NCBI GenBank assembly: GCA_001805055.1
Contig: MHDZ01000066.1
Location: forward strand, 4,904 to 63,619
Source: Nitrospirae bacterium GWC2_57_13
GTDB lineage: Bacteria > Nitrospirota > UBA9217
Length of the DNA stretch: 58,716 bases
Direction: 5' to 3'
The notes beneath the pieces are model-generated. The model saw only the letters and a program-made list of their open reading frames with translations. It had not been told where the DNA came from and ran no database searches. A program made the translations under genes and the position numbers. Shown in pieces: positions 1-58,716 of the stretch (positions within the stretch are counted from its first letter, which is position 1; every line of letters starts with the position of its first letter).

Positions 1-406
1 GGAAGTTCTTGAGGGCCGGGAACTTGCCTTTGCTGTAATTGATATCCCCGTTATGGCATTTCTCGCAATGGGGCTTCTCGTGGCCGAATACGGTTTTGCC
101 GTCATGACACCCCGGGGCGCCGCAGAACCGCCCTGCCTTGTTCGCCGCCTCGGTGATCTCCGTCGTGTTCACCTTCAAGCTGAAGTCCAGCTCAAAGTGG
201 CAGACCCGGCAGGTGTGCTTCTGGCGGTGCACCCAGTGGGAGAAGGTGGCCGGCTTCACGTTGTTCTTCTCCGAGGTGCGGTTGATCAGGAAGTTCCCGA
301 ACTCCTTTGCCGGCGGGTGAACCGGCAGGTCCCAGAAGGCCCAGGCGGTTACGGCCCCGACCAGGAGGCCCAGCGAGACGATTATGGTCCAGATCTTCTT
401 CATCAT
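1..406 (-). CDS. c7-type multiheme cytochrome c (partial, runs off window start)
   Basis: Not in ORF track. Manual translation from ATG at 406: MMKKIWTIIVSLGLLVGAVTAWAFWDLP...FSHWVHRQKHTCRVCH...CGAPGCH...CEKCH. Signal peptide; start overlaps the stop of its upstream paralog (TGATG). Confidence 0.85.
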   Translation of the reverse strand, partial: MMKKIWTIIVSLGLLVGAVTAWAFWDLPVHPPAKEFGNFLINRTSEKNNVKPATFSHWVHRQKHTCRVCHFELDFSLKVNTTEITEAANKAGRFCGAPGCHDGKTVFGHEKPHCEKCHNGDINYSKGKFPALKNF

Positions 407-1212
407 CAATTCACCGGCTTGGCATGGCACCGCTGGCAATCAAGCAGCGGGAAGGCGACATTCACATGGCAGACGCCGCAGTACTTGCCCTGGAATATGT
501 CGGCCATTGAGTATTTCGTCTGTCCCCGCTTGATGCCCAGAAATATCTCGGGATGGCACAACTCGCAGCCGTTCCAGACCGTGTGCTTTTTGTGCGAGAA
601 AATGATGTCCGGCATTCCCTGGATCTGGGGGTTCAGCTCAAAGTCCTTCTGGATCTTGAGCGGGGGCCGCTTTATGGAAACGCCTTCCAGGTGATCAATC
701 GGTTTGACGATTCCGCTGTCCTCGGCCTTCTCCCAGTCGATGCCGTTGCCGAAGCGTTCTTTCGGGAATTTCTCGGTAAAGGCGGCGAAATCATATTCGG
801 GCTTCACATTGCGCCCCACCGAATGGCACCGCTGACAGCGGCCGAAGGATTCGCGGGAGAAGTTCTTTGAACAGGCCTCGAAGACCTTCTTGCCGCCGAT
901 GGACCGCTTGCCGTCGTGGCAGGTACCGCAGTAAAAACCCTTGATGTTGTCATCGGCCCTGATGCCCGTGGTGCCGGCCTTCATGCCGAAACCGATGTCC
1001 ACGTGGCAGACCCGGCAGGTAAACTTGGCCCGGTGCAGCCAATGGTCGAACTCCACGGCGGGTACTTTTGCGGCTTCCGAGAAATTGTTGATCGTTACCT
1101 TGCCGAACTCATGGGGCAGCGGCCGCTTTTTCTTCACCCCTGTCTGGGCAAAAGCCACAACAGCGACAAGCACCATCACAACCATAATGACGATAAAGAC
1201 GTTCCGCTTCAT
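406..1212 (-). CDS. c7-type hexaheme periplasmic cytochrome c
   Basis: Signal peptide; six CxxCH (CRVCH, CGTCH, CQRCH, CELCH, CGVCH, CQRCH); two FxHxxH c7-like modules. Confidence 0.9.
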   Translation of the reverse strand: MKRNVFIVIMVVMVLVAVVAFAQTGVKKKRPLPHEFGKVTINNFSEAAKVPAVEFDHWLHRAKFTCRVCHVDIGFGMKAGTTGIRADDNIKGFYCGTCHDGKRSIGGKKVFEACSKNFSRESFGRCQRCHSVGRNVKPEYDFAAFTEKFPKERFGNGIDWEKAEDSGIVKPIDHLEGVSIKRPPLKIQKDFELNPQIQGMPDIIFSHKKHTVWNGCELCHPEIFLGIKRGQTKYSMADIFQGKYCGVCHVNVAFPLLDCQRCHAKPVN

Positions 1213-1766
1213 AGTCCCCTCCCGATCCTTCAGCCGGATTTTTACTGCTAATGCGGAAGATCAGCCCCCTGACCGTATTGCGGCATTTACATCTTCTATT
1301 CCTTGAAAAACTGCGGACGATCACCGCGGCACGGTGATGAACAGTTGAGGCTTGACGCAGAGAGAGGCGGTCTCCTGCGCCCTTGCTGAGCTGAACGGAA
1401 TGTCTGCTGCTGATTATGAAACGAAATGTTGCTGTTTCATAGTATAGAATACCTGCCACTGGTTTGTCAACTCGACGAAGTGCCGTGGAGCCGCGTTGAG
1501 CTTAAAAGCTGACTCCTCCTGTGGTATAGAGTGAGCTTGGGGTGAAAACCCCCGTATAATAACCATGCAATAAAATGAGTGTTTTACTTTTTGTACATCC
1601 CGGGTCATACATGCCTATCATGTTCTCGCGAGAGGAGCAAACAGAAGGGGAAGCGTTGCCGTACAGTGATTTTATGCTCGGGATGTGATGATTCCACCGG
1701 TAAAAGAGATCAAGTGCGGCATGACGGCGGCAATGGATCGAAGGAGAATTCGTGGCAGGAGAAACA

Positions 1767-2132
1767 TTATCCCTGGTCCTCGCCAGTGCACTTTCTGATA
1801 GCGACGAGCAGTTCCAGGACGGTAAACGGCTTGTTGAGGTATGCGTCGGCTCCGGCTTCGATAAAATCCTTTTTTTTGTGGCCGGCACTGATGCCGATTA
1901 TGAACGACCCGGGACAGCGGAAGCGCATGCGCCTTGTCATTTCCACGCCCTTCATCCCCGGCATGACGTGATCGGTGATCACAATATCAAAACAGCCCTG
2001 GCGCGTCAGACTCAGGGCGGAGGCCGCATCCCCGCAGCGGGTAACGCTGTATCCTTCCGCTTCCAGCACATCGCCGAGCGTACCGCTGACGACCATGCTG
2101 TCGTCGACGATCAGGATCTTCTTTTGCTCCAT
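1767..2132 (-). CDS. single-domain response regulator (CheY-like receiver)
   Basis: ILIVDD, DIVITDHVMPGMKG and KPF receiver motifs. Confidence 0.9.
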   Translation of the reverse strand: MEQKKILIVDDSMVVSGTLGDVLEAEGYSVTRCGDAASALSLTRQGCFDIVITDHVMPGMKGVEMTRRMRFRCPGSFIIGISAGHKKKDFIEAGADAYLNKPFTVLELLVAIRKCTGEDQG

Positions 2133-2276
2133 ATGGCCCTATCCCCGTGATGAGTTGGTCCGGTATAGATGGTGTACAACCACGGCGAAATGATACAACC
2201 ATTGGTAGCATTTGTCAAGCAGAAAAACAATCGCTGATTGATAGACTTTTTGCCGGAACTTTCCTAAAGTAGGGGC

Positions 2277-2627
2277 ATGAAAAAAGACAGGACCACCGGA
2301 CAGATCATCAAGGACAGGAGAACGGCTTTGGGGCTCACCCAGATTCAACTTGCCGAAAAGATCGGTCTTTCCTACCAGCAGGTGCAGAAATATGAAAAGG
2401 GCATCGACCGGGTCAGTGTGGAACGGCTGAAGCAGATGGCCAGGGCCCTTGATACGCCCGTATCGGCCTTTTTCCCCTCCGACAACGGCATGGTGGCGGA
2501 AGAGCCCGCAGCCTATGGCAGACTGAACGCTGATGAAGAAGAACTGCTTCGCCTCTTCCGGGGCATCAAGGACAAGAAACAGCGGAGCGCCGTCATGGCG
2601 CTGCTGACGTCGCTGTCGCGGAAGTGA
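2277..2627 (+). CDS. XRE-family helix-turn-helix transcriptional regulator
   Basis: LTQIQLAEKIGLSYQQVQKYEKG HTH signature. Confidence 0.9.
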   Translation: MKKDRTTGQIIKDRRTALGLTQIQLAEKIGLSYQQVQKYEKGIDRVSVERLKQMARALDTPVSAFFPSDNGMVAEEPAAYGRLNADEEELLRLFRGIKDKKQRSAVMALLTSLSRK

Positions 2628-2806
2628 CGTGCGTGACCGGCGCACCTTAGGTGGAACATGACCCACGAAGGCGCGAAGACTCCAGGAAATTCTTAAGAAG
2701 CTTTGGGATTTGAGTAACTGGTTGAATTTGCTGAAGTTGAAAAGCAACTACGAACTTCTGTCTCTGCGCGAATTTTTTTTCACTGAGGACAGCTATCCAC
2801 CATAGT

Positions 2807-3958
2807 TCACAAAATCCCATCAAAGGCCGCATAGAAGCGCTGAATATCCTCTTTGGTATTATAAAAATGAGGCGACACCCGCAGCGCTCCGCCACGCACG
2901 TTCACCATGATCCCCTGCGCCCGCAAACCGTCCCGGACCTTTAAAGGGTCGAACTCCCCGGTGAAGGAAACAATTCCGCCCCGCGATGCGCGGTCCCTGG
3001 GCGAGCGCAGTTCAAGACCCCGTTGTTCCGCCTCGCTGATGATCAGCTCCCCCAGGTCGAGCACCTGCTGCTCGATGCGTTCCATCCCCGCCTCGCCCAG
3101 AAGTTCAAGTGCTGCTCCCAGGCCGACGATCCCCATGACATTCAGCGACCCTTCCTCGAAACGCAGCGCATCGGTCCTGAGGTGAAGGTCGACATGATCG
3201 AAGTCGAGAGCGTTCTCAACGCTCTTCCAGCCCAGAAGCGGCGGATCGATCCGTTCGGCCAGTTCCTTCCGGCAGAAGAAGAGCCCGATCCCTTCGGGCG
3301 CCAGAAGCCACTTGTGTCCGTCGGCGGAGAGGAAATCGACCTGACATTTCTTTACGTCCAGAGGGAGCACACCCAGGCTCTGGATGGCGTCAACGCAGAA
3401 CAGCACGTTGCGGCCCCTGCAGAGAGCGCCAAGCCGCTCAAGGTCGATCCGGAAACCGTTCCGAAACTGCACGGAGCTGACGGTGAGAAGCCTCGTCCGG
3501 GCATCGATCAGTTTTTTGATGTCATCGAAAAGGAATAACCCCTTGCGGGAGGGCACGACCCTCGCTTCGACACCCCGTGCCTTGAGATGCAGCCAGGGAT
3601 ATATATTGGAAGGGAATTCGCTCTCAAAGATCAGGACATTGTCGCCGGCTTTCCAATCAAGGCCCGAGGCAACGAGGGAAAGTCCATGGGACGTGCTCTT
3701 CACAAAGGCGATCTCGTCACGATCAGCGTTGATAAGCCGGGCGCAGGCCTTTCGGACCTCGTTCACGCGCGACATCCAGAAAGGATACGGGAATGCTCCG
3801 CTCCGGGTGCATTCGTCCAGAAACCCCTCCACGGCCTTCTTCACCCTGAGCGAGATTGGTGCGATGCCGGCGTGGTCCAGATAGATATGCGTCTTCGTGA
3901 CCGGAAATTCGGTCCGGAAGGATGAGAGCGGAGGTCTGTCGCTGTCTGCAGTCTTCAT
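2807..3958 (-). CDS. class V PLP-dependent aminotransferase (cysteine desulfurase/selenocysteine lyase-like fold)
   Basis: IYLDHAG, VDAIQSLG, SADGHKWLLAPEG (PLP Lys) and RVSPHFYNT motifs. Confidence 0.85.
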   Translation of the reverse strand: MKTADSDRPPLSSFRTEFPVTKTHIYLDHAGIAPISLRVKKAVEGFLDECTRSGAFPYPFWMSRVNEVRKACARLINADRDEIAFVKSTSHGLSLVASGLDWKAGDNVLIFESEFPSNIYPWLHLKARGVEARVVPSRKGLFLFDDIKKLIDARTRLLTVSSVQFRNGFRIDLERLGALCRGRNVLFCVDAIQSLGVLPLDVKKCQVDFLSADGHKWLLAPEGIGLFFCRKELAERIDPPLLGWKSVENALDFDHVDLHLRTDALRFEEGSLNVMGIVGLGAALELLGEAGMERIEQQVLDLGELIISEAEQRGLELRSPRDRASRGGIVSFTGEFDPLKVRDGLRAQGIMVNVRGGALRVSPHFYNTKEDIQRFYAAFDGIL

Positions 3959-5865
3959 GAGCGTGATGAACTGTCCTTGCCGTAGCCCATGCCCTTCATT
4001 GCCGTCTCGATCTCGCCGAGGATGGCAGGATCGTCGATGGTGGCCGGCACTGTGTACGTCTCGCCATCGGCGATCTTGCGCATGGTGCCGCGCAGGATCT
4101 TTCCCGAGCGCGTCTTGGGCAGCCGGTTGACCACAGCCACCTGCTTGAAGCAGGCGATAGGGCCGACCTGCTCGCGCACCATCTTAACCAGTTCCTTCCT
4201 GATCTCCTCCTGGTTGCCGTTTGCGCCCGCCTTCAGGACCACGAGGCCCACAGGCAGCTGGCCCTTCAGCGCGTCACGGGCGCCGATCACGGCGCACTCG
4301 GCCACTGCCGTGTGCTTAGAGACGACCTCCTCCATCGAACCTGTCGACAGGCGGTGTCCTGCCACATTGATCACGTCGTCGATGCGGCCCATGATGAAGA
4401 AATACCCGTCGCGGTCCTTATGGCCGCCGTCGCTGGTGTAATAATATCCCGGGAAGGGAGCAAGGTAGGACTTGACGAACCAGTCATCGTTCTTCCAGAG
4501 CGTGGGCAGTGTGCCGGGAGGGAACGGCAGCTTCACTGCCACGATACCCTCCTGGTCCGGACCGAGCTCTTTGCCGTTGCTGTCCAGGATGCGCACGTCA
4601 AAGCCGGGCACGGGCATGGTGGATGAACCGGGCTTGACCGGGAACTCCTCGATCCCCATGGGATTTGCGGTGATGGGCCAGCCCGTCTCGGTCTGCCACC
4701 AGTGATCGATCACGGGCCGCTTCAGTAGGTCGCTCGCCCAGTGGTACGTATCCGGGTCGAGCCGCTCACCTGCCAGGAAGAGGTACTTGAATCCTGCCAG
4801 GTCGTATTTCTTCAGATATTCACCCTTGGGGTCTTCCTTCTTGATGGCCCGGAAGGCCGTTGGCGCCGTAAAGAGCACCTTCACACCATGCTGGGAGATG
4901 ACGCGCCAGAAGGCGCCCGGGTCGGGCGTGCCTACCGATTTGCCTTCATAGAGCACCGTGGTGCAGCCCGCGAGCAGCGGCCCGTAGACGATGTAGGAAT
5001 GGCCCACCACCCACCCCACGTCCGAGGCCGACCAGAACACGTCGCCGGGCCTTACATTATATATATGCTCCATACTCCATTGGAGCGCCACGGCGTGGCC
5101 TCCATTGTCCCGTACCACACCCTTGGGAAGCCCCGTGGTGCCCGAAGTATAAAGGATATAGAGCGGATCCGTTGCTTTTACCGGCACGCAGTCTACCGGC
5201 TCGGACTTTGCCACGAGTTCCGCCCAATCATGGTCCCTGCCGGCGATGAGCTGGGCCAAGACCTGGGGCCGCTGGAAAACGATGCAGTTCTCGGGTTTAT
5301 GCGACGCAAGCTCGATGGCCTTGTCGAGCATGGGCTTGTACTCGATCAGCCGGGAAACTTCGATGGCGCCCGAGGCCGAGACGATCACCTTCGGCTTTGC
5401 ATCGTCGATCCGGACCGCCAGCTCGTTCGGCGCAAAGCCGCCGAAGACCACGGAGTGGACCGCGCCGAGACGGGCGCAGGCCAGCATGGCCGTGACAGCC
5501 TCGGGGATCATGGGCATATAGATAACAACAGTATCGCCCTTTGATACACCCAGTCCCCTGAGCGCGCCGGCAAATCTGGCCGTCGCGTCCCGCAGCTCGC
5601 GATAGGTGAACTTCTGCACCTGCTTTGTCACGGGGCTGTCGTAGATCAGGGCAATCTGGTCCGCGCGGCCCGATTCCACGTGCCGGTCCAGGGCATTGTA
5701 GCAGGTGTTCAGCTCACCGCCCGCAAACCAGCGATAGAAGGGCTGGTTCGAGTCGTCAAGGACCTTGTCCCATTTTTTGTGCCACGAGATCGCCTCAGCA
5801 GCCTTGCCCCAGAAGCCCTGGGGGTCGCTGATGCTCTTCTGGAAAATATCGTTATACCTGCCCAT
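3955..5865 (-). CDS. prpE: propionyl-CoA synthetase (acetate/propionate-CoA ligase)
   Basis: YTSGTTGLPKG AMP-binding motif, DHWWQTETG, GHRLSTG, LPKTRSGKILR. Confidence 0.85.
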   Translation of the reverse strand: MGRYNDIFQKSISDPQGFWGKAAEAISWHKKWDKVLDDSNQPFYRWFAGGELNTCYNALDRHVESGRADQIALIYDSPVTKQVQKFTYRELRDATARFAGALRGLGVSKGDTVVIYMPMIPEAVTAMLACARLGAVHSVVFGGFAPNELAVRIDDAKPKVIVSASGAIEVSRLIEYKPMLDKAIELASHKPENCIVFQRPQVLAQLIAGRDHDWAELVAKSEPVDCVPVKATDPLYILYTSGTTGLPKGVVRDNGGHAVALQWSMEHIYNVRPGDVFWSASDVGWVVGHSYIVYGPLLAGCTTVLYEGKSVGTPDPGAFWRVISQHGVKVLFTAPTAFRAIKKEDPKGEYLKKYDLAGFKYLFLAGERLDPDTYHWASDLLKRPVIDHWWQTETGWPITANPMGIEEFPVKPGSSTMPVPGFDVRILDSNGKELGPDQEGIVAVKLPFPPGTLPTLWKNDDWFVKSYLAPFPGYYYTSDGGHKDRDGYFFIMGRIDDVINVAGHRLSTGSMEEVVSKHTAVAECAVIGARDALKGQLPVGLVVLKAGANGNQEEIRKELVKMVREQVGPIACFKQVAVVNRLPKTRSGKILRGTMRKIADGETYTVPATIDDPAILGEIETAMKGMGYGKDSSSRS

Positions 5866-6072
5866 GTGTGCTGCCTCCCGCGCCTGTTCCGGCCCCTGAC
5901 GGGCCGTAAAGAAGTGCCGTCATTGTACAAAAGTCCCTGCGTCCCTGGCAAGGGGGAAAAGCGGCAATTTCTCTGACCGGGATGACCATGCTGCCTGCTG
6001 ACTGCACCCACAATCATTCCAAAAGTGATTCGTTCGCAAACAGCAACAGAATTATGAGTTTTCTCCATCCAG

Positions 6073-6108
6073 CCCCTCTCCCTCCGGGAGAGGGGCCGGG
6101 TGAGGGTG
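6073..6108. repeat. REP-like palindrome CCCCTCTCCC..GGGAGAGGGG..GGGTGAGGG
   Basis: Intergenic inverted repeat cccctctccc/gggagagggg. Confidence 0.5.
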
Positions 6109-6262
6109 CTCAAACAGCCCGAAATGTTTAACCCTCGGACTCGGTCACCTGGCTAAATTTTCGTATGGGATTGCTGAGAGGCTGTGCAAAAAACCGATGC
6201 CCTCCCAATCAAAACTGAGCGACATAGGGGGATAAAACCACTCGCACCAACCCGGAAGATCC

Positions 6263-7927
6263 TTATTTCTTTACTTCCACTGTAGTCTCTTCCTTCTTCT
6301 CCCCGTCAGGGCTCGACAGGTCCTCGAAGGCCGTCATGGCCGCGATCGTCCCCTGGCCCACGGCCACGGAGATCTGCTTCACGCCGCCGCTCAGGTCACC
6401 GGCTGCGTAGACCAGCGGAACAGAGGTGCGCATGGTCATGGGGTCGGCCTTGATGTATCCAATGTCGGTCAGCTCGAGCCCCAGCATCTTCGCGATCTCG
6501 TTGTTCGGGATGTATCCGATGGCGATGAACACGCCGTCCACCTGCTCTTCGCGCGTCTTCTTCTCCTTCGTGTTCTCGATGCTCACGGACTTGACGATCT
6601 TCTCGCCCCGGATCTCGCGCACCTCGCTGTTCCACATCACCGGAATGCCGGCCTTCTTCATGCTCTCCTGCAGATGCGCCTGCGCCCGAAGCTTATCACG
6701 CCGGTGCACGATCGTGGCCTTTACGCCGATATTGTGAAGATAGAGCGCATCGGTGACTGCCGTGTTCCCGCCGCCAACGACGATGACCTTCTTGCCGTCC
6801 TTGAAAAAATAGCCGTCGCAGGTGGAGCAGTAGCTCACGCCGCGGCCGTAGAACTTTCGCTCGCCCGGCACCGTCAGCGGCCGGTTGTCCGCGCCCGTAG
6901 CGATGATGACGGCTTTGGTGAGATAGATCGCCCGGTTCGTGGTGATCCGGAAGCGCTCCTTCTCCTTCACCGCTTCCTTCACCACCTCGCCCACGTGGAT
7001 CTCCGTGTACTGCACCGCCTGCTGCACGATGAGGTCAACCAGGCTCTTTCCACCGATGCGCATGAAGCCCGGATAGTTCTCCACCACCGGCGTGATGGTG
7101 ATCTGGCCGCCCAGAGCGCGCTTCTCGATGACGATGGTCTTCAATCCGGCGCGCACGGCATAGATCCCGGCGGTAAGACCCGCGGGGCCGCCGCCGATGA
7201 TCACCAGGTCCTTTTCCACCGGCTCGCCGGGCGTCACCTCTTCTGACACCTGTTCGGGTTCCTTGAGGGTGACCAGTGTCTCGACGAAAACCTCCTCGGT
7301 CTGGAGCCCGGCGCCCGTAAAGGTCCCGTTAATAAAGGTCTGCGGCACGGCAAGGGAACCCAGCTCCTCGGCCAGGTCCTGGTTCTCATAGATCTCCACG
7401 ATCTCGGCTGACACGAACTCGGGCTTCGCTATGGCAGCGGCCATGGCGTTCAGCGCCTGCTGGGGACAATAGGGACAGGTGGGGCTCACAAAGACCTGGA
7501 TCAGCCGCTCTTCTTTTAGCACGCGGATCCGTTCGGTCATGGCGGGCGTAAAGATGGTCTTGCCTGACGAGGCCATCATGAGCCCTACAAGGAACGAACG
7601 TGCCTCTTCGCCAAGGGGCGCGCCGGTGCAGCGGATGCGGTACTTGTCCGGCGCTATCAGCAGCGTAGGCGACCGCTCAACGCCGCGCTTCTTCGCCTGC
7701 TCATCGCCCACGGTGTGAAAGGACACCTTCACCTTGTCGCTCAGCTCCGCGAAGACCTTCGCGATCTGCACGGCAGCCTCGTTGAACTGGTCGTTCACAC
7801 CCTGCTTCGTGAAGACCTCAACAGCCACGGGGTCCTTCAGCTCCTTAGAGAAGGTCTCCTGGATGACCTTCTTTACATCGTCGGAGATCAGCTCATGCGT
7901 GTGCGTTTTATCCTTGTGCTCTTCCAT
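6263..7927 (-). CDS. thioredoxin reductase fused to N-terminal PDO/AhpF-type double thioredoxin fold
   Basis: N-terminal CPYC; GGGPAG FAD motif; GVSYCSTCDG redox pair; GGGNTA NAD(P)H motif. Confidence 0.88.
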   Translation of the reverse strand: MEEHKDKTHTHELISDDVKKVIQETFSKELKDPVAVEVFTKQGVNDQFNEAAVQIAKVFAELSDKVKVSFHTVGDEQAKKRGVERSPTLLIAPDKYRIRCTGAPLGEEARSFLVGLMMASSGKTIFTPAMTERIRVLKEERLIQVFVSPTCPYCPQQALNAMAAAIAKPEFVSAEIVEIYENQDLAEELGSLAVPQTFINGTFTGAGLQTEEVFVETLVTLKEPEQVSEEVTPGEPVEKDLVIIGGGPAGLTAGIYAVRAGLKTIVIEKRALGGQITITPVVENYPGFMRIGGKSLVDLIVQQAVQYTEIHVGEVVKEAVKEKERFRITTNRAIYLTKAVIIATGADNRPLTVPGERKFYGRGVSYCSTCDGYFFKDGKKVIVVGGGNTAVTDALYLHNIGVKATIVHRRDKLRAQAHLQESMKKAGIPVMWNSEVREIRGEKIVKSVSIENTKEKKTREEQVDGVFIAIGYIPNNEIAKMLGLELTDIGYIKADPMTMRTSVPLVYAAGDLSGGVKQISVAVGQGTIAAMTAFEDLSSPDGEKKEETTVEVKK

Positions 7928-7970
7928 GGTGGATTACCTCGATGAGGGCAGATCCATATAGCAAATGTGC

Positions 7971-8534
7971 TTACTTTATTCTCTTCGATATCGCCTTGAA
8001 CTCCTCGGTCCCGGCCACGCCCAGAAGCTGGAACAGCACCGTCTCTGTCCCGGTGACAACTGCGCCGGCGCTGCGCATGAGATCCAGACTCGTGCGCCAG
8101 TTCGCCTTGGTCCGGGAGCAGACCGCGTCGCTCACCACGTGGGGAACAAAATCGGCCTTCAGCAGACCGAGGGTCGTCTGAAGCACGCAGATATGCGTCT
8201 CCATGCCGGTGACAATGATCTTCTTGCGGTCCAGGGCGCGGACCTCTTTCATGAACGCCGGCTCGCCGCAGCAGTTGAAGGCGATCTTCTCGACGGGCTT
8301 CACCGCGGCCGTTGCCTCCCGAAGCTCCGGGACCGTGGGGCCCAGGCCCTTGGGATACTGCTCCGTAACCATGACGGGGATATTCAACATTTTCGCCAGC
8401 TCGATCAGATGCCGGCAGTTCTTCACCACCTGGTCCTTCACCTCGGTTTTCATGACCGCGGCCAGCCGCTCCTGGATGTCAATGATCAGAATGAGCGTGT
8501 CTTCCTTGTCGAGAATAAAACGGTTAATGGGCAT
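7971..8534 (-). CDS. isochorismatase-family cysteine hydrolase
   Basis: IIDIQERL, TEQYPKGLGPT, GMETHICVLQT. Confidence 0.9.
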   Translation of the reverse strand: MPINRFILDKEDTLILIIDIQERLAAVMKTEVKDQVVKNCRHLIELAKMLNIPVMVTEQYPKGLGPTVPELREATAAVKPVEKIAFNCCGEPAFMKEVRALDRKKIIVTGMETHICVLQTTLGLLKADFVPHVVSDAVCSRTKANWRTSLDLMRSAGAVVTGTETVLFQLLGVAGTEEFKAISKRIK

Positions 8535-8974
8535 ACGTCATCCTTTCCTGGTATTACGTCTAAAAAATAGTAGCGAGGCCCTGCCTCAGTCTGATGAAAG
8601 CAAAACCTTTGAACCGCCAAGGCGCAATGGACGCGAAGTTTTTTTGGAGCGAGCCGACCGCGTCGGCGTTCACCCCGTTAGAGATGCTGCATGACGGCTT
8701 CCAATGTGCCGTCGGCAGCATTACCCATGATGGTGATCTCTAACGGGGTTCACTGCGGCAACGCGCCGCGCCCCGTTTCCAAATGGTAGAGGACGCGGGC
8801 CCCGCTCCCCCGGCCCGCTTCCTATTTTTGTTTGATCCGGGGCGGGCGTGTCATACATCTTATTGATGCGGGACGGAGACGGGGGTTGCCTTGGTCCATA
8901 TTTTTCTTCGCGCCTTAGCGCCTTCGTGGCGATTATCGGTTTAGACTTTATAAACAACCGGCGGACCGCCGGAC

Positions 8975-9187
8975 CTATACCCCTCAGGTGCCCCCGCAGC
9001 CGATGGTCACCTTCTCTCCCTCGACGATAACCGGAACGTCACGTCGTCCCTTGGAAAGCTTCAGCATCTCGTCGAGCTTTGCATGGTCATCCTTCACATC
9101 GAAATAGACCGCTCCGCTGTAGGCCTCACGGGCCTTCGTGGTATAGGGTCATCCGGCCTTGCCGTAAATAATAACCTTGTCAGCCAT
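8975..9187 (-). CDS. glutaredoxin-like selenoprotein with two Sec (Uxx-star type), 70 aa
   Basis: Missed by ORF track. MADKVIIYGKAG-U-PYTTKAREAY...DVPVIVEGEKVTIGCGGT-U-GV*. In-frame TGA at 9149-9151 and 8984-8986; GGGAGG RBS; a hairpin follows each TGA. Confidence 0.85.
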
Positions 9188-9440
9188 GACTTGCCTCCCT
9201 CTGCGAATTCTGGAATGATCGGTCCTTGTAATAGACCCTTCAAAATAAAAAACGACTTTAGACTTACTTCGCGCCTTGGAGCCTTCGTGGCAGGCTTTGG
9301 TCCGCTTCGCCTTTATTTGACATGGTGTATTCTATCATAGGCAAACCCGCATAACAATACTGTCACCGGCATTCTCAGGTGACCTTTTTTCAGATGCAAA
9401 TCCAGCCTGATTCCGCTACAATGATCCCGGGATGAACCAC

Positions 9441-9469
9441 GGAACAAACAAGGCCTTTCGGCTGTCTAA
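9441..9469 (+). promoter_or_regulatory. ECF sigma-type promoter (autoregulatory)
   Basis: GGAACAA-N16-GTCTAA; same architecture as the site at 11368-11396. Confidence 0.65.
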
Positions 9470-9476
9470 TGATCAG

Positions 9477-10085
9477 ATGGATGCCGGTCCGGCCGGATCA
9501 GCCGACGCTGATGCCGAACTGGTCGCTGCCGCCACGAGGGATGACCTCGCCGCCTTCGAGGTCCTGGTGAGCCGGCACGAAAAACGCATCGTGAACATCG
9601 CGTACCGGATCACGGGAGACTACGAAGACGCCTGTGAGGTGGCGCAGGACTCCTTTGTCTCTGCCTTCCGGAACCTGAAGCACTTCCGGGGCGAGGCGAG
9701 GTTCTCGACATGGCTCACATCCATCGCCATGAACCAGGCCCGGAACCGGCTGAAGCAGGTCCGGACCCGCAGAAGCCGGGAGCCGGTCAGCCTCGACGAT
9801 CCGATCTTGACGGATGATGGTGCGATGATGCGTGACCCGCCTTCCCAGTCGCCATCGGCACTGGAGAGCATGGAAAAACGCGATGTGCAGCGCGCTGTTC
9901 AGGACTGCATCAGCGGCCTCGAAGCGGAGTTCCGCGAAGTGCTGGTGCTGCGCGACATCCAGGGCTATGCTTACGACGAGATCGGGAAGGTCCTGAAGGT
10001 CCGGGAGGGCACGGTCAAATCGCGCATCTTCCGGGCACGTGGGGCCATGAAGGACTGTTTGAAAAAACTGATGGGGTATCTCTGA
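9477..10085 (+). CDS. ECF RNA polymerase sigma factor (RpoE/SigW-like)
   Basis: Region 2 (DACEVAQDSFVSAFRNL, FSTWL) and region 4 (YDEIGKVLKVREGTVKSRIFRAR). Start moved from 9432 to 9477 because a promoter motif overlaps 9441-9469. Confidence 0.9.
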   Translation: MDAGPAGSADADAELVAAATRDDLAAFEVLVSRHEKRIVNIAYRITGDYEDACEVAQDSFVSAFRNLKHFRGEARFSTWLTSIAMNQARNRLKQVRTRRSREPVSLDDPILTDDGAMMRDPPSQSPSALESMEKRDVQRAVQDCISGLEAEFREVLVLRDIQGYAYDEIGKVLKVREGTVKSRIFRARGAMKDCLKKLMGYL

Positions 10086-10191
10086 GCATGGAGCATAGGG
10101 CATAGAGCAGAGTGCGCGGAGTGTTTCTCTTATGCCTTGCTGTTTCAACCCTCTGCTCTCTGCACCATGCGCTTTGCAGTGATTTATCGCT

Positions 10192-11214
10192 ATGACACAC
10201 GACGACATCCGACATAAGCTGTCTGAATATCTGGATGACTCCCTCTCTGCTGAAGAGAAGAGCAAGATCGAGGAGCATCTGGCATCATGCGCTGCCTGCG
10301 GCAACGCTCTGGAAGAGCTTCGCAAAGCCCTTGCCCATGTCCAAAGCCTCGATGAGGTCGAAAGCCCGCCCTGGCTCACGCAGAAGATCATGGCCCGCGT
10401 GCGCGAAGAAGCGGCGCAGAAGAAGAGTATTTTCCGGCGCATCTTTTATCCGCTCTCGATCAAGCTGCCTCTCCAGACCGTGGCTGTCCTGTTCCTCGTC
10501 GTGACGGCCTACTATGTCTATCGAAGCATGGACCCTGCGGCTCGATATCGCGAGGCGACAAGAGAATTCGCACAACAGGAGGCGCTCCCCGCTCCCCGAA
10601 AAGAGCCTGAGATGCGGGCCGACAAGCCCGCAGACCGCTCCGGCCGCCTTCCCCAGTCTCCGGAGTATAAATCTCTGGACATGAAGTACTCCTATGAGCC
10701 GCCGCCTCCGGTCCCGGCAGAGCAAGCGCCTGCTGCGGCAGCGCCCGAGCGTGAAAAGTTGGAAGCCAGGCCTGAGATCAGGACAGAGGGTTTTGCCGCT
10801 GCCAAAGCGCCTTCAGCTCTATCGGAAAGAGCGGCTCCCGAGCCGACGGCGGAAAAACTGCAGAAAAGAAAAGCCTTCACCGGACTTATGGATGCTGATG
10901 CAGTGCGGGAGAGAGCTGCTGAGGCGCCTGCGGGAATACGTGCGATCGGCGATGTGCACACACCTGTGATCACCTACACGCTGCACGCGAGCAATATCGA
11001 TAGTGCGGCCAAAGACGTCGAAAAGATCATTGAACGCCTCGGCGGAAAGGTTGCGCGACGCGATGCTCATTCCATCGACGCGACAGTTGATGCCGGCAAG
11101 CGCGAGGAACTGGTTCGGCAATTATCACGGCTCGGCAGGATGGAAACGAAAAGCGAACAGGACAGCCCGGAACAGAAGATCATCACTGTCAGGATCCAGA
11201 TCAAGGGCGAATAG
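10192..11214 (+). CDS. zinc-binding anti-sigma factor (zf-HC2) with TM segment
   Basis: HLASCAAC ZAS motif, one TM helix, periplasmic C-terminus; follows ECF sigma gene. Confidence 0.85.
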   Translation: MTHDDIRHKLSEYLDDSLSAEEKSKIEEHLASCAACGNALEELRKALAHVQSLDEVESPPWLTQKIMARVREEAAQKKSIFRRIFYPLSIKLPLQTVAVLFLVVTAYYVYRSMDPAARYREATREFAQQEALPAPRKEPEMRADKPADRSGRLPQSPEYKSLDMKYSYEPPPPVPAEQAPAAAAPEREKLEARPEIRTEGFAAAKAPSALSERAAPEPTAEKLQKRKAFTGLMDADAVRERAAEAPAGIRAIGDVHTPVITYTLHASNIDSAAKDVEKIIERLGGKVARRDAHSIDATVDAGKREELVRQLSRLGRMETKSEQDSPEQKIITVRIQIKGE

Positions 11215-11367
11215 ATCCCGAACGGTGAGCGTGAGGCCTGCTATTTCTTCCCCCTCGCTTCGCGTTGTTTGTGATACAGCCGCTCCTCCAATAACCTGCC
11301 AATAATATTAACTTCTCGACAGCGCAACACCCCTGCATCCCCATAGCGTCCTCTATCGATCTTCCCG

Positions 11368-11396
11368 GGAACTTTTCCGGAACCTCCTTTGTCTAA
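11368..11396 (+). promoter_or_regulatory. ECF sigma-type promoter for DUF4139/VIT operon
   Basis: GGAACTT-N16-GTCTAA matches the RpoE/AlgU-type consensus. Confidence 0.7.
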
Positions 11397-11464
11397 AGAC
11401 CCAGAAAGCGGGTGTAGGCATCACCTGCGAGACCGGGTCAAGCCTCGACAACAGGAGGTTCAAT

Positions 11465-12916
11465 ATGCGCATCAGATACTTCTTTCAGGTCCTTGCAGTT
11501 CTGCTTCTTCTTTGCACCACGTGGATCGCAAATGCTGCTCAGCCCGGCAGCAAGACGCCTGCAGCGGCAAGCACGATCGAAGACCAGCAGTCCGTGGCCC
11601 TTACCATTTACAATGTCAACCTGGGACTCGTGAAGGACCGCCGCGTGATCCGGCTTTCCAAAGGGGCATCGGAGCTCCGCTTCATGGACGTGGCGTCACA
11701 GATCATCCCCACGAGCGTCCACATCAAGTCCCTGATCGATCCGAACAGCCTCTCGGTACTCGAGCAGAACTACGAGTACGACCTCCTGAACCCTCAGAAG
11801 CTCCTGGACAAGTACGTGGGCCGTGAGGTGAAGCTCAATACAAAGAACATCTACACAGGCAAGGAGGAGCTGGTTACGGCCACCCTCCTGTCGAACAACG
11901 GCGGCCCCATCTTCCGGATCGGCGACGAGATCACCTTCGGCCACCCGGGCCGCATCATCTTCCCCGGCGTGCCGGACAATCTCATTTCCCAACCGACCCT
12001 TGTCTGGACGCTGGACAACAGCCTCGCGACTGCACAGACCGTCGAAACATCCTACCTCACGAACGGCATCACCTGGCAATCGGATTATGTCGTCACGCTG
12101 AACGACAAGGACGATCGCGCGGACCTCGCAGGCTGGGTCACCATCGACAACAAGAGCGGGGCCTCCTACCGGAACGCCAAACTAAAGCTCGTGGCAGGCG
12201 ACGTGAACCGGGTGAAAGACAAAGAGGAATACCGGAGAGAGCTGATGAAATATGCGGTCACGGAAGCAAGGGCCGACGCGCCGCAGTTCAAGGAGGAATC
12301 CTTCTTCGAATACCACATCTATACCCTCCAGCGCCCGGCTACGGTGAAGGAGAACCAGACAAAGCAGATCAGCCTGGTCCAGGCCGAGAACATCCCGGTC
12401 AAAAAGGAACTCCTGTTCCGCGGCGCAGCAGACTACTATTACGGCCAGTACGGTGTGATCGCAACGAACCAGAAGATCGGCGTTTACGTCGAGATCGACA
12501 ACAGGAAGGAGAACAACCTGGGCATGCCGCTTCCAAAAGGCACGGTCAGGGTCTACAAGCATGACAGCGAAGGAAGCCTGCAGTTCGTGGGCGAAGACTC
12601 CATCGACCACACACCTGAGAAGGAAAAGATCAGGGTAAAGCTCGGCGAGGCCTTTGACGTGGTAGGCAGCCGGAAAATGACGGACTGGAAGAAGCTCATA
12701 TTGAACCGCTACGAGGCTGCTTACGAAATATCGCTCCGCAACCACAAAAAGGAGGCGGTGATCGTCAAGGTCGTGGAGCCCATTCCCGGCGACTGGACCA
12801 TGCTCGAATCATCACACCCTTATGCGAAGACCGAAGCGTTCACCGCCGAGTTCTCGATCCCTGTGCCGAAAGACGGTGAGGTGAAGCTCACCTACCGAGT
12901 ACGGATGAAATACTAA
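11465..12916 (+). CDS. exported DUF4139-domain protein
   Basis: Signal peptide; LTIYNVNLGLVKD, LEQNYEYDLL, LPKGTVRVY family motifs; AGGAGG RBS. Confidence 0.8.
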   Translation: MRIRYFFQVLAVLLLLCTTWIANAAQPGSKTPAAASTIEDQQSVALTIYNVNLGLVKDRRVIRLSKGASELRFMDVASQIIPTSVHIKSLIDPNSLSVLEQNYEYDLLNPQKLLDKYVGREVKLNTKNIYTGKEELVTATLLSNNGGPIFRIGDEITFGHPGRIIFPGVPDNLISQPTLVWTLDNSLATAQTVETSYLTNGITWQSDYVVTLNDKDDRADLAGWVTIDNKSGASYRNAKLKLVAGDVNRVKDKEEYRRELMKYAVTEARADAPQFKEESFFEYHIYTLQRPATVKENQTKQISLVQAENIPVKKELLFRGAADYYYGQYGVIATNQKIGVYVEIDNRKENNLGMPLPKGTVRVYKHDSEGSLQFVGEDSIDHTPEKEKIRVKLGEAFDVVGSRKMTDWKKLILNRYEAAYEISLRNHKKEAVIVKVVEPIPGDWTMLESSHPYAKTEAFTAEFSIPVPKDGEVKLTYRVRMKY

Positions 12917-12947
12917 ACGGATCTGTCAATCAATCAGGAGGTACGTT

Positions 12948-15263
12948 ATGAAAAGGTCACTACGAATTCTCATGGCAACTGTACTTGCAGCAGCGGCATG
13001 GACCGGCACTCTTGCCGGCGCCGGGCAGGAGGGACCCGAAGACCGGACCCTCTCCCCCTACTTCTTCGTGAAAAGCGACGACCCGGAAGTGGACCGGCTG
13101 CCGCTCAGGTCCACCTCGGCGACAGTGAACATCGCCGGTGTGATCGCCGACGTGACAGTGACGCAGGTCTACAAGAACGAGGGGCAGCGGCCTCTTGAGG
13201 CCATCTATGTATTCCCCGCCTCGACGCGCGCAGCGGTCTATGGCATGAAGATGACCATCGGCGAGCGGATCATCATCGCGAAGATCAGGAAGAAGGACGA
13301 GGCCCGTCAGGAGTACGAAGAGGCAAAGCAGCAGGGCAAGAGCGCCTCGCTCCTTGAACAGCACCGGCCGAACGTGTTCCAGATGAACGTGGCGAACATC
13401 ATGCCCGGCGACGAAATCCGGGTCGAGCTCAGATACACGGAGCTTCTTGTCCCGGAAAACGGAGAATACGAGTTCGTCTATCCCACGGTGGTGGGGCCGC
13501 GCTACTCGAACCAGCCAGCGGAGAGCGCGCCCGCATCGGAACAGTGGGTGCAGAACCCCTACTTGCGCCAGGGCGAAGCGCCGACCTACGGCTTCGACAT
13601 GACGGTGAACATTGCGGCAGGGCTCCCGATCCAGCAGCTCATTTCCCCGTCCCACAAGGTCGATGTGCGCTACACCGGTCCGAACAGCGCGTCCGTCGTG
13701 CTCGACCCGACCGAACAGAAAGGCGGAAACCGCGACTACATCCTGAAGTACCGGCTCGCGGGCAAGGCGATCGAAACGGGCCTGCTGCTCTTCGAAGGCG
13801 GGAAAGAGAATTTCTTTCTCCTGATGCTCCAGCCGCCAAAACGCGTGCGTCCCGAGATGATCCCCGGCCGCGAGTACATCTTCATCGTGGATATCTCAGG
13901 CTCCATGCACGGCTTCCCCATTGAAATATCCAAGAAACTGCTGAAGGACCTTATCGGCAAACTCCGGCCCACGGACCGCTTTAATGTGCTGCTCTTTGCC
14001 GGCAGCTCCTCCATCCTGTCCGAGCGCTCGCTTCCTGCCACGCCGCAGAACATCGCGCGGGCGATCCAGGTCATCGAACAGCAGCGAGGCGGAGGCGGCA
14101 CAGAGCTGCTGCCCGCGCTCAAGCGGGCGCTGGCCCTCCCCCGGGCTGAGGGATTTTCCCGGAGCGTGGTGATCGCCACGGACGGGTACGTGACCGTAGA
14201 GGAAGAGGCCTTTGACCTCATCCGCACGAATCTGGGAGACGCGAACTTCTTCACCTTCGGCATCGGCAGCAGCGTGAACCGCCTTCTCCTCGAAGGCATG
14301 GCCCGCGTAGGCATGGGTGAGCCCTTTGTGATCACGAAGCAGGAAGAAGCAGCGGCAAAGGCCGAGGCCTTCCGCACGCTGATCCAGTCGCCGGTGCTGA
14401 CCGGGATCAGGACCGAGTTCAACGGCTTCGATGTATATGACGTGGAGCCGGCTTCGGTCCCCGATGTGCTGGCTGACCGGCCTGTGATCGTCTTCGGCAA
14501 GTGGCGGGGCAAGCCCCGCGGCATGATCACCGTGAGCGGCCTCTCGGGCGATGGAACGCACCGCGAAAAGATCGACGTGGCATCTGCAACGCCGTCTACT
14601 ACCAACGGGGCACTGCGCTATCTCTGGGCGCGCCACCGCATCAGCCTTCTGTCGGACTACAATTCCCTGCGCTCCGATGAGGGCCGCATCCGCGAGGTGA
14701 CCGAACTCGGCCTCACGTACAACCTGCTCACTGCCTTCACCTCCTTTCTTGCCGTGGACAACGAAGTCCGGAACAAGGAGGGCAATGCAACGACGGTGAC
14801 GCAGCCGCTGCCGCTGCCTGAGGGTGTCTCGGATTATGCCGTGGCCGGCAGGATGCAGCGCTATGCCGCGTCGCCTGTTCCCGCGTCAGAGCCGAAGACC
14901 CTGGCACAGAACGACGAGGCATGTAAGCCCGAGGAAAAGCCGGATTCGCGGAAGAACGAAAAAACCGGAATGCGCATCGACGACATCCGGGTCACCGGCG
15001 CGCTTTCTACCGAGGCCGTACGGATGGTCGTGGAGCAGCAACTGGGAGAACTCGTGATATGTGCCGCGGGCGGTCTTCATCAGGGCAGGTTCGTCGTCAG
15101 GCTGGTCATCGACGAACAAGGCAGGGTGAAAAGCATAACTCCGGTCTCGGTGACCCCCTCGACCGGGAATACCGGGCAGTGTATCATAAAGGCCGCGAAG
15201 AGGTGGCGCTTCCCCGCGCAGACCAGCGGATCAACCATAACGTTGACCATCCGCATCGATTGA
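12948..15263 (+). CDS. exported VIT + von Willebrand A domain protein with C-terminal TonB/AgmX-like domain
   Basis: Signal peptide; LEAIYVFP (VIT); DISGSM MIDAS; GGTELLPAL; TDG; C-terminal IDEQGRV...WRFP. Confidence 0.85.
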   Translation: MKRSLRILMATVLAAAAWTGTLAGAGQEGPEDRTLSPYFFVKSDDPEVDRLPLRSTSATVNIAGVIADVTVTQVYKNEGQRPLEAIYVFPASTRAAVYGMKMTIGERIIIAKIRKKDEARQEYEEAKQQGKSASLLEQHRPNVFQMNVANIMPGDEIRVELRYTELLVPENGEYEFVYPTVVGPRYSNQPAESAPASEQWVQNPYLRQGEAPTYGFDMTVNIAAGLPIQQLISPSHKVDVRYTGPNSASVVLDPTEQKGGNRDYILKYRLAGKAIETGLLLFEGGKENFFLLMLQPPKRVRPEMIPGREYIFIVDISGSMHGFPIEISKKLLKDLIGKLRPTDRFNVLLFAGSSSILSERSLPATPQNIARAIQVIEQQRGGGGTELLPALKRALALPRAEGFSRSVVIATDGYVTVEEEAFDLIRTNLGDANFFTFGIGSSVNRLLLEGMARVGMGEPFVITKQEEAAAKAEAFRTLIQSPVLTGIRTEFNGFDVYDVEPASVPDVLADRPVIVFGKWRGKPRGMITVSGLSGDGTHREKIDVASATPSTTNGALRYLWARHRISLLSDYNSLRSDEGRIREVTELGLTYNLLTAFTSFLAVDNEVRNKEGNATTVTQPLPLPEGVSDYAVAGRMQRYAASPVPASEPKTLAQNDEACKPEEKPDSRKNEKTGMRIDDIRVTGALSTEAVRMVVEQQLGELVICAAGGLHQGRFVVRLVIDEQGRVKSITPVSVTPSTGNTGQCIIKAAKRWRFPAQTSGSTITLTIRID

Positions 15264-15285
15264 TCCGGAAGTATCCAAAAACCTC

Positions 15286-15318
15286 GACGCCCCTGCTCAT
15301 CAGGGGCGTTTTTTTATT
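15286..15318 (+). terminator. rho-independent terminator
   Basis: acgcccctg-ctcat-caggggcgt stem followed by T-run. Confidence 0.8.
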
Positions 15319-15345
15319 TCATCGCGCCGGCTGGCGAAAAATAGC

Positions 15346-15373
15346 TTGACCAGACCGCTGTTTCGGCTACAAT
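15346..15373 (+). promoter_or_regulatory. sigma70-type promoter
   Basis: TTGACC-N16-TACAAT upstream of ATG 15439. Confidence 0.5.
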
Positions 15374-15438
15374 GGCAAATAGGTCAGTTGCGTTCATTAC
15401 ATCATTGCCAGACAACCTTTTCAGGTGAGAACCCATTC

Positions 15439-16512
15439 ATGTACGACGTAATCATTATCGGCGCGGGACCCGCGGGCTCAACGCTGGCGCGGCTGATAGG
15501 AAAGCGCTACCGCGTTCTGCTCGTGGACAAAGGCATGGTACTTCCGAAGAACGGAAAGGCGCCGGCGGCAAAGTGCTGCGGCGGCCTGCTCGCCCCCGAC
15601 GCCCAGCGCATGCTTGCGAGAATGGAATTGGGGCTTCCGCGCGACATACTCAGCGGCCCGCAGCTCTTCGCGGTCCGGACCATTGACCTGCTGAACCGCA
15701 TCGAGCGGTATTACCAGCGCTCCTATCTGAACATCGACCGCGGCAAGTTCGACCAATGGCTCGCCTCGCTGCTTCCACCTGATGTGGAACTGAGGCAAAC
15801 CTGCTTCTTCCGGGGCTTTGCAGAGGACGAACAAGGGCTCCGCGTCCACCTCTCCCAGGACGGCAGCATACATGAAGAATATACCTCCCTCCTGATCGGC
15901 GCCGACGGCGCATTTTCTCTTGTTCGTAAACAGGCCTTCCCCCAGATGCCTGCTCCCCGGCAGTACATCGCGATCCAGGAGTGGTTCAAATCAGAACGGC
16001 CCCTCCCCTACTTCACGGCCATCTTCGATCCCGAAGTCACGGATTTCTACTCCTGGCTCATCCCCAAGGACGACAAGATGATCGTCGGCTCGGCGCTCAG
16101 GACGGGCGAAACCGCGACAGCGAACTTCGAACTGCTCAAGTCAAAGCTCAGGGAATACGGTTTCGACCTGACCCACTCCATCGAAAAGAGCGGCGCGATG
16201 CTGATGCGACCGGTCAAGATGTCCCAGGTCCTGACAGGACAGGGAAGGGTCGCGCTCATCGGCGAGGCGGGAGGATGGATCAGCCCCAGCTCCGCCGAGG
16301 GGATCAGCTACGGTTTCCGGAGCGCCCTGGCCCTTGCCGACGCGCTGATGTCAGGCCTGGAGGGCTTCCAGAAACGGTATCTCCGCAGGACGCGCCGCCT
16401 GCGCTCGAACATCCGACTCAAGAACCTCAAGGCGCCCTTCATGTATAATAGAATTCTGCGCCGTATCGTGATGACCTCGGGTATCCACAGCATCGATGTC
16501 AGTTCGCCGTGA
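15439..16512 (+). CDS. FAD-dependent oxidoreductase (CbrA/geranylgeranyl reductase-like)
   Basis: MYDVIIIGAGPAG, KCCGGLL, LIGADGA, GEAGGWISPSSAEGIS. Confidence 0.8.
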   Translation: MYDVIIIGAGPAGSTLARLIGKRYRVLLVDKGMVLPKNGKAPAAKCCGGLLAPDAQRMLARMELGLPRDILSGPQLFAVRTIDLLNRIERYYQRSYLNIDRGKFDQWLASLLPPDVELRQTCFFRGFAEDEQGLRVHLSQDGSIHEEYTSLLIGADGAFSLVRKQAFPQMPAPRQYIAIQEWFKSERPLPYFTAIFDPEVTDFYSWLIPKDDKMIVGSALRTGETATANFELLKSKLREYGFDLTHSIEKSGAMLMRPVKMSQVLTGQGRVALIGEAGGWISPSSAEGISYGFRSALALADALMSGLEGFQKRYLRRTRRLRSNIRLKNLKAPFMYNRILRRIVMTSGIHSIDVSSP

Positions 16513-16731
16513 GCTGGAGACGGGCATTTGACGCAGTCGAAAAAAACCAGGTTTAACCACTGAATCACAGGACACGGAGGAAACCCGTTCATTCTTATAA
16601 TCGTGTTCTCCGTGGCTCCGTAGTAGATTTTCTCTTAAATATATACCAGTTGCCTATTGCGCCCTGACCGCACTAGAAAAGGGGACATGCGGTTCGCATG
16701 TCCCCTTTCGATCTTCCCTATCGCCGGCCTA

Positions 16732-17193
16732 TCAGCGCTTCTTCAGCCCCCACTGCTTCAGGATGAACCAGCCCGCCAGCCCTGCAATGTTCCCGATGAC
16801 CAGCATGTGAACCATGTACTTTGCATAGACGAAGAGAAGGTTCACGAACAGGCCTGTGGCGACCGCGTTGATGAATGCTCCCGCGCCTTCCCGGGCCAGG
16901 GCCTGCAGCCCGACGAACAGACTGTACAGGACCGCCGCCAACGTAAAGATCATGTACTCCCCGAGCATGCCGGCCAGGGAATCGAACACGATGACCCGCT
17001 GCATCCCCTCGCGTTTCTGCACATAGCTGGAGAGGAAGAAGAAGTACACGATGAAAGCGGACACCAGGACCAGGGGCGCGGCAATAAGATAAAAGAGCGG
17101 CGGGTTGTCGTCACCCGAGCTTCGCGCGCCAAAAAAAAACGACACTATCACTGCATGGAACAACACACCATAAAGACCGACTTTTAGTTTCAC
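16732..17193 (-). CDS. hypothetical integral membrane protein (about 4 TM)
   Basis: Four hydrophobic segments; AAGGAG RBS before GTG start. Confidence 0.75.
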   Translation of the reverse strand: MKLKVGLYGVLFHAVIVSFFFGARSSGDDNPPLFYLIAAPLVLVSAFIVYFFFLSSYVQKREGMQRVIVFDSLAGMLGEYMIFTLAAVLYSLFVGLQALAREGAGAFINAVATGLFVNLLFVYAKYMVHMLVIGNIAGLAGWFILKQWGLKKR

Positions 17194-17211
17194 CCTGTCT
17201 CCTTATTCGAA

Positions 17212-17319
17212 CCCCGCGGCAGCAATCCCGCTCCCGCGGGGTTGCTGCGGGATGTCGCGTTATTGTAGTCCCGACCTGTCCCCGCAAGCGGGACAGGCGG
17301 GATGCCGGGGGGCTCCACC
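17212..17319 (-). repeat. dispersed structured intergenic element, copy 1 of 3
   Basis: Reverse complement reads GGTGGAGCCCC...ACAATAACGCGACATCCCGCAGCAACCCCGCGGGAGCGGGATTGCTGCCGCGGGG; matches 36329-36417 and 43958-44061. Confidence 0.85.
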
Positions 17320-17439
17320 GACTGCACGGGAATGGGGGGAAGTGTACCCTAGTCCTGCTGCTCCTGTCAATCTGCATGCCTGCATGCATGTGCCCGCGAA
17401 GATCAGGGTCCATCTGCGTCCTGATACCCGTTCCCGCTC

Positions 17440-18132
17440 TTAGGAGGCGAATCGCCGGGGCAGGGAAGCTCGGGCAGCCTCCAGACATTGCATCGTCCGG
17501 GAACCTGACAGCTCCCCTGAGGCGTTCCTCTTCATGAACTCCCTGACGTCTTCGAAGGTGTCCACATCAGGCCATTTCGGGAGTCCATGAACGCGCAGCT
17601 CGGCGTTCTCGAGCAGGGCCATCGTTTCCGGGTAGACGCGCGGCGAACTCCAGGGAATGCCGTAGAAGGCGACAGGAAGGAAGGTGTCCTGGTGGAAGCC
17701 GATGAGATAGTAGCCGCCGTCAACGGAAGGACCGATAACGGCGTCGCTGAAAGCAAGTGATTTCACGGCCTGGTTGATGATGCGAAGCGGCAGGTCCGGG
17801 ATGTCGCTCCCGATGATCACCGCCCGCTCGAAGCCGTCATCAAAGGCCTGGCGGAATGCCCCTTCCATCCTTGCGCCCAGGTCCCCCTCGGGCTGCGGCG
17901 CATCCTCCCATCCGTCGCCGAGCCATGCCTTTACCTTATCGCCGGCATCAGCGGGAGCATAACAGATCCGGAGGGGAAGTCCTGTCTTCCGGACCGTCGC
18001 AAGGATGTCCGCTGCAAAGGCTCGGTACAGGTCCAGCGTCACGTCATCGCCAAGGTCCTTGCTCAGGCGCGTCTTGACCTTCCCCTTCTCGGGATATTTT
18101 ATAAATAGAATTATGCAGGTTTCTGTGGTCAT
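17440..18132 (-). CDS. arsenosugar-biosynthesis-associated glycosyltransferase (TIGR04282/DUF2064-like)
   Basis: KYPEKGKVKTRL, QPEGDLGARM, IIGSDIP, IGPSVDGGYYLIG, DVDTFED; adjacent to ArsS-like gene. Confidence 0.85.
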   Translation of the reverse strand: MTTETCIILFIKYPEKGKVKTRLSKDLGDDVTLDLYRAFAADILATVRKTGLPLRICYAPADAGDKVKAWLGDGWEDAPQPEGDLGARMEGAFRQAFDDGFERAVIIGSDIPDLPLRIINQAVKSLAFSDAVIGPSVDGGYYLIGFHQDTFLPVAFYGIPWSSPRVYPETMALLENAELRVHGLPKWPDVDTFEDVREFMKRNASGELSGSRTMQCLEAARASLPRRFAS

Positions 18133-18346
18133 GGCTGTTCTGATCCTGATGTGACATACTTCAAAAGCAAAGGCATCTCTCGCAAAGCTCGCAAAGGAAA
18201 CCATTACGTCCAGGATTGAAAGTCAAAAGGCCAGGCCTTTCTTGGCGCTCTTTGCGCCTTGGCGAGAAAACATCTTGCCTTTTGCTTGCCTGTTGACTGA
18301 CACACAGACACCGAAAATCTTCTCTCGATATTACAGGAGTGTGCGC

Positions 18347-20365
18347 CTAACAGCACGACGGCCCGCTGCGTCCCTTATCCTGCTCCTGCTTCATCAGCTC
18401 CGCCGCGGTCGTACTGCAGCCCTGGAACAGGCCGAAGTGCTCATCGAAGCTACCCGTGATCTCGAAAAAGCTTCCGAAGCGCGTGCGCGAAAGCATGAAC
18501 GCCGTGTTGCCGCAGACGCGCTCGGGCCGGTTCCGTTCGAACACATGCCCGTCGTCCAGAATGAACCGGAAGGGCGATTCAGGCACGCCTCCTTTATATA
18601 CTGCAACATGCCCATAGTCCTCGCAGGCGTCCTCAAGGCCTTCTATCTTCCAGAGACGGTACGTGACGGAATAGAACGTGATATTCCCGACAAGGGCCTT
18701 GACCGCTTCGTCGGTGATCTCGATAGCGCGCTTCGAGACGATCCGCGGGTCCGTGAACCCGGCTCGCCGCGCCATGCGCTCAAAGTCCTTCCAGTACAGC
18801 GCGCCGCCGAGGCACTCGCCGTAGAGCACGCGGTTCGTCCGGAGTGGTTCAGGCAGCCGCCGGTCGGCATAGACGTCGGAAAAATAGAACTCTCCGCCGT
18901 CCTTCAGAACGTCAAAGATCGAACGCAGCACGCGCTCCTTGTCCTCCACCAGGTTGATCACACAGTTGGAAGTGACGAGATCCACCGATCGGGCAGGGAC
19001 ATGCTGTCCCACGTTCTCCATCGCGTCGTGGATGAACGAGGTGTTCGGACGTGAGAACCCGAACCGTTCAGCCTGCTCTGCCTCGTATCTCTTCGCCACA
19101 TCGATCTGCGCCTTTGTCATGTCGATGCCGTGGACGAATCCCTGCTCGCCGGCCAGATAGGCCATCACATAGCTGTCGCGGCCCGTGCCGCAGCCCATGT
19201 CAAGGATGGTGAGCCCCCGGATATGGTCCGGGACCACATTGCCGCAGCCATAGTACTTCATCTTGATCTCGTCATGGACAAACGGCATGACCTGACGGAT
19301 ATGGGCCGGCATGGCATCGAGAGTGCAGCAGGCGCTTGTCTTGAGGTCTGCTGACTGCATGAGCTCCTCACCGTAGTACTGCTGGACTGTTTCCTTCACA
19401 TCAAAATCTGATGGGGCCTCGCCTGCATCGCTTTTGACCAGGGCGCCGTGGCAGCTGCTGCCGCTCCCGACGGTGCAGGCATAGCAATACTCCGCGCAGG
19501 CGATCTCGGGATGGAATTGATCGAGATCTATCTCCCAGAACCGGCGTTCCTCATATCCCGGGATGCGCCGCTGCGCTGCGAGGTTGAAATCGCAATCGTA
19601 CAGGCAACCCTGATAATCCACAGAAACAAGATTCCGGCACATGACGCGGTCAAGGGTCGCGGGATTGTGGTGCCTCTTCAGGAGCTCAAGATAGCGGTCA
19701 TAGGCCCCCTCCTGTTCGAGACGATCCTTGTACCGGGCCAGGGGGGCATTCACCATGGTGAAGAGGCGGTTAAACCATACACCGTGCCGGTCCTTCAGGA
19801 GGGAACGATACTCTGACTCTACCTCAGCTTCCGGCGGCGGGAGAAAATCACCGGAGGGATTATACACCAGATCGAGCGAGAGGCTGTCGGCCCCGTAACC
19901 TGCTGCATTGAGCTGCTTCAGCGCTGCGATGCTCCGCTCAAACACGCCTGCGCCGCGCTGCCGGTCCGTCGTTTCCTTGAAGACCGCGGGCAGCGACGCG
20001 ATAAGCCTCACGCCATGCTTCCGGTAGAGTTCGATATAACGCGCATGCTCGGGCATGGTCAGCACGGTGAGATTGGTGCGCACGGTCACGCGCCTGGCTG
20101 CCGTCGAGAGCTGCTCGATAAACAGCGCGAGGCTGGGGTTCATCTCAGGAGCGCCGCCGGTGAACTCGATGCTCATGATGTCCGAACCGAGCAGTTTCGC
20201 CAGCACCTTTTCGGCTGTGGCGCTGTCCATGTTCCGGTCGCCTGCAGGCGAACCCTCCACGTGGCAGTGGGTGCAGGACTGGTTGCACCGGTTGCCAAGG
20301 TTCACCTGCACGGTCTCGATCTGTCCTTTTGCAATTTTCCAATCGCTGAACACTGCCGATCCCAT
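18347..20365 (-). CDS. arsS: fused arsenosugar radical SAM enzyme (ArsS-like) and arsenite S-adenosylmethyltransferase (ArsM-like)
   Basis: N-half: VQVNLGNRCNQSCTHCH, LVYNPSG, CRNLVSVDYQGCLYDCDFN, CYACTVGSGSSC. C-half: DLKTSACC, YYGCG, LDMGCGTGRD, SNCVINL, GECLGGALYW, CEDYG, C-terminal CC. Confidence 0.85.
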   Translation of the reverse strand: MGSAVFSDWKIAKGQIETVQVNLGNRCNQSCTHCHVEGSPAGDRNMDSATAEKVLAKLLGSDIMSIEFTGGAPEMNPSLALFIEQLSTAARRVTVRTNLTVLTMPEHARYIELYRKHGVRLIASLPAVFKETTDRQRGAGVFERSIAALKQLNAAGYGADSLSLDLVYNPSGDFLPPPEAEVESEYRSLLKDRHGVWFNRLFTMVNAPLARYKDRLEQEGAYDRYLELLKRHHNPATLDRVMCRNLVSVDYQGCLYDCDFNLAAQRRIPGYEERRFWEIDLDQFHPEIACAEYCYACTVGSGSSCHGALVKSDAGEAPSDFDVKETVQQYYGEELMQSADLKTSACCTLDAMPAHIRQVMPFVHDEIKMKYYGCGNVVPDHIRGLTILDMGCGTGRDSYVMAYLAGEQGFVHGIDMTKAQIDVAKRYEAEQAERFGFSRPNTSFIHDAMENVGQHVPARSVDLVTSNCVINLVEDKERVLRSIFDVLKDGGEFYFSDVYADRRLPEPLRTNRVLYGECLGGALYWKDFERMARRAGFTDPRIVSKRAIEITDEAVKALVGNITFYSVTYRLWKIEGLEDACEDYGHVAVYKGGVPESPFRFILDDGHVFERNRPERVCGNTAFMLSRTRFGSFFEITGSFDEHFGLFQGCSTTAAELMKQEQDKGRSGPSCC

Positions 20366-20432
20366 CAATGATCTCCTTACCCGCATAAAGCGAAATGAAA
20401 ATTTGAAAAGTACAAATTTACAAAAAAACAGC

Positions 20433-20483
20433 GTAGGGGCGGGCATGCCCGCCCTCGGAAGAGCGACCATGGTCGCCCCTACG
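20433..20483. repeat. REP-like palindrome GTAGGGGCG...CGCCCCTAC
   Basis: Inverted repeat; shares gcgaccatggtcgcccctacg with 41761-41784. Confidence 0.65.
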
Positions 20484-20561
20484 GCACGCCCAAATCCGGG
20501 TCAGCCGAAAAAGCAGAAAGAGAACAATATGCTCATTCCTTCGGGCTTTACAAATCCACTT

Positions 20562-21302
20562 CTATCCGCGCTCATCTGCGTCCAATTCGCCTCTGCTCTT
20601 CTTCCTCTCCGGCTCATTCCGATAGTACTTCTTCAGCCGTTCCGGCGGAACGCCGACGGCATACATCACCTGGAGCATCATGTTCCGCACTGTGCTGTAC
20701 AGGACCCCTTCGCGCTCCCAGCGCCGCGCCGAGGTACTGACCTTCTCCGGTATGATGCGGACCCGGCCGTTGCTTTTTTTGACGCGGCCCATGAGGTCCA
20801 CGTCTTCCATCAGCGGGATGTCACGATACCCATCGAGCCGCTCGAACAGGGAACGGGTCAAGAATATCCCCTGGTCCCCGAAGGGGATGCGTGTGATCCG
20901 CGTCCGGAGCGCTACATAGGCCTCGGTGATCTTGAAGATCCGGCGCTTTGTATCAATACCCAGGTCAAAGGCGCCGGCGTCCCATCGCCCCCCCTTCATT
21001 GTTTCACCAATGAGCCCAAAGGCCTGTTGCGGCAGCCAGGTATCAGCGTGCAGGAAGAGGAATACATCATGCGTTGCTTTCTTCGATCCCACATTCATCT
21101 GCCGTGCCCTGCCCGCTGATGATACTGACTTGACAACGTCCCGGTCGCGGATTGCTGAGATCGTATCCTGTTCCCCGGCGCCGTCGACGACAATGATCTC
21201 CACTGGCACGGGCGATGTAAGGCCCCGGAGGTATTCGATCAGTTCGTTGATCACGTTGGCCTCATGAAGCACGGGGATGATGACCGAGATCCCCTTGATC
21301 AA
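20562..21302 (-). CDS. family 2 glycosyltransferase (TIGR04283-like, arsenosugar-associated)
   Basis: ISVIIPVLHEA, GRARQMNVG, FLHADT, PFGDQG, PLMEDV, TSARRW. Confidence 0.85.
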   Translation of the reverse strand: MIKGISVIIPVLHEANVINELIEYLRGLTSPVPVEIIVVDGAGEQDTISAIRDRDVVKSVSSAGRARQMNVGSKKATHDVFLFLHADTWLPQQAFGLIGETMKGGRWDAGAFDLGIDTKRRIFKITEAYVALRTRITRIPFGDQGIFLTRSLFERLDGYRDIPLMEDVDLMGRVKKSNGRVRIIPEKVSTSARRWEREGVLYSTVRNMMLQVMYAVGVPPERLKKYYRNEPERKKSRGELDADERG

Positions 21303-22150
21303 AAGAACTCCCTGATCGCGGGACCGATGTCCGGCGCCTTCGCCGGCAGCCGCACCAGCGGCGCCTTGGCAAGCACCGGCACCTGCTCTTCATAGATCGG
21401 CCGCTGCCGCCGGTAGATCACACCGAGCGGGATGCGTTCCCCCCATTCCAGCGCTTTCGTGAAGGCCGCACTGCGGTCCGCTGGATCATGCTCGGGACCC
21501 AGACGGTACACCCGCTTGCTGTACCACTCATAGGTGTTCACCTTGTTGAAGGTCACGCAGGGCTGCAGGATGTCGACAAGGGTGAACCCCTTGTGCTTGA
21601 CGGCCTCCTTGATCAACCCCTTCAGATGCTCTCCGTCGCCGGCAAAGCCCCGCGCCGCAAAGCTGCAGTCCAGCGCAACAGCCAGCGCCATGGGGTTCAA
21701 CTGCTCCGAGATGACGCCGGCGGGCATGTTCTTCGTCTTCGTACCCTCGCCCGTGGTGGGCGATGCCTGTCCCTTGGTGAGTCCGTAGATCTGGTTATCA
21801 TGCACGAAGAGCTTGACGTTGACGTTCCGCCGCATGGTGTGCGCAAGATGGTTGCCGCCCTCGCCGTAGCAGTCGCCGTCGCCGGCAACGGCGATCACGA
21901 GCATCTCATGGTTCGCCAGCCGAAGGCCTGTTGCCACGGGCAGGGTCCTGCCGTGGAGACCGTTGAAGGTATTGCACCGGATATAGTGCGGGAATTTCGA
22001 TGCCTGCCCGATGCCCGAGACCATGGTGAACTGGTGTGGCTCGATTTCGAGCTCTGCCATGGCCTCCCTGAAGGTCGTGAGTATGGAAAAATTTCCGCAT
22101 CCCGGACACCATGTCGGGACCTGTCCTTCATAATCCTTTGCTGTCACCAT
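21299..22150 (-). CDS. korB: 2-oxoacid:ferredoxin oxidoreductase subunit beta
   Basis: WCPGCGN, VSGIGQ, LHGR, GDGDCYGEGGNH (TPP motif), YGLTKGQASPT. Confidence 0.9.
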   Translation of the reverse strand: MVTAKDYEGQVPTWCPGCGNFSILTTFREAMAELEIEPHQFTMVSGIGQASKFPHYIRCNTFNGLHGRTLPVATGLRLANHEMLVIAVAGDGDCYGEGGNHLAHTMRRNVNVKLFVHDNQIYGLTKGQASPTTGEGTKTKNMPAGVISEQLNPMALAVALDCSFAARGFAGDGEHLKGLIKEAVKHKGFTLVDILQPCVTFNKVNTYEWYSKRVYRLGPEHDPADRSAAFTKALEWGERIPLGVIYRRQRPIYEEQVPVLAKAPLVRLPAKAPDIGPAIREFF

Positions 22151-22266
22151 GATGATCTCCTGACCCGTAATAAGCGGAATTGGAAAGTGCAAATTGCCTT
22201 CTACCTATGCGGCTTTTATGGGCATGCTCAATCTGCGCTACCTATCGACACTCTTTTGTCGATCTC

Positions 22267-24006
22267 TTACCGCCTCTTGATCTTTCCCTTCAGCTCCTTC
22301 ACAAGCGAGTCCACCGTGAAGGGTCTTCCGTCATAGCGCCGCACATGCCCGCTGAACACAAATCCTGTTTCGGCCCGCAGGAGCCGCTCGAACTGGCCTG
22401 TGGCGTTATTCTCGATACAGATGGTCTGTCCGGCCTTTTTGAGTACCGACAGATATCCCGATGCTTCTGCCGCAGGCAGGGGAAATACCTCGCTGAAGTG
22501 CAGCATGGCTGCGGAATGCGTGGCCGACAGTTCGTCCACGGCCTCGCGCAGCACGCCGTAGGTCGAGCCCCAGCAGGTGATGACGACCTCGGGGTGCAGG
22601 TCGCCATAGAACAACGGCGGCGCGATCTCTTTCTGGATGCGCGGCAGCTTCTTCAACAACCGCTTCTCGACCATCCGGTTCCGCGTTTCCCCGTCCTCGA
22701 CGATATGCCCTGCCTCGTCGTGCTCATCACTGTCCGTCACCACGAGATGCTTCGCGTCACCGGGTACGCCGAGGGGGGTGACGCCGTTCGCTGTATAGGC
22801 GTGGCGCTGGTATTCAGCGAGCCCGCTGAAAGCCTCTCCGCGCAGACGGTAGTCAGTATACTTCACCTTGGATAGATCGAAGTCCTCGTAGGTCCACTGC
22901 GAATCAGCCAGGTATTGGTCGAAGAGAATGAAAACCGGTATCTGGTATTTCTCGGCCAGGTCAAAAGCCCGCGCTGTCTGAAGCAGGGCCTGGACCGGCG
23001 TCCCTGGCGCGAAGATGATGCGCGGGAATTCGCCGTGGCCCGCTGAGACCAGGAACTGCAGTTCGCCCTGCTCCGTTCGCGTGGGCAGGCCCGTTGCAGG
23101 GCCGGGACGCTGACCCATGGCAATGACCACCGGCGTTTCAGTGATCCCGGCAAGCGAAAGCCCTTCGACCATCAGCGCGAAGCCGCCGCCTGACGTGCCC
23201 GTCATGGCGCGGACCCCGGCAAAAGAGGCGCCCAGGGCCATATTGATGGCCGCGATCTCGTCCTCTGCCTGTTCGACGACGATGCCGAACTGCTCCGCCT
23301 TTGACGCGATATAGTTCATGATGCCCGTCGACGGCGTCATGGGATAGGCTGCATAGAACCTGCATCCTCCTGCAATGGCGCCCAGCGCGATAGTTTCGAT
23401 GCCTGCAATGAGCAGCCGTTTCTTTCGCGATGCCTTTGTGTCCTTCTTTTCCCCGGCAAAGGAACAGGTAACGCACTGCTCCACGGCGAGCTCGTGCCCT
23501 GCCTGGGCCGCCTTCCGGTTCGCGCTGACCACCGCTTCGCCTTTTTTCCCGAAGGTCTCGGCGATGATGGCGAGAAGCGCATCGAGCTCCATGCCCAGCA
23601 TGCCGAGCACAGCGCCTGTTGCGACCGTGTTCGCCATGATCGGGCTGCCGCCGTGCTCTTTGGCCAGCTTGGCAAAGGGAATATCGATGAAGGCAGGACC
23701 TTCGTAGGTCTTCTTGAGGGCCGAGGAGTCGTACACTACCTGCGCCCGCCTTGTGCGCTCCTTCTCGTAGCGCGGGATGGTCTCGCTGTCCAGGGCAACA
23801 AGAATGTCGATGCCGTCCCGCGAGGCGTAGACCGGCTGCGTTGACACGCGGATCTGATAAAAATTATGGCCTCCGCGCACCCTCGACTCGTAGTCCTGGT
23901 GCGTGAACACAAAGTAACCTGTCCGCACGAAGACCCGCCCCAGGGTCTCGCCGATCGTCTGGATCCCCTGGCCTGCTGCGCCGCCTATCCGTATCGTGTA
24001 GTCCAT
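22267..24006 (-). CDS. korA: 2-oxoacid:ferredoxin oxidoreductase subunit alpha (gamma-alpha fusion)
   Basis: GGAAGQG, SRVRGGHN, YPMTPST, QAEDEIAA, TSGGGFALM, QRPGPATGLPT. Confidence 0.9.
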   Translation of the reverse strand: MDYTIRIGGAAGQGIQTIGETLGRVFVRTGYFVFTHQDYESRVRGGHNFYQIRVSTQPVYASRDGIDILVALDSETIPRYEKERTRRAQVVYDSSALKKTYEGPAFIDIPFAKLAKEHGGSPIMANTVATGAVLGMLGMELDALLAIIAETFGKKGEAVVSANRKAAQAGHELAVEQCVTCSFAGEKKDTKASRKKRLLIAGIETIALGAIAGGCRFYAAYPMTPSTGIMNYIASKAEQFGIVVEQAEDEIAAINMALGASFAGVRAMTGTSGGGFALMVEGLSLAGITETPVVIAMGQRPGPATGLPTRTEQGELQFLVSAGHGEFPRIIFAPGTPVQALLQTARAFDLAEKYQIPVFILFDQYLADSQWTYEDFDLSKVKYTDYRLRGEAFSGLAEYQRHAYTANGVTPLGVPGDAKHLVVTDSDEHDEAGHIVEDGETRNRMVEKRLLKKLPRIQKEIAPPLFYGDLHPEVVITCWGSTYGVLREAVDELSATHSAAMLHFSEVFPLPAAEASGYLSVLKKAGQTICIENNATGQFERLLRAETGFVFSGHVRRYDGRPFTVDSLVKELKGKIKRR

Positions 24007-24073
24007 GCTGTCGCTCCCTTGCCGGTTCTGCACTGTAGGGACAGTCCCCCCCCTGGGACAGTCTCCGTGAGAC

Positions 24074-24110
24074 AGGGACAGTCCCCCTGGAATCAAAGGG
24101 GACTGTCCCT
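24074..24110. repeat. REP-like palindrome AGGGACAGTCCCC..GGGGACTGTCCCT
   Basis: Near-identical copy at 52964-53000; half copy near 51664-51680. Confidence 0.7.
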
Positions 24111-24446
24111 TTTCAGTTCGTCAACCAGATCTTCTATCTCGATGGTCCCTTTATCGAGCAGATGCGCCAGCAGAACAAATCCTCCGCAGGGAACCGCCTG
24201 CCCGCCGGTGAGGATGAAATCGCAATCCTCCGCAAAGAAATCACAGTCAGAGCACATACTGCTCTTGAGTTTTTCTACCACAATAGCGGACGGCCCGGTC
24301 ATCTCTGCGGGGCGATCGAGCGGAACGCGCCTGCCATTCTGCATCAGACGCCGGACAATGACGGCTCCCCTGCACTCAAGCTCTTCGTTCTTTTCCGGTT
24401 TGTAGTATTTGCAGAAATTGAGGCACAGCTTCTTATCGCTCTTCAT
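24093..24446 (-). CDS. small Cys-rich hypothetical protein
   Basis: CLNFCKYYKP...CRG...CSDCDFFAEDCDF...PCGG; directly upstream of korA on the same strand. Confidence 0.7.
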   Translation of the reverse strand: MKSDKKLCLNFCKYYKPEKNEELECRGAVIVRRLMQNGRRVPLDRPAEMTGPSAIVVEKLKSSMCSDCDFFAEDCDFILTGGQAVPCGGFVLLAHLLDKGTIEIEDLVDELKRDSPL

Positions 24447-24841
24447 ACTTTACCACGCTGCCAGCCAGGCACAGGAGCCTGTTGTTCGAGATTCCCTCTC
24501 ATGCGCCGCCATCTGCAGCAACTCGGCGCCCGCATGCTTCAGCATGTTCTCTCTACCGACGGCCATTAATGCTGTGTGCGGCTTGATTGTGAAAACCGGA
24601 TTAGTGTTCCGAAACTGCGAGGCCACAGGGCAGTGTGACCTCGTGAATGGCCAATAGTCTTTCGCTGCCGCTTCCTCTGTTTATTATACCAGCCTTTTCC
24701 GGTGAATTCCAGCTGACAGAACAATTCACTGTCCTCGGAAAGCATTCAACGTACTCTTGATGACTTTGCAGCAGGTGCATTATATCGCAATGGGCAGGCG
24801 GTCGGACCTTGATCGGCCTTGCAACGTGGTATAATAACCTT

Positions 24842-25972
24842 ATGCGTTACTTTCTTGCACGGGATGCGGCGCTCAAATGGCTCGAGACGCCGGCGGTCTA
24901 TCACATCCAGAACGATGAACTGTACGAACTCGACGAGGCCTCTTTTGCTTTTTTCGAGTCCTGCACTTCTGAGAAAGGGTGCGCCTCCCGGGACAGCGCC
25001 TTCCTTGACTACTCGCTTGAGGAAGGTCTGATCTCGACGGAACGGTCACCGGTTCCGCAACCGAAGCTCAAGAAAGCGCCTGCCCCCTCCCTTCGCTATC
25101 TAGAACTGCAGATCACCGACGCCTGCAACCTTCGGTGCAAACACTGCTACATCGAAGACAGCCACAATGCGGAACTGCCTCTGGACCGGATCCGCTTGGT
25201 CCTGAAAGAATTCGAGGACATGCAGGGACTGCGTCTGTTGATCACGGGGGGAGAACCGCTTCTGCACAGTGCCTTCAACGATGTGAATGCCATGCTTCCC
25301 GAATTCAGCTTTCGAAAGATCCTGTTCACGAACGGACTTGCGCTGCCTGCCCAGGACCTCGGCGGCCTGAACGTCCATGAAATCCAGCTCAGCATAGACG
25401 GGCTGGAAAAGGCCCATGATGCCCTGCGCGGACAGGGCACCTTCACGCGCACCATCGACGCGGCCACGCGGGCCCTCGATGCCGGTTTCGATGTCTCCAT
25501 CTCAACGATGGTCCATCCCGAAAACTTCGAAGACTTCGACGGCATGGAACGCCTGTTCCGGAGCATGAAGATCAAGGACTGGACCGTAGACGTGCCCTGC
25601 CTAACCGGCAGGCTGAAGGATAACGCCGATTTCCAGGTGCTGCCTGAAGAAGGAGGGAAATATCTGGGCTACGGATTCGGCGGCGGCCTCCACAGCTCGG
25701 GCGCGGGGTTCGGATGCGGCCTCCATCTCATGTCCGTGCTGGCCGACGGCCGGGCGGCGAAGTGCACGTTCTACGCGGACCGGGCCGTCGGGTCCGTCGA
25801 TGAAGGTCTTCGGACCTGCTGGCAGCGGGTACGGCCCGTCCCGCTCGCCTCGCTCACCTGTGACTGCTCCTATCTCGAAGCCTGCAGGGGGGGCTGCCGG
25901 TTCCGCGCGGAACTGCTCTCGGGTAAGAACGGAAAAGACCTTTACAGATGTGCCCTCTATGGTATAGAATAG
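24842..25972 (+). CDS. radical SAM/SPASM protein, probable peptide maturase
   Basis: CNLRCKHC, TGGEP, SPASM Cys (CGLH..KC..CDC..CRGGC..C); about 80-aa N-terminal extension resembling a RiPP recognition element. Confidence 0.85.
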   Translation: MRYFLARDAALKWLETPAVYHIQNDELYELDEASFAFFESCTSEKGCASRDSAFLDYSLEEGLISTERSPVPQPKLKKAPAPSLRYLELQITDACNLRCKHCYIEDSHNAELPLDRIRLVLKEFEDMQGLRLLITGGEPLLHSAFNDVNAMLPEFSFRKILFTNGLALPAQDLGGLNVHEIQLSIDGLEKAHDALRGQGTFTRTIDAATRALDAGFDVSISTMVHPENFEDFDGMERLFRSMKIKDWTVDVPCLTGRLKDNADFQVLPEEGGKYLGYGFGGGLHSSGAGFGCGLHLMSVLADGRAAKCTFYADRAVGSVDEGLRTCWQRVRPVPLASLTCDCSYLEACRGGCRFRAELLSGKNGKDLYRCALYGIE

Positions 25973-26034
25973 ATTCATTATAAGCGTCTGATCGCTTTCA
26001 ACAACGACCTTATTCTCGGAAAAGGAGGATCGCG

Positions 26035-26097
26035 GTGAAGATCAAAAAAGTTTCGAAAAAGGCAGCCCTGACCTGCAAGTGCAAAAGCTCGTGCTAA
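26035..26097 (+). CDS. putative RiPP precursor micro-peptide, 20 aa (MKIKKVSKKAALTCKCKSSC)
   Basis: AAAGGAGG RBS 6 nt before GTG; Lys-rich leader and CxCxxxC tail; lies between rSAM/SPASM gene and a terminator. Confidence 0.7.
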   Translation: MKIKKVSKKAALTCKCKSSC

Positions 26098-26130
26098 GGG
26101 ACAACTGGCCGCTCACGGCATTACATAAGC

Positions 26131-26167
26131 CGCCCCGTTCACGCTCCATCAACGGGGCGTTTATTTT
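26131..26167 (+). terminator. rho-independent terminator
   Basis: cgccccgtt...aacggggcg stem followed by tttatttt. Confidence 0.7.
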
Positions 26168-26223
26168 GCCCTCATCATGCAGTACACGCGGAGCCGCATT
26201 CCAGCAGGAGATGATAACCAAAT

Positions 26224-27270
26224 ATGAAACTCGCCTTGAAGAACTTGATGACCTGCAGCGCCGTTATTCTTCTGCTGCTGACGGCCTGCGCTCCGAAACA
26301 GGCGCCCGTGGGCGGACATCCCGCAGAAACGATCTCCGATTCGGCCCTGCGACCCGACGCGCCGGAGCGCCCGGCTCAGGAAGGAACGCGGACGAGATCT
26401 CAGGGCGAGGAAAAGGCGCCCGGGAGCGAAGCTGTTGAATCGACAGCGCCCGATGTCCCTCCCGATGCCGGGAACGCCAGGTCCTTTTTTGAGCGCGGCA
26501 TCACCTCGTCGAAAAAGGAGCGCTATGATGACGCGATTGCCGAGTATGCGCGCGCCATCGAGCTGAACCCGTCCTATGCTGCAGCGTATAACGAGCGGGG
26601 CTTCGCTTACGCGCAGAAGGCCCAGTACGACAGGGCCATCACGGACTATGCAAAAGCGATCAATCTGAATCCGCGGTATGACGCCGCCTACTACAATCTC
26701 GGCAATGCCTACTATCACAAGGGCCGCTATGAGCCGGCGATCGCCAATTACGACAAGGCGCTCGAATACAATCCCCGCCACTTCATGGCCTTCAACAACC
26801 GCGGCAACTCCTGGTACCAGAAGGCGGAGTTCGGCAGGGCCATTGCCGACTATGTCCGGGCGCTTGAGCACCGGCCGAAGTACGATGAGGCCTATTACAA
26901 CATGGGCAACGCCTATTACCGGAAGGGTGAGTACGAACGGGCCGTGGACAACTACACAAAGGCGATCGAGCTGAACCCGGCGTCGAACCGGTCCTATACG
27001 AACCGGGGCGTCGCCTTCATCATGCGGGGAAAATACGACGACGCCGAGCAGGACATCAGGAAGGCCCTGTCCCTGGACCGTGAGGACAGCGAAGCCATGG
27101 TGCGCATGGCAGAGCTGCACGCGGCGAAAAAGGATGTGGCCGAGGCCTGCCGGTGGCTCCGGCGCGCCGTGGAAAAGGGATACCGCGACAGGAACTATCT
27201 TGCGGCGTCAAAGACCCTGGACCCCATACGCGCTTTTCCCTGCTTCGAGGAGGCCCTTGCGGGCAGATAG
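26224..27270 (+). CDS. TPR-repeat lipoprotein
   Basis: Lipobox LTAC; about six 34-aa TPR units (AYNERG/AYYNLG/AFNNRG). Confidence 0.9.
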   Translation: MKLALKNLMTCSAVILLLLTACAPKQAPVGGHPAETISDSALRPDAPERPAQEGTRTRSQGEEKAPGSEAVESTAPDVPPDAGNARSFFERGITSSKKERYDDAIAEYARAIELNPSYAAAYNERGFAYAQKAQYDRAITDYAKAINLNPRYDAAYYNLGNAYYHKGRYEPAIANYDKALEYNPRHFMAFNNRGNSWYQKAEFGRAIADYVRALEHRPKYDEAYYNMGNAYYRKGEYERAVDNYTKAIELNPASNRSYTNRGVAFIMRGKYDDAEQDIRKALSLDREDSEAMVRMAELHAAKKDVAEACRWLRRAVEKGYRDRNYLAASKTLDPIRAFPCFEEALAGR

Positions 27271-27428
27271 GAAGTACAGAACGGATAGAGCAATGATCCT
27301 GAAAAAAGCATGCGGAGGCGGATAGTATCAGGAACAACGGATAAGGGCAAAAAGTTCAGCAATCACATCAAAAAGAAGTCATTATTTCTGACCAGCCTTG
27401 ATCAGAAGTTATCCCGTCCCAATAAGTT

Positions 27429-28262
27429 CTATTTTATATGACACCGTTCGCAGAAATTCGCCGGTGCCTGCTTCGCGGGAACAAGAATGTCCGCCCCATG
27501 GGGCGCGTGGCAGGTCGCGCAGGAAAGATCTTTTCCCTTCCGGAGAGGATCGGGTTTGCCGCTCACGGGATGATCGTCGGCGAAACCAAAACCCGCCATG
27601 AGGTGCCTGCCGTCGGCCCGATTCACATGGCAGGTCGCGCAGAGCTCGTTCAACGGCTTGTACAGGAGGTACGGATGGTCCGTGGTGTGCGGATTATGGC
27701 ATGACGCGCACTCCACCTGGTCCTCCTGTGCGCCGAAGAGCCGAACTCCTTTTTTCCTCGCTGCAGTTATGCCGGCCAGGCCCGCCCCCGGAGGATCGTA
27801 GGTGATCCCTGACGGATGGTCGCCCGAGAGATAATCAGAGGGCTCATATCCTGCAAGCGGATCGTAGGCGCTGCCCGCCCGCCCTGTTCTCTTCCCTTCG
27901 TACTTCCCTTCGCTGCGATAGTCCATGTTCCGGGCAATGGCGCCGTCATGACAGGAAAGGCATACCAGAGAGTTCGCTCCGGGCCGCGGCAGTTTCTCAA
28001 ACTGCTGCGTCGGCTCCCATGCGTACAGAGGATACTGCTCCACAGGCTTCACGTTCAGGTCCTTCATCCATACCGGCGTCCGCTGAGCGCCCCCGCCGCG
28101 CGGAATATGGCAGAAGGTGCAGGCTGCACCGCTGTCCTGCGCGAAGGACCGTTCGCTGTCCCGCGTCAGGTCGTGCTTGGAACCGGCGATCCCGGCAAGG
28201 GCGTTGCCGGCCGGCAGGAGAAGGGACGCTGCGAGAACTGCAAGCACCGGGATTCTCATCAT
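27429..28262 (-). CDS. hexaheme cytochrome c with OmcE-like tetraheme core
   Basis: Signal peptide from ATG 28262; CTFCH, CLSCH, CASCH, CATCH, CATCH, CERCH; GSKHDL, DHP and CHNPH motifs. Confidence 0.85.
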   Translation of the reverse strand: MMRIPVLAVLAASLLLPAGNALAGIAGSKHDLTRDSERSFAQDSGAACTFCHIPRGGGAQRTPVWMKDLNVKPVEQYPLYAWEPTQQFEKLPRPGANSLVCLSCHDGAIARNMDYRSEGKYEGKRTGRAGSAYDPLAGYEPSDYLSGDHPSGITYDPPGAGLAGITAARKKGVRLFGAQEDQVECASCHNPHTTDHPYLLYKPLNELCATCHVNRADGRHLMAGFGFADDHPVSGKPDPLRKGKDLSCATCHAPHGADILVPAKQAPANFCERCHIK

Positions 28263-28263
28263 A

Positions 28264-29304
28264 TCACCTCGCACCCGTTCCCGACGGAGCGCTTCGCTTC
28301 CGCTGCTCCTCGAACTTCTTTCCTGCATACTGGAACATATGCACCGCTCCCGGCCACTGGTCCACGACATAGATCCGGTCCTGCTCGTCGATGCTGATGC
28401 CTGCGGGAAGCGTGAACCGGCCCGGTCCGAGGCCGCCTGTGCCGAAGTAATACAGGAGCGTGCCGTCGGTGTCGAAGATCTGGACGTTCTGGAAAGCTGC
28501 GTCAACAACATAGACATGGTCTTCCGAGTCAATGGCGATGCCCTTCGGCCTTGCAAAAGCGCCGGGCGCGTCGCCGATGCCGCCGATGCTTCTCAGGTAC
28601 TTGCCGTCACGGTCAAAAGCCTGGACCCGGAAGTTGCCGGTGTCTACAACATAGAGAGTGCCCCTGGAGTCGACAGCAACGCTCGTGGGAAAATTGAACT
28701 TATCTTTCTCCTTGATTCCCCTCGAACCGATGGTTCGCTGCAGCCGGTAATCCTTCAACCCGTATACCGCCACGCGATGTTTCCTGCTGTCAACGACGTA
28801 GAGCTTTCCGTTCCGCTCATCAACTGCCACGCCGCAGGGCAATTCGAGCTCCTCTGCACCGCCGACGCTCGCAATCCGTTTTCCGTCGGCGGAATGAACG
28901 AAGACCTTGCGCGCCGCGCTGTCGGCCGTGAAGATCCTGCCGTCGCTGCTCACGGCGATGCCGAGCGGCTCGGACCGCGCTGCGTCAGTACCGCCACTGC
29001 CAAGGAAGCCGGACCGCTTTTTTCCCGGGTGAAAGAAGACAATGCGCCCGCGGTCCGTAACGTACATCCGTCCGCTCAGGTCAACAGCAACGCCGTAGGG
29101 CTTCCTAAGCGTGATCGTTCCCTCTTTACCGCCGCCCGCATCGCGGGAGCTTCTGATCGCCCCCAGGTGATGGATCTTCGCGGTCTCTGTCGCATCAGAC
29201 CATGCGGGGCCAGCGCCGCCCCCTGACTGGGCGGCATGAACAACCGGCGCGAACAGCAGCAGCAACAGAAGCGCAACTCCTGCGATGGTACGCGACGACG
29301 ACAT
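28264..29304 (-). CDS. exported NHL-repeat beta-propeller protein
   Basis: Repeated PxGIAVD..G.IYV.D....RV..F units; signal peptide from ATG 29304. Confidence 0.88.
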   Translation of the reverse strand: MSSSRTIAGVALLLLLLFAPVVHAAQSGGGAGPAWSDATETAKIHHLGAIRSSRDAGGGKEGTITLRKPYGVAVDLSGRMYVTDRGRIVFFHPGKKRSGFLGSGGTDAARSEPLGIAVSSDGRIFTADSAARKVFVHSADGKRIASVGGAEELELPCGVAVDERNGKLYVVDSRKHRVAVYGLKDYRLQRTIGSRGIKEKDKFNFPTSVAVDSRGTLYVVDTGNFRVQAFDRDGKYLRSIGGIGDAPGAFARPKGIAIDSEDHVYVVDAAFQNVQIFDTDGTLLYYFGTGGLGPGRFTLPAGISIDEQDRIYVVDQWPGAVHMFQYAGKKFEEQRKRSAPSGTGAR

Positions 29305-29621
29305 GAGCCGATTCGGGAAAAGATATATGATGAGTCCGGAACAACAGTACATTTCCGCTTTCCTTTCTGCATCAGGCAAATACGCCGTCAGCCTCTCATC
29401 AAAACAACAACGGCAAACCGCGATGACTACGAAACGGACCCATTGTATCGAAGATGATGAATCAAATCAAACAAAAATCAGCGCAGGATTTAATATACGA
29501 AGTAAGTATTAAGATTGATTGTTGCGATCCCTCGCATCAACTTTCCGAAATTTTATTGACATTTCTGCAAGCCGCTATTATAGTCGACAACAAATTGCGA
29601 ACTACACGCTACAAAATAATC

Positions 29622-31031
29622 ATGTTAAAAAATCTTTCCGCCATACCGCTTTTGCTGACGATCGCACTGTGCCCGCCTGCAGTCCTGCATGCGGCTTCTG
29701 CAGCGCTGGACAGCGCACCTGTCACAACCGAGCTGCCCTTTTTTCGTTCAGCCGGCGGTGCGGCGATCGTCAAGGGATCCTTCGCCACCCAGTATGCCAT
29801 CCGCGTGGCGGGCGTCTCCGGCAACCGCGATACGGACAATGACCTGCACGAACGGCTTCGCCTGGATGTGTACTCGCCGCAGCGCGATACAGGCTATGAG
29901 CTTCACTTTTTTGCCGCAGCATCGCAGGACCTTGACGGCGACCGGAATCGCACAGGCTTTTTCCCTCTCGAAGACATCAATGACGCTCGCGATTCCTGGT
30001 TCAGCGGATACGTATATGAAGCCCATTACGATCTGAACAGGCCGGCTCCCTATGTGACCCAACTTCGTATCGGCAGACAGGCAGGCACACGGGACGAGCC
30101 GGTGTTCTTTGACGGGATCGCCGCGGACCTTGCCCTCGGCTCCCTGATGAACATGACAGCATACGGCGGTGCGTCGGTCCATTTCTACGAGATCGACCAG
30201 GATTGGGGTTCGGACCTCCTCGGCGGAGCAGGGATCGATCTCCACCCCTTCCGGTCCACCATGCTGAGCCTGGATTATCTTCATGCAGAGGATGAGCGCA
30301 ATCTCGTTGGCACCTCCGACCAGGCTGATGAGCTGCTGTCGCTCAGGCTGCGCCAGCGTCTCGGACTCTTCACCAGGACCATGGTCGCCTACCGTTCCCT
30401 GAACGGCGAACCCCGCGACGTCAAGGCAAGGCTCCTGCAGTCCTTTCCGTCAGCTGATCTCGAGCTGAGCTTCACCTGGTTCCGGCAGTTCCGGGAACAG
30501 AACGAACTTTCGAACGAACTTTCTCCCTATTTCGACATTCTCGGAAGCTCCTTTCCCTATCAGACCTATGACGCAAAGATCAGGAAGGCCTTCGGCTCCC
30601 ACGTGGCCGTTGATCTTGGGTATTACAAACGGGAACTCCTGAAGGAACGTGTTGAGAATGCCTTTAACCGCGAATATGAACGGGCCTTTGCTGTTCTGCA
30701 ATTCTCCGACATCGTGAAGAAGGGCCTGTCGTTCTCTCTCACCGGGGACTGGTGGGAGACCCTTGATCGGGAATTCACCTCTGCCGGATTTGACGCTGAG
30801 TACCGTTTCGGAAAGGACCGGAAAAAAACCCGCCTCAACGCCGGGACCTACTACAGCCTCTACAAGTTCGACTATTATATTCTTCTTGGCGAGCGGGAGA
30901 AGGTGCGGACCTATTACGTGAAAGGCGGGACGCCGCTGACCACGTCAATATCACTCGATATATCCTATGAGTATGAGGACAGCATCGAAAATTACTCGGT
31001 TGCACGCATGGGGATGCGCTATGACTTTTAA
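29622..31031 (+). CDS. outer-membrane beta-barrel (porin of a porin-cytochrome conduit)
   Basis: Signal peptide; RIGRQ and FDG motifs; alternating amphipathic strands; C-terminal GMRYDF; coupled to cytochrome genes. Confidence 0.75.
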   Translation: MLKNLSAIPLLLTIALCPPAVLHAASAALDSAPVTTELPFFRSAGGAAIVKGSFATQYAIRVAGVSGNRDTDNDLHERLRLDVYSPQRDTGYELHFFAAASQDLDGDRNRTGFFPLEDINDARDSWFSGYVYEAHYDLNRPAPYVTQLRIGRQAGTRDEPVFFDGIAADLALGSLMNMTAYGGASVHFYEIDQDWGSDLLGGAGIDLHPFRSTMLSLDYLHAEDERNLVGTSDQADELLSLRLRQRLGLFTRTMVAYRSLNGEPRDVKARLLQSFPSADLELSFTWFRQFREQNELSNELSPYFDILGSSFPYQTYDAKIRKAFGSHVAVDLGYYKRELLKERVENAFNREYERAFAVLQFSDIVKKGLSFSLTGDWWETLDREFTSAGFDAEYRFGKDRKKTRLNAGTYYSLYKFDYYILLGEREKVRTYYVKGGTPLTTSISLDISYEYEDSIENYSVARMGMRYDF

Positions 31032-31611
31032 GGGAACTTCAAGATGCCAAACGCTCCTGCTGATGCTCGGCTTTGCATCGCTGTTCTGTTTCACGATGGC
31101 CGCATCGACCTGGGGCGAGGCGCCGGCAGGGTCCGGGGCAGATGCAAAGAAGATTCCCTTCCCCATGCCGAACTCTCACAAAGGCAACTGGCTCCAATAC
31201 CATGGCGCCTCAGCGGACCTCACCATGAACGAGGCCGACAGCAAGGGTAAGGCCTGCTATGTCTGCCATGAGCGGAATGAGTGCATGGAGTGCCACAATA
31301 CGACGATGCCGAAGGACCACACCAACACCTGGCGCACTCTGAGCCATGGTTTCCAGGCCGAGGGCAACCGCGACCGGTGCCAGAACTGCCACCGGCAGGA
31401 CTACTGTGTCCGCTGCCATAACGAGACGGCCCCGCGTACGCACACAGCCAACTGGCGGTCACGCCACTGCACCTGGTGTCATTATGGGTCGAGCCTTGCA
31501 CCTGACGACAACTGCGTGGTCTGCCATAAACAGGCGCTTCATACTTCGGCTCCTCTCGGTCACACAATAAGTCCTACTGTGACCTGCATTCAGGTTGGAT
31601 GTCACCAGTGA
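31021..31611 (+). CDS. periplasmic multiheme cytochrome c (6 CxxCH + 1 CX4CH)
   Basis: CYVCH, CMECH, CQNCH, CVRCH, CTWCH, CVVCH, CIQVGCH; HxxxWxxxH spacers. Start uncertain. Confidence 0.85.
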   Translation: MTFKGTSRCQTLLLMLGFASLFCFTMAASTWGEAPAGSGADAKKIPFPMPNSHKGNWLQYHGASADLTMNEADSKGKACYVCHERNECMECHNTTMPKDHTNTWRTLSHGFQAEGNRDRCQNCHRQDYCVRCHNETAPRTHTANWRSRHCTWCHYGSSLAPDDNCVVCHKQALHTSAPLGHTISPTVTCIQVGCHQ

Positions 31612-31864
31612 CAGGACTGCGGACTCATGTTACCTCAACCACAGACCGCTGGCTTGGTCATGAAAATCGCGCCGCATATCACGTTTCAGTTTCTTCGATG
31701 ATGCCTGATAAGCCTTGTTCTGCTATTGCTTTAGTAGCCATAAGTTGCTGAAAAGTGATAAAATACGGATAAGCGGATAAGTAAATACTAAGTAAATACA
31801 TAGAGGCCGAGACGTGACCATTATGTAGCAAAACATGTCACTCTGTAGTAAGGGGATTATCCAG

Positions 31865-33385
31865 ATGAATGTACGCGCTTTCATGCCAGTACTGCTCGCG
31901 ACGGCGGTATTCGGTTGCGGACCCGCGGAAGGTCCTGATGCGCTCACCAACAAGCAGGTAACGTCACCGCCTTCCAATTGCAATGCCGTATGCCATTCAG
32001 CCACAAGCATCATCTCGCCCGACCCGGTGATTACTAACGGATCAGGTTCCGCTGGAAAACATGTTGCTCATGTCTCAGACATTGGGTTCGATTGCGAAAA
32101 ATGTCATCTGGGCTATGATTCACAAATAACGCATATGAACCAGCAGCCCGAGACCGGCCCGGCTGTCACGCTCGTATACTTCGATTCAACCAATCCCCCA
32201 CCTGCGCTTTGGACGAAAATTCAAGGCCCTCCACGTACGGGAACTTGTTCGAACCTCGCATGTCATGGCACTGATACCCTCGACTGGTATGGGACCGACA
32301 CTTCATCTTACCAGGACTGCGTTACCTGTCATGCCTATGCGATCAGTTCACGCCGCCAGGTCGTCGGCGCTCAGGGTGACTTTGGCGGGAATTCCAGTAT
32401 TGCTTCGCATCATGTGAACGGCAGCGATCCTACCAATGCTCAGTGCCTGGTCTGCCATAACCAGTCAACGCATACTCAGGGTACGGTCAGGTTGCGTCAT
32501 GCAGACACCGGTGCAAGCATCGTCTATGATCCCGCGGACCTCACATCCCTCGAACCCTTTTGCCTGAGTTGCCATGACTCCAATGGAGCTGCGCTGACGA
32601 GCATAGGTCCATCGGCGTTCAGACCTTTTGCTGGATCCACACTTGGCCAGATACCTTACCTCGGCGGGACGCGCGTTGCTAGTGACTGGGGAAAGTCATA
32701 CGGTCACAACCAGAAAGGACTGACCTGCATGGGCAATGGAAGTCCCACTACAGGATGCCATGCAAACGGACACGGATCAAGCCATGTAGGAATTCTTGCA
32801 AGGAATATGACCCTTCCGGTACCAGCTGACAGGTACATCGAAAACGATTATGATCTGTGCCTCAACTGCCACAGTTCCTACACGGGCGTTCGCAAGGAGG
32901 ATATTTTCGGCGTGCGGTTTGGTGGCGCATATTACCGAGGGTATGGACCGGGGTTCAATTTTCCGCCTTATGACATCCCTTCAATCCACACAAAGTTCAG
33001 GGACCAGAACAACCGGGGGACTGGCTATCCCTATGATAACAGCAGTATCTATATAGACTTTTGGCTATGGGGTGCCAATTCGGTGAATTTGCACTGGGTG
33101 CATATTGCCTTGGACGTCTGGAATTACCGCGGCGCAGTGCCTTCTGGCGTCAGCTGTACCGCCTGTCACAATGTGCATGGAACAAACAATCCTTACGGCA
33201 TGACACACGATGAAATGGGATACCAGCATTATGTGGAAGTAAATGGTGACCAATATTCACAATTGAATTCTATAAGCCCGTACCTTCTTGACCTGCATCC
33301 CATGAACTGTACTTTTGGTTGCCACAAGCCAGTCGAGCCTGGATTTGGCCAAGCTTCAGCATGGTTCGAGTCGGCGAATGAATAA
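31865..33385 (+). CDS. outer-surface lipoprotein multiheme cytochrome c (about 10 hemes, some non-canonical)
   Basis: Lipobox VFGC; six CxxCH plus CNAVCH, CTFGCH, CSNLACH and CMGNGSPTTGCH. Confidence 0.85.
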   Translation: MNVRAFMPVLLATAVFGCGPAEGPDALTNKQVTSPPSNCNAVCHSATSIISPDPVITNGSGSAGKHVAHVSDIGFDCEKCHLGYDSQITHMNQQPETGPAVTLVYFDSTNPPPALWTKIQGPPRTGTCSNLACHGTDTLDWYGTDTSSYQDCVTCHAYAISSRRQVVGAQGDFGGNSSIASHHVNGSDPTNAQCLVCHNQSTHTQGTVRLRHADTGASIVYDPADLTSLEPFCLSCHDSNGAALTSIGPSAFRPFAGSTLGQIPYLGGTRVASDWGKSYGHNQKGLTCMGNGSPTTGCHANGHGSSHVGILARNMTLPVPADRYIENDYDLCLNCHSSYTGVRKEDIFGVRFGGAYYRGYGPGFNFPPYDIPSIHTKFRDQNNRGTGYPYDNSSIYIDFWLWGANSVNLHWVHIALDVWNYRGAVPSGVSCTACHNVHGTNNPYGMTHDEMGYQHYVEVNGDQYSQLNSISPYLLDLHPMNCTFGCHKPVEPGFGQASAWFESANE

Positions 33386-33398
33386 GGAATATTTGAAG

Positions 33399-35330
33399 AT
33401 GCAAACTGTCTATGAATTCATGCTGCGCACTTTCATGCCAATACTGCTCGCGACGGCGATATTCGGTTGCGGACCCGCGGAAGGTCCTGACGCGCTGTCC
33501 AACCGACACGCCTCCGCACCACCTTCCGGTTGCACTACCGCATGCCATTCAGCAGCAGGCTCAATCTCACCCAACCCGCTGATTACCAACGGATCAGGCG
33601 CCGATGGCAAGCATATCATCCATGTCAGTGGCAGGGGAATATTTTGTGACAAGTGCCATTTGAACTACGAGAACGAAGCGAGCCATTTCGATTCCAGCCT
33701 GGACACAGGAAGCGCGACGATCCCCCTGGTGCGCTTCGATAATGTGAACCCATCAGGTTCTTGGACCGTTGCAGCGGGGACGTGCTCTGCCCTCGCCTGC
33801 CATGGACCGGACACTGTTGACTGGTACGGGACGACACCCTGGATCAGACCGGCATGCTCGGCCTGTCATTCAACAGCAACGGCAACAAGGCGTCAGATTC
33901 AGGGCCCCAATGGCGATTTTGGCGCCAATGCCGCCATCATATCCCGACATGTATCGAACGTAGGCGACCCCGCTTCTGCACAATGCGAGGTCTGTCATGA
34001 GTTGTCCATGCATACATCAGGCTCGATTCTCGTGAAAAATGCCGATGCTGGTGTCAGCATACCCTATGACCCTTCCAATCCGTCATCCCTCGAACCCTTC
34101 TGCCTGAGCTGCCATGATTCCGACGGCGCAACATCGACATTTCTGGCGAGCGGGAGCGGAGCACCGCTGAATCCCTTCGATGACGGAAGAACATTGGGCA
34201 CTGCCCCGAATATTGCCGGCATATACATCAAGGACAGTTGGGAAAAACAGTACGGACACCGAAGAAAAGGGCTTACGTGCCTCGGCAACGGATTGCCGGG
34301 AACCGGATGCCACGGCAACTTCAATACGTTAACATCCACCGGCGCTGTCAACGGACATGGCTCCGGCAATGTGGGCCTCCTTTCGAATAAGTACGAATTG
34401 CCCATTCTATCTACAACCTGGAACGAGGCTCGTTACACGTTATGCGTAGATTGCCATTCAAGTTATCCCGCCTTCCCAACTATGACGGAATTATTTGGTG
34501 TTGCCGCGGGCGGAAACTACGCGCAACCTCAGGCGAATTATGGCCAGTGGCCCTATTCGATCAGTTTCATGCTCACCGGTTTTCACGACTATTATAGCTA
34601 TTCCATGGATCGCCAGTTCAATCTTCATCTGTATCACCTGATCGAAGGCATGGGCGGCTGGTCATACCGCGGCGTTGATGAGTCTATTTCCAGCTGTGTA
34701 ACGTGCCACAATGTCCACGGTGTTGACAACATGCATCATAACCTTTGGGATGAGTGGAATTTTTCCATTGAGAATATATCAGGGGTTGAATATGGCCGGG
34801 TGAACAAGACCGACATAGGTGGCGATTTTGGTTGCATCTGGGGCGTATTCTGCGGACCATCGATACCAACAAGTACCCCGATTTATCCTGAACTATGCGC
34901 TGTTAATTGCCATTGGGACGGAACATTCCGCTATCCGCGCTCACCCTTCAACGAAGCGCAAGCTGTAGCGTACAATACATCGGGAGGCGTTGGACTGGCA
35001 AATGGGGACAGCGTGGCCATCTATTTTTCCGATTCTACCAACGGCCCCGCCATCACCGAAGCGAACATCGACTCCGTACTGGCTCTGTCCGGCCCCCATA
35101 GCTGGATAGATAGCAACAAAGGCGGTTCTCCCGGCACCCTCACGGCAGCATGGTCGTCTGTGAACGGCAAGACTAACAACGTTCTTACGATAACGATATT
35201 TATTGCCAATAGCGGCGCGGGAGACCCGACGATAGCGGTCGGCGACACCATCACTTTTGATCTGACAACAATTATGGATGCAAACGGAACTGCCGTGAGA
35301 GGTAAGATGACATTGACAGGAAGTTTCTGA
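33399..35330 (+). CDS. paralogous lipoprotein multiheme cytochrome c (about 10 hemes) with C-terminal beta-rich domain
   Basis: Lipobox IFGC; same heme-motif order as 31865-33385; about 125-aa heme-free Thr/Gly-rich C-terminal extension. Confidence 0.85.
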   Translation: MQTVYEFMLRTFMPILLATAIFGCGPAEGPDALSNRHASAPPSGCTTACHSAAGSISPNPLITNGSGADGKHIIHVSGRGIFCDKCHLNYENEASHFDSSLDTGSATIPLVRFDNVNPSGSWTVAAGTCSALACHGPDTVDWYGTTPWIRPACSACHSTATATRRQIQGPNGDFGANAAIISRHVSNVGDPASAQCEVCHELSMHTSGSILVKNADAGVSIPYDPSNPSSLEPFCLSCHDSDGATSTFLASGSGAPLNPFDDGRTLGTAPNIAGIYIKDSWEKQYGHRRKGLTCLGNGLPGTGCHGNFNTLTSTGAVNGHGSGNVGLLSNKYELPILSTTWNEARYTLCVDCHSSYPAFPTMTELFGVAAGGNYAQPQANYGQWPYSISFMLTGFHDYYSYSMDRQFNLHLYHLIEGMGGWSYRGVDESISSCVTCHNVHGVDNMHHNLWDEWNFSIENISGVEYGRVNKTDIGGDFGCIWGVFCGPSIPTSTPIYPELCAVNCHWDGTFRYPRSPFNEAQAVAYNTSGGVGLANGDSVAIYFSDSTNGPAITEANIDSVLALSGPHSWIDSNKGGSPGTLTAAWSSVNGKTNNVLTITIFIANSGAGDPTIAVGDTITFDLTTIMDANGTAVRGKMTLTGSF

Positions 35331-35416
35331 TAGAACCGATGTTCATATACAGACATCAATTCAGCTTGGCAAGGTTGTACTCTCGAGGTATCTGAAGAAC
35401 AGTTACGATAAAACTC

Positions 35417-36142
35417 CTACAAAAACTGCAGCCCTGCCCTGTACATATCCTTTTTCTCGTCCACCATGCTCCAGCGCACAAGGCCGTAAGTGGTCTCGAT
35501 GTTCGCCACGGCGTTCTTGAAGATAAGCACCCGCCCCGGCTCAACAGCCGATTCGGTACGAATGCCGATGCCGGATTCGCTGAGATCAACGACCTGGGCC
35601 TTGATCTCTTGATGCGCGGGCCCCTCATTTCCGTGGTTCGTGAAAAACACCGCCGTCTTCGTGATAACCTCGCGCGAATGCTCCCGCTTGTCGCGCACGG
35701 CCCATCGGATCGGCGGGACCGCAGCTTCGGTGCTGATCGTTCCCTTCAACATCAGCTTTTTCACGACGGTCCGCACATAAAAAAGATCAAAGGGCTTGAC
35801 AAGCAGAAGAAATGCCTTTTCACCAATGGTCTTTTTTACGGAATCGTCGATCTCGTTGCCTGTCATGATGATCACCGTGGTGGAAGGCGATACCTGTCTG
35901 AGATGGTCGAGGATTTCCAGTCCGTCACTGTCGGGCAGGTAGAGATCAAGCAGGCAGATATCGTACCTGTCCCTGGCAATCTCCCGGAGCGCTTCGGCCC
36001 CGGTCATGGCGGTCCTCACCTCGGTGCGCTCATCCCTCAGCACCTCAGAAAGCGTATACAGGATCAGCGACTCGTCGTCGACGATGAGGATCTTCTTCGA
36101 CGCCCTGGGAACTAGTTGACTGTCAGCAGTTGAAGTCTCCAT
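35417..36142 (-). CDS. response regulator with C-terminal PilZ domain
   Basis: ILIVDDE, DLYLPD and KPF receiver motifs; REHSR and DLSESG match PilZ RxxxR and DxSxxG. Confidence 0.85.
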   Translation of the reverse strand: METSTADSQLVPRASKKILIVDDESLILYTLSEVLRDERTEVRTAMTGAEALREIARDRYDICLLDLYLPDSDGLEILDHLRQVSPSTTVIIMTGNEIDDSVKKTIGEKAFLLLVKPFDLFYVRTVVKKLMLKGTISTEAAVPPIRWAVRDKREHSREVITKTAVFFTNHGNEGPAHQEIKAQVVDLSESGIGIRTESAVEPGRVLIFKNAVANIETTYGLVRWSMVDEKKDMYRAGLQFL

Positions 36143-36328
36143 TATTATCATGATCCCTTGAGAAATCCAGATATACGGAAGCAATATTTATTCCCAGATA
36201 AGGCAACGGGGTGATATTGCAGTACTTTCCCCTACTTTTGTCCTCCCAGGTAATTACCAATGGGGTCAAATCACCCCACCTTAGGTGATATAACCTCCAC
36301 CGGGGCTGGCTGCAAGCCTACGATGCCA

Positions 36329-36417
36329 GTGGAGCCCCTCCAGCATCCCGACAGGCGGGACTACAACAACGCGACATCCCGCCGCAACCCCGCTGGAGCG
36401 GGATTGCGGCCGCAGGG
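36329..36417 (+). repeat. dispersed structured intergenic element, copy 2 of 3
   Basis: GTGGAGCCCC...ACAACAACGCGACATCCCGCCGCAACCCCGCTGGAGCGGGATTGCGGCCGCAGGG. Confidence 0.85.
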
Positions 36418-36540
36418 TCAGGTTCGCAGCACACAGGCCCTTTGCCAAGAGCGTTCGAATCGTATTATTATAGCATAAGATGGGACGATCCTGCCTGCTG
36501 AAGGCACGCAAAAAATAACCGCGCATGCTATACTGATCCT

Positions 36541-37797
36541 ATGTGCCGGGGGTCATTCAAATACTTCCTTCCGCTCAGAATTTTTTTCTTCAACCTGAGC
36601 ATGGTCATCCTTCTGATCATCGCTGCGATCTACCTCGGCATCTACTACCGCAGCAATAACCTGCTGCTTGAGACCGTGAAACAGCAGGCCGATTCCTACT
36701 TCGAACTGATCGTGATGACCCGGCTCTGGAATGCCCAGCATGCCGGTGTTTATGTGGAAAAAACAGGGGAGGTCAGATCGAATCCCTTTCTCCGGAAGCT
36801 CGGCATCGAACCCGATATCCGCTGCCAGGGCGGGAAGGTGCTGACCAGGCGAAATCCCACGGCAATGACAATGGAGTTAGCGCGCATCGCCGACCGAAAG
36901 CACGGGCTCCGGTTCAAGATCACGAGTCTCCACTTGCTGAATCCGGCGAATTCGCCCGACACTTTTGAACTGAAGGCCTTGCGGTCATTCCAGGCCGGGG
37001 AGACGGAGGCTTGGGAGATAGAACGCGAAAAGGGACAGGAGCCCCTGTTCAGATTCATGAAACCGTTGTATATCGAGGAACCCTGCCTCCTGTGCCACGG
37101 GGCCGCGGGATACCGGATCGGCGATATCCGCGGAGGGATCAGCGTCACGATCCCCTTCGCGAAGCACGACCAAGAGCTGCGGACGAACCAGTTGCTCATC
37201 TTCGCGCTCTCTGCGACGACGGTCGGGCTGCTGATCGGCGCTTTGTTTTTCATGACCCGCCATCTGGCCGTCAAGCTGGAGGGCGCCCAGGAGCGGCTGA
37301 AGCAGATATCGATCACCGACGATCTTACGGGGCTTCGGAACCGGCGCTATATCCTGGAGCGCCTGAACGAAGAATTCAAGCGCGCAAAGCGGTCCAGCCG
37401 GCCGCTCAGCCTGATCATGCTTGACCTCGACCACTTCAAGAGGATCAATGATGAATACGGCCATCCCTTCGGCGACCATGTGCTTGTCACTGTAGCTGAG
37501 CGCATCAAGGCCCATTTACGCGATTATGATCTGGTGGGAAGGTTCGGAGGGGAGGAATTCCTGGTGATTTCGCCGGAAGTCACCGTGCAGCAGTCCGTCG
37601 AGCTGGCGGAACGGATCCGGAATATGGTCAAGGGCAAGCCCATCGCCCTGAACGGCATTGAGGTGACCATGACGATCAGCGCCGGCCTGGCGTCACTTTC
37701 GTCGCAGGACGCTGATGCTGACGCGTTGATAGCCCGGTCCGACCAGGCGCTCTACCGGGCAAAGGAACAGGGTCGCGACCGTGTCGTGAGCCTCTGA
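36541..37797 (+). CDS. diguanylate cyclase with periplasmic heme-c (DUF3365/Tll0287-like) sensor
   Basis: Two TM helices; RFMKPL...CLLCH...GDIRGGIS; DDLTGLRNRR, DLDHFKRINDEYGH, GGEEF, RDYD I-site. Confidence 0.9.
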   Translation: MCRGSFKYFLPLRIFFFNLSMVILLIIAAIYLGIYYRSNNLLLETVKQQADSYFELIVMTRLWNAQHAGVYVEKTGEVRSNPFLRKLGIEPDIRCQGGKVLTRRNPTAMTMELARIADRKHGLRFKITSLHLLNPANSPDTFELKALRSFQAGETEAWEIEREKGQEPLFRFMKPLYIEEPCLLCHGAAGYRIGDIRGGISVTIPFAKHDQELRTNQLLIFALSATTVGLLIGALFFMTRHLAVKLEGAQERLKQISITDDLTGLRNRRYILERLNEEFKRAKRSSRPLSLIMLDLDHFKRINDEYGHPFGDHVLVTVAERIKAHLRDYDLVGRFGGEEFLVISPEVTVQQSVELAERIRNMVKGKPIALNGIEVTMTISAGLASLSSQDADADALIARSDQALYRAKEQGRDRVVSL

Positions 37798-37821
37798 ACA
37801 CAGCGACGCGCCGCAAATGGA

Positions 37822-38445
37822 TCATCCCTTCAATTTTTTAGCTATCTCCGCAACATGCTTGCCCTGGAAGCGCGCGATGGCCAGTTCGTTCTCGCTGGGC
37901 ATGCGCGACCCGTCTGGACCGGCTATGGTCGACGCGCCATAGGGCGTTCCACCCGATATCTCCTGCACGTTCATGAGGCGCTGTTCCGAATAGGGGACAC
38001 CGACGATGATCATGCCCTGGTGAAGCAGGGTGGTGTGAAAGCTCGTGATCGTTGTCTCCTGACCGCCATGCTGCGTGGCCGTAGACGTGAACACGCTGCC
38101 GACCTTCCCGATAAGCCCACCATTCATCCAGAGCCCTCCGGTCTGATCGAGAAAGTTCCGCATCTGGGCGCACATATTCCCGAACCGCGTCGGCGTCCCG
38201 AAGATAACAGCATCCGCATCCGCCAGCCCGTCAACTGTCGCGGTCGGGACCTGGCTGAATGCTTTCCGCGCCGCTGCGGCGCCCGACTCCTCAAGGACAT
38301 TCTTTGGGACAAGCTCCGGCACCTGGTACAGGGCCGCCTCGACGCCGGCAACGGACCTCGCTCCTTCCGCCACCGCCTCGGCCATCCGGTATACGTGGCC
38401 GTACATGCTGTAAAAAACGACCTGGAGCTTCACGTTCCCCTTCAT
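37822..38445 (-). CDS. wrbA: NAD(P)H:quinone oxidoreductase WrbA
   Basis: [31 protein letters not shown]. Confidence 0.93.
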
Positions 38446-38717
38446 GCGGCGCTCCTTCCGAAGGTCTCCTTCTCATCGAAATTCCTGATGAACTGCGCGA
38501 CCTGCACGCCGAGATAGACGCACTTAATGCCGTTCATGCACTCATCAGCGTCCTTTTTCTCGAGATGGGTGGTGAGCTCAGCGTTCTTTCTCCGGAAGGT
38601 GACAAGGTATGCGTCCTTCTCGGCGCTGAATGAAATTTCGACACCCAGGTCGTGCTTACTGATTTCCGGGTGCATTTCAAGGATCTTCTCTTTTAGTGAT
38701 TCCAGCGTGTATGCCAT
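38442..38717 (-). CDS. conserved hypothetical protein
   Basis: AAGGAGG RBS; overlaps wrbA start (ATGA); [17 protein letters not shown] motif. Confidence 0.75.
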
Positions 38718-38783
38718 GACAACCTCCTTTCGAACTTATCGGCCGAAACGGGGCCGGCTCACGAGAGAGGCCGCGCTGCTGCG

Positions 38784-39275
38784 CTAGCCTTCAACGATGG
38801 TGTGCTCCTTCCACATGAACCAGCTGCCCGTGTCGGACAGAAAAGAATAGGTGTTCGCAAAGATCTTATAATGCTGCTTTTCTTCTTCAATCAGGCGGCG
38901 AAACAGCGCTTTTTCCTTCTCCGTCTTTGCCCCGGCGAGCGACTTCTCATAGAATGCCGCACCCTCTGATTCCATCTTCATGGCGATCTTGAAGGCCTCC
39001 AGTTCGTCCGTCGTCGCCTCGACCTTCTGCATCATTTCATCCTTCATCTCCTCGAAAACGGTCTTGATCTTCTTGAGGGGACTGACGTCCTGCGCCGACA
39101 CATCCAGCCCCTTGATGATCTGCGAGATCATCTCGAGGTGACGCTTCTCGTCATCCACGATAGTGAGGAACATCTTCTTGCCTGCGGGATATTTCGTCTT
39201 CTGGGACGCTTCCGAGTAGAATTTTATCGCATCAGTTTCCATTTTCCTGGCGATCTCAAGTGCGTTCATGCTCAT
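38784..39275 (-). CDS. ferritin/rubrerythrin-like diiron protein
   Basis: Two E..A..FY...EExxH repeats (DEKRH, EEKQH). Confidence 0.88.
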   Translation of the reverse strand: MSMNALEIARKMETDAIKFYSEASQKTKYPAGKKMFLTIVDDEKRHLEMISQIIKGLDVSAQDVSPLKKIKTVFEEMKDEMMQKVEATTDELEAFKIAMKMESEGAAFYEKSLAGAKTEKEKALFRRLIEEEKQHYKIFANTYSFLSDTGSWFMWKEHTIVEG

Positions 39276-39642
39276 CTCCTTTGTCGGTCTTTAGTAGCAC
39301 GAGTATGCCTTACCTTCCACTATTTAAAGTGTACCCTATTCTCCCCAAGAATGCAATTTCGCCCGACGAATACCGGACGCGCTTTATCCTTTTATTGATA
39401 TATACCCTTAGTCAGGTACGATTCAAATTCTTCTCACCCTGGCAGGAAAAAACCTTTTTTGACTCTGATGTACGCTGATTGAGGTATGAAGAATCCTCAT
39501 TTTTCATGGAGGTTAATCCGCCGTTATCCGCGTCAAAGGTTTTTACTTTTTTGATTCCCCGAACCTTATTTTTAAAATAGGGTGCGGGGCTTGTCCGGGT
39601 TAGGATGAGAATCGTTCTGAAACAGAGGCCCTTCCGGTGAAA

Positions 39643-40023
39643 CTAATGCGCGCAGCCCCCACCCGCGTCATGGCCGCCGCAGCAGCCCTGGACCGAGAAC
39701 TCAGACAGCTTCTTCGTTGAAAAGAGCAGCACGTTCTCGCCAATGTTCTCTGCCTGGGAACGATAGACCCGTATCCCTGACTGGTTCAGACGGGTAAGTG
39801 CGCCCGCACCGATGCCGCCCACCACAATAGCGTCCACGTTCTGGCCATCAAGGGCCTTGATCGGATTGCAGGCACCATGGGCATGATGCTCGTCCTTATT
39901 GTTGATGATCGAGACCGCATTCGTCTCCGTATCGACGACGACAAACATCGGCGCCGAACCAAAATGGTTGTATACCTTGCTTTCGATGCCTTCGTTTGTC
40001 TGGACCGGGAAGCATACCTTCAT
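39643..40023 (-). CDS. NifB/NifX-family Fe-Mo cluster-binding protein
   Basis: HFGSAPMF, HAHGAC, GGIGAGA, C-terminal Cys/His tail. Confidence 0.85.
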   Translation of the reverse strand: MKVCFPVQTNEGIESKVYNHFGSAPMFVVVDTETNAVSIINNKDEHHAHGACNPIKALDGQNVDAIVVGGIGAGALTRLNQSGIRVYRSQAENIGENVLLFSTKKLSEFSVQGCCGGHDAGGGCAH

Positions 40024-40233
40024 TGTAATTCCTCCTTTGATTGAATATCAGATCGTCGTGACAACGGTAGTTGGACGCTGATTTGCTTGGATAAACGCAG
40101 ATAAAATCGCGACTCCTTATCGAAAGACAATTCACCGTTAGGATAAGGATTTTGCCGATGGAAACTTGAAATTACTTGCCAGCCTTTATCAGATGTTCCT
40201 GATTTTATCCGCATCCAAATGCTTTTTTCAGGA

Positions 40234-40515
40234 TCAGTGTTTGTCTTCAAATATGAGAGCGCTGCCCTTCACAAGGGCCGCTGCCACTTTCCCGCGCGCC
40301 GCGGTCAGTATCCGCTGGACCGTCCCCCGGGACACGCCCATCCTGCCCCCGGCCTCTTCCTGGGTAAGGCCATCAAGATCGCACAGCTTCAGCGCTTCCA
40401 ACTCATCGCGGGACAGGGAAACATGGCCGATCTCCGCCAGAGGGATTCCCGTTGGCTTGAAGGCTTTCCCCCGGAACGGGCATCCGCATTTTCTCGGCTT
40501 CTTAGTTCTCGGCAC
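40234..40515 (-). CDS. DUF134 HTH DNA-binding protein
   Basis: MPRTKKPR, FKPTG, ELEALKLCD, QEEAGGRMGVSRGT; GTG start. Confidence 0.85.
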   Translation of the reverse strand: MPRTKKPRKCGCPFRGKAFKPTGIPLAEIGHVSLSRDELEALKLCDLDGLTQEEAGGRMGVSRGTVQRILTAARGKVAAALVKGSALIFEDKH

Positions 40516-40726
40516 CGCAGCTCCCCCCGCTCATTCTGTGCATATGCACAAAATGATACCCGGGAACGGCGCCGGCGTCAAGCACTTTTACTTGTTTCTA
40601 TGTGGAGGAAGGACCGGACGGCCTTACAACGCAAGGCCATCCAAACGCTGTTTGTGAGTCCCCTGCGGCAGTCACGCTCTGGCGTGATTGCCCCACTTAG
40701 CGGGACGGCCGCAGAGTGAAAGAAAC

Positions 40727-41569
40727 CTACAGCTTCCGGTCAAGAAGCGACGCAAGCCTGGACAGATGCTGCTTCTCCTCGAGCATCAACATTGAGAAGA
40801 CATCCCTGGCCTTTGCGTTCTCTCCCATGTTCCGGTCCATCTTGATGTACAGGTCGTAGGCATTCGCCTCGAGTGAAATGGCGAGCTCCAGCACGTCGCG
40901 GACGCCCTTGCCCTTTGCCCACGACAATCCTTCGGTCACGCTCATGCCGCCTTCCATGATATCCTCTGACGTCCCGTTCGGAATCAGAGCACGATGAAAA
41001 TCCGCCTTTGCTTCCTTGCCGGACAGCTTTGTGTAAAGATTGGCAAGGGACTCCTCATGGTGCTTCTCGGCCGTTGCCAGATCTCCGAAGAGCTTCTGTG
41101 CTTCCTTATCATCAACCGATCCGGACAGTTCCGCGTAGAACCGGCGCGACCCTTCCTCCAGAAGCCACGCAAGAGCCAGCAGGACCTCCGGGCTCGCACC
41201 ATCGGGGAAATGGGCCATGCCCGTCTCGGGCGGACCAGCAGCTCTCAACCCCTCCCAGGCATTGATCCCGCCCTCCATGCTGGAGACGTTCGTGAAACCC
41301 AGGGTCGCGAGCATTGACGCAGCAGCACGGCTGCGCATACCTGATGCTCAATAAGCGATGGTGGGCTTGTTCAGATCAAGCTCCTTGTGCCGGTCGGGAA
41401 TGTCATTCACCGGAATGAGCCGGGCGCCGGGCAGATGGCCCCGCTCGTATTCCTTTGGCTGTCGGACATCAACGAGATTATATTCATCGGGCTTTTTCTT
41501 CCCGATGAAGGCCCGCACATCCTCGGCCGTCATGGTCTCGACTGGCTTGAAATAATCGGCAACTCCCAT
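40727..41569 (-). CDS. rhodanese-ferritin-like fusion selenoprotein (Sec at rhodanese active site), 280 aa
   Basis: ORFs 41348-41614 and 40727-41338 share a frame, joined by TGA 41348-41350, giving IAY-U-ASGMRS (rhodanese YCxxGxRS loop). DVRQPKEYERGHLPGA; C-terminal EKHH/EKQH diiron motifs. Confidence 0.85.
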
Positions 41570-41787
41570 TGAACACCTCCTGATCCGGTCAAGCCTGCCT
41601 GTGCGTGCCCGCACGCGGACAGGCCGGAATTGGAAATTGTAAATTGCAAATGTATAAATGCGACACTACGAAGATCGCGATAGAGTATATATTGATGCAA
41701 CGACGCCTCAGGCTCATAAAAGGGGAGTCCCCTTCAGTTCCAAAGGAACTGCCCCCGAGAAGGGCGACCATGGTCGCCCCTACGCCT

Positions 41788-42936
41788 TCACAAGCCTCCC
41801 TCAGGCTCGTCCAGTTCACCCGACACCTGGAAGGTGCGCATGAACCTTCTGTCTATGAAATCCTTCAGGCGGAAAGCCGGTTTCCCGTTCATCAGCAGGA
41901 AGCCTTTGCGCAGCATGCCGGTTCCATCTCCCATATTGAAGATGAGAAGATAGGTATAATGATACCGGCCGCGGACCCGAAAGGAACGCAAGACCCCGTC
42001 TTCCAGGGCTGCGAACAGATTGTGATGCAGGATAGGGTTCTGGCGCACGGCATAGACACCTACTTTTTCCAGATCATGCCCCACGAGGCTGATGCAGTCC
42101 CCTCCCCCGAATATCTCCGGATGCTTCGTACACTGGAGATGGGCGTTCACGAGCAGGCCACCGTCGTCACCCGTGGGAAGCCCCGATTCGCGGAACAACG
42201 GAGACGGCCGCGTGCCCATGGACGCGAACACGACATCAGCGTTAAGCTTCGTCCCATCGGTCAGGGTTACCGAGCCTTCTTCCACGGAACGGGCATAGGC
42301 GCCCTCCCGAACCTCCACGCCCGTCCGCGTCAGGCAGCACCGCACCCGCTCCCTGATCCTGCCGGCAAATCGGTGGAAGATCCGGCTGCCCACGACCAGC
42401 GTCACCCGCGCCTGCCCGTTGTTGTCGCGGACCAGCCGCATCACGTTCCCCGCGATCTCCACCCCTGCGGGTCCGCCACCGAGCACGACGATGTTCAGCG
42501 GTCTTCGCCGCATCTCTTGGATTATATAGGTGCGCGCATGCAGCAGGTTGATGATGGGCTTGACCGGGTAGATCCCGTTCTTTGCGGCTTCGAGGGACTC
42601 CAGCGGCACATCGCTCCCGGTGTTGAAGGAGACGACGTCGTAGGGCACCTCGCTGCCCGAGCGGAGGAACAGAACACGCTGGTTGGCATCGACCCGCACC
42701 ACGGCGTCCTGGATGAACTTCGCCCCCCGGTCTTCCACCATCTTCTTTACATGGAAGCGTATCTCCTGGGGCCGGTATATTCCCGACAGCATTCCGGGCC
42801 CCATACCGGAATAATACTGATAGGACGAGGGGCTGATCAGCGTTACGCGATGCCCGCGATCGACATACTCGCGGAGGTTGAGCATCACGGTCAAGTGGGC
42901 GTGTCCGCCGCCAACAAGGACAAGATGTCTGGCCAT
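41788..42936 (-). CDS. FAD-dependent pyridine nucleotide-disulfide oxidoreductase (NDH-2 / SelD-associated N-terminal domain-like)
   Basis: LVGGGHAH, YSGMGPG, GGGPAGVE, FGGGDC, KVGVYAVRQ, LKDFIDRRFM. Confidence 0.85.
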   Translation of the reverse strand: MARHLVLVGGGHAHLTVMLNLREYVDRGHRVTLISPSSYQYYSGMGPGMLSGIYRPQEIRFHVKKMVEDRGAKFIQDAVVRVDANQRVLFLRSGSEVPYDVVSFNTGSDVPLESLEAAKNGIYPVKPIINLLHARTYIIQEMRRRPLNIVVLGGGPAGVEIAGNVMRLVRDNNGQARVTLVVGSRIFHRFAGRIRERVRCCLTRTGVEVREGAYARSVEEGSVTLTDGTKLNADVVFASMGTRPSPLFRESGLPTGDDGGLLVNAHLQCTKHPEIFGGGDCISLVGHDLEKVGVYAVRQNPILHHNLFAALEDGVLRSFRVRGRYHYTYLLIFNMGDGTGMLRKGFLLMNGKPAFRLKDFIDRRFMRTFQVSGELDEPEGGL

Positions 42937-43041
42937 GGTGATTCTCCTTTACCGGCTGGACGCTCTATTGATAAGCGCCTGCCGCGTCATGCGGATAACA
43001 TAAGATGGAATTCGCTGCGAACGAACGTGCCGGTCCTGCGG

Positions 43042-43758
43042 TCAGCCGAGCAGGACGTCCACGAGAAGGAGTTCTGCATCATGCTGAGCTTTGACGGTGA
43101 TGCCCGGCTCGTTGCTGATCTTCGCGGCGGCCAGCGCTGGAAGATCCCTGCTGTTCATTGCAACAAGGCCGCCTTCCAGCACGTACAGGTAAACGCCGCG
43201 TCCGGGCTTGATGTGGTACTCAACCGCGTTCCCCGCCCTGAGGAAGCATGCGTGGACCTGAGCATCCGATACGATCCTGAGGGCTCCGGCGTGCTCGTTC
43301 GACACGAGCGGCAGGAAGCGGTCGGTCCGTTCCTCCCGTTCAACGGCCTTCTGCTCGACCGACGGATCGAGACCGTGTTCCGCAGGCAGGAACCACATCT
43401 GGATGAACCGCATGGGTTCATCAGGCCGGTCATTGATCTCCGAGTGCCACATGCCGCGGCCCACAGTGGTATGCTGCACCCAGCCCTTCTTGAGGATGCC
43501 GCCCTTGCCGTGCTCATCAGCGTGCCGGAACTGTCCGGATACGCAGTACGTCACAACTTCATTATGCCGATGCGGATGGAGCGGCCAGACCGCACCCGGG
43601 GAGATCGTGTCGTCATTGAAAACTCGAAGCATACCGAAGTGCATATGCTCAGGGTCCTCATAGTCACCGAAGGAAAAATGCCACCGGCCGCGGAACGTCC
43701 CCTTCTCGATCCGCCCTTCGATCTGATAGATACTTTCGGGAGGTCGTATGGTGATCAT
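43042..43758 (-). CDS. pirin family protein
   Basis: HFSFGDY, LRVFNDD, HPHRHNEVVTY, HSEIN, QMWFLP; start set at ATG 43758. Confidence 0.9.
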   Translation of the reverse strand: MITIRPPESIYQIEGRIEKGTFRGRWHFSFGDYEDPEHMHFGMLRVFNDDTISPGAVWPLHPHRHNEVVTYCVSGQFRHADEHGKGGILKKGWVQHTTVGRGMWHSEINDRPDEPMRFIQMWFLPAEHGLDPSVEQKAVEREERTDRFLPLVSNEHAGALRIVSDAQVHACFLRAGNAVEYHIKPGRGVYLYVLEGGLVAMNSRDLPALAAAKISNEPGITVKAQHDAELLLVDVLLG

Positions 43759-43957
43759 GGCAACACCTCTGCCGGACATCAAGCCGATACGGTTGGCTGT
43801 CTGTGCCTGCTTGACACATCCGCCTTTAGCAACCTTTTGCACACGCAACGCAGCGGGTGCTTTCTCCTCCGCCCCCCGCTGCCTTCTTATACTATGCTTT
43901 ACTGCTTCAGTGGGCAAGAATATTTTTTGCCGCTCCTGGAGGTGGTTGCCTGCGCCC

Positions 43958-44061
43958 GGTGGAGCCCCTCCCGCAGTCCCGCGAGGCGCGGGACGGGAGG
44001 CTCCCTTGAACAACGCGACATCCCGCAGCAACCCCGCTGGAGCGGGATTGCGGCCGCGGGG
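43958..44061 (+). repeat. dispersed structured intergenic element, copy 3 of 3
   Basis: GGTGGAGCCCC...AACAACGCGACATCCCGCAGCAACCCCGCTGGAGCGGGATTGCGGCCGCGGGG, about 20 nt upstream of the USP start. Confidence 0.85.
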
Positions 44062-44082
44062 TATCGGTGCTATGCTTTCTCT

Positions 44083-44928
44083 ATGAGGTATCAAAGGATA
44101 CTGACGGCGATAAATGAGCATGTCCAATCCGAGATCGCGGCTCGCTATGCCCTCCAATTCGCAGCCGCTGCCGGGGCCTGTCTTGATATCTGCTTCGTCG
44201 AGGAGCCAGGCCATCAGACTGAGCACGGGCAGATCGCCAGGGCCGCGGCAGAGCGGATGCAGAATCGTGCAAAGGCAGCGGGCGTCCCGTGCCGGCTCCT
44301 GTATGAACGGGGTGATCCGCTCACTGAGATCCGGCGGATCGTGAAGACCGATGTCGTAGACCTGGTCTTTGTGGCCACGCGGGGAGAGGATGTGAAGAGG
44401 CGGTTCTATACCGGCACAATGGCCCGTCGCCTGTCCCGGGGCCTTCCCTGCTCAGTAGCGCTCGTGCGCGTCGTGCATCTCGGAAGGATCCACCCGAAAG
44501 AGATCCTCGTACCGCTCAAATCGAGACTGTCACATGCAGCAGAACGGGCCGCTTTCATTGCCGTGCTCTCCCGGGCCTTTGATTCCCGGGTCCATCTCTT
44601 CCACGTCACCAGGCCGCTCAGGACCTTCTTCCATGGTGAAATGCATCTGACACCCCTTGAGTGGGACCAGCGTCTACCAGCCGACATCAGCCGTTTCATC
44701 GAAGAACTGAACCGCCGCAGAACGGCGCATGAAAGACGACTCGCGCCGGGAGTCGCAGGGCGCGTGATCAGTGTGGAAGCTGCTGTTCGACGTCACGACC
44801 TTATTGTAATGGGGGCAAGCGAACGGGGCCGCGCCGGCTCTCTGCTTCGGGGAAATCCCGTGGAACAGGTGCTGCGCGAGACCCCCTGCGACCTCATTGT
44901 TCTGAAACCCGTCCATGAAAATCAGTAA
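44083..44928 (+). CDS. tandem universal stress protein (USP)
   Basis: MRYQRILTAI...; DLIVMGAS...GNPVEQVLRETPCDLIV. This is the real part of ORF 41605-44928. Confidence 0.85.
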   Translation: MRYQRILTAINEHVQSEIAARYALQFAAAAGACLDICFVEEPGHQTEHGQIARAAAERMQNRAKAAGVPCRLLYERGDPLTEIRRIVKTDVVDLVFVATRGEDVKRRFYTGTMARRLSRGLPCSVALVRVVHLGRIHPKEILVPLKSRLSHAAERAAFIAVLSRAFDSRVHLFHVTRPLRTFFHGEMHLTPLEWDQRLPADISRFIEELNRRRTAHERRLAPGVAGRVISVEAAVRRHDLIVMGASERGRAGSLLRGNPVEQVLRETPCDLIVLKPVHENQ

Positions 44929-47563
44929 TCTAAAGCTTGACGAAATCTTCCACACGCTTGTCACTTCGGACCGGGGTCTGGATCGCGGAGAGGCTACGCG
45001 CCGCCTAGCCGAGTTCGGCCCGAACGGGATCGAGGAAACGAGAAGGAAACCGCTTCTTCTGAGGTTCGCCGGTCAGTTTACGCATTTCCTCGCCATTCTG
45101 CTCTGGATCGCCGCGGCACTCTCGCTCCTTTCGGAATACCTTCACCCCGGAGAAGGCATGGGGATGCTTGGAGCCGCCATCCTCACCGTGATCTTCCTGA
45201 ATGCCGGCTTCACCTTTTTTCAGGAATATCGTGCGGAGCGAGCGCTCGACGCGATGAAAAAAATGCTTCCCTTCCGCGTCAAAACGCTCCGCGATGGATT
45301 GGTATCAGAGGTTCCTGCGGCCGACATCGTGCCCGGCGACATCCTCCTGCTCGAAGAAGGAGACCGGGTCCCCGCCGATACCCGGATCATCGAGTGCACA
45401 TCGATGTCGGTCAGCAATGCACTTCTCACCGGTGAATCCGAGCCGGTCTCAAGAAGCTCCACCCCCTTCGACGGCGACATGCTCGCGAGCCCCAATATTG
45501 CCTTTGCCGGAACAACAGTGGTCGGCGGCTCAGGCCGCGGTGCGGTCTTTGCCACAGGCATGCGGACCGAGTTCGGACGGATCGCCCAGCTCACCGGCAC
45601 CGTGACACCGGGCCTGAGCCCCCTCCAGAAAGAGATCGTCAAGATCACGCGCATCATCGGCGCTATTGCGACGATCATGGGCCTGTTGTTCTTCATCATC
45701 GGGCAGTTCATCGGCAGGACCTTCTGGGACAACTTCCTCTTTGCCGTGGGCATCATCGTAGCGAACGTTCCCGAGGGACTTCTGCCCACCGTCACACTGT
45801 CTCTCGCCATGGCCAGCCGGCGCATGGCCCGCCGGAATGTCATCATCAAGACCCTCATCTCCGTCGAAACCCTGGGTTCCGTCTCTGTGATCTGCACGGA
45901 CAAGACGGGCACGCTCACAAAAAACATCATGATCGTGGCCGAAACGGCTTGCCTGGGAAACGACCCGCATGGCAACGACGAATGGCTGCACACGGTCGGC
46001 ATGCTTTGCAACAATGCGCGGGAGCTGGACGGGGAGATTCGGGGCGATCCCACCGAGATCGCCCTCCTCCGCGAAGCCCGAAGCGCACGCGTCCGGCACG
46101 GGGGGCTAAGGATCCGGGAATTTCCCTTTGATGCTGAACGAAAGCGCATGAGCACGATCACCACGGTCGATGGTGCACCAATGATGCTCACCAAGGGCGC
46201 CCCCGAGTCGGTGCTTGCGATATGCCGCGAATGCCGCATCGGGGGCCGGAATGTGACGTTTGACAACGCGCTCCGCTCCGAAGCCGATCGCCTGTACGGT
46301 ATGCTGATGGACCGCGGCCTGCGTGTGCTTGCATGCGCCATCCGGTCGATCGACAGTGCTGAGGCCGTTACAAACTCCGCAGCCGCGGAACGAGACCTCA
46401 CTTTTCTTGGATTCATCGGGTTGGAGGACCCGCCGCGGCCCGAAGTCGCCGCGGCCATCCGGAAATGCCGGGCAGGAGGGATCCGCATCATCATGATCAC
46501 CGGTGATGCCACGCGGACGGCGCTCGCCGTGGCGAAGCGGATAGGCCTGGTGCAGAAAGGCGCCGTCGCCATCGAAGGCGGAAACTTCGAGCGCATGTCG
46601 GACGGAGATCTCAGAACAGCGCTCTCGGAGGGGGAGGTGATCTTCAGCCGCATGACTCCCAAGCATAAACTGCGCGTCGTGAATATCTTGAAGGAGGAAG
46701 GTGAGCGGGTCGCCGTTACCGGCGATGGCGTAAACGATGCACCGGCCCTCAAGCGTGCAGATATTGGTATTGCCATGGGCCTCTCGGGGACGGATGTGGC
46801 CAGGGAGGCGGCGGATATGATCCTCCTCGACGACAACTTCGCCTCGATCGTGAACGCCATCGAGGAAGGCCGTGCGGTCTACGAGAACATCAGGAAGTTC
46901 ATCAGTTACATCTTTTCATCGAACATCCCTGAGATAGTTCCTTACCTCGCCTTCGTGCTGTTCAGAATACCGCTTCCGCTCACGATCATGCAGATCCTTG
47001 CCGTGGATATCGGTACGGATATGCTGCCCGCCCTGGCCCTCGGCGCGGAGAAACCATCGCCCGACCTCATGCAGCGGCCGCCTCGCAGCCCCCGTGAGCG
47101 GCTTCTGAACCTGCCGCTCCTAGCGCGGGCCTACCTGTTCCTCGGCCCCATCGAAGCAATGGCGGGCATGTTCGGGTTCTTCTTTATTCTCTCCACCGGC
47201 GGTTGGCAATGGGGAGATGTGCTCCCGGCCCACTCGACCCTCTACCTGCAGGCGACCACCGCGTGCCTTGCCGCGATCATCATTACTCAGGTGGCGAACA
47301 TCTTTGCATGCCGGTCATTCCGGGAATCGATCTTTACCCTTGGCTTTTTCTCGAACAAGATGATCTTCGCGGGAATACTGTCGGAGATCCTGATCCTGCT
47401 CTTCATTGTGTACACACCTGCCGGCAATGCGCTCTTCGGCACTGCCCCTATCTTCGGAAACGTGTGGTTCATCCTGGCCCTCTTCGCTCTGTCCCTCTTC
47501 GCTGCCGAAGAGATCAGAAAAGCCATCGCCCGCAGATACTGCTCCGGCGGAGCAGTCGAATAG
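44915..47563 (+). CDS. cation-transporting P-type ATPase (type II)
   Basis: LTGES, VANVPEGL, DKTGTLT, KGAPE, DPPR, TGDGVNDAPALK. Confidence 0.95.
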   Translation: MKISNLKLDEIFHTLVTSDRGLDRGEATRRLAEFGPNGIEETRRKPLLLRFAGQFTHFLAILLWIAAALSLLSEYLHPGEGMGMLGAAILTVIFLNAGFTFFQEYRAERALDAMKKMLPFRVKTLRDGLVSEVPAADIVPGDILLLEEGDRVPADTRIIECTSMSVSNALLTGESEPVSRSSTPFDGDMLASPNIAFAGTTVVGGSGRGAVFATGMRTEFGRIAQLTGTVTPGLSPLQKEIVKITRIIGAIATIMGLLFFIIGQFIGRTFWDNFLFAVGIIVANVPEGLLPTVTLSLAMASRRMARRNVIIKTLISVETLGSVSVICTDKTGTLTKNIMIVAETACLGNDPHGNDEWLHTVGMLCNNARELDGEIRGDPTEIALLREARSARVRHGGLRIREFPFDAERKRMSTITTVDGAPMMLTKGAPESVLAICRECRIGGRNVTFDNALRSEADRLYGMLMDRGLRVLACAIRSIDSAEAVTNSAAAERDLTFLGFIGLEDPPRPEVAAAIRKCRAGGIRIIMITGDATRTALAVAKRIGLVQKGAVAIEGGNFERMSDGDLRTALSEGEVIFSRMTPKHKLRVVNILKEEGERVAVTGDGVNDAPALKRADIGIAMGLSGTDVAREAADMILLDDNFASIVNAIEEGRAVYENIRKFISYIFSSNIPEIVPYLAFVLFRIPLPLTIMQILAVDIGTDMLPALALGAEKPSPDLMQRPPRSPRERLLNLPLLARAYLFLGPIEAMAGMFGFFFILSTGGWQWGDVLPAHSTLYLQATTACLAAIIITQVANIFACRSFRESIFTLGFFSNKMIFAGILSEILILLFIVYTPAGNALFGTAPIFGNVWFILALFALSLFAAEEIRKAIARRYCSGGAVE

Positions 47564-47789
47564 CGGCCTGCGACAAGTCATTCTTCGATCATCGTGACAG
47601 GCGCCGCACCATAAGGGTCGCGATGATGCATAAGACATCAGAACGAGTGGAATGCTGGTAAAAATAGTGAGGGTAAAATTTGGAAGTTTGCATGTTATTG
47701 CTTCTGTGCTATACTGAAAATTAAGAGCCCCCGATTCACGATCATCATCATATTAACAAATAAAACGACCACATCTAAGGAGGACAGCC

Positions 47790-48572
47790 ATGCTGATCAT
47801 CGCGGACAACCTGAACGTACGGAACAAGGCGTATATGGACGCCATCAAAAAGAAGGATAAAAAAGCGCTCGAGGCGATGGCAAAAGAGCTTGAGCAAAAG
47901 GGCGCTGAAGTGATCAACATCCAATGCTCGACGGACGGTTCGGGCGATGAGGAGAGCCTGCCGATGGTCGTCGAGGCCCTCCAGAAAGGAGCGGCCATCC
48001 CTCTCTCCCTGGATTCCCGCAATATCAAGGCGCTCAGAAGGGCCGTGCCGCTCTGCAAGGAGCCCCCGATCATCAACTATGTTTCGGCAGACGAGCAGAA
48101 TGCAGATGAGTTCTTTGTTCTTGCCAGGGAGTCGCGGTCGAACGTCGTCCTCCGGGCGCTCAAGGGAACAACGCCCTCGACCCTTGAGGCAAAGCTCATG
48201 GTACTTGAAGACCTCATCGAAAAGGCCAATGCAGCCGACGTGCCGAACGAGCGGCTGCTTGCGGACCCGTCGATCGTGCACATCGCCCGCGGCAGCGGGC
48301 AGGAGCACATCGTGAACGCCCATGAAAGCATTATTGTCCTGAACGAAATGGTTGACCCGCCGATCAATTCCGTGGTCTGGGTCGCCAACGCCACGTCGGG
48401 GCTGCCGAAAAAGATAAAATCACGCGTCGCCTCGTCGCTCCTGACCTATCTCGCCGGTGCAGGGCTGAATGCGGCGTTCGTTGATGTGATGGATGAGGAA
48501 CTGATGAAAGGGGTCTACCTGATCAAGGCCTTCCGGGACGATGTTATCTTCTCTCCTGCCGATCTTGCCTGA
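47790..48572 (+). CDS. pterin-binding TIM-barrel protein (methyltetrahydrofolate:corrinoid methyltransferase AcsE-like)
   Basis: MLIIADNLN, PLSLDS, IINYVS, LLADP, AGAGLNAAFVD; AGGAGG RBS. Confidence 0.7.
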   Translation: MLIIADNLNVRNKAYMDAIKKKDKKALEAMAKELEQKGAEVINIQCSTDGSGDEESLPMVVEALQKGAAIPLSLDSRNIKALRRAVPLCKEPPIINYVSADEQNADEFFVLARESRSNVVLRALKGTTPSTLEAKLMVLEDLIEKANAADVPNERLLADPSIVHIARGSGQEHIVNAHESIIVLNEMVDPPINSVVWVANATSGLPKKIKSRVASSLLTYLAGAGLNAAFVDVMDEELMKGVYLIKAFRDDVIFSPADLA

Positions 48573-48583
48573 AGAAGCCCAAT

Positions 48584-48608
48584 CGGGGAGCAGCTTCGCT
48601 GCTCCCCG
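48584..48608. terminator. hairpin between convergent genes (probable terminator)
   Basis: cggggagcagc-ttc-gctgctccccg perfect stem. Confidence 0.65.
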
Positions 48609-48623
48609 TGTATTCCCGAAATC

Positions 48624-51185
48624 CTAAGTCTTCTCCCGGCTCAGCACTCTGGCAACAGCTTCGCTCAGATTCTTTACGGTATACGGCTTCGCAACAACGG
48701 CGTCAAATCCATAGGCCCGGTATTCCGCCATGACCGGATCGTTGGAATATCCGCTCGATACGATGACCTTCGCAGCGGGGTCCCTGCTCTTGAGCCTTTC
48801 CACCGCCTCTTTCCCTCCCATGCCGCCCGGAATAGTCAGGTCCATGATGACCGCAGCAAACGGCATGCCCTCCGTCATGGCCGCTTCATAGACGGACAGC
48901 GCTTCCTCGCCATCCTTCGCGATTTCAACTTCATATCCAAGACCCGCGAGCATTTTCCCGGCTACGTCCCTGACCATCGCTTCGTCATCCATCACCAGGA
49001 TCCTCCCCTGGCCGCGCACCAGCGCGTTCGGTTGTTGTGGCTTAGACGCTGTTGCTCGATCAGCTGCGGGCAGATAAAACGTGAATGCCGTTCCTTTGCC
49101 CACATCGGAAGTGACCGTAATATGCCCTCCGTGCCGGTGCAGGATTGAATAGCTCGTGGCGAGTCCGAGGCCGCTGCCTTTCTGCTTGGTGGTGAAATAG
49201 GGGTCAAAGATCTTTTTTAGATGCTGGTGTGGTATTCCGATGCCCCGGTCAGCAACGGTTATCCGCACGTAGTCTCCTGCAGAAAGGTTCGGGATCTCTG
49301 TATCTCCCACCGTTCTGTTGCTGCCGCTCACCGTGACCAGGCCGCCGCCTGGCATGGCCTGATCGGCATTGATCACCAGGTTGTTCATCACTTGACTGAT
49401 CTGGCCTTCGTCGACCTCCGCTGTCCAGAGGTCCTCCGGCAAGTCGAACTCGCAGCGTGACCGGGACCCCCGCAGCGCAAAATCCGCTGCTTCTTTTATG
49501 AGCGGTCCCAGGACCACCGCCTTCTTCACCGGCTCGCCGCCGCGCGAGAAGGTCAGCAATTGATAGGTAAGGTCCCGCGCCCTTAACGAAGCACGTTCCG
49601 CTTCCTGAAGTCGCTCCGCGATCTGCGCATCCCCGTCTGAGTACATTTGTGCCAGAGAAATATTGCCAAGGATCGCCGTCAGCAGATTGTTGAAATCGTG
49701 GGCCAGCCCGCCTGCGAGTATGCAGAGCGATTCGAGCTTCTGGGCCTTCAGCAGCTCTTCTTCCATCCGGCGACGCTCTGTCACGTCATGCGCGAGAACA
49801 AGCTCCGCCCTTCGACCGTCGAATACGAGGACATGGGACGTGATCTCCACATCGATGATCCGCCCATCCTTTGTCCGATGCCGCCAAGTCCCCGCTTCGT
49901 CAATGCCTTCAGTGACCTGCGCGATATTCCCGAGCAGCGCAGGGACATCTTCAGGAGGACGGATATCCTTGATCGTCCTGGCCAGGAACTCCTCCCTCGA
50001 ATACCCGTAGTGACGGATGGCAGCGGTGTTGACCGCCAGGAATGCCAGGGTCTCCAGATCATAGACCCACATGGGGTGGGGATTGTTCTCAAAGAGCATC
50101 CGGTACCGCTCCTCGCTCTGCCTCAGCGCCTCTTCGCCTTTTCGGCGATCAGTGATGTCACGCATGATGTCCCGAGAACCGACGACAGCGCCATCCTTGA
50201 TGATCGCTGAAGAGTTCACTTCAACATCGATGCAGCGGCCGTCCCGTTTCCGGACCTTCCCGACAAATTGTTCGTATGCACCCGTCTTCCCGAGCTTCTG
50301 GAACTCCTCCTCGGATCTGGAAACCTGGTCCTGGGGGATGATGTCCAGGACACTCATCGTCAACAGCTCTTCTATCGAATAGCCCAGCACCTCGGCTGCC
50401 TTCCGGTTTACGGCCTTGTAGCGGAGGTCCGTATCGACGATGAAAATGGCGTCATTTGCATTCTCAAACAGGTCTCGATACCGTTCTGCACTCTCCCGGA
50501 TCTCCGCCTCGGCCTGGCGACGGACCGTAACGTCCCGCACGACTTCAACGCCCCCAACTACCGCCCCCCGGCTGTCACGCAAGGGAGATGCGGTTATCTC
50601 CAGGTACAGCGTCTGTCCATCCTTCGAAACGACCTTTTCGACTGTATGGATTTTGCCATCCAGGTACGCCAGGGCAACAGGGCACTCTTCACAGGGCGCT
50701 TCTCGCTTCTGATACGCACGGTAGCAAAACTCACTGACATGATCGCCCATCATCATGCGGTGGACGTGATTCTCATACAAGACCCTGAGATCACGGTCAA
50801 GGATGGCGATCCCGTCTCCCACGGCAGAGATCATGGCCTCGAATTTTTCCTTTTCCTCCCAGGCCCGGGAGACCGCTTTACGCATCTCTTCCTCTGCCTG
50901 GCCGCGGATGTTCAGTTCCTGGCGGGCGCGGATCGAAAAAAGAAAGAATAGGAAGAGCGGCAGGAAAAGGATCTCGGCGTGGTCCTCGTATGCGTCGTAT
51001 GAGGGCGTGATCCCGCTGTGCTCCAGGACCTTCGAGAGAGCCACGAGAACGTAGAGGCCCATAGAGAGAGTGAAAAAGAGCCTCGCAGGTCCTGCCCAGA
51101 GCGTGGTCCGGATTCCCAGGCCGTAGAAAAACGCCGCGCCGAAGGCGATCACGGACAGGATATCCAGAAGGACGATGATGCTCAT
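48624..51185 (-). CDS. membrane-bound multi-PAS hybrid sensor histidine kinase/receiver
   Basis: Three N-terminal TM helices, three PAS domains, AHDFNNLL, NLVINA, DRGIG, FTTK..GSGLGL, C-terminal receiver. Confidence 0.93.
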   Translation of the reverse strand: MSIIVLLDILSVIAFGAAFFYGLGIRTTLWAGPARLFFTLSMGLYVLVALSKVLEHSGITPSYDAYEDHAEILFLPLFLFFLFSIRARQELNIRGQAEEEMRKAVSRAWEEKEKFEAMISAVGDGIAILDRDLRVLYENHVHRMMMGDHVSEFCYRAYQKREAPCEECPVALAYLDGKIHTVEKVVSKDGQTLYLEITASPLRDSRGAVVGGVEVVRDVTVRRQAEAEIRESAERYRDLFENANDAIFIVDTDLRYKAVNRKAAEVLGYSIEELLTMSVLDIIPQDQVSRSEEEFQKLGKTGAYEQFVGKVRKRDGRCIDVEVNSSAIIKDGAVVGSRDIMRDITDRRKGEEALRQSEERYRMLFENNPHPMWVYDLETLAFLAVNTAAIRHYGYSREEFLARTIKDIRPPEDVPALLGNIAQVTEGIDEAGTWRHRTKDGRIIDVEITSHVLVFDGRRAELVLAHDVTERRRMEEELLKAQKLESLCILAGGLAHDFNNLLTAILGNISLAQMYSDGDAQIAERLQEAERASLRARDLTYQLLTFSRGGEPVKKAVVLGPLIKEAADFALRGSRSRCEFDLPEDLWTAEVDEGQISQVMNNLVINADQAMPGGGLVTVSGSNRTVGDTEIPNLSAGDYVRITVADRGIGIPHQHLKKIFDPYFTTKQKGSGLGLATSYSILHRHGGHITVTSDVGKGTAFTFYLPAADRATASKPQQPNALVRGQGRILVMDDEAMVRDVAGKMLAGLGYEVEIAKDGEEALSVYEAAMTEGMPFAAVIMDLTIPGGMGGKEAVERLKSRDPAAKVIVSSGYSNDPVMAEYRAYGFDAVVAKPYTVKNLSEAVARVLSREKT

Positions 51186-51469
51186 GGTACACGCTCCTTC
51201 TGAATACGCTCCTGCATGCGCCTGACACTGCGCGCCCCGACTGCAAAACAGAGTCCGGAGAGCATATGGCCGAGATGCTCGAGAGTATTGAAGAGATCAT
51301 GCCAGAGAATGTCTTCAACTATGGTCAAAACAGAGGACGATACTAGCATGAGGAACCCGGCAACAAACCAGGGCCGGCGGGGGATCCGGGTCGTCCTGAA
51401 CAGGAAGAACAGTATGAGGGCGGCGGCAACACCGAAAACAAGTGCAACAACCTCGCTCTCCTGAATCAT
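51182..51469 (-). CDS. small membrane protein (3 TM), translationally coupled to the kinase
   Basis: Three hydrophobic helices, LEH motif, ATGA overlap with the kinase gene. Confidence 0.7.
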   Translation of the reverse strand: MIQESEVVALVFGVAAALILFFLFRTTRIPRRPWFVAGFLMLVSSSVLTIVEDILWHDLFNTLEHLGHMLSGLCFAVGARSVRRMQERIQKERVP

Positions 51470-51815
51470 AGAAACCTCACCGGGGGAACCAAGTTCCTGT
51501 GATTACCTTCGACATGGTCGACTCGCTCCAAATAACCCTTCGCGTCCTGCTTCGTCCCGCCTCTACTGTTATCGGATGCCGTCCCGGATCAAATACCAAT
51601 AGCATGCGGGCCGGGGTTGCGGGGCGTGCCCTGGCGAATGACAGGCACAGTCTACTGACACCAAAGGGGACTGTCCCTTTTCACTGGCTTGAGGCTAAGC
51701 CGTGCTAATAATGCGGGAAAACGTTGGCTCTAAGAAAAAGCGCTTACATGGTTACCATAGATCGATCAAGCTCCCCGTGAAATACAGCTCACCCTTCCGG
51801 TGAATCCTCGAAAGC

Positions 51816-52937
51816 TCACTGATGTACTTTTATTCTGCTCTCATCCGCCTTCATCCGATCTTTCTGCGTCCCATTTGCTTTTTTTGGATCATCAATGTCA
51901 ATAAAACACTGCGGATCTTCCGCAAGCATGTCCGGTTTTCCCCATGCCTGCGATGCTGCATAAGCGATAGCCCGGCACCCGCGGCAATCGGACCAGCGCT
52001 CGCAGCGGCCGCATTTTCCTCCATATCGTGACCGGTCCCGCAGCGCTTCGAGCACCGGCGATGCGGACCAGACCTCGCGCAGCGAATCGGACCGTACATT
52101 GCCGAGGGGCAGCGGCATCCTGCGGCAGGGAACAAGGGTGCCGTCGGAGAGGATCGTGATGCCTGACACGCCTGCTGCGCATCCGCCGCAGGGTACTACT
52201 CGATCGAGCCGCACGGGTGCCGTGGCCCGCATCTGCGCTCCAACAGGATCACCGCTCACGAACTCAAGACCGTTGGAGGGAAATTCGTTCACCCGCTCAT
52301 AGAGACGCTGAACCTCATCTGTTCCCAGCATCTGCCCCACCAGGCCGGCGCCGCGGCCCGACGGAACGAGCCGAGAATAGCCGAGGCGGGGCACACCCAG
52401 GGCTGACATCTGGCGGGCCAGCTCGAAAAAGACGTCGGCGTTCATTCGCGAGAGCGTCGTGTTGACCGTCACCGGCATCTTCGCGTCGAGCAGGGCGGCT
52501 ATACCGTTGAGGGATGCATGGAAGCTGCGCGTGCCCCTGATGCGGTCATGGACCTCCTCGGGACCTTCCAGGCTCACCTGCACGCCTCGCACACCTGCGG
52601 CGACGAACTGCCTTGCCTTATCCTGATCGATGAGAATGCCGTTCGTAAGAAGATAGACCGCATGGCCCTTGCCTGCGATCTCTTCCAGAATGGTCATCAG
52701 GTCGCGCCGGAGAAGAGGCTCACCGCCGGTAATGTTGAACTCCGGCATTGCGGCGATGCCATAGGCGTCCTGCCAGGCCCGGCACATCGAGAAGATCTCG
52801 GACAGCGTATCCCGTATTTCCGGCAGCGTGAGTTCGCTTCCTGCGCTGCCGGACTGGTAGCAGTGCGAGCAGTGCAGGTTGCATTGCTCGGTAATGTGCC
52901 ACTGCACAAGAAAATCGATATCACCGGCTATTGGCAT
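51816..52937 (-). CDS. radical SAM/SPASM protein, probable peptide maturase
   Basis: VQWHITEQCNLHCSHCYQ, TGGEP, SPASM CGGC..PC..CGRC..CRGCRA..DPQC. Confidence 0.88.
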   Translation of the reverse strand: MPIAGDIDFLVQWHITEQCNLHCSHCYQSGSAGSELTLPEIRDTLSEIFSMCRAWQDAYGIAAMPEFNITGGEPLLRRDLMTILEEIAGKGHAVYLLTNGILIDQDKARQFVAAGVRGVQVSLEGPEEVHDRIRGTRSFHASLNGIAALLDAKMPVTVNTTLSRMNADVFFELARQMSALGVPRLGYSRLVPSGRGAGLVGQMLGTDEVQRLYERVNEFPSNGLEFVSGDPVGAQMRATAPVRLDRVVPCGGCAAGVSGITILSDGTLVPCRRMPLPLGNVRSDSLREVWSASPVLEALRDRSRYGGKCGRCERWSDCRGCRAIAYAASQAWGKPDMLAEDPQCFIDIDDPKKANGTQKDRMKADESRIKVHQ

Positions 52938-52963
52938 CGGAAAGGACCTCCGCGAAGCGCTCG

Positions 52964-53000
52964 AGGGACAGTCCCCCTGGAACCTAAGGGGACTGTCCCT
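52964..53000. repeat. REP-like palindrome (copy of 24074-24110)
   Basis: agggacagtccccctggaacctaaggggactgtccct. Confidence 0.7.
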
Positions 53001-53226
53001 GTCTGAAGCAAAGGCGCCTCTCGCAAAGCCGCAAAGGACGCCAAGAAAAGATCCAAAATTCTTAAATCATGCATTACGGTTTTCTTCGCGCTCATTGCGC
53101 CTTGGCGGTAAATGGTGTTTACGTTCGATTGCAGAGAATACTTAACTCGACATACAGGACAGTGCTCAGCAAAAAACCGACAAACCTAATAAGATCTATT
53201 GGACGCGGATCAAATCTGATAACGCT

Positions 53227-53277
53227 AAAAGAAGATTGGCTGACGCAGCCGGGTCCTACCCGCAGGCTGCGCCAGCC
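53227..53277 (-). terminator. terminator/stabilising hairpin downstream of precursor peptide
   Basis: GGCTGGCGCAGCC...GGCTGCGTCAGCC 13-bp stem (one G-U) followed by AATCTTCTTTT. Confidence 0.55.
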
Positions 53278-53290
53278 GGACCTCATACTC

Positions 53291-53306
53291 GTTGCCGACC
53301 GGCAAC
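53291..53306 (-). promoter_or_regulatory. putative bacterial SECIS element
   Basis: GTTGCC-GGTC-GGCAAC hairpin; loop begins 25 and 16 nt after the first and second TGA. Confidence 0.6.
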
Positions 53307-53307
53307 T

Positions 53308-53430
53308 TCAGCTCTTTCAGCCCTTTCACTTGCGGCATGCCGTTCCGGGATGCTGCTGCATTGCCTGCTTCATCTTCTCCCAGAAGGCAGCCTCCTTCTT
53401 GAGTGTTCCTTCACTGAGAGGCTTCTTCAT
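53308..53430 (-). CDS. putative selenocysteine-containing RiPP precursor, 40 aa (MKKPLSEGTLKKEAAFWEKMKQAMQQHPGTACRK-U-KG-U-KS)
   Basis: AAAGGAGGTG RBS; in-frame TGA at 53326, 53317 and 53308, continuing the 3-residue spacing set by Cys32; SECIS-like hairpin; upstream of rSAM/SPASM gene on the same strand. Confidence 0.7.
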
Positions 53431-53697
53431 CCCTGGCTCACCTCCTTTCCCGCTGGACTCATTCTTCCATAGTATCAAAGAAACGGCCCTGTCGCTTGCC
53501 GCACACATACCTAAGTATTACGGGCTTTCGCATTGAATCATGAGCCGTGGCTTTTCGGGCTAAATGGTGCGAAGTTCATAACCTCTGCGATCTACAGTAA
53601 TTTTTTTTGGTTCAATCTTGATTTTGACGCCCCATGATGCTATTCTAGTCATCATTTTTCCTGCGCAGGACCATTCCTCGACATACTAGAGAAGGAG

Positions 53698-54993
53698 ATG
53701 CAAAACATGATAGCAAGGCGTGCCCTCTTCATCGCTGCGATCCTCATGATGCTGTTCGTCCGTCCGGCGTCTGCCCAGGTGGACTGTTCGCAGTGCCATC
53801 CCGACCTGGCCCAGGGCAAGTCTGTTCACGCAGCGGTCGCGATGGGCTGCGATTCCTGCCACTCGGCCATCGACGCCTCGAACATTCCCCATAAGAAGAC
53901 GAACAAGATACCCCGCGGGCTTTCGTCGGCCCAGCCGGCACTGTGCTACGGCTGCCATGACAAGTCAAAATTTACCCAAAAGACGGTCCATGCCGCCCTC
54001 GGCATGGGGTGCACGAGCTGCCACAGTCCTCACTCATCTAAGAGCGATAAACTGCTTATCGCAGATCCGGGAGAACTGTGCTACAACTGCCACGACAAAG
54101 CGAAGTTCACGAAAAAGACCGTGCATGCCGCCCTCGGCATGGGATGCACCACCTGCCACAACCCGCACTCGACCAAGAGCGCCAAGCTGCTTGCCTCGGA
54201 CCAGCCGGGCCTCTGCTATACCTGCCACGACAAGGCGAAGTTTACCCAGAAGGTCGTTCACGCGGCCCTGGGCATGGGATGCACGGGATGCCACAGCCCC
54301 CATTCCACCAGGAACGCGAAGCTGCTCGCAGCAGACCAGCCTGCTGTATGCTTGACCTGCCACGACAAAAAGAAGTTCAGCGACAAGGTCGTTCATGCGG
54401 CGGTGGGCATGGGATGCACAGGATGCCACGGCCCCCACTCGTCAAAGAACGCAAAGCTCCTTCTGTCGGACCAGCCTGACCTGTGCTACACCTGCCACGA
54501 CAAGTCAATCTTTACGAAAAAGAACGTACACGCCGCTGTTGCCATGGGATGCACGAGCTGCCACAGCCCCCATGCGGCCAGGAACGCAAAGCTGCTCCAA
54601 TCCGACCCTCCGGCGCTCTGCTTCAACTGCCACGACAAGACGGAGTTCTCGAAAAAGAACGTGCACGCCGCCGTAGGCATGGGGTGCGCGGTATGTCATA
54701 CTCCCCACTCCTCAGATGAAATGGCGCTGCTTGCAAAGCCCCCCGTTGAGACCTGCCTTGAATGCCATCCCAACGTGGCGAATGCTCCCCACGTGGTCGC
54801 CGGCTTCTCTGCCAAACGGCATCCCGTCGGGGAACCGCAAAAGAGCGGCAGATACCGGAAGGACCCTGCGCGGCCCGACAAGCCCTTCTATTGCGGAAGC
54901 TGCCACAGCCCGCACAGTTCGGACAGCATGCGACTATTCCGTTATCCTGTAAAAACAGCGATGGAAATATGCTCGAAGTGCCACAAGATGTGA
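53698..54993 (+). CDS. 17-heme periplasmic cytochrome c built from doubled-CxxCH repeats
   Basis: Signal peptide; 17 CxxCH counted; CHxPH motifs; AAGGAG RBS. Confidence 0.92.
   Translation: MQNMIARRALFIAAILMMLFVRPASAQVDCSQCHPDLAQGKSVHAAVAMGCDSCHSAIDASNIPHKKTNKIPRGLSSAQPALCYGCHDKSKFTQKTVHAALGMGCTSCHSPHSSKSDKLLIADPGELCYNCHDKAKFTKKTVHAALGMGCTTCHNPHSTKSAKLLASDQPGLCYTCHDKAKFTQKVVHAALGMGCTGCHSPHSTRNAKLLAADQPAVCLTCHDKKKFSDKVVHAAVGMGCTGCHGPHSSKNAKLLLSDQPDLCYTCHDKSIFTKKNVHAAVAMGCTSCHSPHAARNAKLLQSDPPALCFNCHDKTEFSKKNVHAAVGMGCAVCHTPHSSDEMALLAKPPVETCLECHPNVANAPHVVAGFSAKRHPVGEPQKSGRYRKDPARPDKPFYCGSCHSPHSSDSMRLFRYPVKTAMEICSKCHKM
53941..54750 (+). repeat. six intragenic 135-bp (45-aa) diheme tandem repeats
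   Basis: Units begin at 53941, 54076, 54211, 54346, 54481 and 54616 (LCYxCHDK..F....VHAAxGMGCxxCHxPH....KLL). Confidence 0.9.
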
Positions 54994-55003
54994 AGTGAGG
55001 GAA
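54875..55003 (+). repeat. 129-bp direct repeat, left copy (3' end of cytochrome gene)
   Basis: Aligns without gaps to 56526-56654; 11 mismatches counted by eye. Confidence 0.9.
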
Positions 55004-55029
55004 ACTGAAACAGTATAGACCCCATCAGG

Positions 55030-55209
55030 TTCTTATTTCTTGGTGGCGCATGGTTACGTCTTATTCAGATGGATGTTTTCAAGAATGCATCAAATTCATG
55101 TACCGGACCTCCGCCATTGTTAACGTGCATATTTTGCGGTGGTTTCGGCATTGTCTTTGGTGCGGTAGCGGGTCTATTCAAGAGAAAACGTTGGAAATTC
55201 CCATGGTGA
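55030..55209 (+). pseudogene. possible 3' fragment of a membrane-protein gene
   Basis: Open frame FLFLGGAWLRLIQMD...GGFGIVFGAVAGLFKRKRWKFPW* begins at the repeat site with no RBS/start context. Confidence 0.3.
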
Positions 55210-55290
55210 CGGCGAAATAGCTGTTGCCATATATAACGGTATCCGTTATAATTTCACGTAGTGATAAATTGAACCGAATGAGGATGCCTG

Positions 55291-55584
55291 GTGATAAAAT
55301 CGTTCCGCGACAAGGGCACCGAGGATCTTTTTGACAGGAAAAACACCCGAGAAGCCAGACAGGCTTGTCCGCAGCAAATCTGGCGAATAGCACAGCGAAA
55401 GCTCGATCAACTTAATGGGGTCGTTTCCTTGGAATCTTTGAAAATTCCACCGGGAAATTTACTGGAAGCCCTTAAACATGATCGGAAGGGTCAGCACAGC
55501 ATACGGATTAACGATCAGTTCCGCGTTTGTTTTGTGTGGACGGATGATGGCGTGGAAAACGTCGAAATTACCGATTACCACTGA
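55291..55584 (+). CDS. higB: HigB (RelE/ParE-family) toxin
   Basis: MIKSFRDKGTE...RKLDQL...PPGNLLEALK..RKGQHSIRINDQFRVCFVW...VEITDYH. Confidence 0.93.
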   Translation: MIKSFRDKGTEDLFDRKNTREARQACPQQIWRIAQRKLDQLNGVVSLESLKIPPGNLLEALKHDRKGQHSIRINDQFRVCFVWTDDGVENVEITDYH

Positions 55585-55587
55585 AGA

Positions 55588-55920
55588 GTGAAGGAGAAGA
55601 AGATGGTACGCATACCTAAATATGGTCCGCCGACGCATCCCGGTGAGATGCTGCTGGAGGAGTTTCTCAAACCTCTGAAAATAACGCAGAGTAGTTTGGC
55701 GGAAAAGCTGGGAGTTTCATATCCTCGCGTTAATGAACTGATTCATGGGAAGCGGGGGATAACCCCTGACACAGCACTTCGTCTGGAGAAACTGTTTGGC
55801 ATGGAGGCGCAGTTTTGGCTTAATTTGCAGTTGGCGTGGGACTTATATCATGTAACCCATTCAGCAACTGCGAAGGAGATAAAGAAAATTAAAAGATTGC
55901 CTGCCTTAGCTCACGTCTAA
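55588..55920 (+). CDS. higA: HigA antitoxin (XRE HTH)
   Basis: PTHPGEMLLEEFL, ITPDTALRL, FWLNLQ; downstream of toxin. Start could be ATG 55603. Confidence 0.93.
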   Translation: MKEKKMVRIPKYGPPTHPGEMLLEEFLKPLKITQSSLAEKLGVSYPRVNELIHGKRGITPDTALRLEKLFGMEAQFWLNLQLAWDLYHVTHSATAKEIKKIKRLPALAHV

Positions 55921-56113
55921 GCCGTCTCTATTCATGTACATGTCCCAACCAGACGGCTCGACACCGACCGGGCCTCGCGCGGAAACAGTATAGACCCCTT
56001 AGGTTCTATGCTTCTTGAAATCCCATAGCCCTGTGGCGCGTAACGGCTTAGTCCAACCAGCAGTTAGAGCCTGTCAAGCGGCTCTACGTATTAAAAAGCG
56101 AAGGGAGATTCTT

Positions 56114-56497
56114 ATGAAACTCTCATTTCATATTTCATCGGCATTCGTAATAGCGTTACTTGGTTCTGGCTGCGCCACCATGTTCATGGGTGCCCATCAA
56201 AGAATCCAAGTTTTATCTGACCCGCCTGGAGCAACGGTAAAGGTTGATAATTATATTTCCACTACGCCAACTATTCTTAAACTCAGGAGAAAGTACGATC
56301 ATTTCATTACCATTGAAAAATCAGGCTACGATCCTATTTACGCCAAAATTGATAGTCATTTTAACTTTGGCCTATTTTTAAATGTATTGATACTATTCCC
56401 GCCAGGGATGATTGTTGACGCCGCCACTGGTGCATCATGGTCATTGACGCCCGATGATTTTAATGTAAAGCTGAAATTACTCGATCCTCAAAATTAA
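56114..56497 (+). CDS. PEGA-like domain lipoprotein
   Basis: Lipobox LGSGC; SDPPGATVKVD...TP; IVDAATGA; GGGAG RBS. Confidence 0.8.
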   Translation: MKLSFHISSAFVIALLGSGCATMFMGAHQRIQVLSDPPGATVKVDNYISTTPTILKLRRKYDHFITIEKSGYDPIYAKIDSHFNFGLFLNVLILFPPGMIVDAATGASWSLTPDDFNVKLKLLDPQN

Positions 56498-56525
56498 CTT
56501 CGGAACTTCTATGGGTCTATACTGT

Positions 56526-56654
56526 CCGACAAGCCGTTCTACTGCGGAAGCTGCCACAGCCCGCACAGCTCGGACAGCATACGCCTGTTCCGGTATCCTG
56601 TAAAGACGACGATGGAAATATGCTCGAAGTGCCACAAGATGTGATGTGAGGGAA
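56526..56654 (+). repeat. 129-bp direct repeat, right copy (orphan cytochrome 3' end)
   Basis: Encodes DKPFYCGSCHSPHSSDSIRLFRYPVKTTMEICSKCHKM* with no start codon. Confidence 0.9.
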
Positions 56655-57187
56655 GGTCCTGCTCACGCGGGAAGACGGCTGCAACACCGACGCTCTGCGC
56701 ACAGGCGTACGCACGGTCTACAGCCCCTCGCCGGGCCGCGCTGGACCGTGCCCATCCATAAAATAATGGGACGAGTATGACACCGTCGGAAAAGCGCGAT
56801 TGATTGACGGGCGTATTCAGAAATCCAGCGGGCTCTTCGCTTCTTTGACCGTCCTGCCCGGCACGCAGTTATATTATAGTGAACGTTCGCTCACCTATCA
56901 AGTGCCGGCGTTACTTTCTGGCCTATCAAACTCAACCTGAAACAGCCTTCGAGTGCATTCAGTTACATTTCTCCCATACATCAGCAAAGTGATTGACCCC
57001 TTACGGCCATCTGTGCTACTGTAGTTTTAACGGATGATATGATGTTATTGTTCGTTTGAAATACTTCGATCTATTCTCGTATCGCTGAAGTCGAGCATTA
57101 TTCTTGCAGGCTAGTAAAGAACGGATTTTCCTGTTTTACTAGCCGGACACGGCTAGACAATCACTGGTTGAATTCAAAATTAGAACG

Positions 57188-58615
57188 ATGAAAGAACTTA
57201 TAGATACGCAACGCAAATTTTTTGCAATTTTGAACGAGTTCTTCAAGAGAGCAACAGGTGAAGAAGCCGCTCAATTTGCTCCCTCGACAGACGATTTCGA
57301 CAAGCGAATCCGCCGTGATGCTCATAGTCTAGCGGTAACTGTTGCTGATGCGTTTAATTGGTTTTACCCGGAAATAATCTCTTTTTACGAGCAGCAGAAA
57401 ACAGCCACATTTCGACAAGCAAAGCATATTGGCGGGCTAAAGTTTGTCCTAGGCGGTGCATCGCGTTTTACTGAAACTCATTTTAACTCTGTAAGGAAAG
57501 TACTGCTATATGCGGATACGATCTTAATTCCGGACCCAATCTTGCCTTGGATTGAAAGTCCTCGTACTGAAGAGCGGTTTCGAGATGTCCTACTATTACG
57601 AGAAACATTCAGCCTTCTTCGCCTCAAACCTTTAATCGATGCTAATATCGTGTATCCGGCGGTCCATGTTTTCCAAAGTTGGGAGAAGTCGCTGCAGGAC
57701 CAAGATCGACAGACCATTGAAGGCATTTTAGGCCTTACGGCAGGCGTCATTGGAAGTTACCTCGGCCATAATTTTGAGTCCTTTGATGATTTACGCGCTT
57801 TCATTAGGCGCAATCCCGCCGACTATTTGTCAGGAATCGAACAGCACAATCTCTTCGTCGCCCCTGGGCAAGAAGTGATTGGAAAACCACTAAAGACTCA
57901 GATATCAGAATATGTGGCTGATATCCGTGAATGGCGAACCAAAGATTTTATTCAAAAAATTGAAAAACTCTCTCCAGCGGAACTCGTTACAAACGGGATA
58001 ACTGAACGTTTCACACATCAATACCACTTGATGGAAAATGCAGAAGAGCTCTCAGCGAATCCAATGGTTGCCATTTCTCAGCAATGGCATTATTTTGAAT
58101 TGTGTGCGCGAGCAACTGAACGTCGTCTAATTGAGCGTGGTATTATGAGCGAAGAGGCTGTTCGCACAATTAGGGCGTTTGACGCCCCTGGTTTAAGTTG
58201 GCTTGGCAACATAAGTATCGCTGACTTAGTACAGTTACGCGAGGCTAATGAGAACGAGTATTTTCGAAAAGAGCTGGACAATCAACTTCACCAGTTACAT
58301 GGAGCAACTGCCAGTGATCTTAATCGCATTGCAGCTGAAGTCTCACACGCAATTGCCTCTCTTATTGCAAAGCACAAAAATGAATTGGCTGATATCCAGA
58401 GGAAGTATAATGGTCTCCATACGAAAACTGCGGTTACAGCTTGGGTGACGGCAGCTGCTGCATTCTCTCCAATTTTGGGACCATTCGTAGGTACGGTGGC
58501 AGCCCCACTTGCGGTTTTTGGGAAATATGTTTGGGATAAATATAACGAACGCCAAGACCTAAATCATGCATCGAAATCACTTATGGGCATTTTTGCAAAG
58601 GCAGATGGGGATTAG
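57188..58615 (+). CDS. hypothetical protein, AT-rich (probably horizontally acquired)
   Basis: 475-aa ORF with clearly lower GC than the core genes; coiled-coil-like stretch then a hydrophobic Ala/Gly segment near the C-terminus; no family recognised. Confidence 0.8.
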   Translation: MKELIDTQRKFFAILNEFFKRATGEEAAQFAPSTDDFDKRIRRDAHSLAVTVADAFNWFYPEIISFYEQQKTATFRQAKHIGGLKFVLGGASRFTETHFNSVRKVLLYADTILIPDPILPWIESPRTEERFRDVLLLRETFSLLRLKPLIDANIVYPAVHVFQSWEKSLQDQDRQTIEGILGLTAGVIGSYLGHNFESFDDLRAFIRRNPADYLSGIEQHNLFVAPGQEVIGKPLKTQISEYVADIREWRTKDFIQKIEKLSPAELVTNGITERFTHQYHLMENAEELSANPMVAISQQWHYFELCARATERRLIERGIMSEEAVRTIRAFDAPGLSWLGNISIADLVQLREANENEYFRKELDNQLHQLHGATASDLNRIAAEVSHAIASLIAKHKNELADIQRKYNGLHTKTAVTAWVTAAAAFSPILGPFVGTVAAPLAVFGKYVWDKYNERQDLNHASKSLMGIFAKADGD

Positions 58616-58716
58616 AATCTTAACATTAATGCGCCAGTTCTATAGCGAAGTGCAACACTTGGGGTAGCCATGCTATCCTAAGTGTCTATGCCAAAACTCT
58701 ATAAGCAGCTATCCCA

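Follow-up and report, generated by a model that had tools for sequence, protein, structure and literature searches.

The window, i.e., the stretch of 58,716 nucleotides from Nitrospirae bacterium GWC2_57_13 that was analysed here, carries a gene for a radical SAM/SPASM enzyme and, after a gap of 62 nt behind its stop codon, a micro-ORF of 20 codons. The enzyme gene, the gap, the Shine-Dalgarno site with its GTG start, the micro-ORF and the terminator had been described in an earlier note on this DNA, and all were recovered where that note had located them. The features of the locus, including a divergently oriented gene for a Cys-rich protein, are the following:

24093..24446, minus strand: gene for P0273, a protein of 117 aa in which seven Cys are invariant, divergent from the enzyme gene; candidate third component
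24827..24835, plus strand: extended -10 promoter element (TG-n-TATAAT), read from the sequence, ending 6 nt 5' of the enzyme ATG
24842..25972, plus strand: gene for the radical SAM/SPASM enzyme (P0001), 376 aa, from ATG 24842 to the stop at 25972
24842..25075, plus strand: RRE-like domain at the N-terminus (residues 1 to ~78), modelled as four strands with two helices after them
25124..25147, plus strand: C95, C99 and C102, the CX3CX2C motif of the radical SAM [4Fe-4S] cluster, unchanged in all 54 aligned relatives
25715..25951, plus strand: SPASM domain; its seven conserved Cys are C292, C308, C340, C342, C348, C352 and C370
25941..25970, plus strand: promoter-like site in the 3' end of the enzyme gene, 10/12 consensus; weak, the scan giving one site against 0.5 expected
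26021..26028, plus strand: Shine-Dalgarno site of the micro-ORF, AAAGGAGG, core GGAGG
26035..26097, plus strand: micro-ORF (P0002), 20 codons plus stop, GTG start at 26035, encoding a Lys-rich N-terminal half and a C-terminal CKCKSSC core
26131..26167, plus strand: intrinsic terminator closing the enzyme-peptide unit, from scan and fold

An ORF of 20 codons has no meaning by itself, and the micro-ORF stands out from chance because it is conserved beside orthologs of the enzyme and varies in a coding pattern. Such conservation was what the earlier note had staked its proposal on, and the micro-ORF was found to adjoin the enzyme gene in 38 of 43 loci with an ortholog, drawn from 61 related genomes, and to track the enzyme across 301 genomes. 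Among metagenome loci retaining the 3' end of the enzyme gene, collected with an 11-row enzyme alignment (a single-protein query of genome contigs gave only 3 loci), it lies alongside in 29 of 45, and 12 of the 45 had sufficient flanking DNA and no peptide near the enzyme; in 11 loci a search for variants gave no convincing peptide. The encoded peptides measure 19-20 aa across relatives and have three invariant Cys and invariant Lys. Codon-position entropy is 0.38, 0.34 and 1.08, the third position thus varying about three times as much as the first two; pooled pN/pS is 0.19 and dN/dS ~0.06-0.19. The position of the stop is fixed while its codon varies (TAA 10, TAG 10, TGA 18), and all 38 orthologs are preceded by a purine-rich site of the GGAGG type (GGGAGG or GGAGC in occasional cases). 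Judged by these substitution patterns, the micro-ORF is genuine, i.e., both coding and conserved. The absence of the peptide from protein databases, where none of 10 variants was found in a collection of 15 billion proteins, could also be explained by an untranslated stretch that is conserved as an RNA or DNA element, but this is highly improbable in view of the third-position variation, the low dN/dS, the fixed stop with varying codon, the strong and correctly spaced Shine-Dalgarno site ahead of 38/38 copies, and a reading frame that is preserved whether the gene lies upstream, downstream, opposite or distant from that of the enzyme. No NCBIfam family matched the peptide.

For the enzyme, ATG 24842 is favoured over an upstream TTG at 24809, since the N-termini of orthologs align starting with residue 1. 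The CX3CX2C motif and a match to Pfam Radical_SAM PF04055 (4e-19, 69.8 bits, cut-off 29.5) make the protein a radical SAM superfamily member, and TIGR04085 places residues 280-376 in the SPASM subfamily (31.4 bits, cut-off 27); the Pfam SPASM model PF13186 gave no match at E up to 10. In the 54-sequence alignment C292, C308, C342, C348 and C352 of the SPASM domain are invariant, and C340 and C370 are conserved in at least 90%. The AF2 model of the enzyme has a pLDDT of 94.5, and its nearest solved structures are SuiB, SkfB, 5wgg/5why, anSME and PqqE. Among 76 NCBIfam matches the best was WgkB NF050035, with 84.9 bits where the curated cut-off is 650; none of the best 25 of the 76 came near its own cut-off, and the enzyme belongs to none of the curated maturase families (SCIFF, CcpM and others). 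The earlier note had recognised a ranthipeptide/sactipeptide layout; the resemblance of the layout stands, but it does not extend to membership of a curated maturase family. Protein Atlas returned generic radical SAM clusters only. The geopeptide system was considered as a candidate and rejected, since its maturase model TIGR04280, with a cut-off of 400 bits, gave the C-terminal piece only 17.4. In RNA run X20 (0.05 of words), contigs derived from the enzyme genes of relatives were encountered, none reaching the peptide; one of 839 nt differs by 71 letters across 24986-25823. Run X21 yielded nothing.

The enzyme has the N-terminal extension that the earlier note had described, the stretch quoted there corresponding to residues 19-64, and the suggestion that it is an RRE with a PqqD-like fold was borne out by modelling, at modest scores. 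Modelled alone, the domain has a pLDDT of 87.5, and its structural neighbours include TigE, TbiB1, lasso B1, MibB, PqqD (Z 4.8), NisB, ThcOx, SuiB, PbtF, MccB and LynD (Z 3.9-6.5). Judged by entry titles, RiPP leader-binding proteins make up about 16 of the best 24 among 48,161 chains (Z 3.4-6.5), and the top Foldseek match is TbiB1, all of these scores lying below the safe level of the tool (Z under 8; best Foldseek E 0.019). For residues 1-88, neither Pfam (PqqD PF05402 included) nor NCBIfam gave a match with an E-value of 10 or less. Moreover, the model of the enzyme-peptide complex scored 0.83 (0.84, 0.83 and 0.82 in three runs), the best of three controls reaching 0.01; of 157 solved complexes 116 attain the mark applied, as do 2 of 215 mismatched pairs, in a calibration set that according to the tool holds no chain of fewer than 30 residues. 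Contacts agreed by at least 54% between runs, with a partner pLDDT of at least 59. In the modelled interface, peptide residues 1-6 and 8-10 face enzyme residues 18-61 and 280-284, the RRE residues touching peptide residues 1-10 being 18-19, 26-31, 33-34, 37 and 49-61; placement is confident for the leader only, not for the core. Since solved RRE-leader pairs exist (SuiB-SuiA, TbiB1-TbiA), the docking result may reflect likeness to known complexes. Taken together, the models support an RRE or PqqD-like winged-helix fold of the N-terminal ~78 residues, a predicted leader-binding domain.

Several characterised systems resemble the pair in part. The best whole-chain structural match, N-terminal RRE included, is SuiB of the SuiB/SuiA streptide system (5v1t; Z 26.6, rmsd 4.2, 355 residues aligned, model 2-375 on chain 1-439), whose solved structure includes the bound precursor peptide. 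SuiB is a Lys-Trp cyclase that forms C-C links, whereas the peptide described here lacks aromatic residues, and identity is only 14-18%. SkfB, the sactisynthase of the sporulation killing factor SkfA (6efn), gave the best PDB profile match (1.4e-34) and is among the top matches in Foldseek and VIA (Z 25.4, over model residues 7-363), and it makes thioethers on peptide Cys. SkfB carries one auxiliary cluster, of the twitch type, and an N-terminal [2Fe-2S] domain, in contrast to the full 7-Cys SPASM domain and RRE-like N-terminus found here, and its model TIGR04403 scored 47.7 bits, the cut-off being 300. The SCIFF-type ranthipeptide system (5wgg/5why, which we take to be CteB/CteA) likewise comprises a SPASM enzyme, equipped with an RRE at its N-terminus, and a short, Cys-rich ribosomal peptide; the structures match over the catalytic and SPASM part (Z 23.6-23.9), and the PDB profile match (4e-24) begins within the RRE, at profile position 40. 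SCIFF is also distributed clade-wide, in a housekeeping-like manner and without a dedicated exporter, a likeness to the pair. The two differ in that the present enzyme reaches no NCBIfam equivalog, in the precursor, which has about 45 aa and six Cys in SCIFF and 19-20 aa and three Cys here, and in the Nitrospirota host, the co-occurring 7-Cys protein and the leaderless enzyme mRNA proposed here. Finally, PqqE/PqqA shares a very short, often unannotated ribosomal precursor, a radical SAM/SPASM enzyme (profile match 2.7e-28) and a PqqD-type RRE. In PQQ biosynthesis the RRE is mostly a separate protein, a Glu-Tyr C-C bond is formed and further pqq genes are needed; a separate RRE protein, Glu-Tyr chemistry and further pqq genes were not seen here. 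The precursor had been called unusually short, which holds in a relative sense only, PqqA (~23 aa) and MccA (7 aa) being comparably short or shorter.

The distribution of the pair was determined in 301 Nitrospirota genomes, of which 129 have an ortholog of the enzyme and 124 the peptide motif (both 123, enzyme only 6, motif only 1, neither 171), a reversed-pattern control giving 0 matches. Two of the six enzyme-only genomes hold signs of a peptide, a variant in G018 and an HMM match in G046. In G002 and G005 (98% and 100% complete) the enzyme is present and the peptide was not found by pattern or HMM, and in G168 (99% complete) the peptide and the 7-Cys protein are present and no enzyme ortholog was found. 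The genes do not have to be neighbours to be retained together: in family f16 peptide and enzyme each occur in 11 of 11 genomes though unlinked, at 120-680 kb from each other in the three single-contig genomes. In the source family the distribution is near-core and single-copy (56 of 63 genomes), with 11/11, 21/23 and 5/5 in others. As the three genes are each near-core within a single large clade, their co-occurrence partly reflects shared ancestry. A short gene genetically tied to its enzyme, the relation that joins a RiPP precursor to its maturase, is nevertheless what was found.

No gene for an exporter, protease or immunity function was detected in any neighbourhood examined, and the unlinked peptide copies have no conserved neighbour, being flanked by genes for a TPR protein/DUF2148/UvrA, YjgF, trehalose synthase, a P-type ATPase, acetyl-CoA synthetase/HD, SOD/nitroreductase and LolA. 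Redox genes recur as neighbours, namely 2-oxoacid:ferredoxin oxidoreductase, a rubrerythrin-like gene (28 loci), and SOD with nitroreductase (G039). This setting, the near-core single-copy distribution and three invariant Cys plus invariant Lys that could bind metal would all suit a peptide that serves as precursor of a small cofactor, as with PQQ or mycofactocin, or as a metal/Fe-S handling factor, rather than giving a cross-linked product. We consider this improbable, as the pair is accompanied by no conserved peptidase, oxidase or glycosyltransferase, in which it differs from PQQ and mycofactocin clusters, and as the enzyme scores far below the cut-offs for cofactor maturases (62 bits against 265 for mycofactocin TIGR03962, the others likewise). 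A chromosomal, housekeeping-like radical-SAM RiPP system, made up of an enzyme and its substrate, is the reading that we prefer, with a probability of roughly 0.7.

A third gene appears to be connected with the pair. The 7-Cys protein, whose invariant residues are C8, C12, C25, C65, C68, C75 and C87, matched nothing in Pfam, NCBIfam or the PDB. It occurs in 121 of the 301 genomes, 118 times together with the enzyme (enzyme only 11, protein only 3), and adjoins the enzyme in 32 loci. The ~110-aa protein probably belongs to the same system, as partner or as second substrate. Should it be the true or main substrate of the enzyme, the peptide would be a genuine small protein that partners the 7-Cys protein in some other way. 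A precedent for such a protein-thioether system is offered by CrpC/CrpA of methanogens, in which a SPASM enzyme, predicted to have an RRE, cross-links the Cys-rich protein encoded next to it through ranthionine linkages (PMC13692751). The shared 118 genomes and 32 adjacent loci would agree with this, as would the position of the 7-Cys gene directly upstream of the enzyme gene and co-directional with it in L084, L085, L088, L090, L092 and L093, among which the metagenome loci L084, L085 and L088 have it between the peptide and enzyme genes, and so would the joint failure to find peptide and 7-Cys protein in G002 and G005 and their joint presence in the enzyme-less G168. This alternative is nonetheless unlikely: it is the small peptide that was modelled on the RRE (0.83 against 0.01 for controls), and its tie to the enzyme is the tighter one, with 7 discordant genomes against 14 for enzyme and 7-Cys protein. 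Furthermore, the 7-Cys gene in the window sits on the opposite strand, at the head of a 2-oxoacid:ferredoxin oxidoreductase operon, and a modified 7-Cys protein would be compatible with the peptide being a substrate as well. By its description, CrpC/CrpA (PMC13692751) resembles the present system in having a SPASM enzyme with a predicted RRE beside a Cys-rich protein; the present system has in addition a separate 20-aa peptide, which is the modelled RRE ligand. The co-occurring 7-Cys protein, the leaderless design and the class-wide distribution outside the usual BGC setting had escaped the first reading of the DNA.

The transcription layout of the unit is also conserved. TATAAT or TATACT ends 6-7 nt before the enzyme ATG in 36 of 41 orthologs, counted by eye, and a Shine-Dalgarno site at the enzyme start occurs in 0 of 41. 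The promoter consensus scan missed the site at 24827..24835 because no -35 hexamer lies 16-18 nt away. A -10 element at 6 nt from the ATG implies an mRNA without 5' leader, and the enzyme mRNA indeed looks leaderless from these motifs. The site at 25941..25970 is a possible separate promoter for the peptide. The terminator consists of a 9-bp GC-rich stem (26131-26139 / 26151-26159) followed by a T-run (26160-26167), folding at -28.5 kcal/mol (z -3.3), and a terminator-like hairpin with T-run is found within 90 nt 3' of the micro-ORF in 35 of 38 orthologs.

On the preferred reading as an enzyme-substrate pair, the enzyme gene would be read from the -10 element into an mRNA beginning at or beside the ATG, and such a leaderless mRNA would be expected to be translated weakly. 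The 20-codon ORF, with its strong ribosome-binding site, would be carried on the same transcript or on a short one from the internal promoter, both ended by the terminator. The Lys-rich half of the peptide (residues 1 to ~10) may then dock on the RRE as an added strand, as in the model, feeding the CKCKSSC core into the active site, where 5'-deoxyadenosyl radical chemistry and two auxiliary SPASM clusters would modify it. The predicted product probably contains intramolecular Cys thioether links of the sactionine or ranthionine type. With no protease or exporter gene alongside, the product probably retains its leader and has an intracellular role. The co-retention of enzyme, peptide and 7-Cys protein, scattered as their genes are and without export genes, likewise suggests that the role is probably a cellular and not an antibiotic one.

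More speculatively, and with limited confidence, the three genes could form one housekeeping system of anaerobic Nitrospirota, in which the processed 19-20-residue peptide acts with the 7-Cys protein and is not a secreted product, for example as a redox or metal/Fe-S factor in ferredoxin-linked energy metabolism or oxidative-stress defence. If true, this would be a new peptide-based cofactor-like system, as PQQ and mycofactocin once were.

No family covering the enzyme-peptide pair was found in Pfam, NCBIfam or the PDB, a literature search for the 7-letter core motif gave no paper, and searches on the subject gave general reviews and BGC surveys only, the supplements of which could list the cluster under an automatic label. 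The pair probably represents a new housekeeping-like family of predicted enzyme-modified peptides kept across a large branch of the Nitrospirota, which would extend the known radical-SAM systems for peptide modification by an undescribed family. What SCIFF-like peptides do has long been an open question. A gene for 19-20 residues, invisible to gene callers, is kept here in about 40% of the sampled Nitrospirota species genomes. The pair is small, comprising one enzyme and one 20-mer, and cultured relatives are likely to be available; its chemistry is directly testable by co-expression and mass spectrometry.

The earlier note had described a radical SAM frame, a 62-nt gap, a micro-ORF with a Shine-Dalgarno (SD) site and a GTG start, and a terminator, and re-reading of the sequence located each of these elements as claimed. 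The locus, including the divergent genes on its left side, is composed as follows:

21299-22192 and 22267-24096, divergent from the enzyme gene: 2-oxoacid:ferredoxin oxidoreductase operon genes
24093-24446, minus strand: P0273 (7-Cys protein), 117 aa, first gene of the oxidoreductase operon, divergent from the enzyme gene
24827-24835, plus strand: extended -10 box, 6-7 nt before the enzyme ATG, conserved in orthologs
24842 (ATG) to 25972 (stop), plus strand: P0001 (enzyme), radical SAM/SPASM protein of 376 aa
26021-26028, plus strand: SD site AAAGGAGG, preceding the micro-ORF GTG at 26035
26035-26097, plus strand: P0002 (peptide), micro-ORF of 20 codons with a GTG start, after a 62-nt spacer
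26131-26167, plus strand: terminator found by sequence scan, a 9-bp GC-rich hairpin with a T-run (fold -28.5 kcal/mol, z -3.3)

A longer enzyme frame from a TTG at 24809 is not supported, since the ortholog N-termini align from the ATG at 24842.

The proposed micro-ORF proved to be conserved beside enzyme orthologs. A full-length, single-copy enzyme ortholog was present in 43 of 61 related genomes, and examination of all 43 loci with a strict pattern of fixed length and Cys spacing revealed, in 38 of them, an adjoining ORF of 20 codons. It is preceded by a GGAGG-type ribosome-binding site, is rich in Lys over its first half, and closes, directly before the stop, with the motif Cys-x-Cys-x3-Cys. 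A looser search for 12-45-aa ORFs with a terminal Cys-x-Cys motif regained all of these except that of locus L041 (genome G055, 2640-2850). There the enzyme frame continues for approximately 28 codons beyond its normal stop position, and its last part shares nucleotides with the micro-ORF, which is read in a different frame; this overlap is either real or an assembly error. Among the loci without an adjoining peptide, those of G037 and G046 are contig ends with the peptide on another contig, G039 likewise carries the peptide on a different contig from the enzyme, and in G002 and G005 it was found neither by pattern nor by a peptide HMM.

The 38 micro-ORF copies all differ in nucleotide sequence and encode 30 distinct peptides. 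Column entropy averages 0.38, 0.34 and 1.08 over the first, second and third codon positions, the pooled pN/pS is 0.19, and dN/dS with Jukes-Cantor correction, at saturated dS, comes to 0.06; the stop position is constant, with TAA, TAG and TGA used 10, 10 and 18 times, respectively. Because of this codon pattern, the alternative that the micro-ORF is untranslated is very unlikely. The peptide gene is systematically unannotated: none of 10 variants was present among approximately 15 billion predicted proteins. Contigs from one metatranscriptome contained relatives' enzyme genes only.

An SD motif precedes the enzyme start codon in none of 41 orthologs, while TATAAT or TATACT, usually with TG one base upstream, ends 6-7 nt before the ATG in 36 of the 41 (counted by eye). 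Judged from these sequence signals, the enzyme mRNA looks leaderless. An enzyme gene devoid of an SD site next to a peptide gene with a near-perfect one fits an arrangement suiting a catalyst-and-substrate pair. A terminator-like hairpin lies within 90 nt 3' of 35 of the 38 ortholog micro-ORFs, and the enzyme-peptide spacer varies from an overlap to 260 nt, with no alignment between loci.

Across an evenly sampled set of Nitrospirota species (301 genomes), the enzyme was detected in 129 genomes at E 1e-60 or better, and a 24-base degenerate pattern representing the last seven peptide codons plus the stop in 124, with both in 123; these counts are inflated by relatedness. The reversed pattern, used as control, gave no match in the 301 genomes. 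The six enzyme-only genomes include one with a one-residue peptide variant (G018), one with a peptide HMM match (G046), one with only an enzyme fragment, at the end of a contig (G128), and one that is 65% complete (G070), besides G002 and G005. The sole peptide-only genome, G168, is 99% complete; its best enzyme matches are distant paralogs (1e-17), and an ortholog is absent. At the family level, both genes are absent throughout some families (0/50, 0/28, 0/25 and 0/11 genomes), and other families nearly always carry enzyme and peptide (56 and 52 of 63; 21 and 21 of 23; 11 and 11 of 11; 5 and 5 of 5). The pair is also retained where its genes lie far apart, i.e., by 120-680 kb on single-contig genomes of Nitrospirota family f16, in which the peptide has a 19-aa form. 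Of 45 metagenome loci keeping the enzyme 3' end, 29 contain the peptide, 12 lack it near the enzyme, and 4 more have less than 70 nt of downstream DNA. The peptide is mostly downstream of the enzyme in metagenome loci, downstream but on the opposite strand in L065, and upstream in L084-L086 and L088.

Pfam recognized the radical SAM core alone in the enzyme (residues 90-237, 4e-19), without a match to its SPASM model, and the TIGR04085 SPASM model passed on residues 280-376 (31.4 against a cut-off of 27 bits). The CX3CX2C cysteines C95, C99 and C102 are invariant among 54 aligned relatives (23-67% identity), as are C292, C308, C342, C348 and C352, and conservation of C340 and C370 is 90% or higher; the seven C-terminal cysteines constitute the 7-Cys SPASM pattern. 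Among the best 25 of 76 matches, no curated NCBIfam maturase family reached its cut-off, the top one being WgkB (84.9 bits against 650). Identity as a geopeptide maturase, which had been a candidate, was rejected (17.4 bits against 400). The enzyme family is narrow, with 85 clusters only at 1e-30 or better in a representative library of 1.84 billion proteins, and close homologs come from metagenome-assembled genomes named 'Nitrospirota bacterium' and 'Thermodesulfovibrionales bacterium'. Some relatives of 41-46% identity (P0131, P0133, P0136 and P0140) are approximately 500 aa long and have an extra N-terminal extension of approximately 125 aa. The AlphaFold model built from the 54-relative alignment (pLDDT 94.5, pTM 0.93) has peptide-modifying radical SAM enzymes as its closest solved structures: SuiB (Z 26.6, rmsd 4.2 over 355 residues, model 2-375 on chain 1-439), SkfB (25.4), the sactipeptide/SCIFF enzyme 5wgg/5why (23.6-23.9), anSME (23.1-23.6) and PqqE (20.4). 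Ranked by sequence profile, the PDB entries were led by SkfB (1.4e-34), followed by PqqE, BlsE, 5wgg, anSME and SuiB.

The earlier note had taken the N-terminal extension for a RiPP recognition element (RRE), which was supported: its fold neighbors, mostly leader-binding domains, and a docking model favor this assignment. At the sequence level, residues 1-88 gave no match in Pfam or NCBIfam even at E values up to 10. Modeled alone from 31 orthologs (pLDDT 87.5), the domain consists of four strands followed by two helices. Foldseek gave no match at E 0.001 or better; its top rows were leader-binding domains, including TbiB1 with leader peptide (E 0.019), SuiB, a lasso-peptide B1 protein, MccB, LynD, TigE and ThcOx. 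Exhaustive structural alignment against 48,161 representative chains gave Z-scores that are all below the tool's safe level, headed by TigE (6.5), TbiB1 (6.4), lasso B1 (6.2), MibB (5.5) and PqqD (4.8), with MadB, NisB, ThcOx, TbtB, McbBCD, SuiB (4.4), the PbtF RRE (4.3), MccB, LynD and 5wgg (3.4) in lower rows; still, the neighbor list of the modeled domain is dominated by one functional class, RREs.

A complex model of enzyme and peptide, built from the alignments of both (30 rows for the peptide) and run with three controls, scored 0.83 (runs 0.84, 0.83 and 0.82) against 0.01 for the best control, a mark attained by 116 of 157 solved complexes and 2 of 215 mismatched pairs in a calibration containing no chain below 30 residues, and a pass that, as the tool warns, can arise from likeness to solved RRE-leader complexes. 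The runs share at least 54% of contacts, with a partner pLDDT of at least 59. The confident interface comprises peptide residues 1-6 and 8-10 and enzyme residues 18-19, 26-31, 33-34, 37, 49-61 and 280-284, the modeled contacts of the N-terminal domain lying in its edge strand and helices; the peptide core is not confidently placed. The basic N-terminal half of the peptide would most likely be the leader, which the RRE would hold as an extra strand while feeding the C-terminal core into the radical SAM site.

The three invariant core cysteines, the 7-Cys SPASM domain, which in thioether synthases leaves one open iron site, and the presence of thioether synthases in the set of nearest relatives with solved structures are evidence pointing to putative Cys thioether cross-linking of the core. 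A conserved residue (Ala, Thr or Lys) stands three positions before each core Cys, and these residues could, speculatively and by analogy with NxxC-type enzymes, be short-range acceptors.

No protease, exporter or immunity gene was found in any neighborhood examined; a rival explanation regards the peptide as a precursor from which a cofactor-like or metal-handling factor is made. Within the family to which the window belongs, the pair is flanked by the divergent oxidoreductase operon and usually by a convergent rubrerythrin-like gene (28 loci). In the window, a TPR-repeat lipoprotein gene (26224-27270, plus strand) takes the latter's place directly after the peptide terminator, and a 552-aa TPR protein follows the unlinked peptide copy in f16 genomes (L129-L131), which may be coincidence.

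The P0273 family has seven invariant cysteines and a conserved Pro-Cys-Gly-Gly motif, without relatives in Pfam, NCBIfam or the PDB. This 7-Cys protein adjoins the enzyme in 32 loci, occurs in 121 of the 301 genomes, 118 of which contain the enzyme, and is kept in all 11 f16 genomes with dispersed genes; all three components are found in 114 genomes and none in 169. In distant metagenome loci its gene is co-directional with those of peptide and enzyme and separates them (L084, L085 and L088), or it immediately precedes the enzyme gene (L090, L092 and L093). Three informative exceptions among the 301 genomes group it with the peptide, i.e., G002 and G005, where the enzyme is present and neither of the other two was found, and G168, where both are present in the absence of the enzyme ortholog, although three genomes cannot settle the matter and the 7-Cys search, made with a single sequence, is less sensitive at distance. 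A rival reading is that the enzyme mainly modifies the 7-Cys protein, for which there is a precedent in a 2026 report, where an RRE-bearing SPASM enzyme cross-links a Cys-rich protein (PMC13692751).

A radical SAM/SPASM maturase with an RRE and a Cys-rich precursor is a well-known type of system. Unusual traits of the present one are a whole precursor of 19-20 aa, the apparently leaderless enzyme mRNA, the near-core distribution across the clade, genes that are dispersed yet not lost, and the candidate third, Cys-rich partner. In the literature searched, no paper containing the peptide core motif was found, and topical papers were reviews and BGC surveys only; the enzyme, the peptide and the 7-Cys protein all fall outside the curated families.

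Elsewhere in the window, a second radical SAM/SPASM protein (51816-52937, minus strand, 373 aa; Pfam Radical_SAM 1.5e-21, SPASM 1.7e-10) lacks an N-terminal extension, adjoins multiheme cytochrome genes, and is probably the 'first pair' to which the earlier note alludes. Three genes at 17440-21302 (minus strand) encode a DUF2064 protein, an unusual 707-aa fusion of radical SAM, DUF3641 and class I methyltransferase, and a family-2 glycosyltransferase. Finally, the regions 27429-35330 and 53698-54993 are dense in multiheme c-type cytochromes and encode an NHL-repeat beta-propeller protein, a gene set that suggests extracellular or periplasmic electron transfer.

Follow-up and report, generated by a model that had tools for sequence, protein, structure and literature searches.

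A putative double-selenocysteine peptide precursor encoded with a radical SAM/SPASM enzyme in Nitrospirota

Introduction

Does a short gene whose frame meets two TGA codons before its final stop encode a selenocysteine (Sec)-containing peptide, and does the radical SAM/SPASM enzyme encoded behind it modify that peptide? The question is raised by a locus in a 58,716-nucleotide stretch of DNA from Nitrospirae bacterium GWC2_57_13 (the window). A sequence-only reading of the locus had proposed a selenocysteine RiPP system, with the first two TGAs read as Sec, a hairpin acting as SECIS element and a product that may receive selenoether cross-links; it would have been refuted by homologous loci that lack the peptide or carry TAA or TAG at the first TGA, by a genome without Sec machinery, or by an enzyme that groups with AhbC, AhbD or NirJ. 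In the open-access literature that we searched, SbtA/SbtM is the sole natural Sec-containing radical SAM peptide system that we found described (PMC9204691; PMC13188914), and SbtM has been reported from Geobacter and Desulfobacteria (PMC9204691). No C-x-x-U-x-x-U peptide with a radical SAM partner was found there, and these searches reach only part of the literature.

The reading that we favor is that the locus encodes a Sec-containing, RiPP-like precursor and its dedicated maturase, which we regard as likely (a probability of roughly 0.72), with Sec insertion, the substrate role and the chemistry all inferred. If correct, this would be a second natural Sec-peptide/radical SAM system, unrelated to SbtA/SbtM in sequence and not yet curated.

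Results and discussion

Organization of the locus

All features of the locus lie on the minus strand, and those described in the sequence-only reading (the ribosome-binding site, the ATG, the three TGAs, the two hairpins and the radical SAM/SPASM gene, in that order) were reproduced base for base and held in full. As read from the sequence, a Shine-Dalgarno-like site, AAAGGAGGTG (53448..53439), lies 8 nt ahead of the peptide-gene ATG at 53430. The frame ends C-R-K-TGA-K-G-TGA-K-S-TGA, in which the Cys codon occupies 53337..53335 and the three TGAs occupy 53328..53326 (UGA1, the proposed Sec35 codon), 53319..53317 (UGA2, the proposed Sec38 codon) and 53310..53308 (TGA3, the true stop). With both UGAs read as Sec, the open reading frame (53311..53430; supported by sequence and profile matches) has 40 codons and its product would be MKKPLSEGTLKKEAAFWEKMKQAMQQHPGTACRKUKGUKS, where residues 1-31 are the leader and residues 32-40 the core, C-x-K-U-K-G-U-K-S. 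TGA is an ordinary stop in the source genome, and the enzyme gene itself ends in TGA, which rules out genome-wide reassignment of UGA.

The SECIS-like hairpin, GUUGCC-GGUC-GGCAAC (53306..53291), sits in the 3' UTR, and the distances claimed for TGA1, TGA2 and TGA3 from its loop (25, 16 and 7 nt) held. It is followed by a second, terminator- or attenuator-like hairpin with a U-rich tail (53227..53277), in which a 13-bp stem (53277..53265 paired with 53250..53238) encloses a small inner stem-loop and the tail runs to 53227. Its folding energy is -32.8 kcal/mol (z -4.51, with none of 200 shuffles folding as well), and long hairpins occur at the equivalent place in most related loci. A consensus terminator scan gave one site at the second hairpin, which is not above shuffled sequence (mean 1.0), and a consensus scan of the locus for sigma-70-like promoters gave none. 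The enzyme gene (52937..51816) encodes 373 aa and is preceded, 9 nt ahead of its ATG, by GGAGG (52947..52951), again read from the sequence.

A widespread peptide family with two conserved in-frame UGAs

Of 401 genomes of the phylum, 73 gave a match to a profile (A1) of the peptide that does not require TGA. Every full-length match (73/73) has exactly two in-frame TGAs, at UGA1 and UGA2, and none is without an internal stop. The peptide core, the hairpin and the enzyme recur, beyond what chance would give, at 61 distinct genome loci and in the metagenomes (62 of 80 loci), and a DNA motif scan of the 401 genomes placed the motif in 56 of them, with no matches for a reversed-pattern control. When a pattern allowing either Cys or Sec was used, the peptide was present at 62 of 80 metagenome loci and in 14 of 16 enzyme-anchored upstream regions, in all cases with Sec codons. 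The peptide is a real and widespread family, found in roughly one in six of the phylum's sampled genomes. Within it, leader residues E13 and W17 are invariant among 61 sequences that are mostly 41-65% identical. The sequence-only reading recognized no precursor family for the leader, and NCBIfam models searched with the 61 peptides gave chance-level matches only, the best being SkfF (0.0033, in 6 members).

The third stop of the peptide gene is interchangeable, with TAA at 32, TGA at 24 and TAG at 5 of the 61 loci, and the first two TGAs are never replaced by TAA, TAG or Cys. One criterion for a selenoprotein, that in-frame UGAs are conserved while the true stop varies, is met. Coding constraint also extends past both UGAs: the summed entropy of the sense codons after UGA1 is 1.21, 0.87 and 3.24 at codon positions 1, 2 and 3, the third-position wobble of the peptide frame persists beyond both UGAs, and Ser codons switch between AGY and TCN after UGA1 and after UGA2 alike. 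The residues between the two UGAs differ among relatives (KG, KS, SS, NS, KE, KK, KA and KT), and frame-breaking spacers of 0-7 nt start directly after the third stop and not earlier. These data bear out TGA3 as the stop and a product length of 40 residues, and the assignment of TGA1 and TGA2 to Sec is supported by conservation; the recoding signature is shown, while Sec insertion itself is inferred, there being no protein or selenium data.

It had also been claimed that gene callers would truncate the peptide after C-R-K. This held: 107 of 114 representatives among its database relatives end exactly at UGA1, as a consequence of standard gene calling, and the family is invisible to standard annotation and RiPP mining because gene callers cut it at 34 residues. 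A search for interchange between Cys and TGA in homologs, which had been suggested as a check, found none, and no Cys-containing homologue appeared among the 73 genome matches, the 62 metagenome loci or the 114 representatives (drawn from 1.84 billion proteins). Because Cys-form homologues are absent from all sets searched, the alignment of Cys with Sec that serves as another test for selenoproteins is not met. The two Sec residues, together with the lack of Cys-only relatives, suggest that the chemistry needs selenium.

Two side observations count against the favored reading. Of 71 metagenome loci with 550 nt or more of DNA upstream, 9 were without the peptide by the first pattern, one of which was recovered later, and one relative (locus L012) has a shortened core and a leader that is not recognizable.

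A SECIS-like hairpin behind the stop codon

At 59 of the 61 loci a perfect 6-bp hairpin is found no more than 20 nt past the stop, compared with 505 of 2901 positions picked at random in these loci (17%), so the conserved hairpin that the sequence-only reading had proposed to look for was found. Its base pairs change in a compensatory manner: the closing pair is C-G at 38 loci and U-A at 21, and pair 2 is U-A at 51 and C-G at 5. The loop starts with GGU in 58 of 61 loci, and the apex, GCC-GGUC-GGC, is identical to that of three fdhA SECIS elements of the source genome (GUGGCC-GGUCU-GGCCAC). Of the 16 hairpins of the SECIS type located by scanning the whole genome, 4 sit 19-28 nt after an in-frame UGA, and these belong to fdhA or the peptide gene. 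The likeness to the organism's own SECIS elements is shown, and the sequence satisfies the stem-loop criterion for a SECIS element (position, G/U in the loop and constrained spacing). The hairpin by itself is thermodynamically unremarkable (z -1.77, with 10 of 200 shuffles folding as well), and an Rfam search of 52900..53600 returned nothing relevant, only three matches with E values of 6.3-8.3, far under the gathering scores.

The first loop base is 18-20 nt from the U of UGA2 in 58 of 61 loci. When the tail lengthens from two residues to three, the most frequent loop offset from UGA2 rises only from 19 to 20, and the offset from the stop drops from 10 to 8; the hairpin is held at a distance from UGA2 and not from the stop. 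UGA1 is 27-29 nt from the loop, which is 6-8 nt beyond the fdhA offset of 21 in the same genome. Bacterial SECIS elements are generally spaced about 16-37 nt from their UGA. That this one hairpin also lets UGA1 be decoded efficiently is an assumption without demonstration. The locus illustrates how a single bacterial SECIS element behind a stop could serve two UGAs.

The means to decode UGA as Sec are present in the source genome, where selA (599 bits), selB (367 bits), the tRNA-Sec gene selC and selD were all found; selD carries an in-frame TGA of its own. Among 72 genomes with a confident peptide, selB was detected in 66, selA in one further genome and fdhA with an in-frame TGA in four more. 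At one locus selD adjoins the peptide gene.

The radical SAM/SPASM enzyme

The assignment of the 373-residue protein rests on Pfam matches (Radical_SAM, 1.5e-21; SPASM, 1.7e-10), an orthologue alignment and a fold model. Across 42 orthologues the CxxxCxxC cysteines C19, C23 and C26 are invariant, as are the seven SPASM cysteines (C253, C271, C309, C312, C318, C321 and C344). No RRE/PqqD domain was detected in the enzyme by the Pfam search. The enzyme model has a pLDDT of 83, and the nearest solved folds are those of the peptide-modifying enzymes SkfB, SuiB and anSME, at 16-24% identity.

The enzyme falls under every NCBIfam family cut-off, and the peptides likewise reach none. Its best model is AhbD (TIGR04545), at 172.8 bits in two pieces against a cut-off of 500, and the other heme models score 147 (NirJ2, cut-off 500), 118.4 (NirJ, 515) and 118 (AhbC, 650). 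These scores are too low for an AhbD, NirJ or AhbC identity, and a genuine AhbD, encoded elsewhere in the genome on contig C56, reaches 527.6 bits. An ACGX-system or GeoRSP identity was likewise rejected, since both scores lie under the curated cut-offs (TIGR04340, 149.2 bits; TIGR04303, 138.3 bits; cut-off 400 for each), as was SbtM (TIGR04082, 131.8 bits against 350). None of the three findings that would have refuted the sequence-only reading was made: the peptide is present and its first TGA is never TAA or TAG, the Sec machinery is encoded, and the enzyme does not group with the heme enzymes. Its suggestion of an SbtM- or ACGX-like maturase is left with only a sub-threshold family resemblance. 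As a lead only, the nearest Protein Atlas cluster is a generic radical SAM/SPASM group, mostly from Thermodesulfobacteriota.

Association of peptide and enzyme

The two genes are adjacent in most loci, and across the 401 genomes both occur in 71, the enzyme only in 2, the peptide only in 2 and neither in 326. In the two enzyme-only genomes, which are 100% and 98% complete, no peptide is detectable, a point against the favored reading. In 7 genomes having both, the genes lie on different contigs, and there the hairpin is kept with the peptide. Among enzyme relatives at 39-46% identity the peptide leaders are quite different and the C-x-x-U-K-x-U-K core is retained, each leader type pairing with its own enzyme subfamily. 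This co-occurrence is shown, and the small frame, with its conserved leader and Cys/Sec-rich core genetically linked to the enzyme, fits what is expected of a RiPP precursor; that the peptide is the substrate of the enzyme is an inference. In the compact relatives, the enzyme frame continues without a stop across the peptide core, and an ATGA stop-start overlap is found in 8 of 28 loci. No third gene is conserved near the cassette, and no peptidase, exporter or transporter is conserved nearby; nitroreductase, epimerase and YceI-like neighbors are seen at no more than 12 of 80 loci.

A fold model of the peptide with the enzyme gave an ipSAE of 0.79 in all three runs, compared with 0.02 for the best of three controls. 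Among solved complexes, 58 of 80 attain the ipSAE mark that this model passes, as do 2 of 110 mismatched pairs; this calibration is approximate (own alignments were used). Contact agreement between runs was at least 82%, with a partner pLDDT of at least 71. In the model, leader residues E13 and W17 contact W55, R287, W290 and R300 of the enzyme, all invariant, and the contact involves the leader helix and not the Sec tail. The prediction supports binding of the leader by the enzyme without showing it.

Alternative explanations

The most serious alternative, which we nonetheless consider unlikely, is that the peptide is a finished small selenoprotein, a basic helix bearing a metal-, selenium- or redox-active Cys/Sec/Sec tail, with the enzyme as its partner and not its maturase; in variants of this idea the enzyme receives selenium or electrons from the peptide, or has a different substrate within the pathway. 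In its favor are the failure to find a peptidase or exporter nearby, the absence of an RRE from the enzyme, the separation of the genes in 7 genomes and the selD gene beside the peptide gene at one locus. The C-x-x-U-x-x-U spacing also resembles, in our reading, a cluster- or metal-binding motif, and UxxU motifs are known in predicted metal-binding selenoproteins (PMC13188914). Against it, the modeled contact is made by the leader helix, in the style of precursor recognition, and not by the Sec tail; divergent leaders that track the enzyme subfamily, joined to a fixed core, are the leader/core pattern of modified peptides; and the nearest folds of the enzyme are peptide-modifying enzymes. It is very unlikely, in our judgment, that the small open reading frame is instead a selenium-sensing leader peptide without a function of its own, through which the supply of Sec-tRNA would set expression of the radical SAM gene as ribosomes passing the two UGAs act through the downstream hairpin or the start-stop overlap. 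The strong U-tailed hairpin between the genes here, the long hairpins in most related loci and the compact relatives with their open enzyme frame and ATGA overlaps (8/28) speak for such a role. However, a leader cannot act in cis from another contig, and yet 7 genomes keep the peptide and hairpin apart from the enzyme; moreover, the leader amino acids are under selection, with E13 and W17 invariant in 61 sequences, and the leader is modeled onto invariant enzyme residues. A coupling role and a substrate role are mutually compatible.

There is equally little to recommend the view that translation ends at UGA1, giving a 34-residue product ending in Cys-Arg-Lys, and that the conserved 40 nt beyond are a non-coding RNA element. 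Although 107 of the 114 database relatives are annotated in this way, this reflects only standard gene calling, and the one other point in favor is that the gap between UGA1 and the hairpin exceeds that in fdhA. Past UGA1 the sequence varies mainly at third positions of codons in the peptide frame, with Ser codons switching between AGY and TCN; the residues between the UGAs vary and the UGAs do not; the third stop acts as a stop, with the frame kept only up to that point; and the hairpin is of the organism's own SECIS type. All but excluded is the possibility that the true gene is an overlapping open reading frame in another frame (53338..53225, beginning MPQVKGLKELKLPVGNE), whose Leu-Lys-Glu-Leu codons would give rise to the three TGAs incidentally. 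Its ATG, which uses the base just ahead of the Cys codon, occurs at 55 of 61 loci, and several variable sites are synonymous in that frame too (CTG/TTG and CCG/CCA). However, it can be anywhere from 2 to 92 codons long, except at four compact loci where it runs into the enzyme gene, and past LKEL it enters the hairpin in each of the three possible frames. A leader is lacking, as is any evident ribosome-binding site upstream, and the strongly conserved N-terminal 31 residues lie in the peptide frame.

Relation to known systems

SbtA/SbtM (TIGR04081/TIGR04082) shares with the cassette described here a small precursor, a UGA-encoded Sec near the C-terminus, a SECIS element and a radical SAM/SPASM partner. 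It differs in that our enzyme aligns only with positions 199-503 of the SbtM model, without the ~200-residue N-terminal part of SbtM, and in that none of the 61 peptides matches TIGR04081, SbtA having a GGUG or SGUG motif where the present family has C-x-K-U-K-x-U-K-x. The family was also found in another phylum, one named relative being a Thermodesulfovibrionales MAG. The thioether-forming SPASM maturases (PapB, the Tte1186/CteB type and SkfB) likewise combine radical SAM and SPASM domains with a conserved leader and a Cys-rich C-terminal core, and SkfB is the best PDB match to our enzyme in both sequence and fold. SCIFF is encoded in a two-gene cassette without a transporter, a layout like that of the peptide and enzyme here. 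In contrast to these maturases, our enzyme has no RRE and is only 16-24% identical to the solved enzymes, and the Sec of the peptide is, by inference, genetically encoded and obligatory, no Cys form having been found. PapB and Tte1186 form thioethers, accept Sec in place of Cys and make a Se-C bond in vitro with synthetic substrates (PMC10177961). The locus offers a direct route to asking whether SPASM enzymes make selenoethers naturally, something seen so far only with synthetic substrates.

anSME is similar to our enzyme in size, in the absence of an RRE, in its full SPASM domain and in oxidizing the Cys side chain of a peptide substrate (TM-score 0.66-0.67), but it is only 18-19% identical, has sulfatases as its substrates and lacks a dedicated small precursor gene adjacent to it; the anSME NCBIfam model is not among the 25 best matches of the enzyme. 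AhbD, NirJ and AhbC are related only in that AhbD is the top-scoring model, far under its cut-off. Predicted bacterial selenoproteins of the UxxU families, with two close Sec residues, and of the 'UXX-star' families (NF041114 and NF041211), with Sec three residues from the end, share with the present family the two UGAs 9 nt apart and the Sec at -3 relative to the C-terminus (PMC13188914), a position that requires the SECIS element to lie behind the stop codon. However, none of the 61 peptides matches these models and there is no sequence relationship, nor are those families described as partners of a radical SAM enzyme in the relevant passages of PMC13188914.

Proposed mechanism

In the precursor-maturase reading that we favor, the first gene of a two-gene cassette would encode a basic peptide of 40 residues, and both in-frame UGAs would be read as Sec to give the C-terminal core Cys-x-Lys-Sec-Lys-x-Sec-Lys-x, one SelB-binding hairpin (the SECIS element) just behind the true stop serving the two. 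The second gene would provide a radical SAM enzyme with a full SPASM domain, and with it two auxiliary Fe-S clusters. This enzyme would recognize the helical leader through the conserved E13 and W17 and then modify the Sec/Cys core. Our best guess for the chemistry, by analogy with thioether-forming SPASM maturases, is the formation of Se-C (selenoether) or related cross-links after a chalcogen binds an auxiliary cluster, and the main alternative is that the Sec side chain is oxidized in the manner of anSME or SbtM. The selenoether cross-links of the sequence-only reading remain a proposal, the chemistry not having been shown. The cassette has no conserved peptidase or exporter next to it, so the product is probably intracellular (a cofactor-like, redox or signaling peptide) and not a secreted bacteriocin.

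A bolder version can be entertained as no more than a possibility, namely that anaerobic Nitrospirota-type bacteria have a widespread, obligately double-Sec family of modified peptides with no Cys counterpart, which would be a new class of natural selenopeptide. One SECIS element in the 3' UTR would recode two UGAs 9 nt apart, and a SPASM enzyme lacking an RRE would install Se-C cross-links, or some other selenium-specific modification, for which sulfur could not substitute. In the compact relatives, the maturase would be translated from a start overlapping the peptide stop or UGA codons, and enzyme synthesis would then depend on the reading of the peptide gene.

Traces of transcription

Metatranscriptome data provide a weak hint of expression that may yet prove spurious, since the contigs are short, DNA carry-over is possible and transcript ends are not visible; regions without cover carry no information. 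Sequencing run X1 contains the whole window in near-identical form, is possibly the source of this DNA and is not independent. In library X20, one 152-nt contig covers 53286..53437, and two further contigs, from relatives, span the core and the hairpin.

A conserved peptide gene with two in-frame UGA codons

The peptide gene starts with an ATG at 53430 on the minus strand, preceded by a ribosome-binding site (AAAGGAGGTG, 53448..53439), and its frame reads MKKPLSEGTLKKEAAFWEKMKQAMQQHPGTACRK-TGA-KG-TGA-KS-TGA, with the three TGA codons at 53328 (UGA1), 53319 (UGA2), and 53310. One base past the third TGA lies a hairpin, GTTGCC-GGTC-GGCAAC (53306..53291, minus), followed on the same strand by a second hairpin with a 13-bp stem, an inner stem-loop, and a U-rich tail (53277..53227). 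The second hairpin folds at -32.8 kcal/mol (z -4.51), a stability equaled by none of 200 shuffled sequences; the first has no unusual stability on its own (z -1.77). About 290 nt beyond the second hairpin, after a palindromic repeat and a GGAGG, is the minus-strand open reading frame of a 373-residue radical SAM/SPASM enzyme (52937..51816). The sequence-only reading had proposed a selenocysteine (Sec) RiPP system here, with a C-x-x-U-x-x-U peptide. All of its sequence details held, including the distances of 25, 16, and 7 nt from the three TGAs to the hairpin loop, and its interpretation is supported as far as sequence analysis reaches, with Sec insertion and the chemistry unproven.

Of 36 genomes from the same family, 23 carry orthologues of the enzyme (50-84% identity), and the motif C-[HR]-K-TGA-K-x-TGA-K-x-stop was found upstream of the enzyme in 23 of 25 such loci. 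The first motif pattern demanded TGA, and the search was redone without that demand; when a pattern permitting either Cys or Sec was applied to further enzyme-anchored upstream regions, the peptide was found in 14 of 16, with TGA in all 14. A protein profile of 61 peptides (A1), used in a six-frame search with stops read through, matched 73 of the 401 sampled genomes of the phylum. The full-length matches had exactly two TGA codons inside (73/73), and none was free of stops (0/73); three other matches were a 22-residue fragment, a partial copy, and a weak hit (E 1.4e-4). The survey covers only this one phylum sample and 80 metagenome loci.

The third stop of the 61 loci is variable (TAA 32, TGA 24, TAG 5), and since spacers of 0-7 nt follow directly behind it, the frame is not kept past this point. 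For the sense codons past UGA1, summed entropy is 3.24 at position 3 as opposed to 1.21 and 0.87 at positions 1 and 2, and AGY and TCN codons are both used for serine, downstream of UGA1 as well as of UGA2. This pattern of wobble variation and serine codon use reflects selection on the protein rather than on an RNA motif.

At one of the two remaining loci of the 25, L026, no peptide was seen within 1 kb of the enzyme gene. The other, L012 (a Thermodesulfovibrionales MAG), is an exception to the motif: its core is shortened and lacks the K-S-stop tail, its hairpin lies 2 nt past the second TGA and hence ~19 nt from the first, and its acidic leader has no clear start and is not recognisable as a family leader. 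This locus may hold a single-Sec form terminated at UGA2, or else a copy in decay.

The profile picks out 114 entries from 1.84 billion representative proteins, and 107 of these stop exactly at C-x-K/S, the place of UGA1. One was called with TGA as Trp, running through all three TGAs, and the remainder are three unrelated repeat proteins and three aberrant entries.

The first hairpin resembles the SECIS elements of fdhA

A perfect 6-bp hairpin stands behind the stop in 59 of 61 loci, compared with 505 of 2901 positions chosen at random within these loci. Across the 61 loci its closing pair is C-G in 38 sequences and U-A in 21, and its second pair is U-A in 51 and C-G in 5, with isolated mismatches only; the loop is GGUC (28), GGUCA (14), GGUCC (7), or GGUUC (5). 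The genome of the window also has three fdhA genes above the family cut-off, each with one in-frame UGA and a hairpin (GUGGCC-GGUCU-GGCCAC, GUGGCC-GGUCU-GGCCGC, and GUGGCC-AGUCU-GGCCAC) whose loop begins 21 nt from the UGA's U. Genome-wide, 16 hairpins of this apex type were detected, of which three are the fdhA elements and one is that of the peptide.

The start of the loop is separated from UGA2 by 18-20 nt and from UGA1 by 27-29 nt in 58 of 61 peptide loci. In metagenome relatives whose tail past UGA2 has three residues, the UGA2-to-GGU distance is 20-21 nt (the mode is 19 with two residues), and their stop-to-GGU distance falls from 10 to 8. Because the distance to UGA2 is nearly steady while that to the stop shrinks, the hairpin is placed relative to the UGA codons and not to the gene end. 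We infer that the first hairpin most likely behaves as a SECIS, in the absence of data on Sec insertion.

Outside the window, near position 8356 of contig C52 of the same genome, a GCC-GGUC-GGC-type hairpin is found 29 nt past an in-frame TGA; the open frame concerned includes a CxxCH heme motif (...TCGKAACHPEEV...HGPNNU GPSF...). This frame might encode a multiheme cytochrome selenoprotein.

Sec machinery and the peptide-enzyme association

The window's genome encodes selB (367 bits), selA (599 bits), and a selD with its own UGA, and a tRNA-Sec gene adjoins selB. Among 72 confident peptide-bearing genomes, 66 have selB (E <= 1e-60) and one more has selA; a further four lack both selA and selB in bins that are 86-96% complete, yet carry an fdhA that contains an in-frame TGA, and the last is a 63% complete bin, too partial to judge. 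Within the 401 genomes, families of this phylum that lack selB yielded no confident peptide match.

The enzyme (E <= 1e-90) is present in 73 of the 401 genomes. Both genes occur in 71 genomes, the enzyme only in two (G006 and G145, 100% and 98% complete), the peptide only in two (an 88% complete bin and a doubtful weak hit), and neither in 326; as the genomes are related, these counts do not amount to a statistical test. The two genes show the same patchy spread across eleven families, and in 7 genomes they are on different contigs with both still kept. When 80 metagenome contigs were fetched with the enzyme alignment, the peptide was found upstream in 62; of the 18 contigs without it, 9 extend less than 165 nt upstream, and a looser scan recovered one. 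Enzymes at 39-46% identity are accompanied by peptides with quite different leaders (e.g. ...RRQEAKFWAMMRAAEPGKRC... or ...REARFFQRLKEAVAKSKALARNC...) and an unchanged core, C-x-x-U-K-x-U-K-x-x, always with TGA. A fixed core joined to a variable leader, with every leader type matched to an enzyme subfamily of its own, typifies a precursor and its maturase, which we consider the likely relationship here, albeit one inferred from sequence alone.

At L056 (genome G287), a peptide gene without the enzyme adjoins a convergent selD-like gene near Fur-like and ZnuA-like ORFs; we take these three to be such by eye from their translations, unscored.

The enzyme and its predicted binding of the leader

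The enzyme contains Radical_SAM (1.5e-21) and SPASM (1.7e-10) domains and no other Pfam domain, and it falls under all curated NCBIfam cut-offs (AhbD, 172.8 vs 500; TIGR04053, 151.9 vs 395; ACGX, 149.2 vs 400; NirJ2, 147 vs 500; GeoRSP, 138.3 vs 400; SbtM, 131.8 vs 350). A true AhbD, at 527.6 bits, is encoded on another contig of the genome. Neither the CxxxCxxC motif nor any of the seven SPASM cysteines varies among 42 orthologues. The AlphaFold model (pLDDT 83.1, pTM 0.83) has as its nearest solved folds the peptide-modifying SkfB, SuiB, and anSME, then ChlB and PqqE, at 16-24% identity, and the top sequence matches are SkfB (1.3e-17) and PqqE (7e-10).

We modeled the 34-residue leader (the peptide's extent under code 11) with the enzyme, using an alignment for each, in three runs with three controls. 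The ipSAE was 0.79 in all three runs and 0.02 for the best control; of 80 solved complexes 58 attain this mark, as do 2 of 110 mismatched pairs, counts that are approximate with custom alignments. The runs share at least 82% of contacts, with a partner pLDDT of at least 71. The best-defined predicted contacts are between leader E13, A14, and W17 and enzyme W55, Y59, R287, and W290-S292; E13 and W17 of the leader and W55, R287, W290, and R300 of the enzyme are invariant in their respective alignments. No solved structure is known to us in which an RRE-less enzyme holds a leader at this site. The model supports leader binding but does not show it.

A proposed pathway and its standing

In the pathway we consider most likely, SelB and Sec-tRNA would bind the hairpin behind the stop codon, ribosomes would then read UGA1 and UGA2, 9 nt apart, as Sec, and the third stop, being too close to the hairpin, would end the 40-residue peptide. 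The Sec arrangement has precedents, since three families of predicted selenoproteins are listed with UxxU Sec pairs, and the 'UXX-star' families with Sec as the third-last residue (PMC13188914). The enzyme would dock the leader helix and modify the core. PapB and Tte1186, SPASM enzymes that form thioethers, tolerate Sec as a substitute for Cys, the Se binding an auxiliary cluster and ending as a Se-C bond (PMC10177961), and SbtM turns Cys/Sec by oxidation into a thio(seleno)oxazole (PMC9204691); fold and domain content allow either type of chemistry here, and the choice is undecided. The invariant Lys after each Sec may be a cross-link partner or may meet a nucleotide-context need of recoding. 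No peptidase, exporter, or other gene conserved beside the pair was found among the neighbors of related loci, and an intracellular product is therefore expected.

Several points weigh against the Sec-peptide reading, which remains inferred from sequence alone without protein data. Cys at the two Sec positions was seen in none of the 114 database representatives, and as no Cys form was found anywhere, the usual Cys/Sec test for a selenoprotein fails. The distance from UGA1 to the loop is 6-8 nt greater than in fdhA. At the RNA level the only evidence is a single short contig from one metatranscriptome library. Two genomes carry the enzyme without the peptide, and the unremarkable stability of the first hairpin also counts against the reading.

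Among described systems the SbtA/SbtM selenobacteriocin is the closest, yet neither the peptide nor the enzyme meets its models. The NCBIfam models of June 2026 matched none of the 61 peptides, a C-x-x-U-x-x-U peptide is absent from those parts of the table of a 2026 review (PMC13188914) that the search covered, and nothing on such a peptide appeared in the literature searched, a scope that did not include Haft and Tolstoy 2025. On these grounds the peptide family appears new. The reading we favor, and consider likely, is a second radical SAM-associated Sec-peptide family, obligately double-Sec and sequence-unrelated to SbtA/SbtM, with Sec insertion and chemistry both inferred.

Other features of the locus and its surroundings

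In 55 of 61 loci an A immediately precedes the Cys codon, whether the codon it ends is for Val, Thr, Ala, Ile, Leu, or Ser, and this A (53338 in the window, minus strand) creates an ATG in another frame. In that same frame, four compact genome loci and most of the distant 'type B' metagenome loci have an enzyme reading frame that stays open across the peptide core (loci noted for either feature: window 53338, L094, L097, L100, L101, and L161-L198); the sole in-frame starts there are RTG triplets overlapping Cys or UGA codons. The peptide stop and enzyme start overlap as ATGA in 8 of 28 distant loci. These ATGA and RTG overlaps hint at translational coupling, a tentative idea that leaves the window's locus unexplained, the other frame there ending after 37 codons.

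A palindrome, GGGACAGTCCCC ... GGGGACTGTCCC, lies between the peptide and enzyme genes (52964..53004), with a similar copy near 51655..51690, downstream of the enzyme gene. In the DNA run holding the window it has a depth of ~810 vs ~7 in the flanking DNA and is a point where many contigs terminate or connect; by appearance it is likely a multi-copy REP-like repeat. In several families of the phylum, related loci share the same second-hairpin arms, GGCAGAUAUG ... CAUAUCUGCC, around a varying inner part (L028, L032, L037, L038, L055, L058, L066, L068-L070, and other loci), a conservation that exceeds the needs of a plain terminator; the arms of the window's own second hairpin differ from these.

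Elsewhere in the window, another radical SAM protein of 387 residues (24809..25972, plus strand) is below all NCBIfam cut-offs, its best model being WgkB-type (84.8 bits vs 650), and is followed by a TPR protein (26224..27270). A divergently oriented multiheme c-type cytochrome with six doubled-CXXCH domains (53698..54993, plus strand) passes the DmsE-family decaheme model (205.7 bits vs a cut-off of 192.2). Finally, at 55291..55920 on the plus strand, a HigA-family antitoxin gene (109 bits vs a cut-off of 47.7) comes after a small ORF, and the two are likely a HigB/HigA pair.
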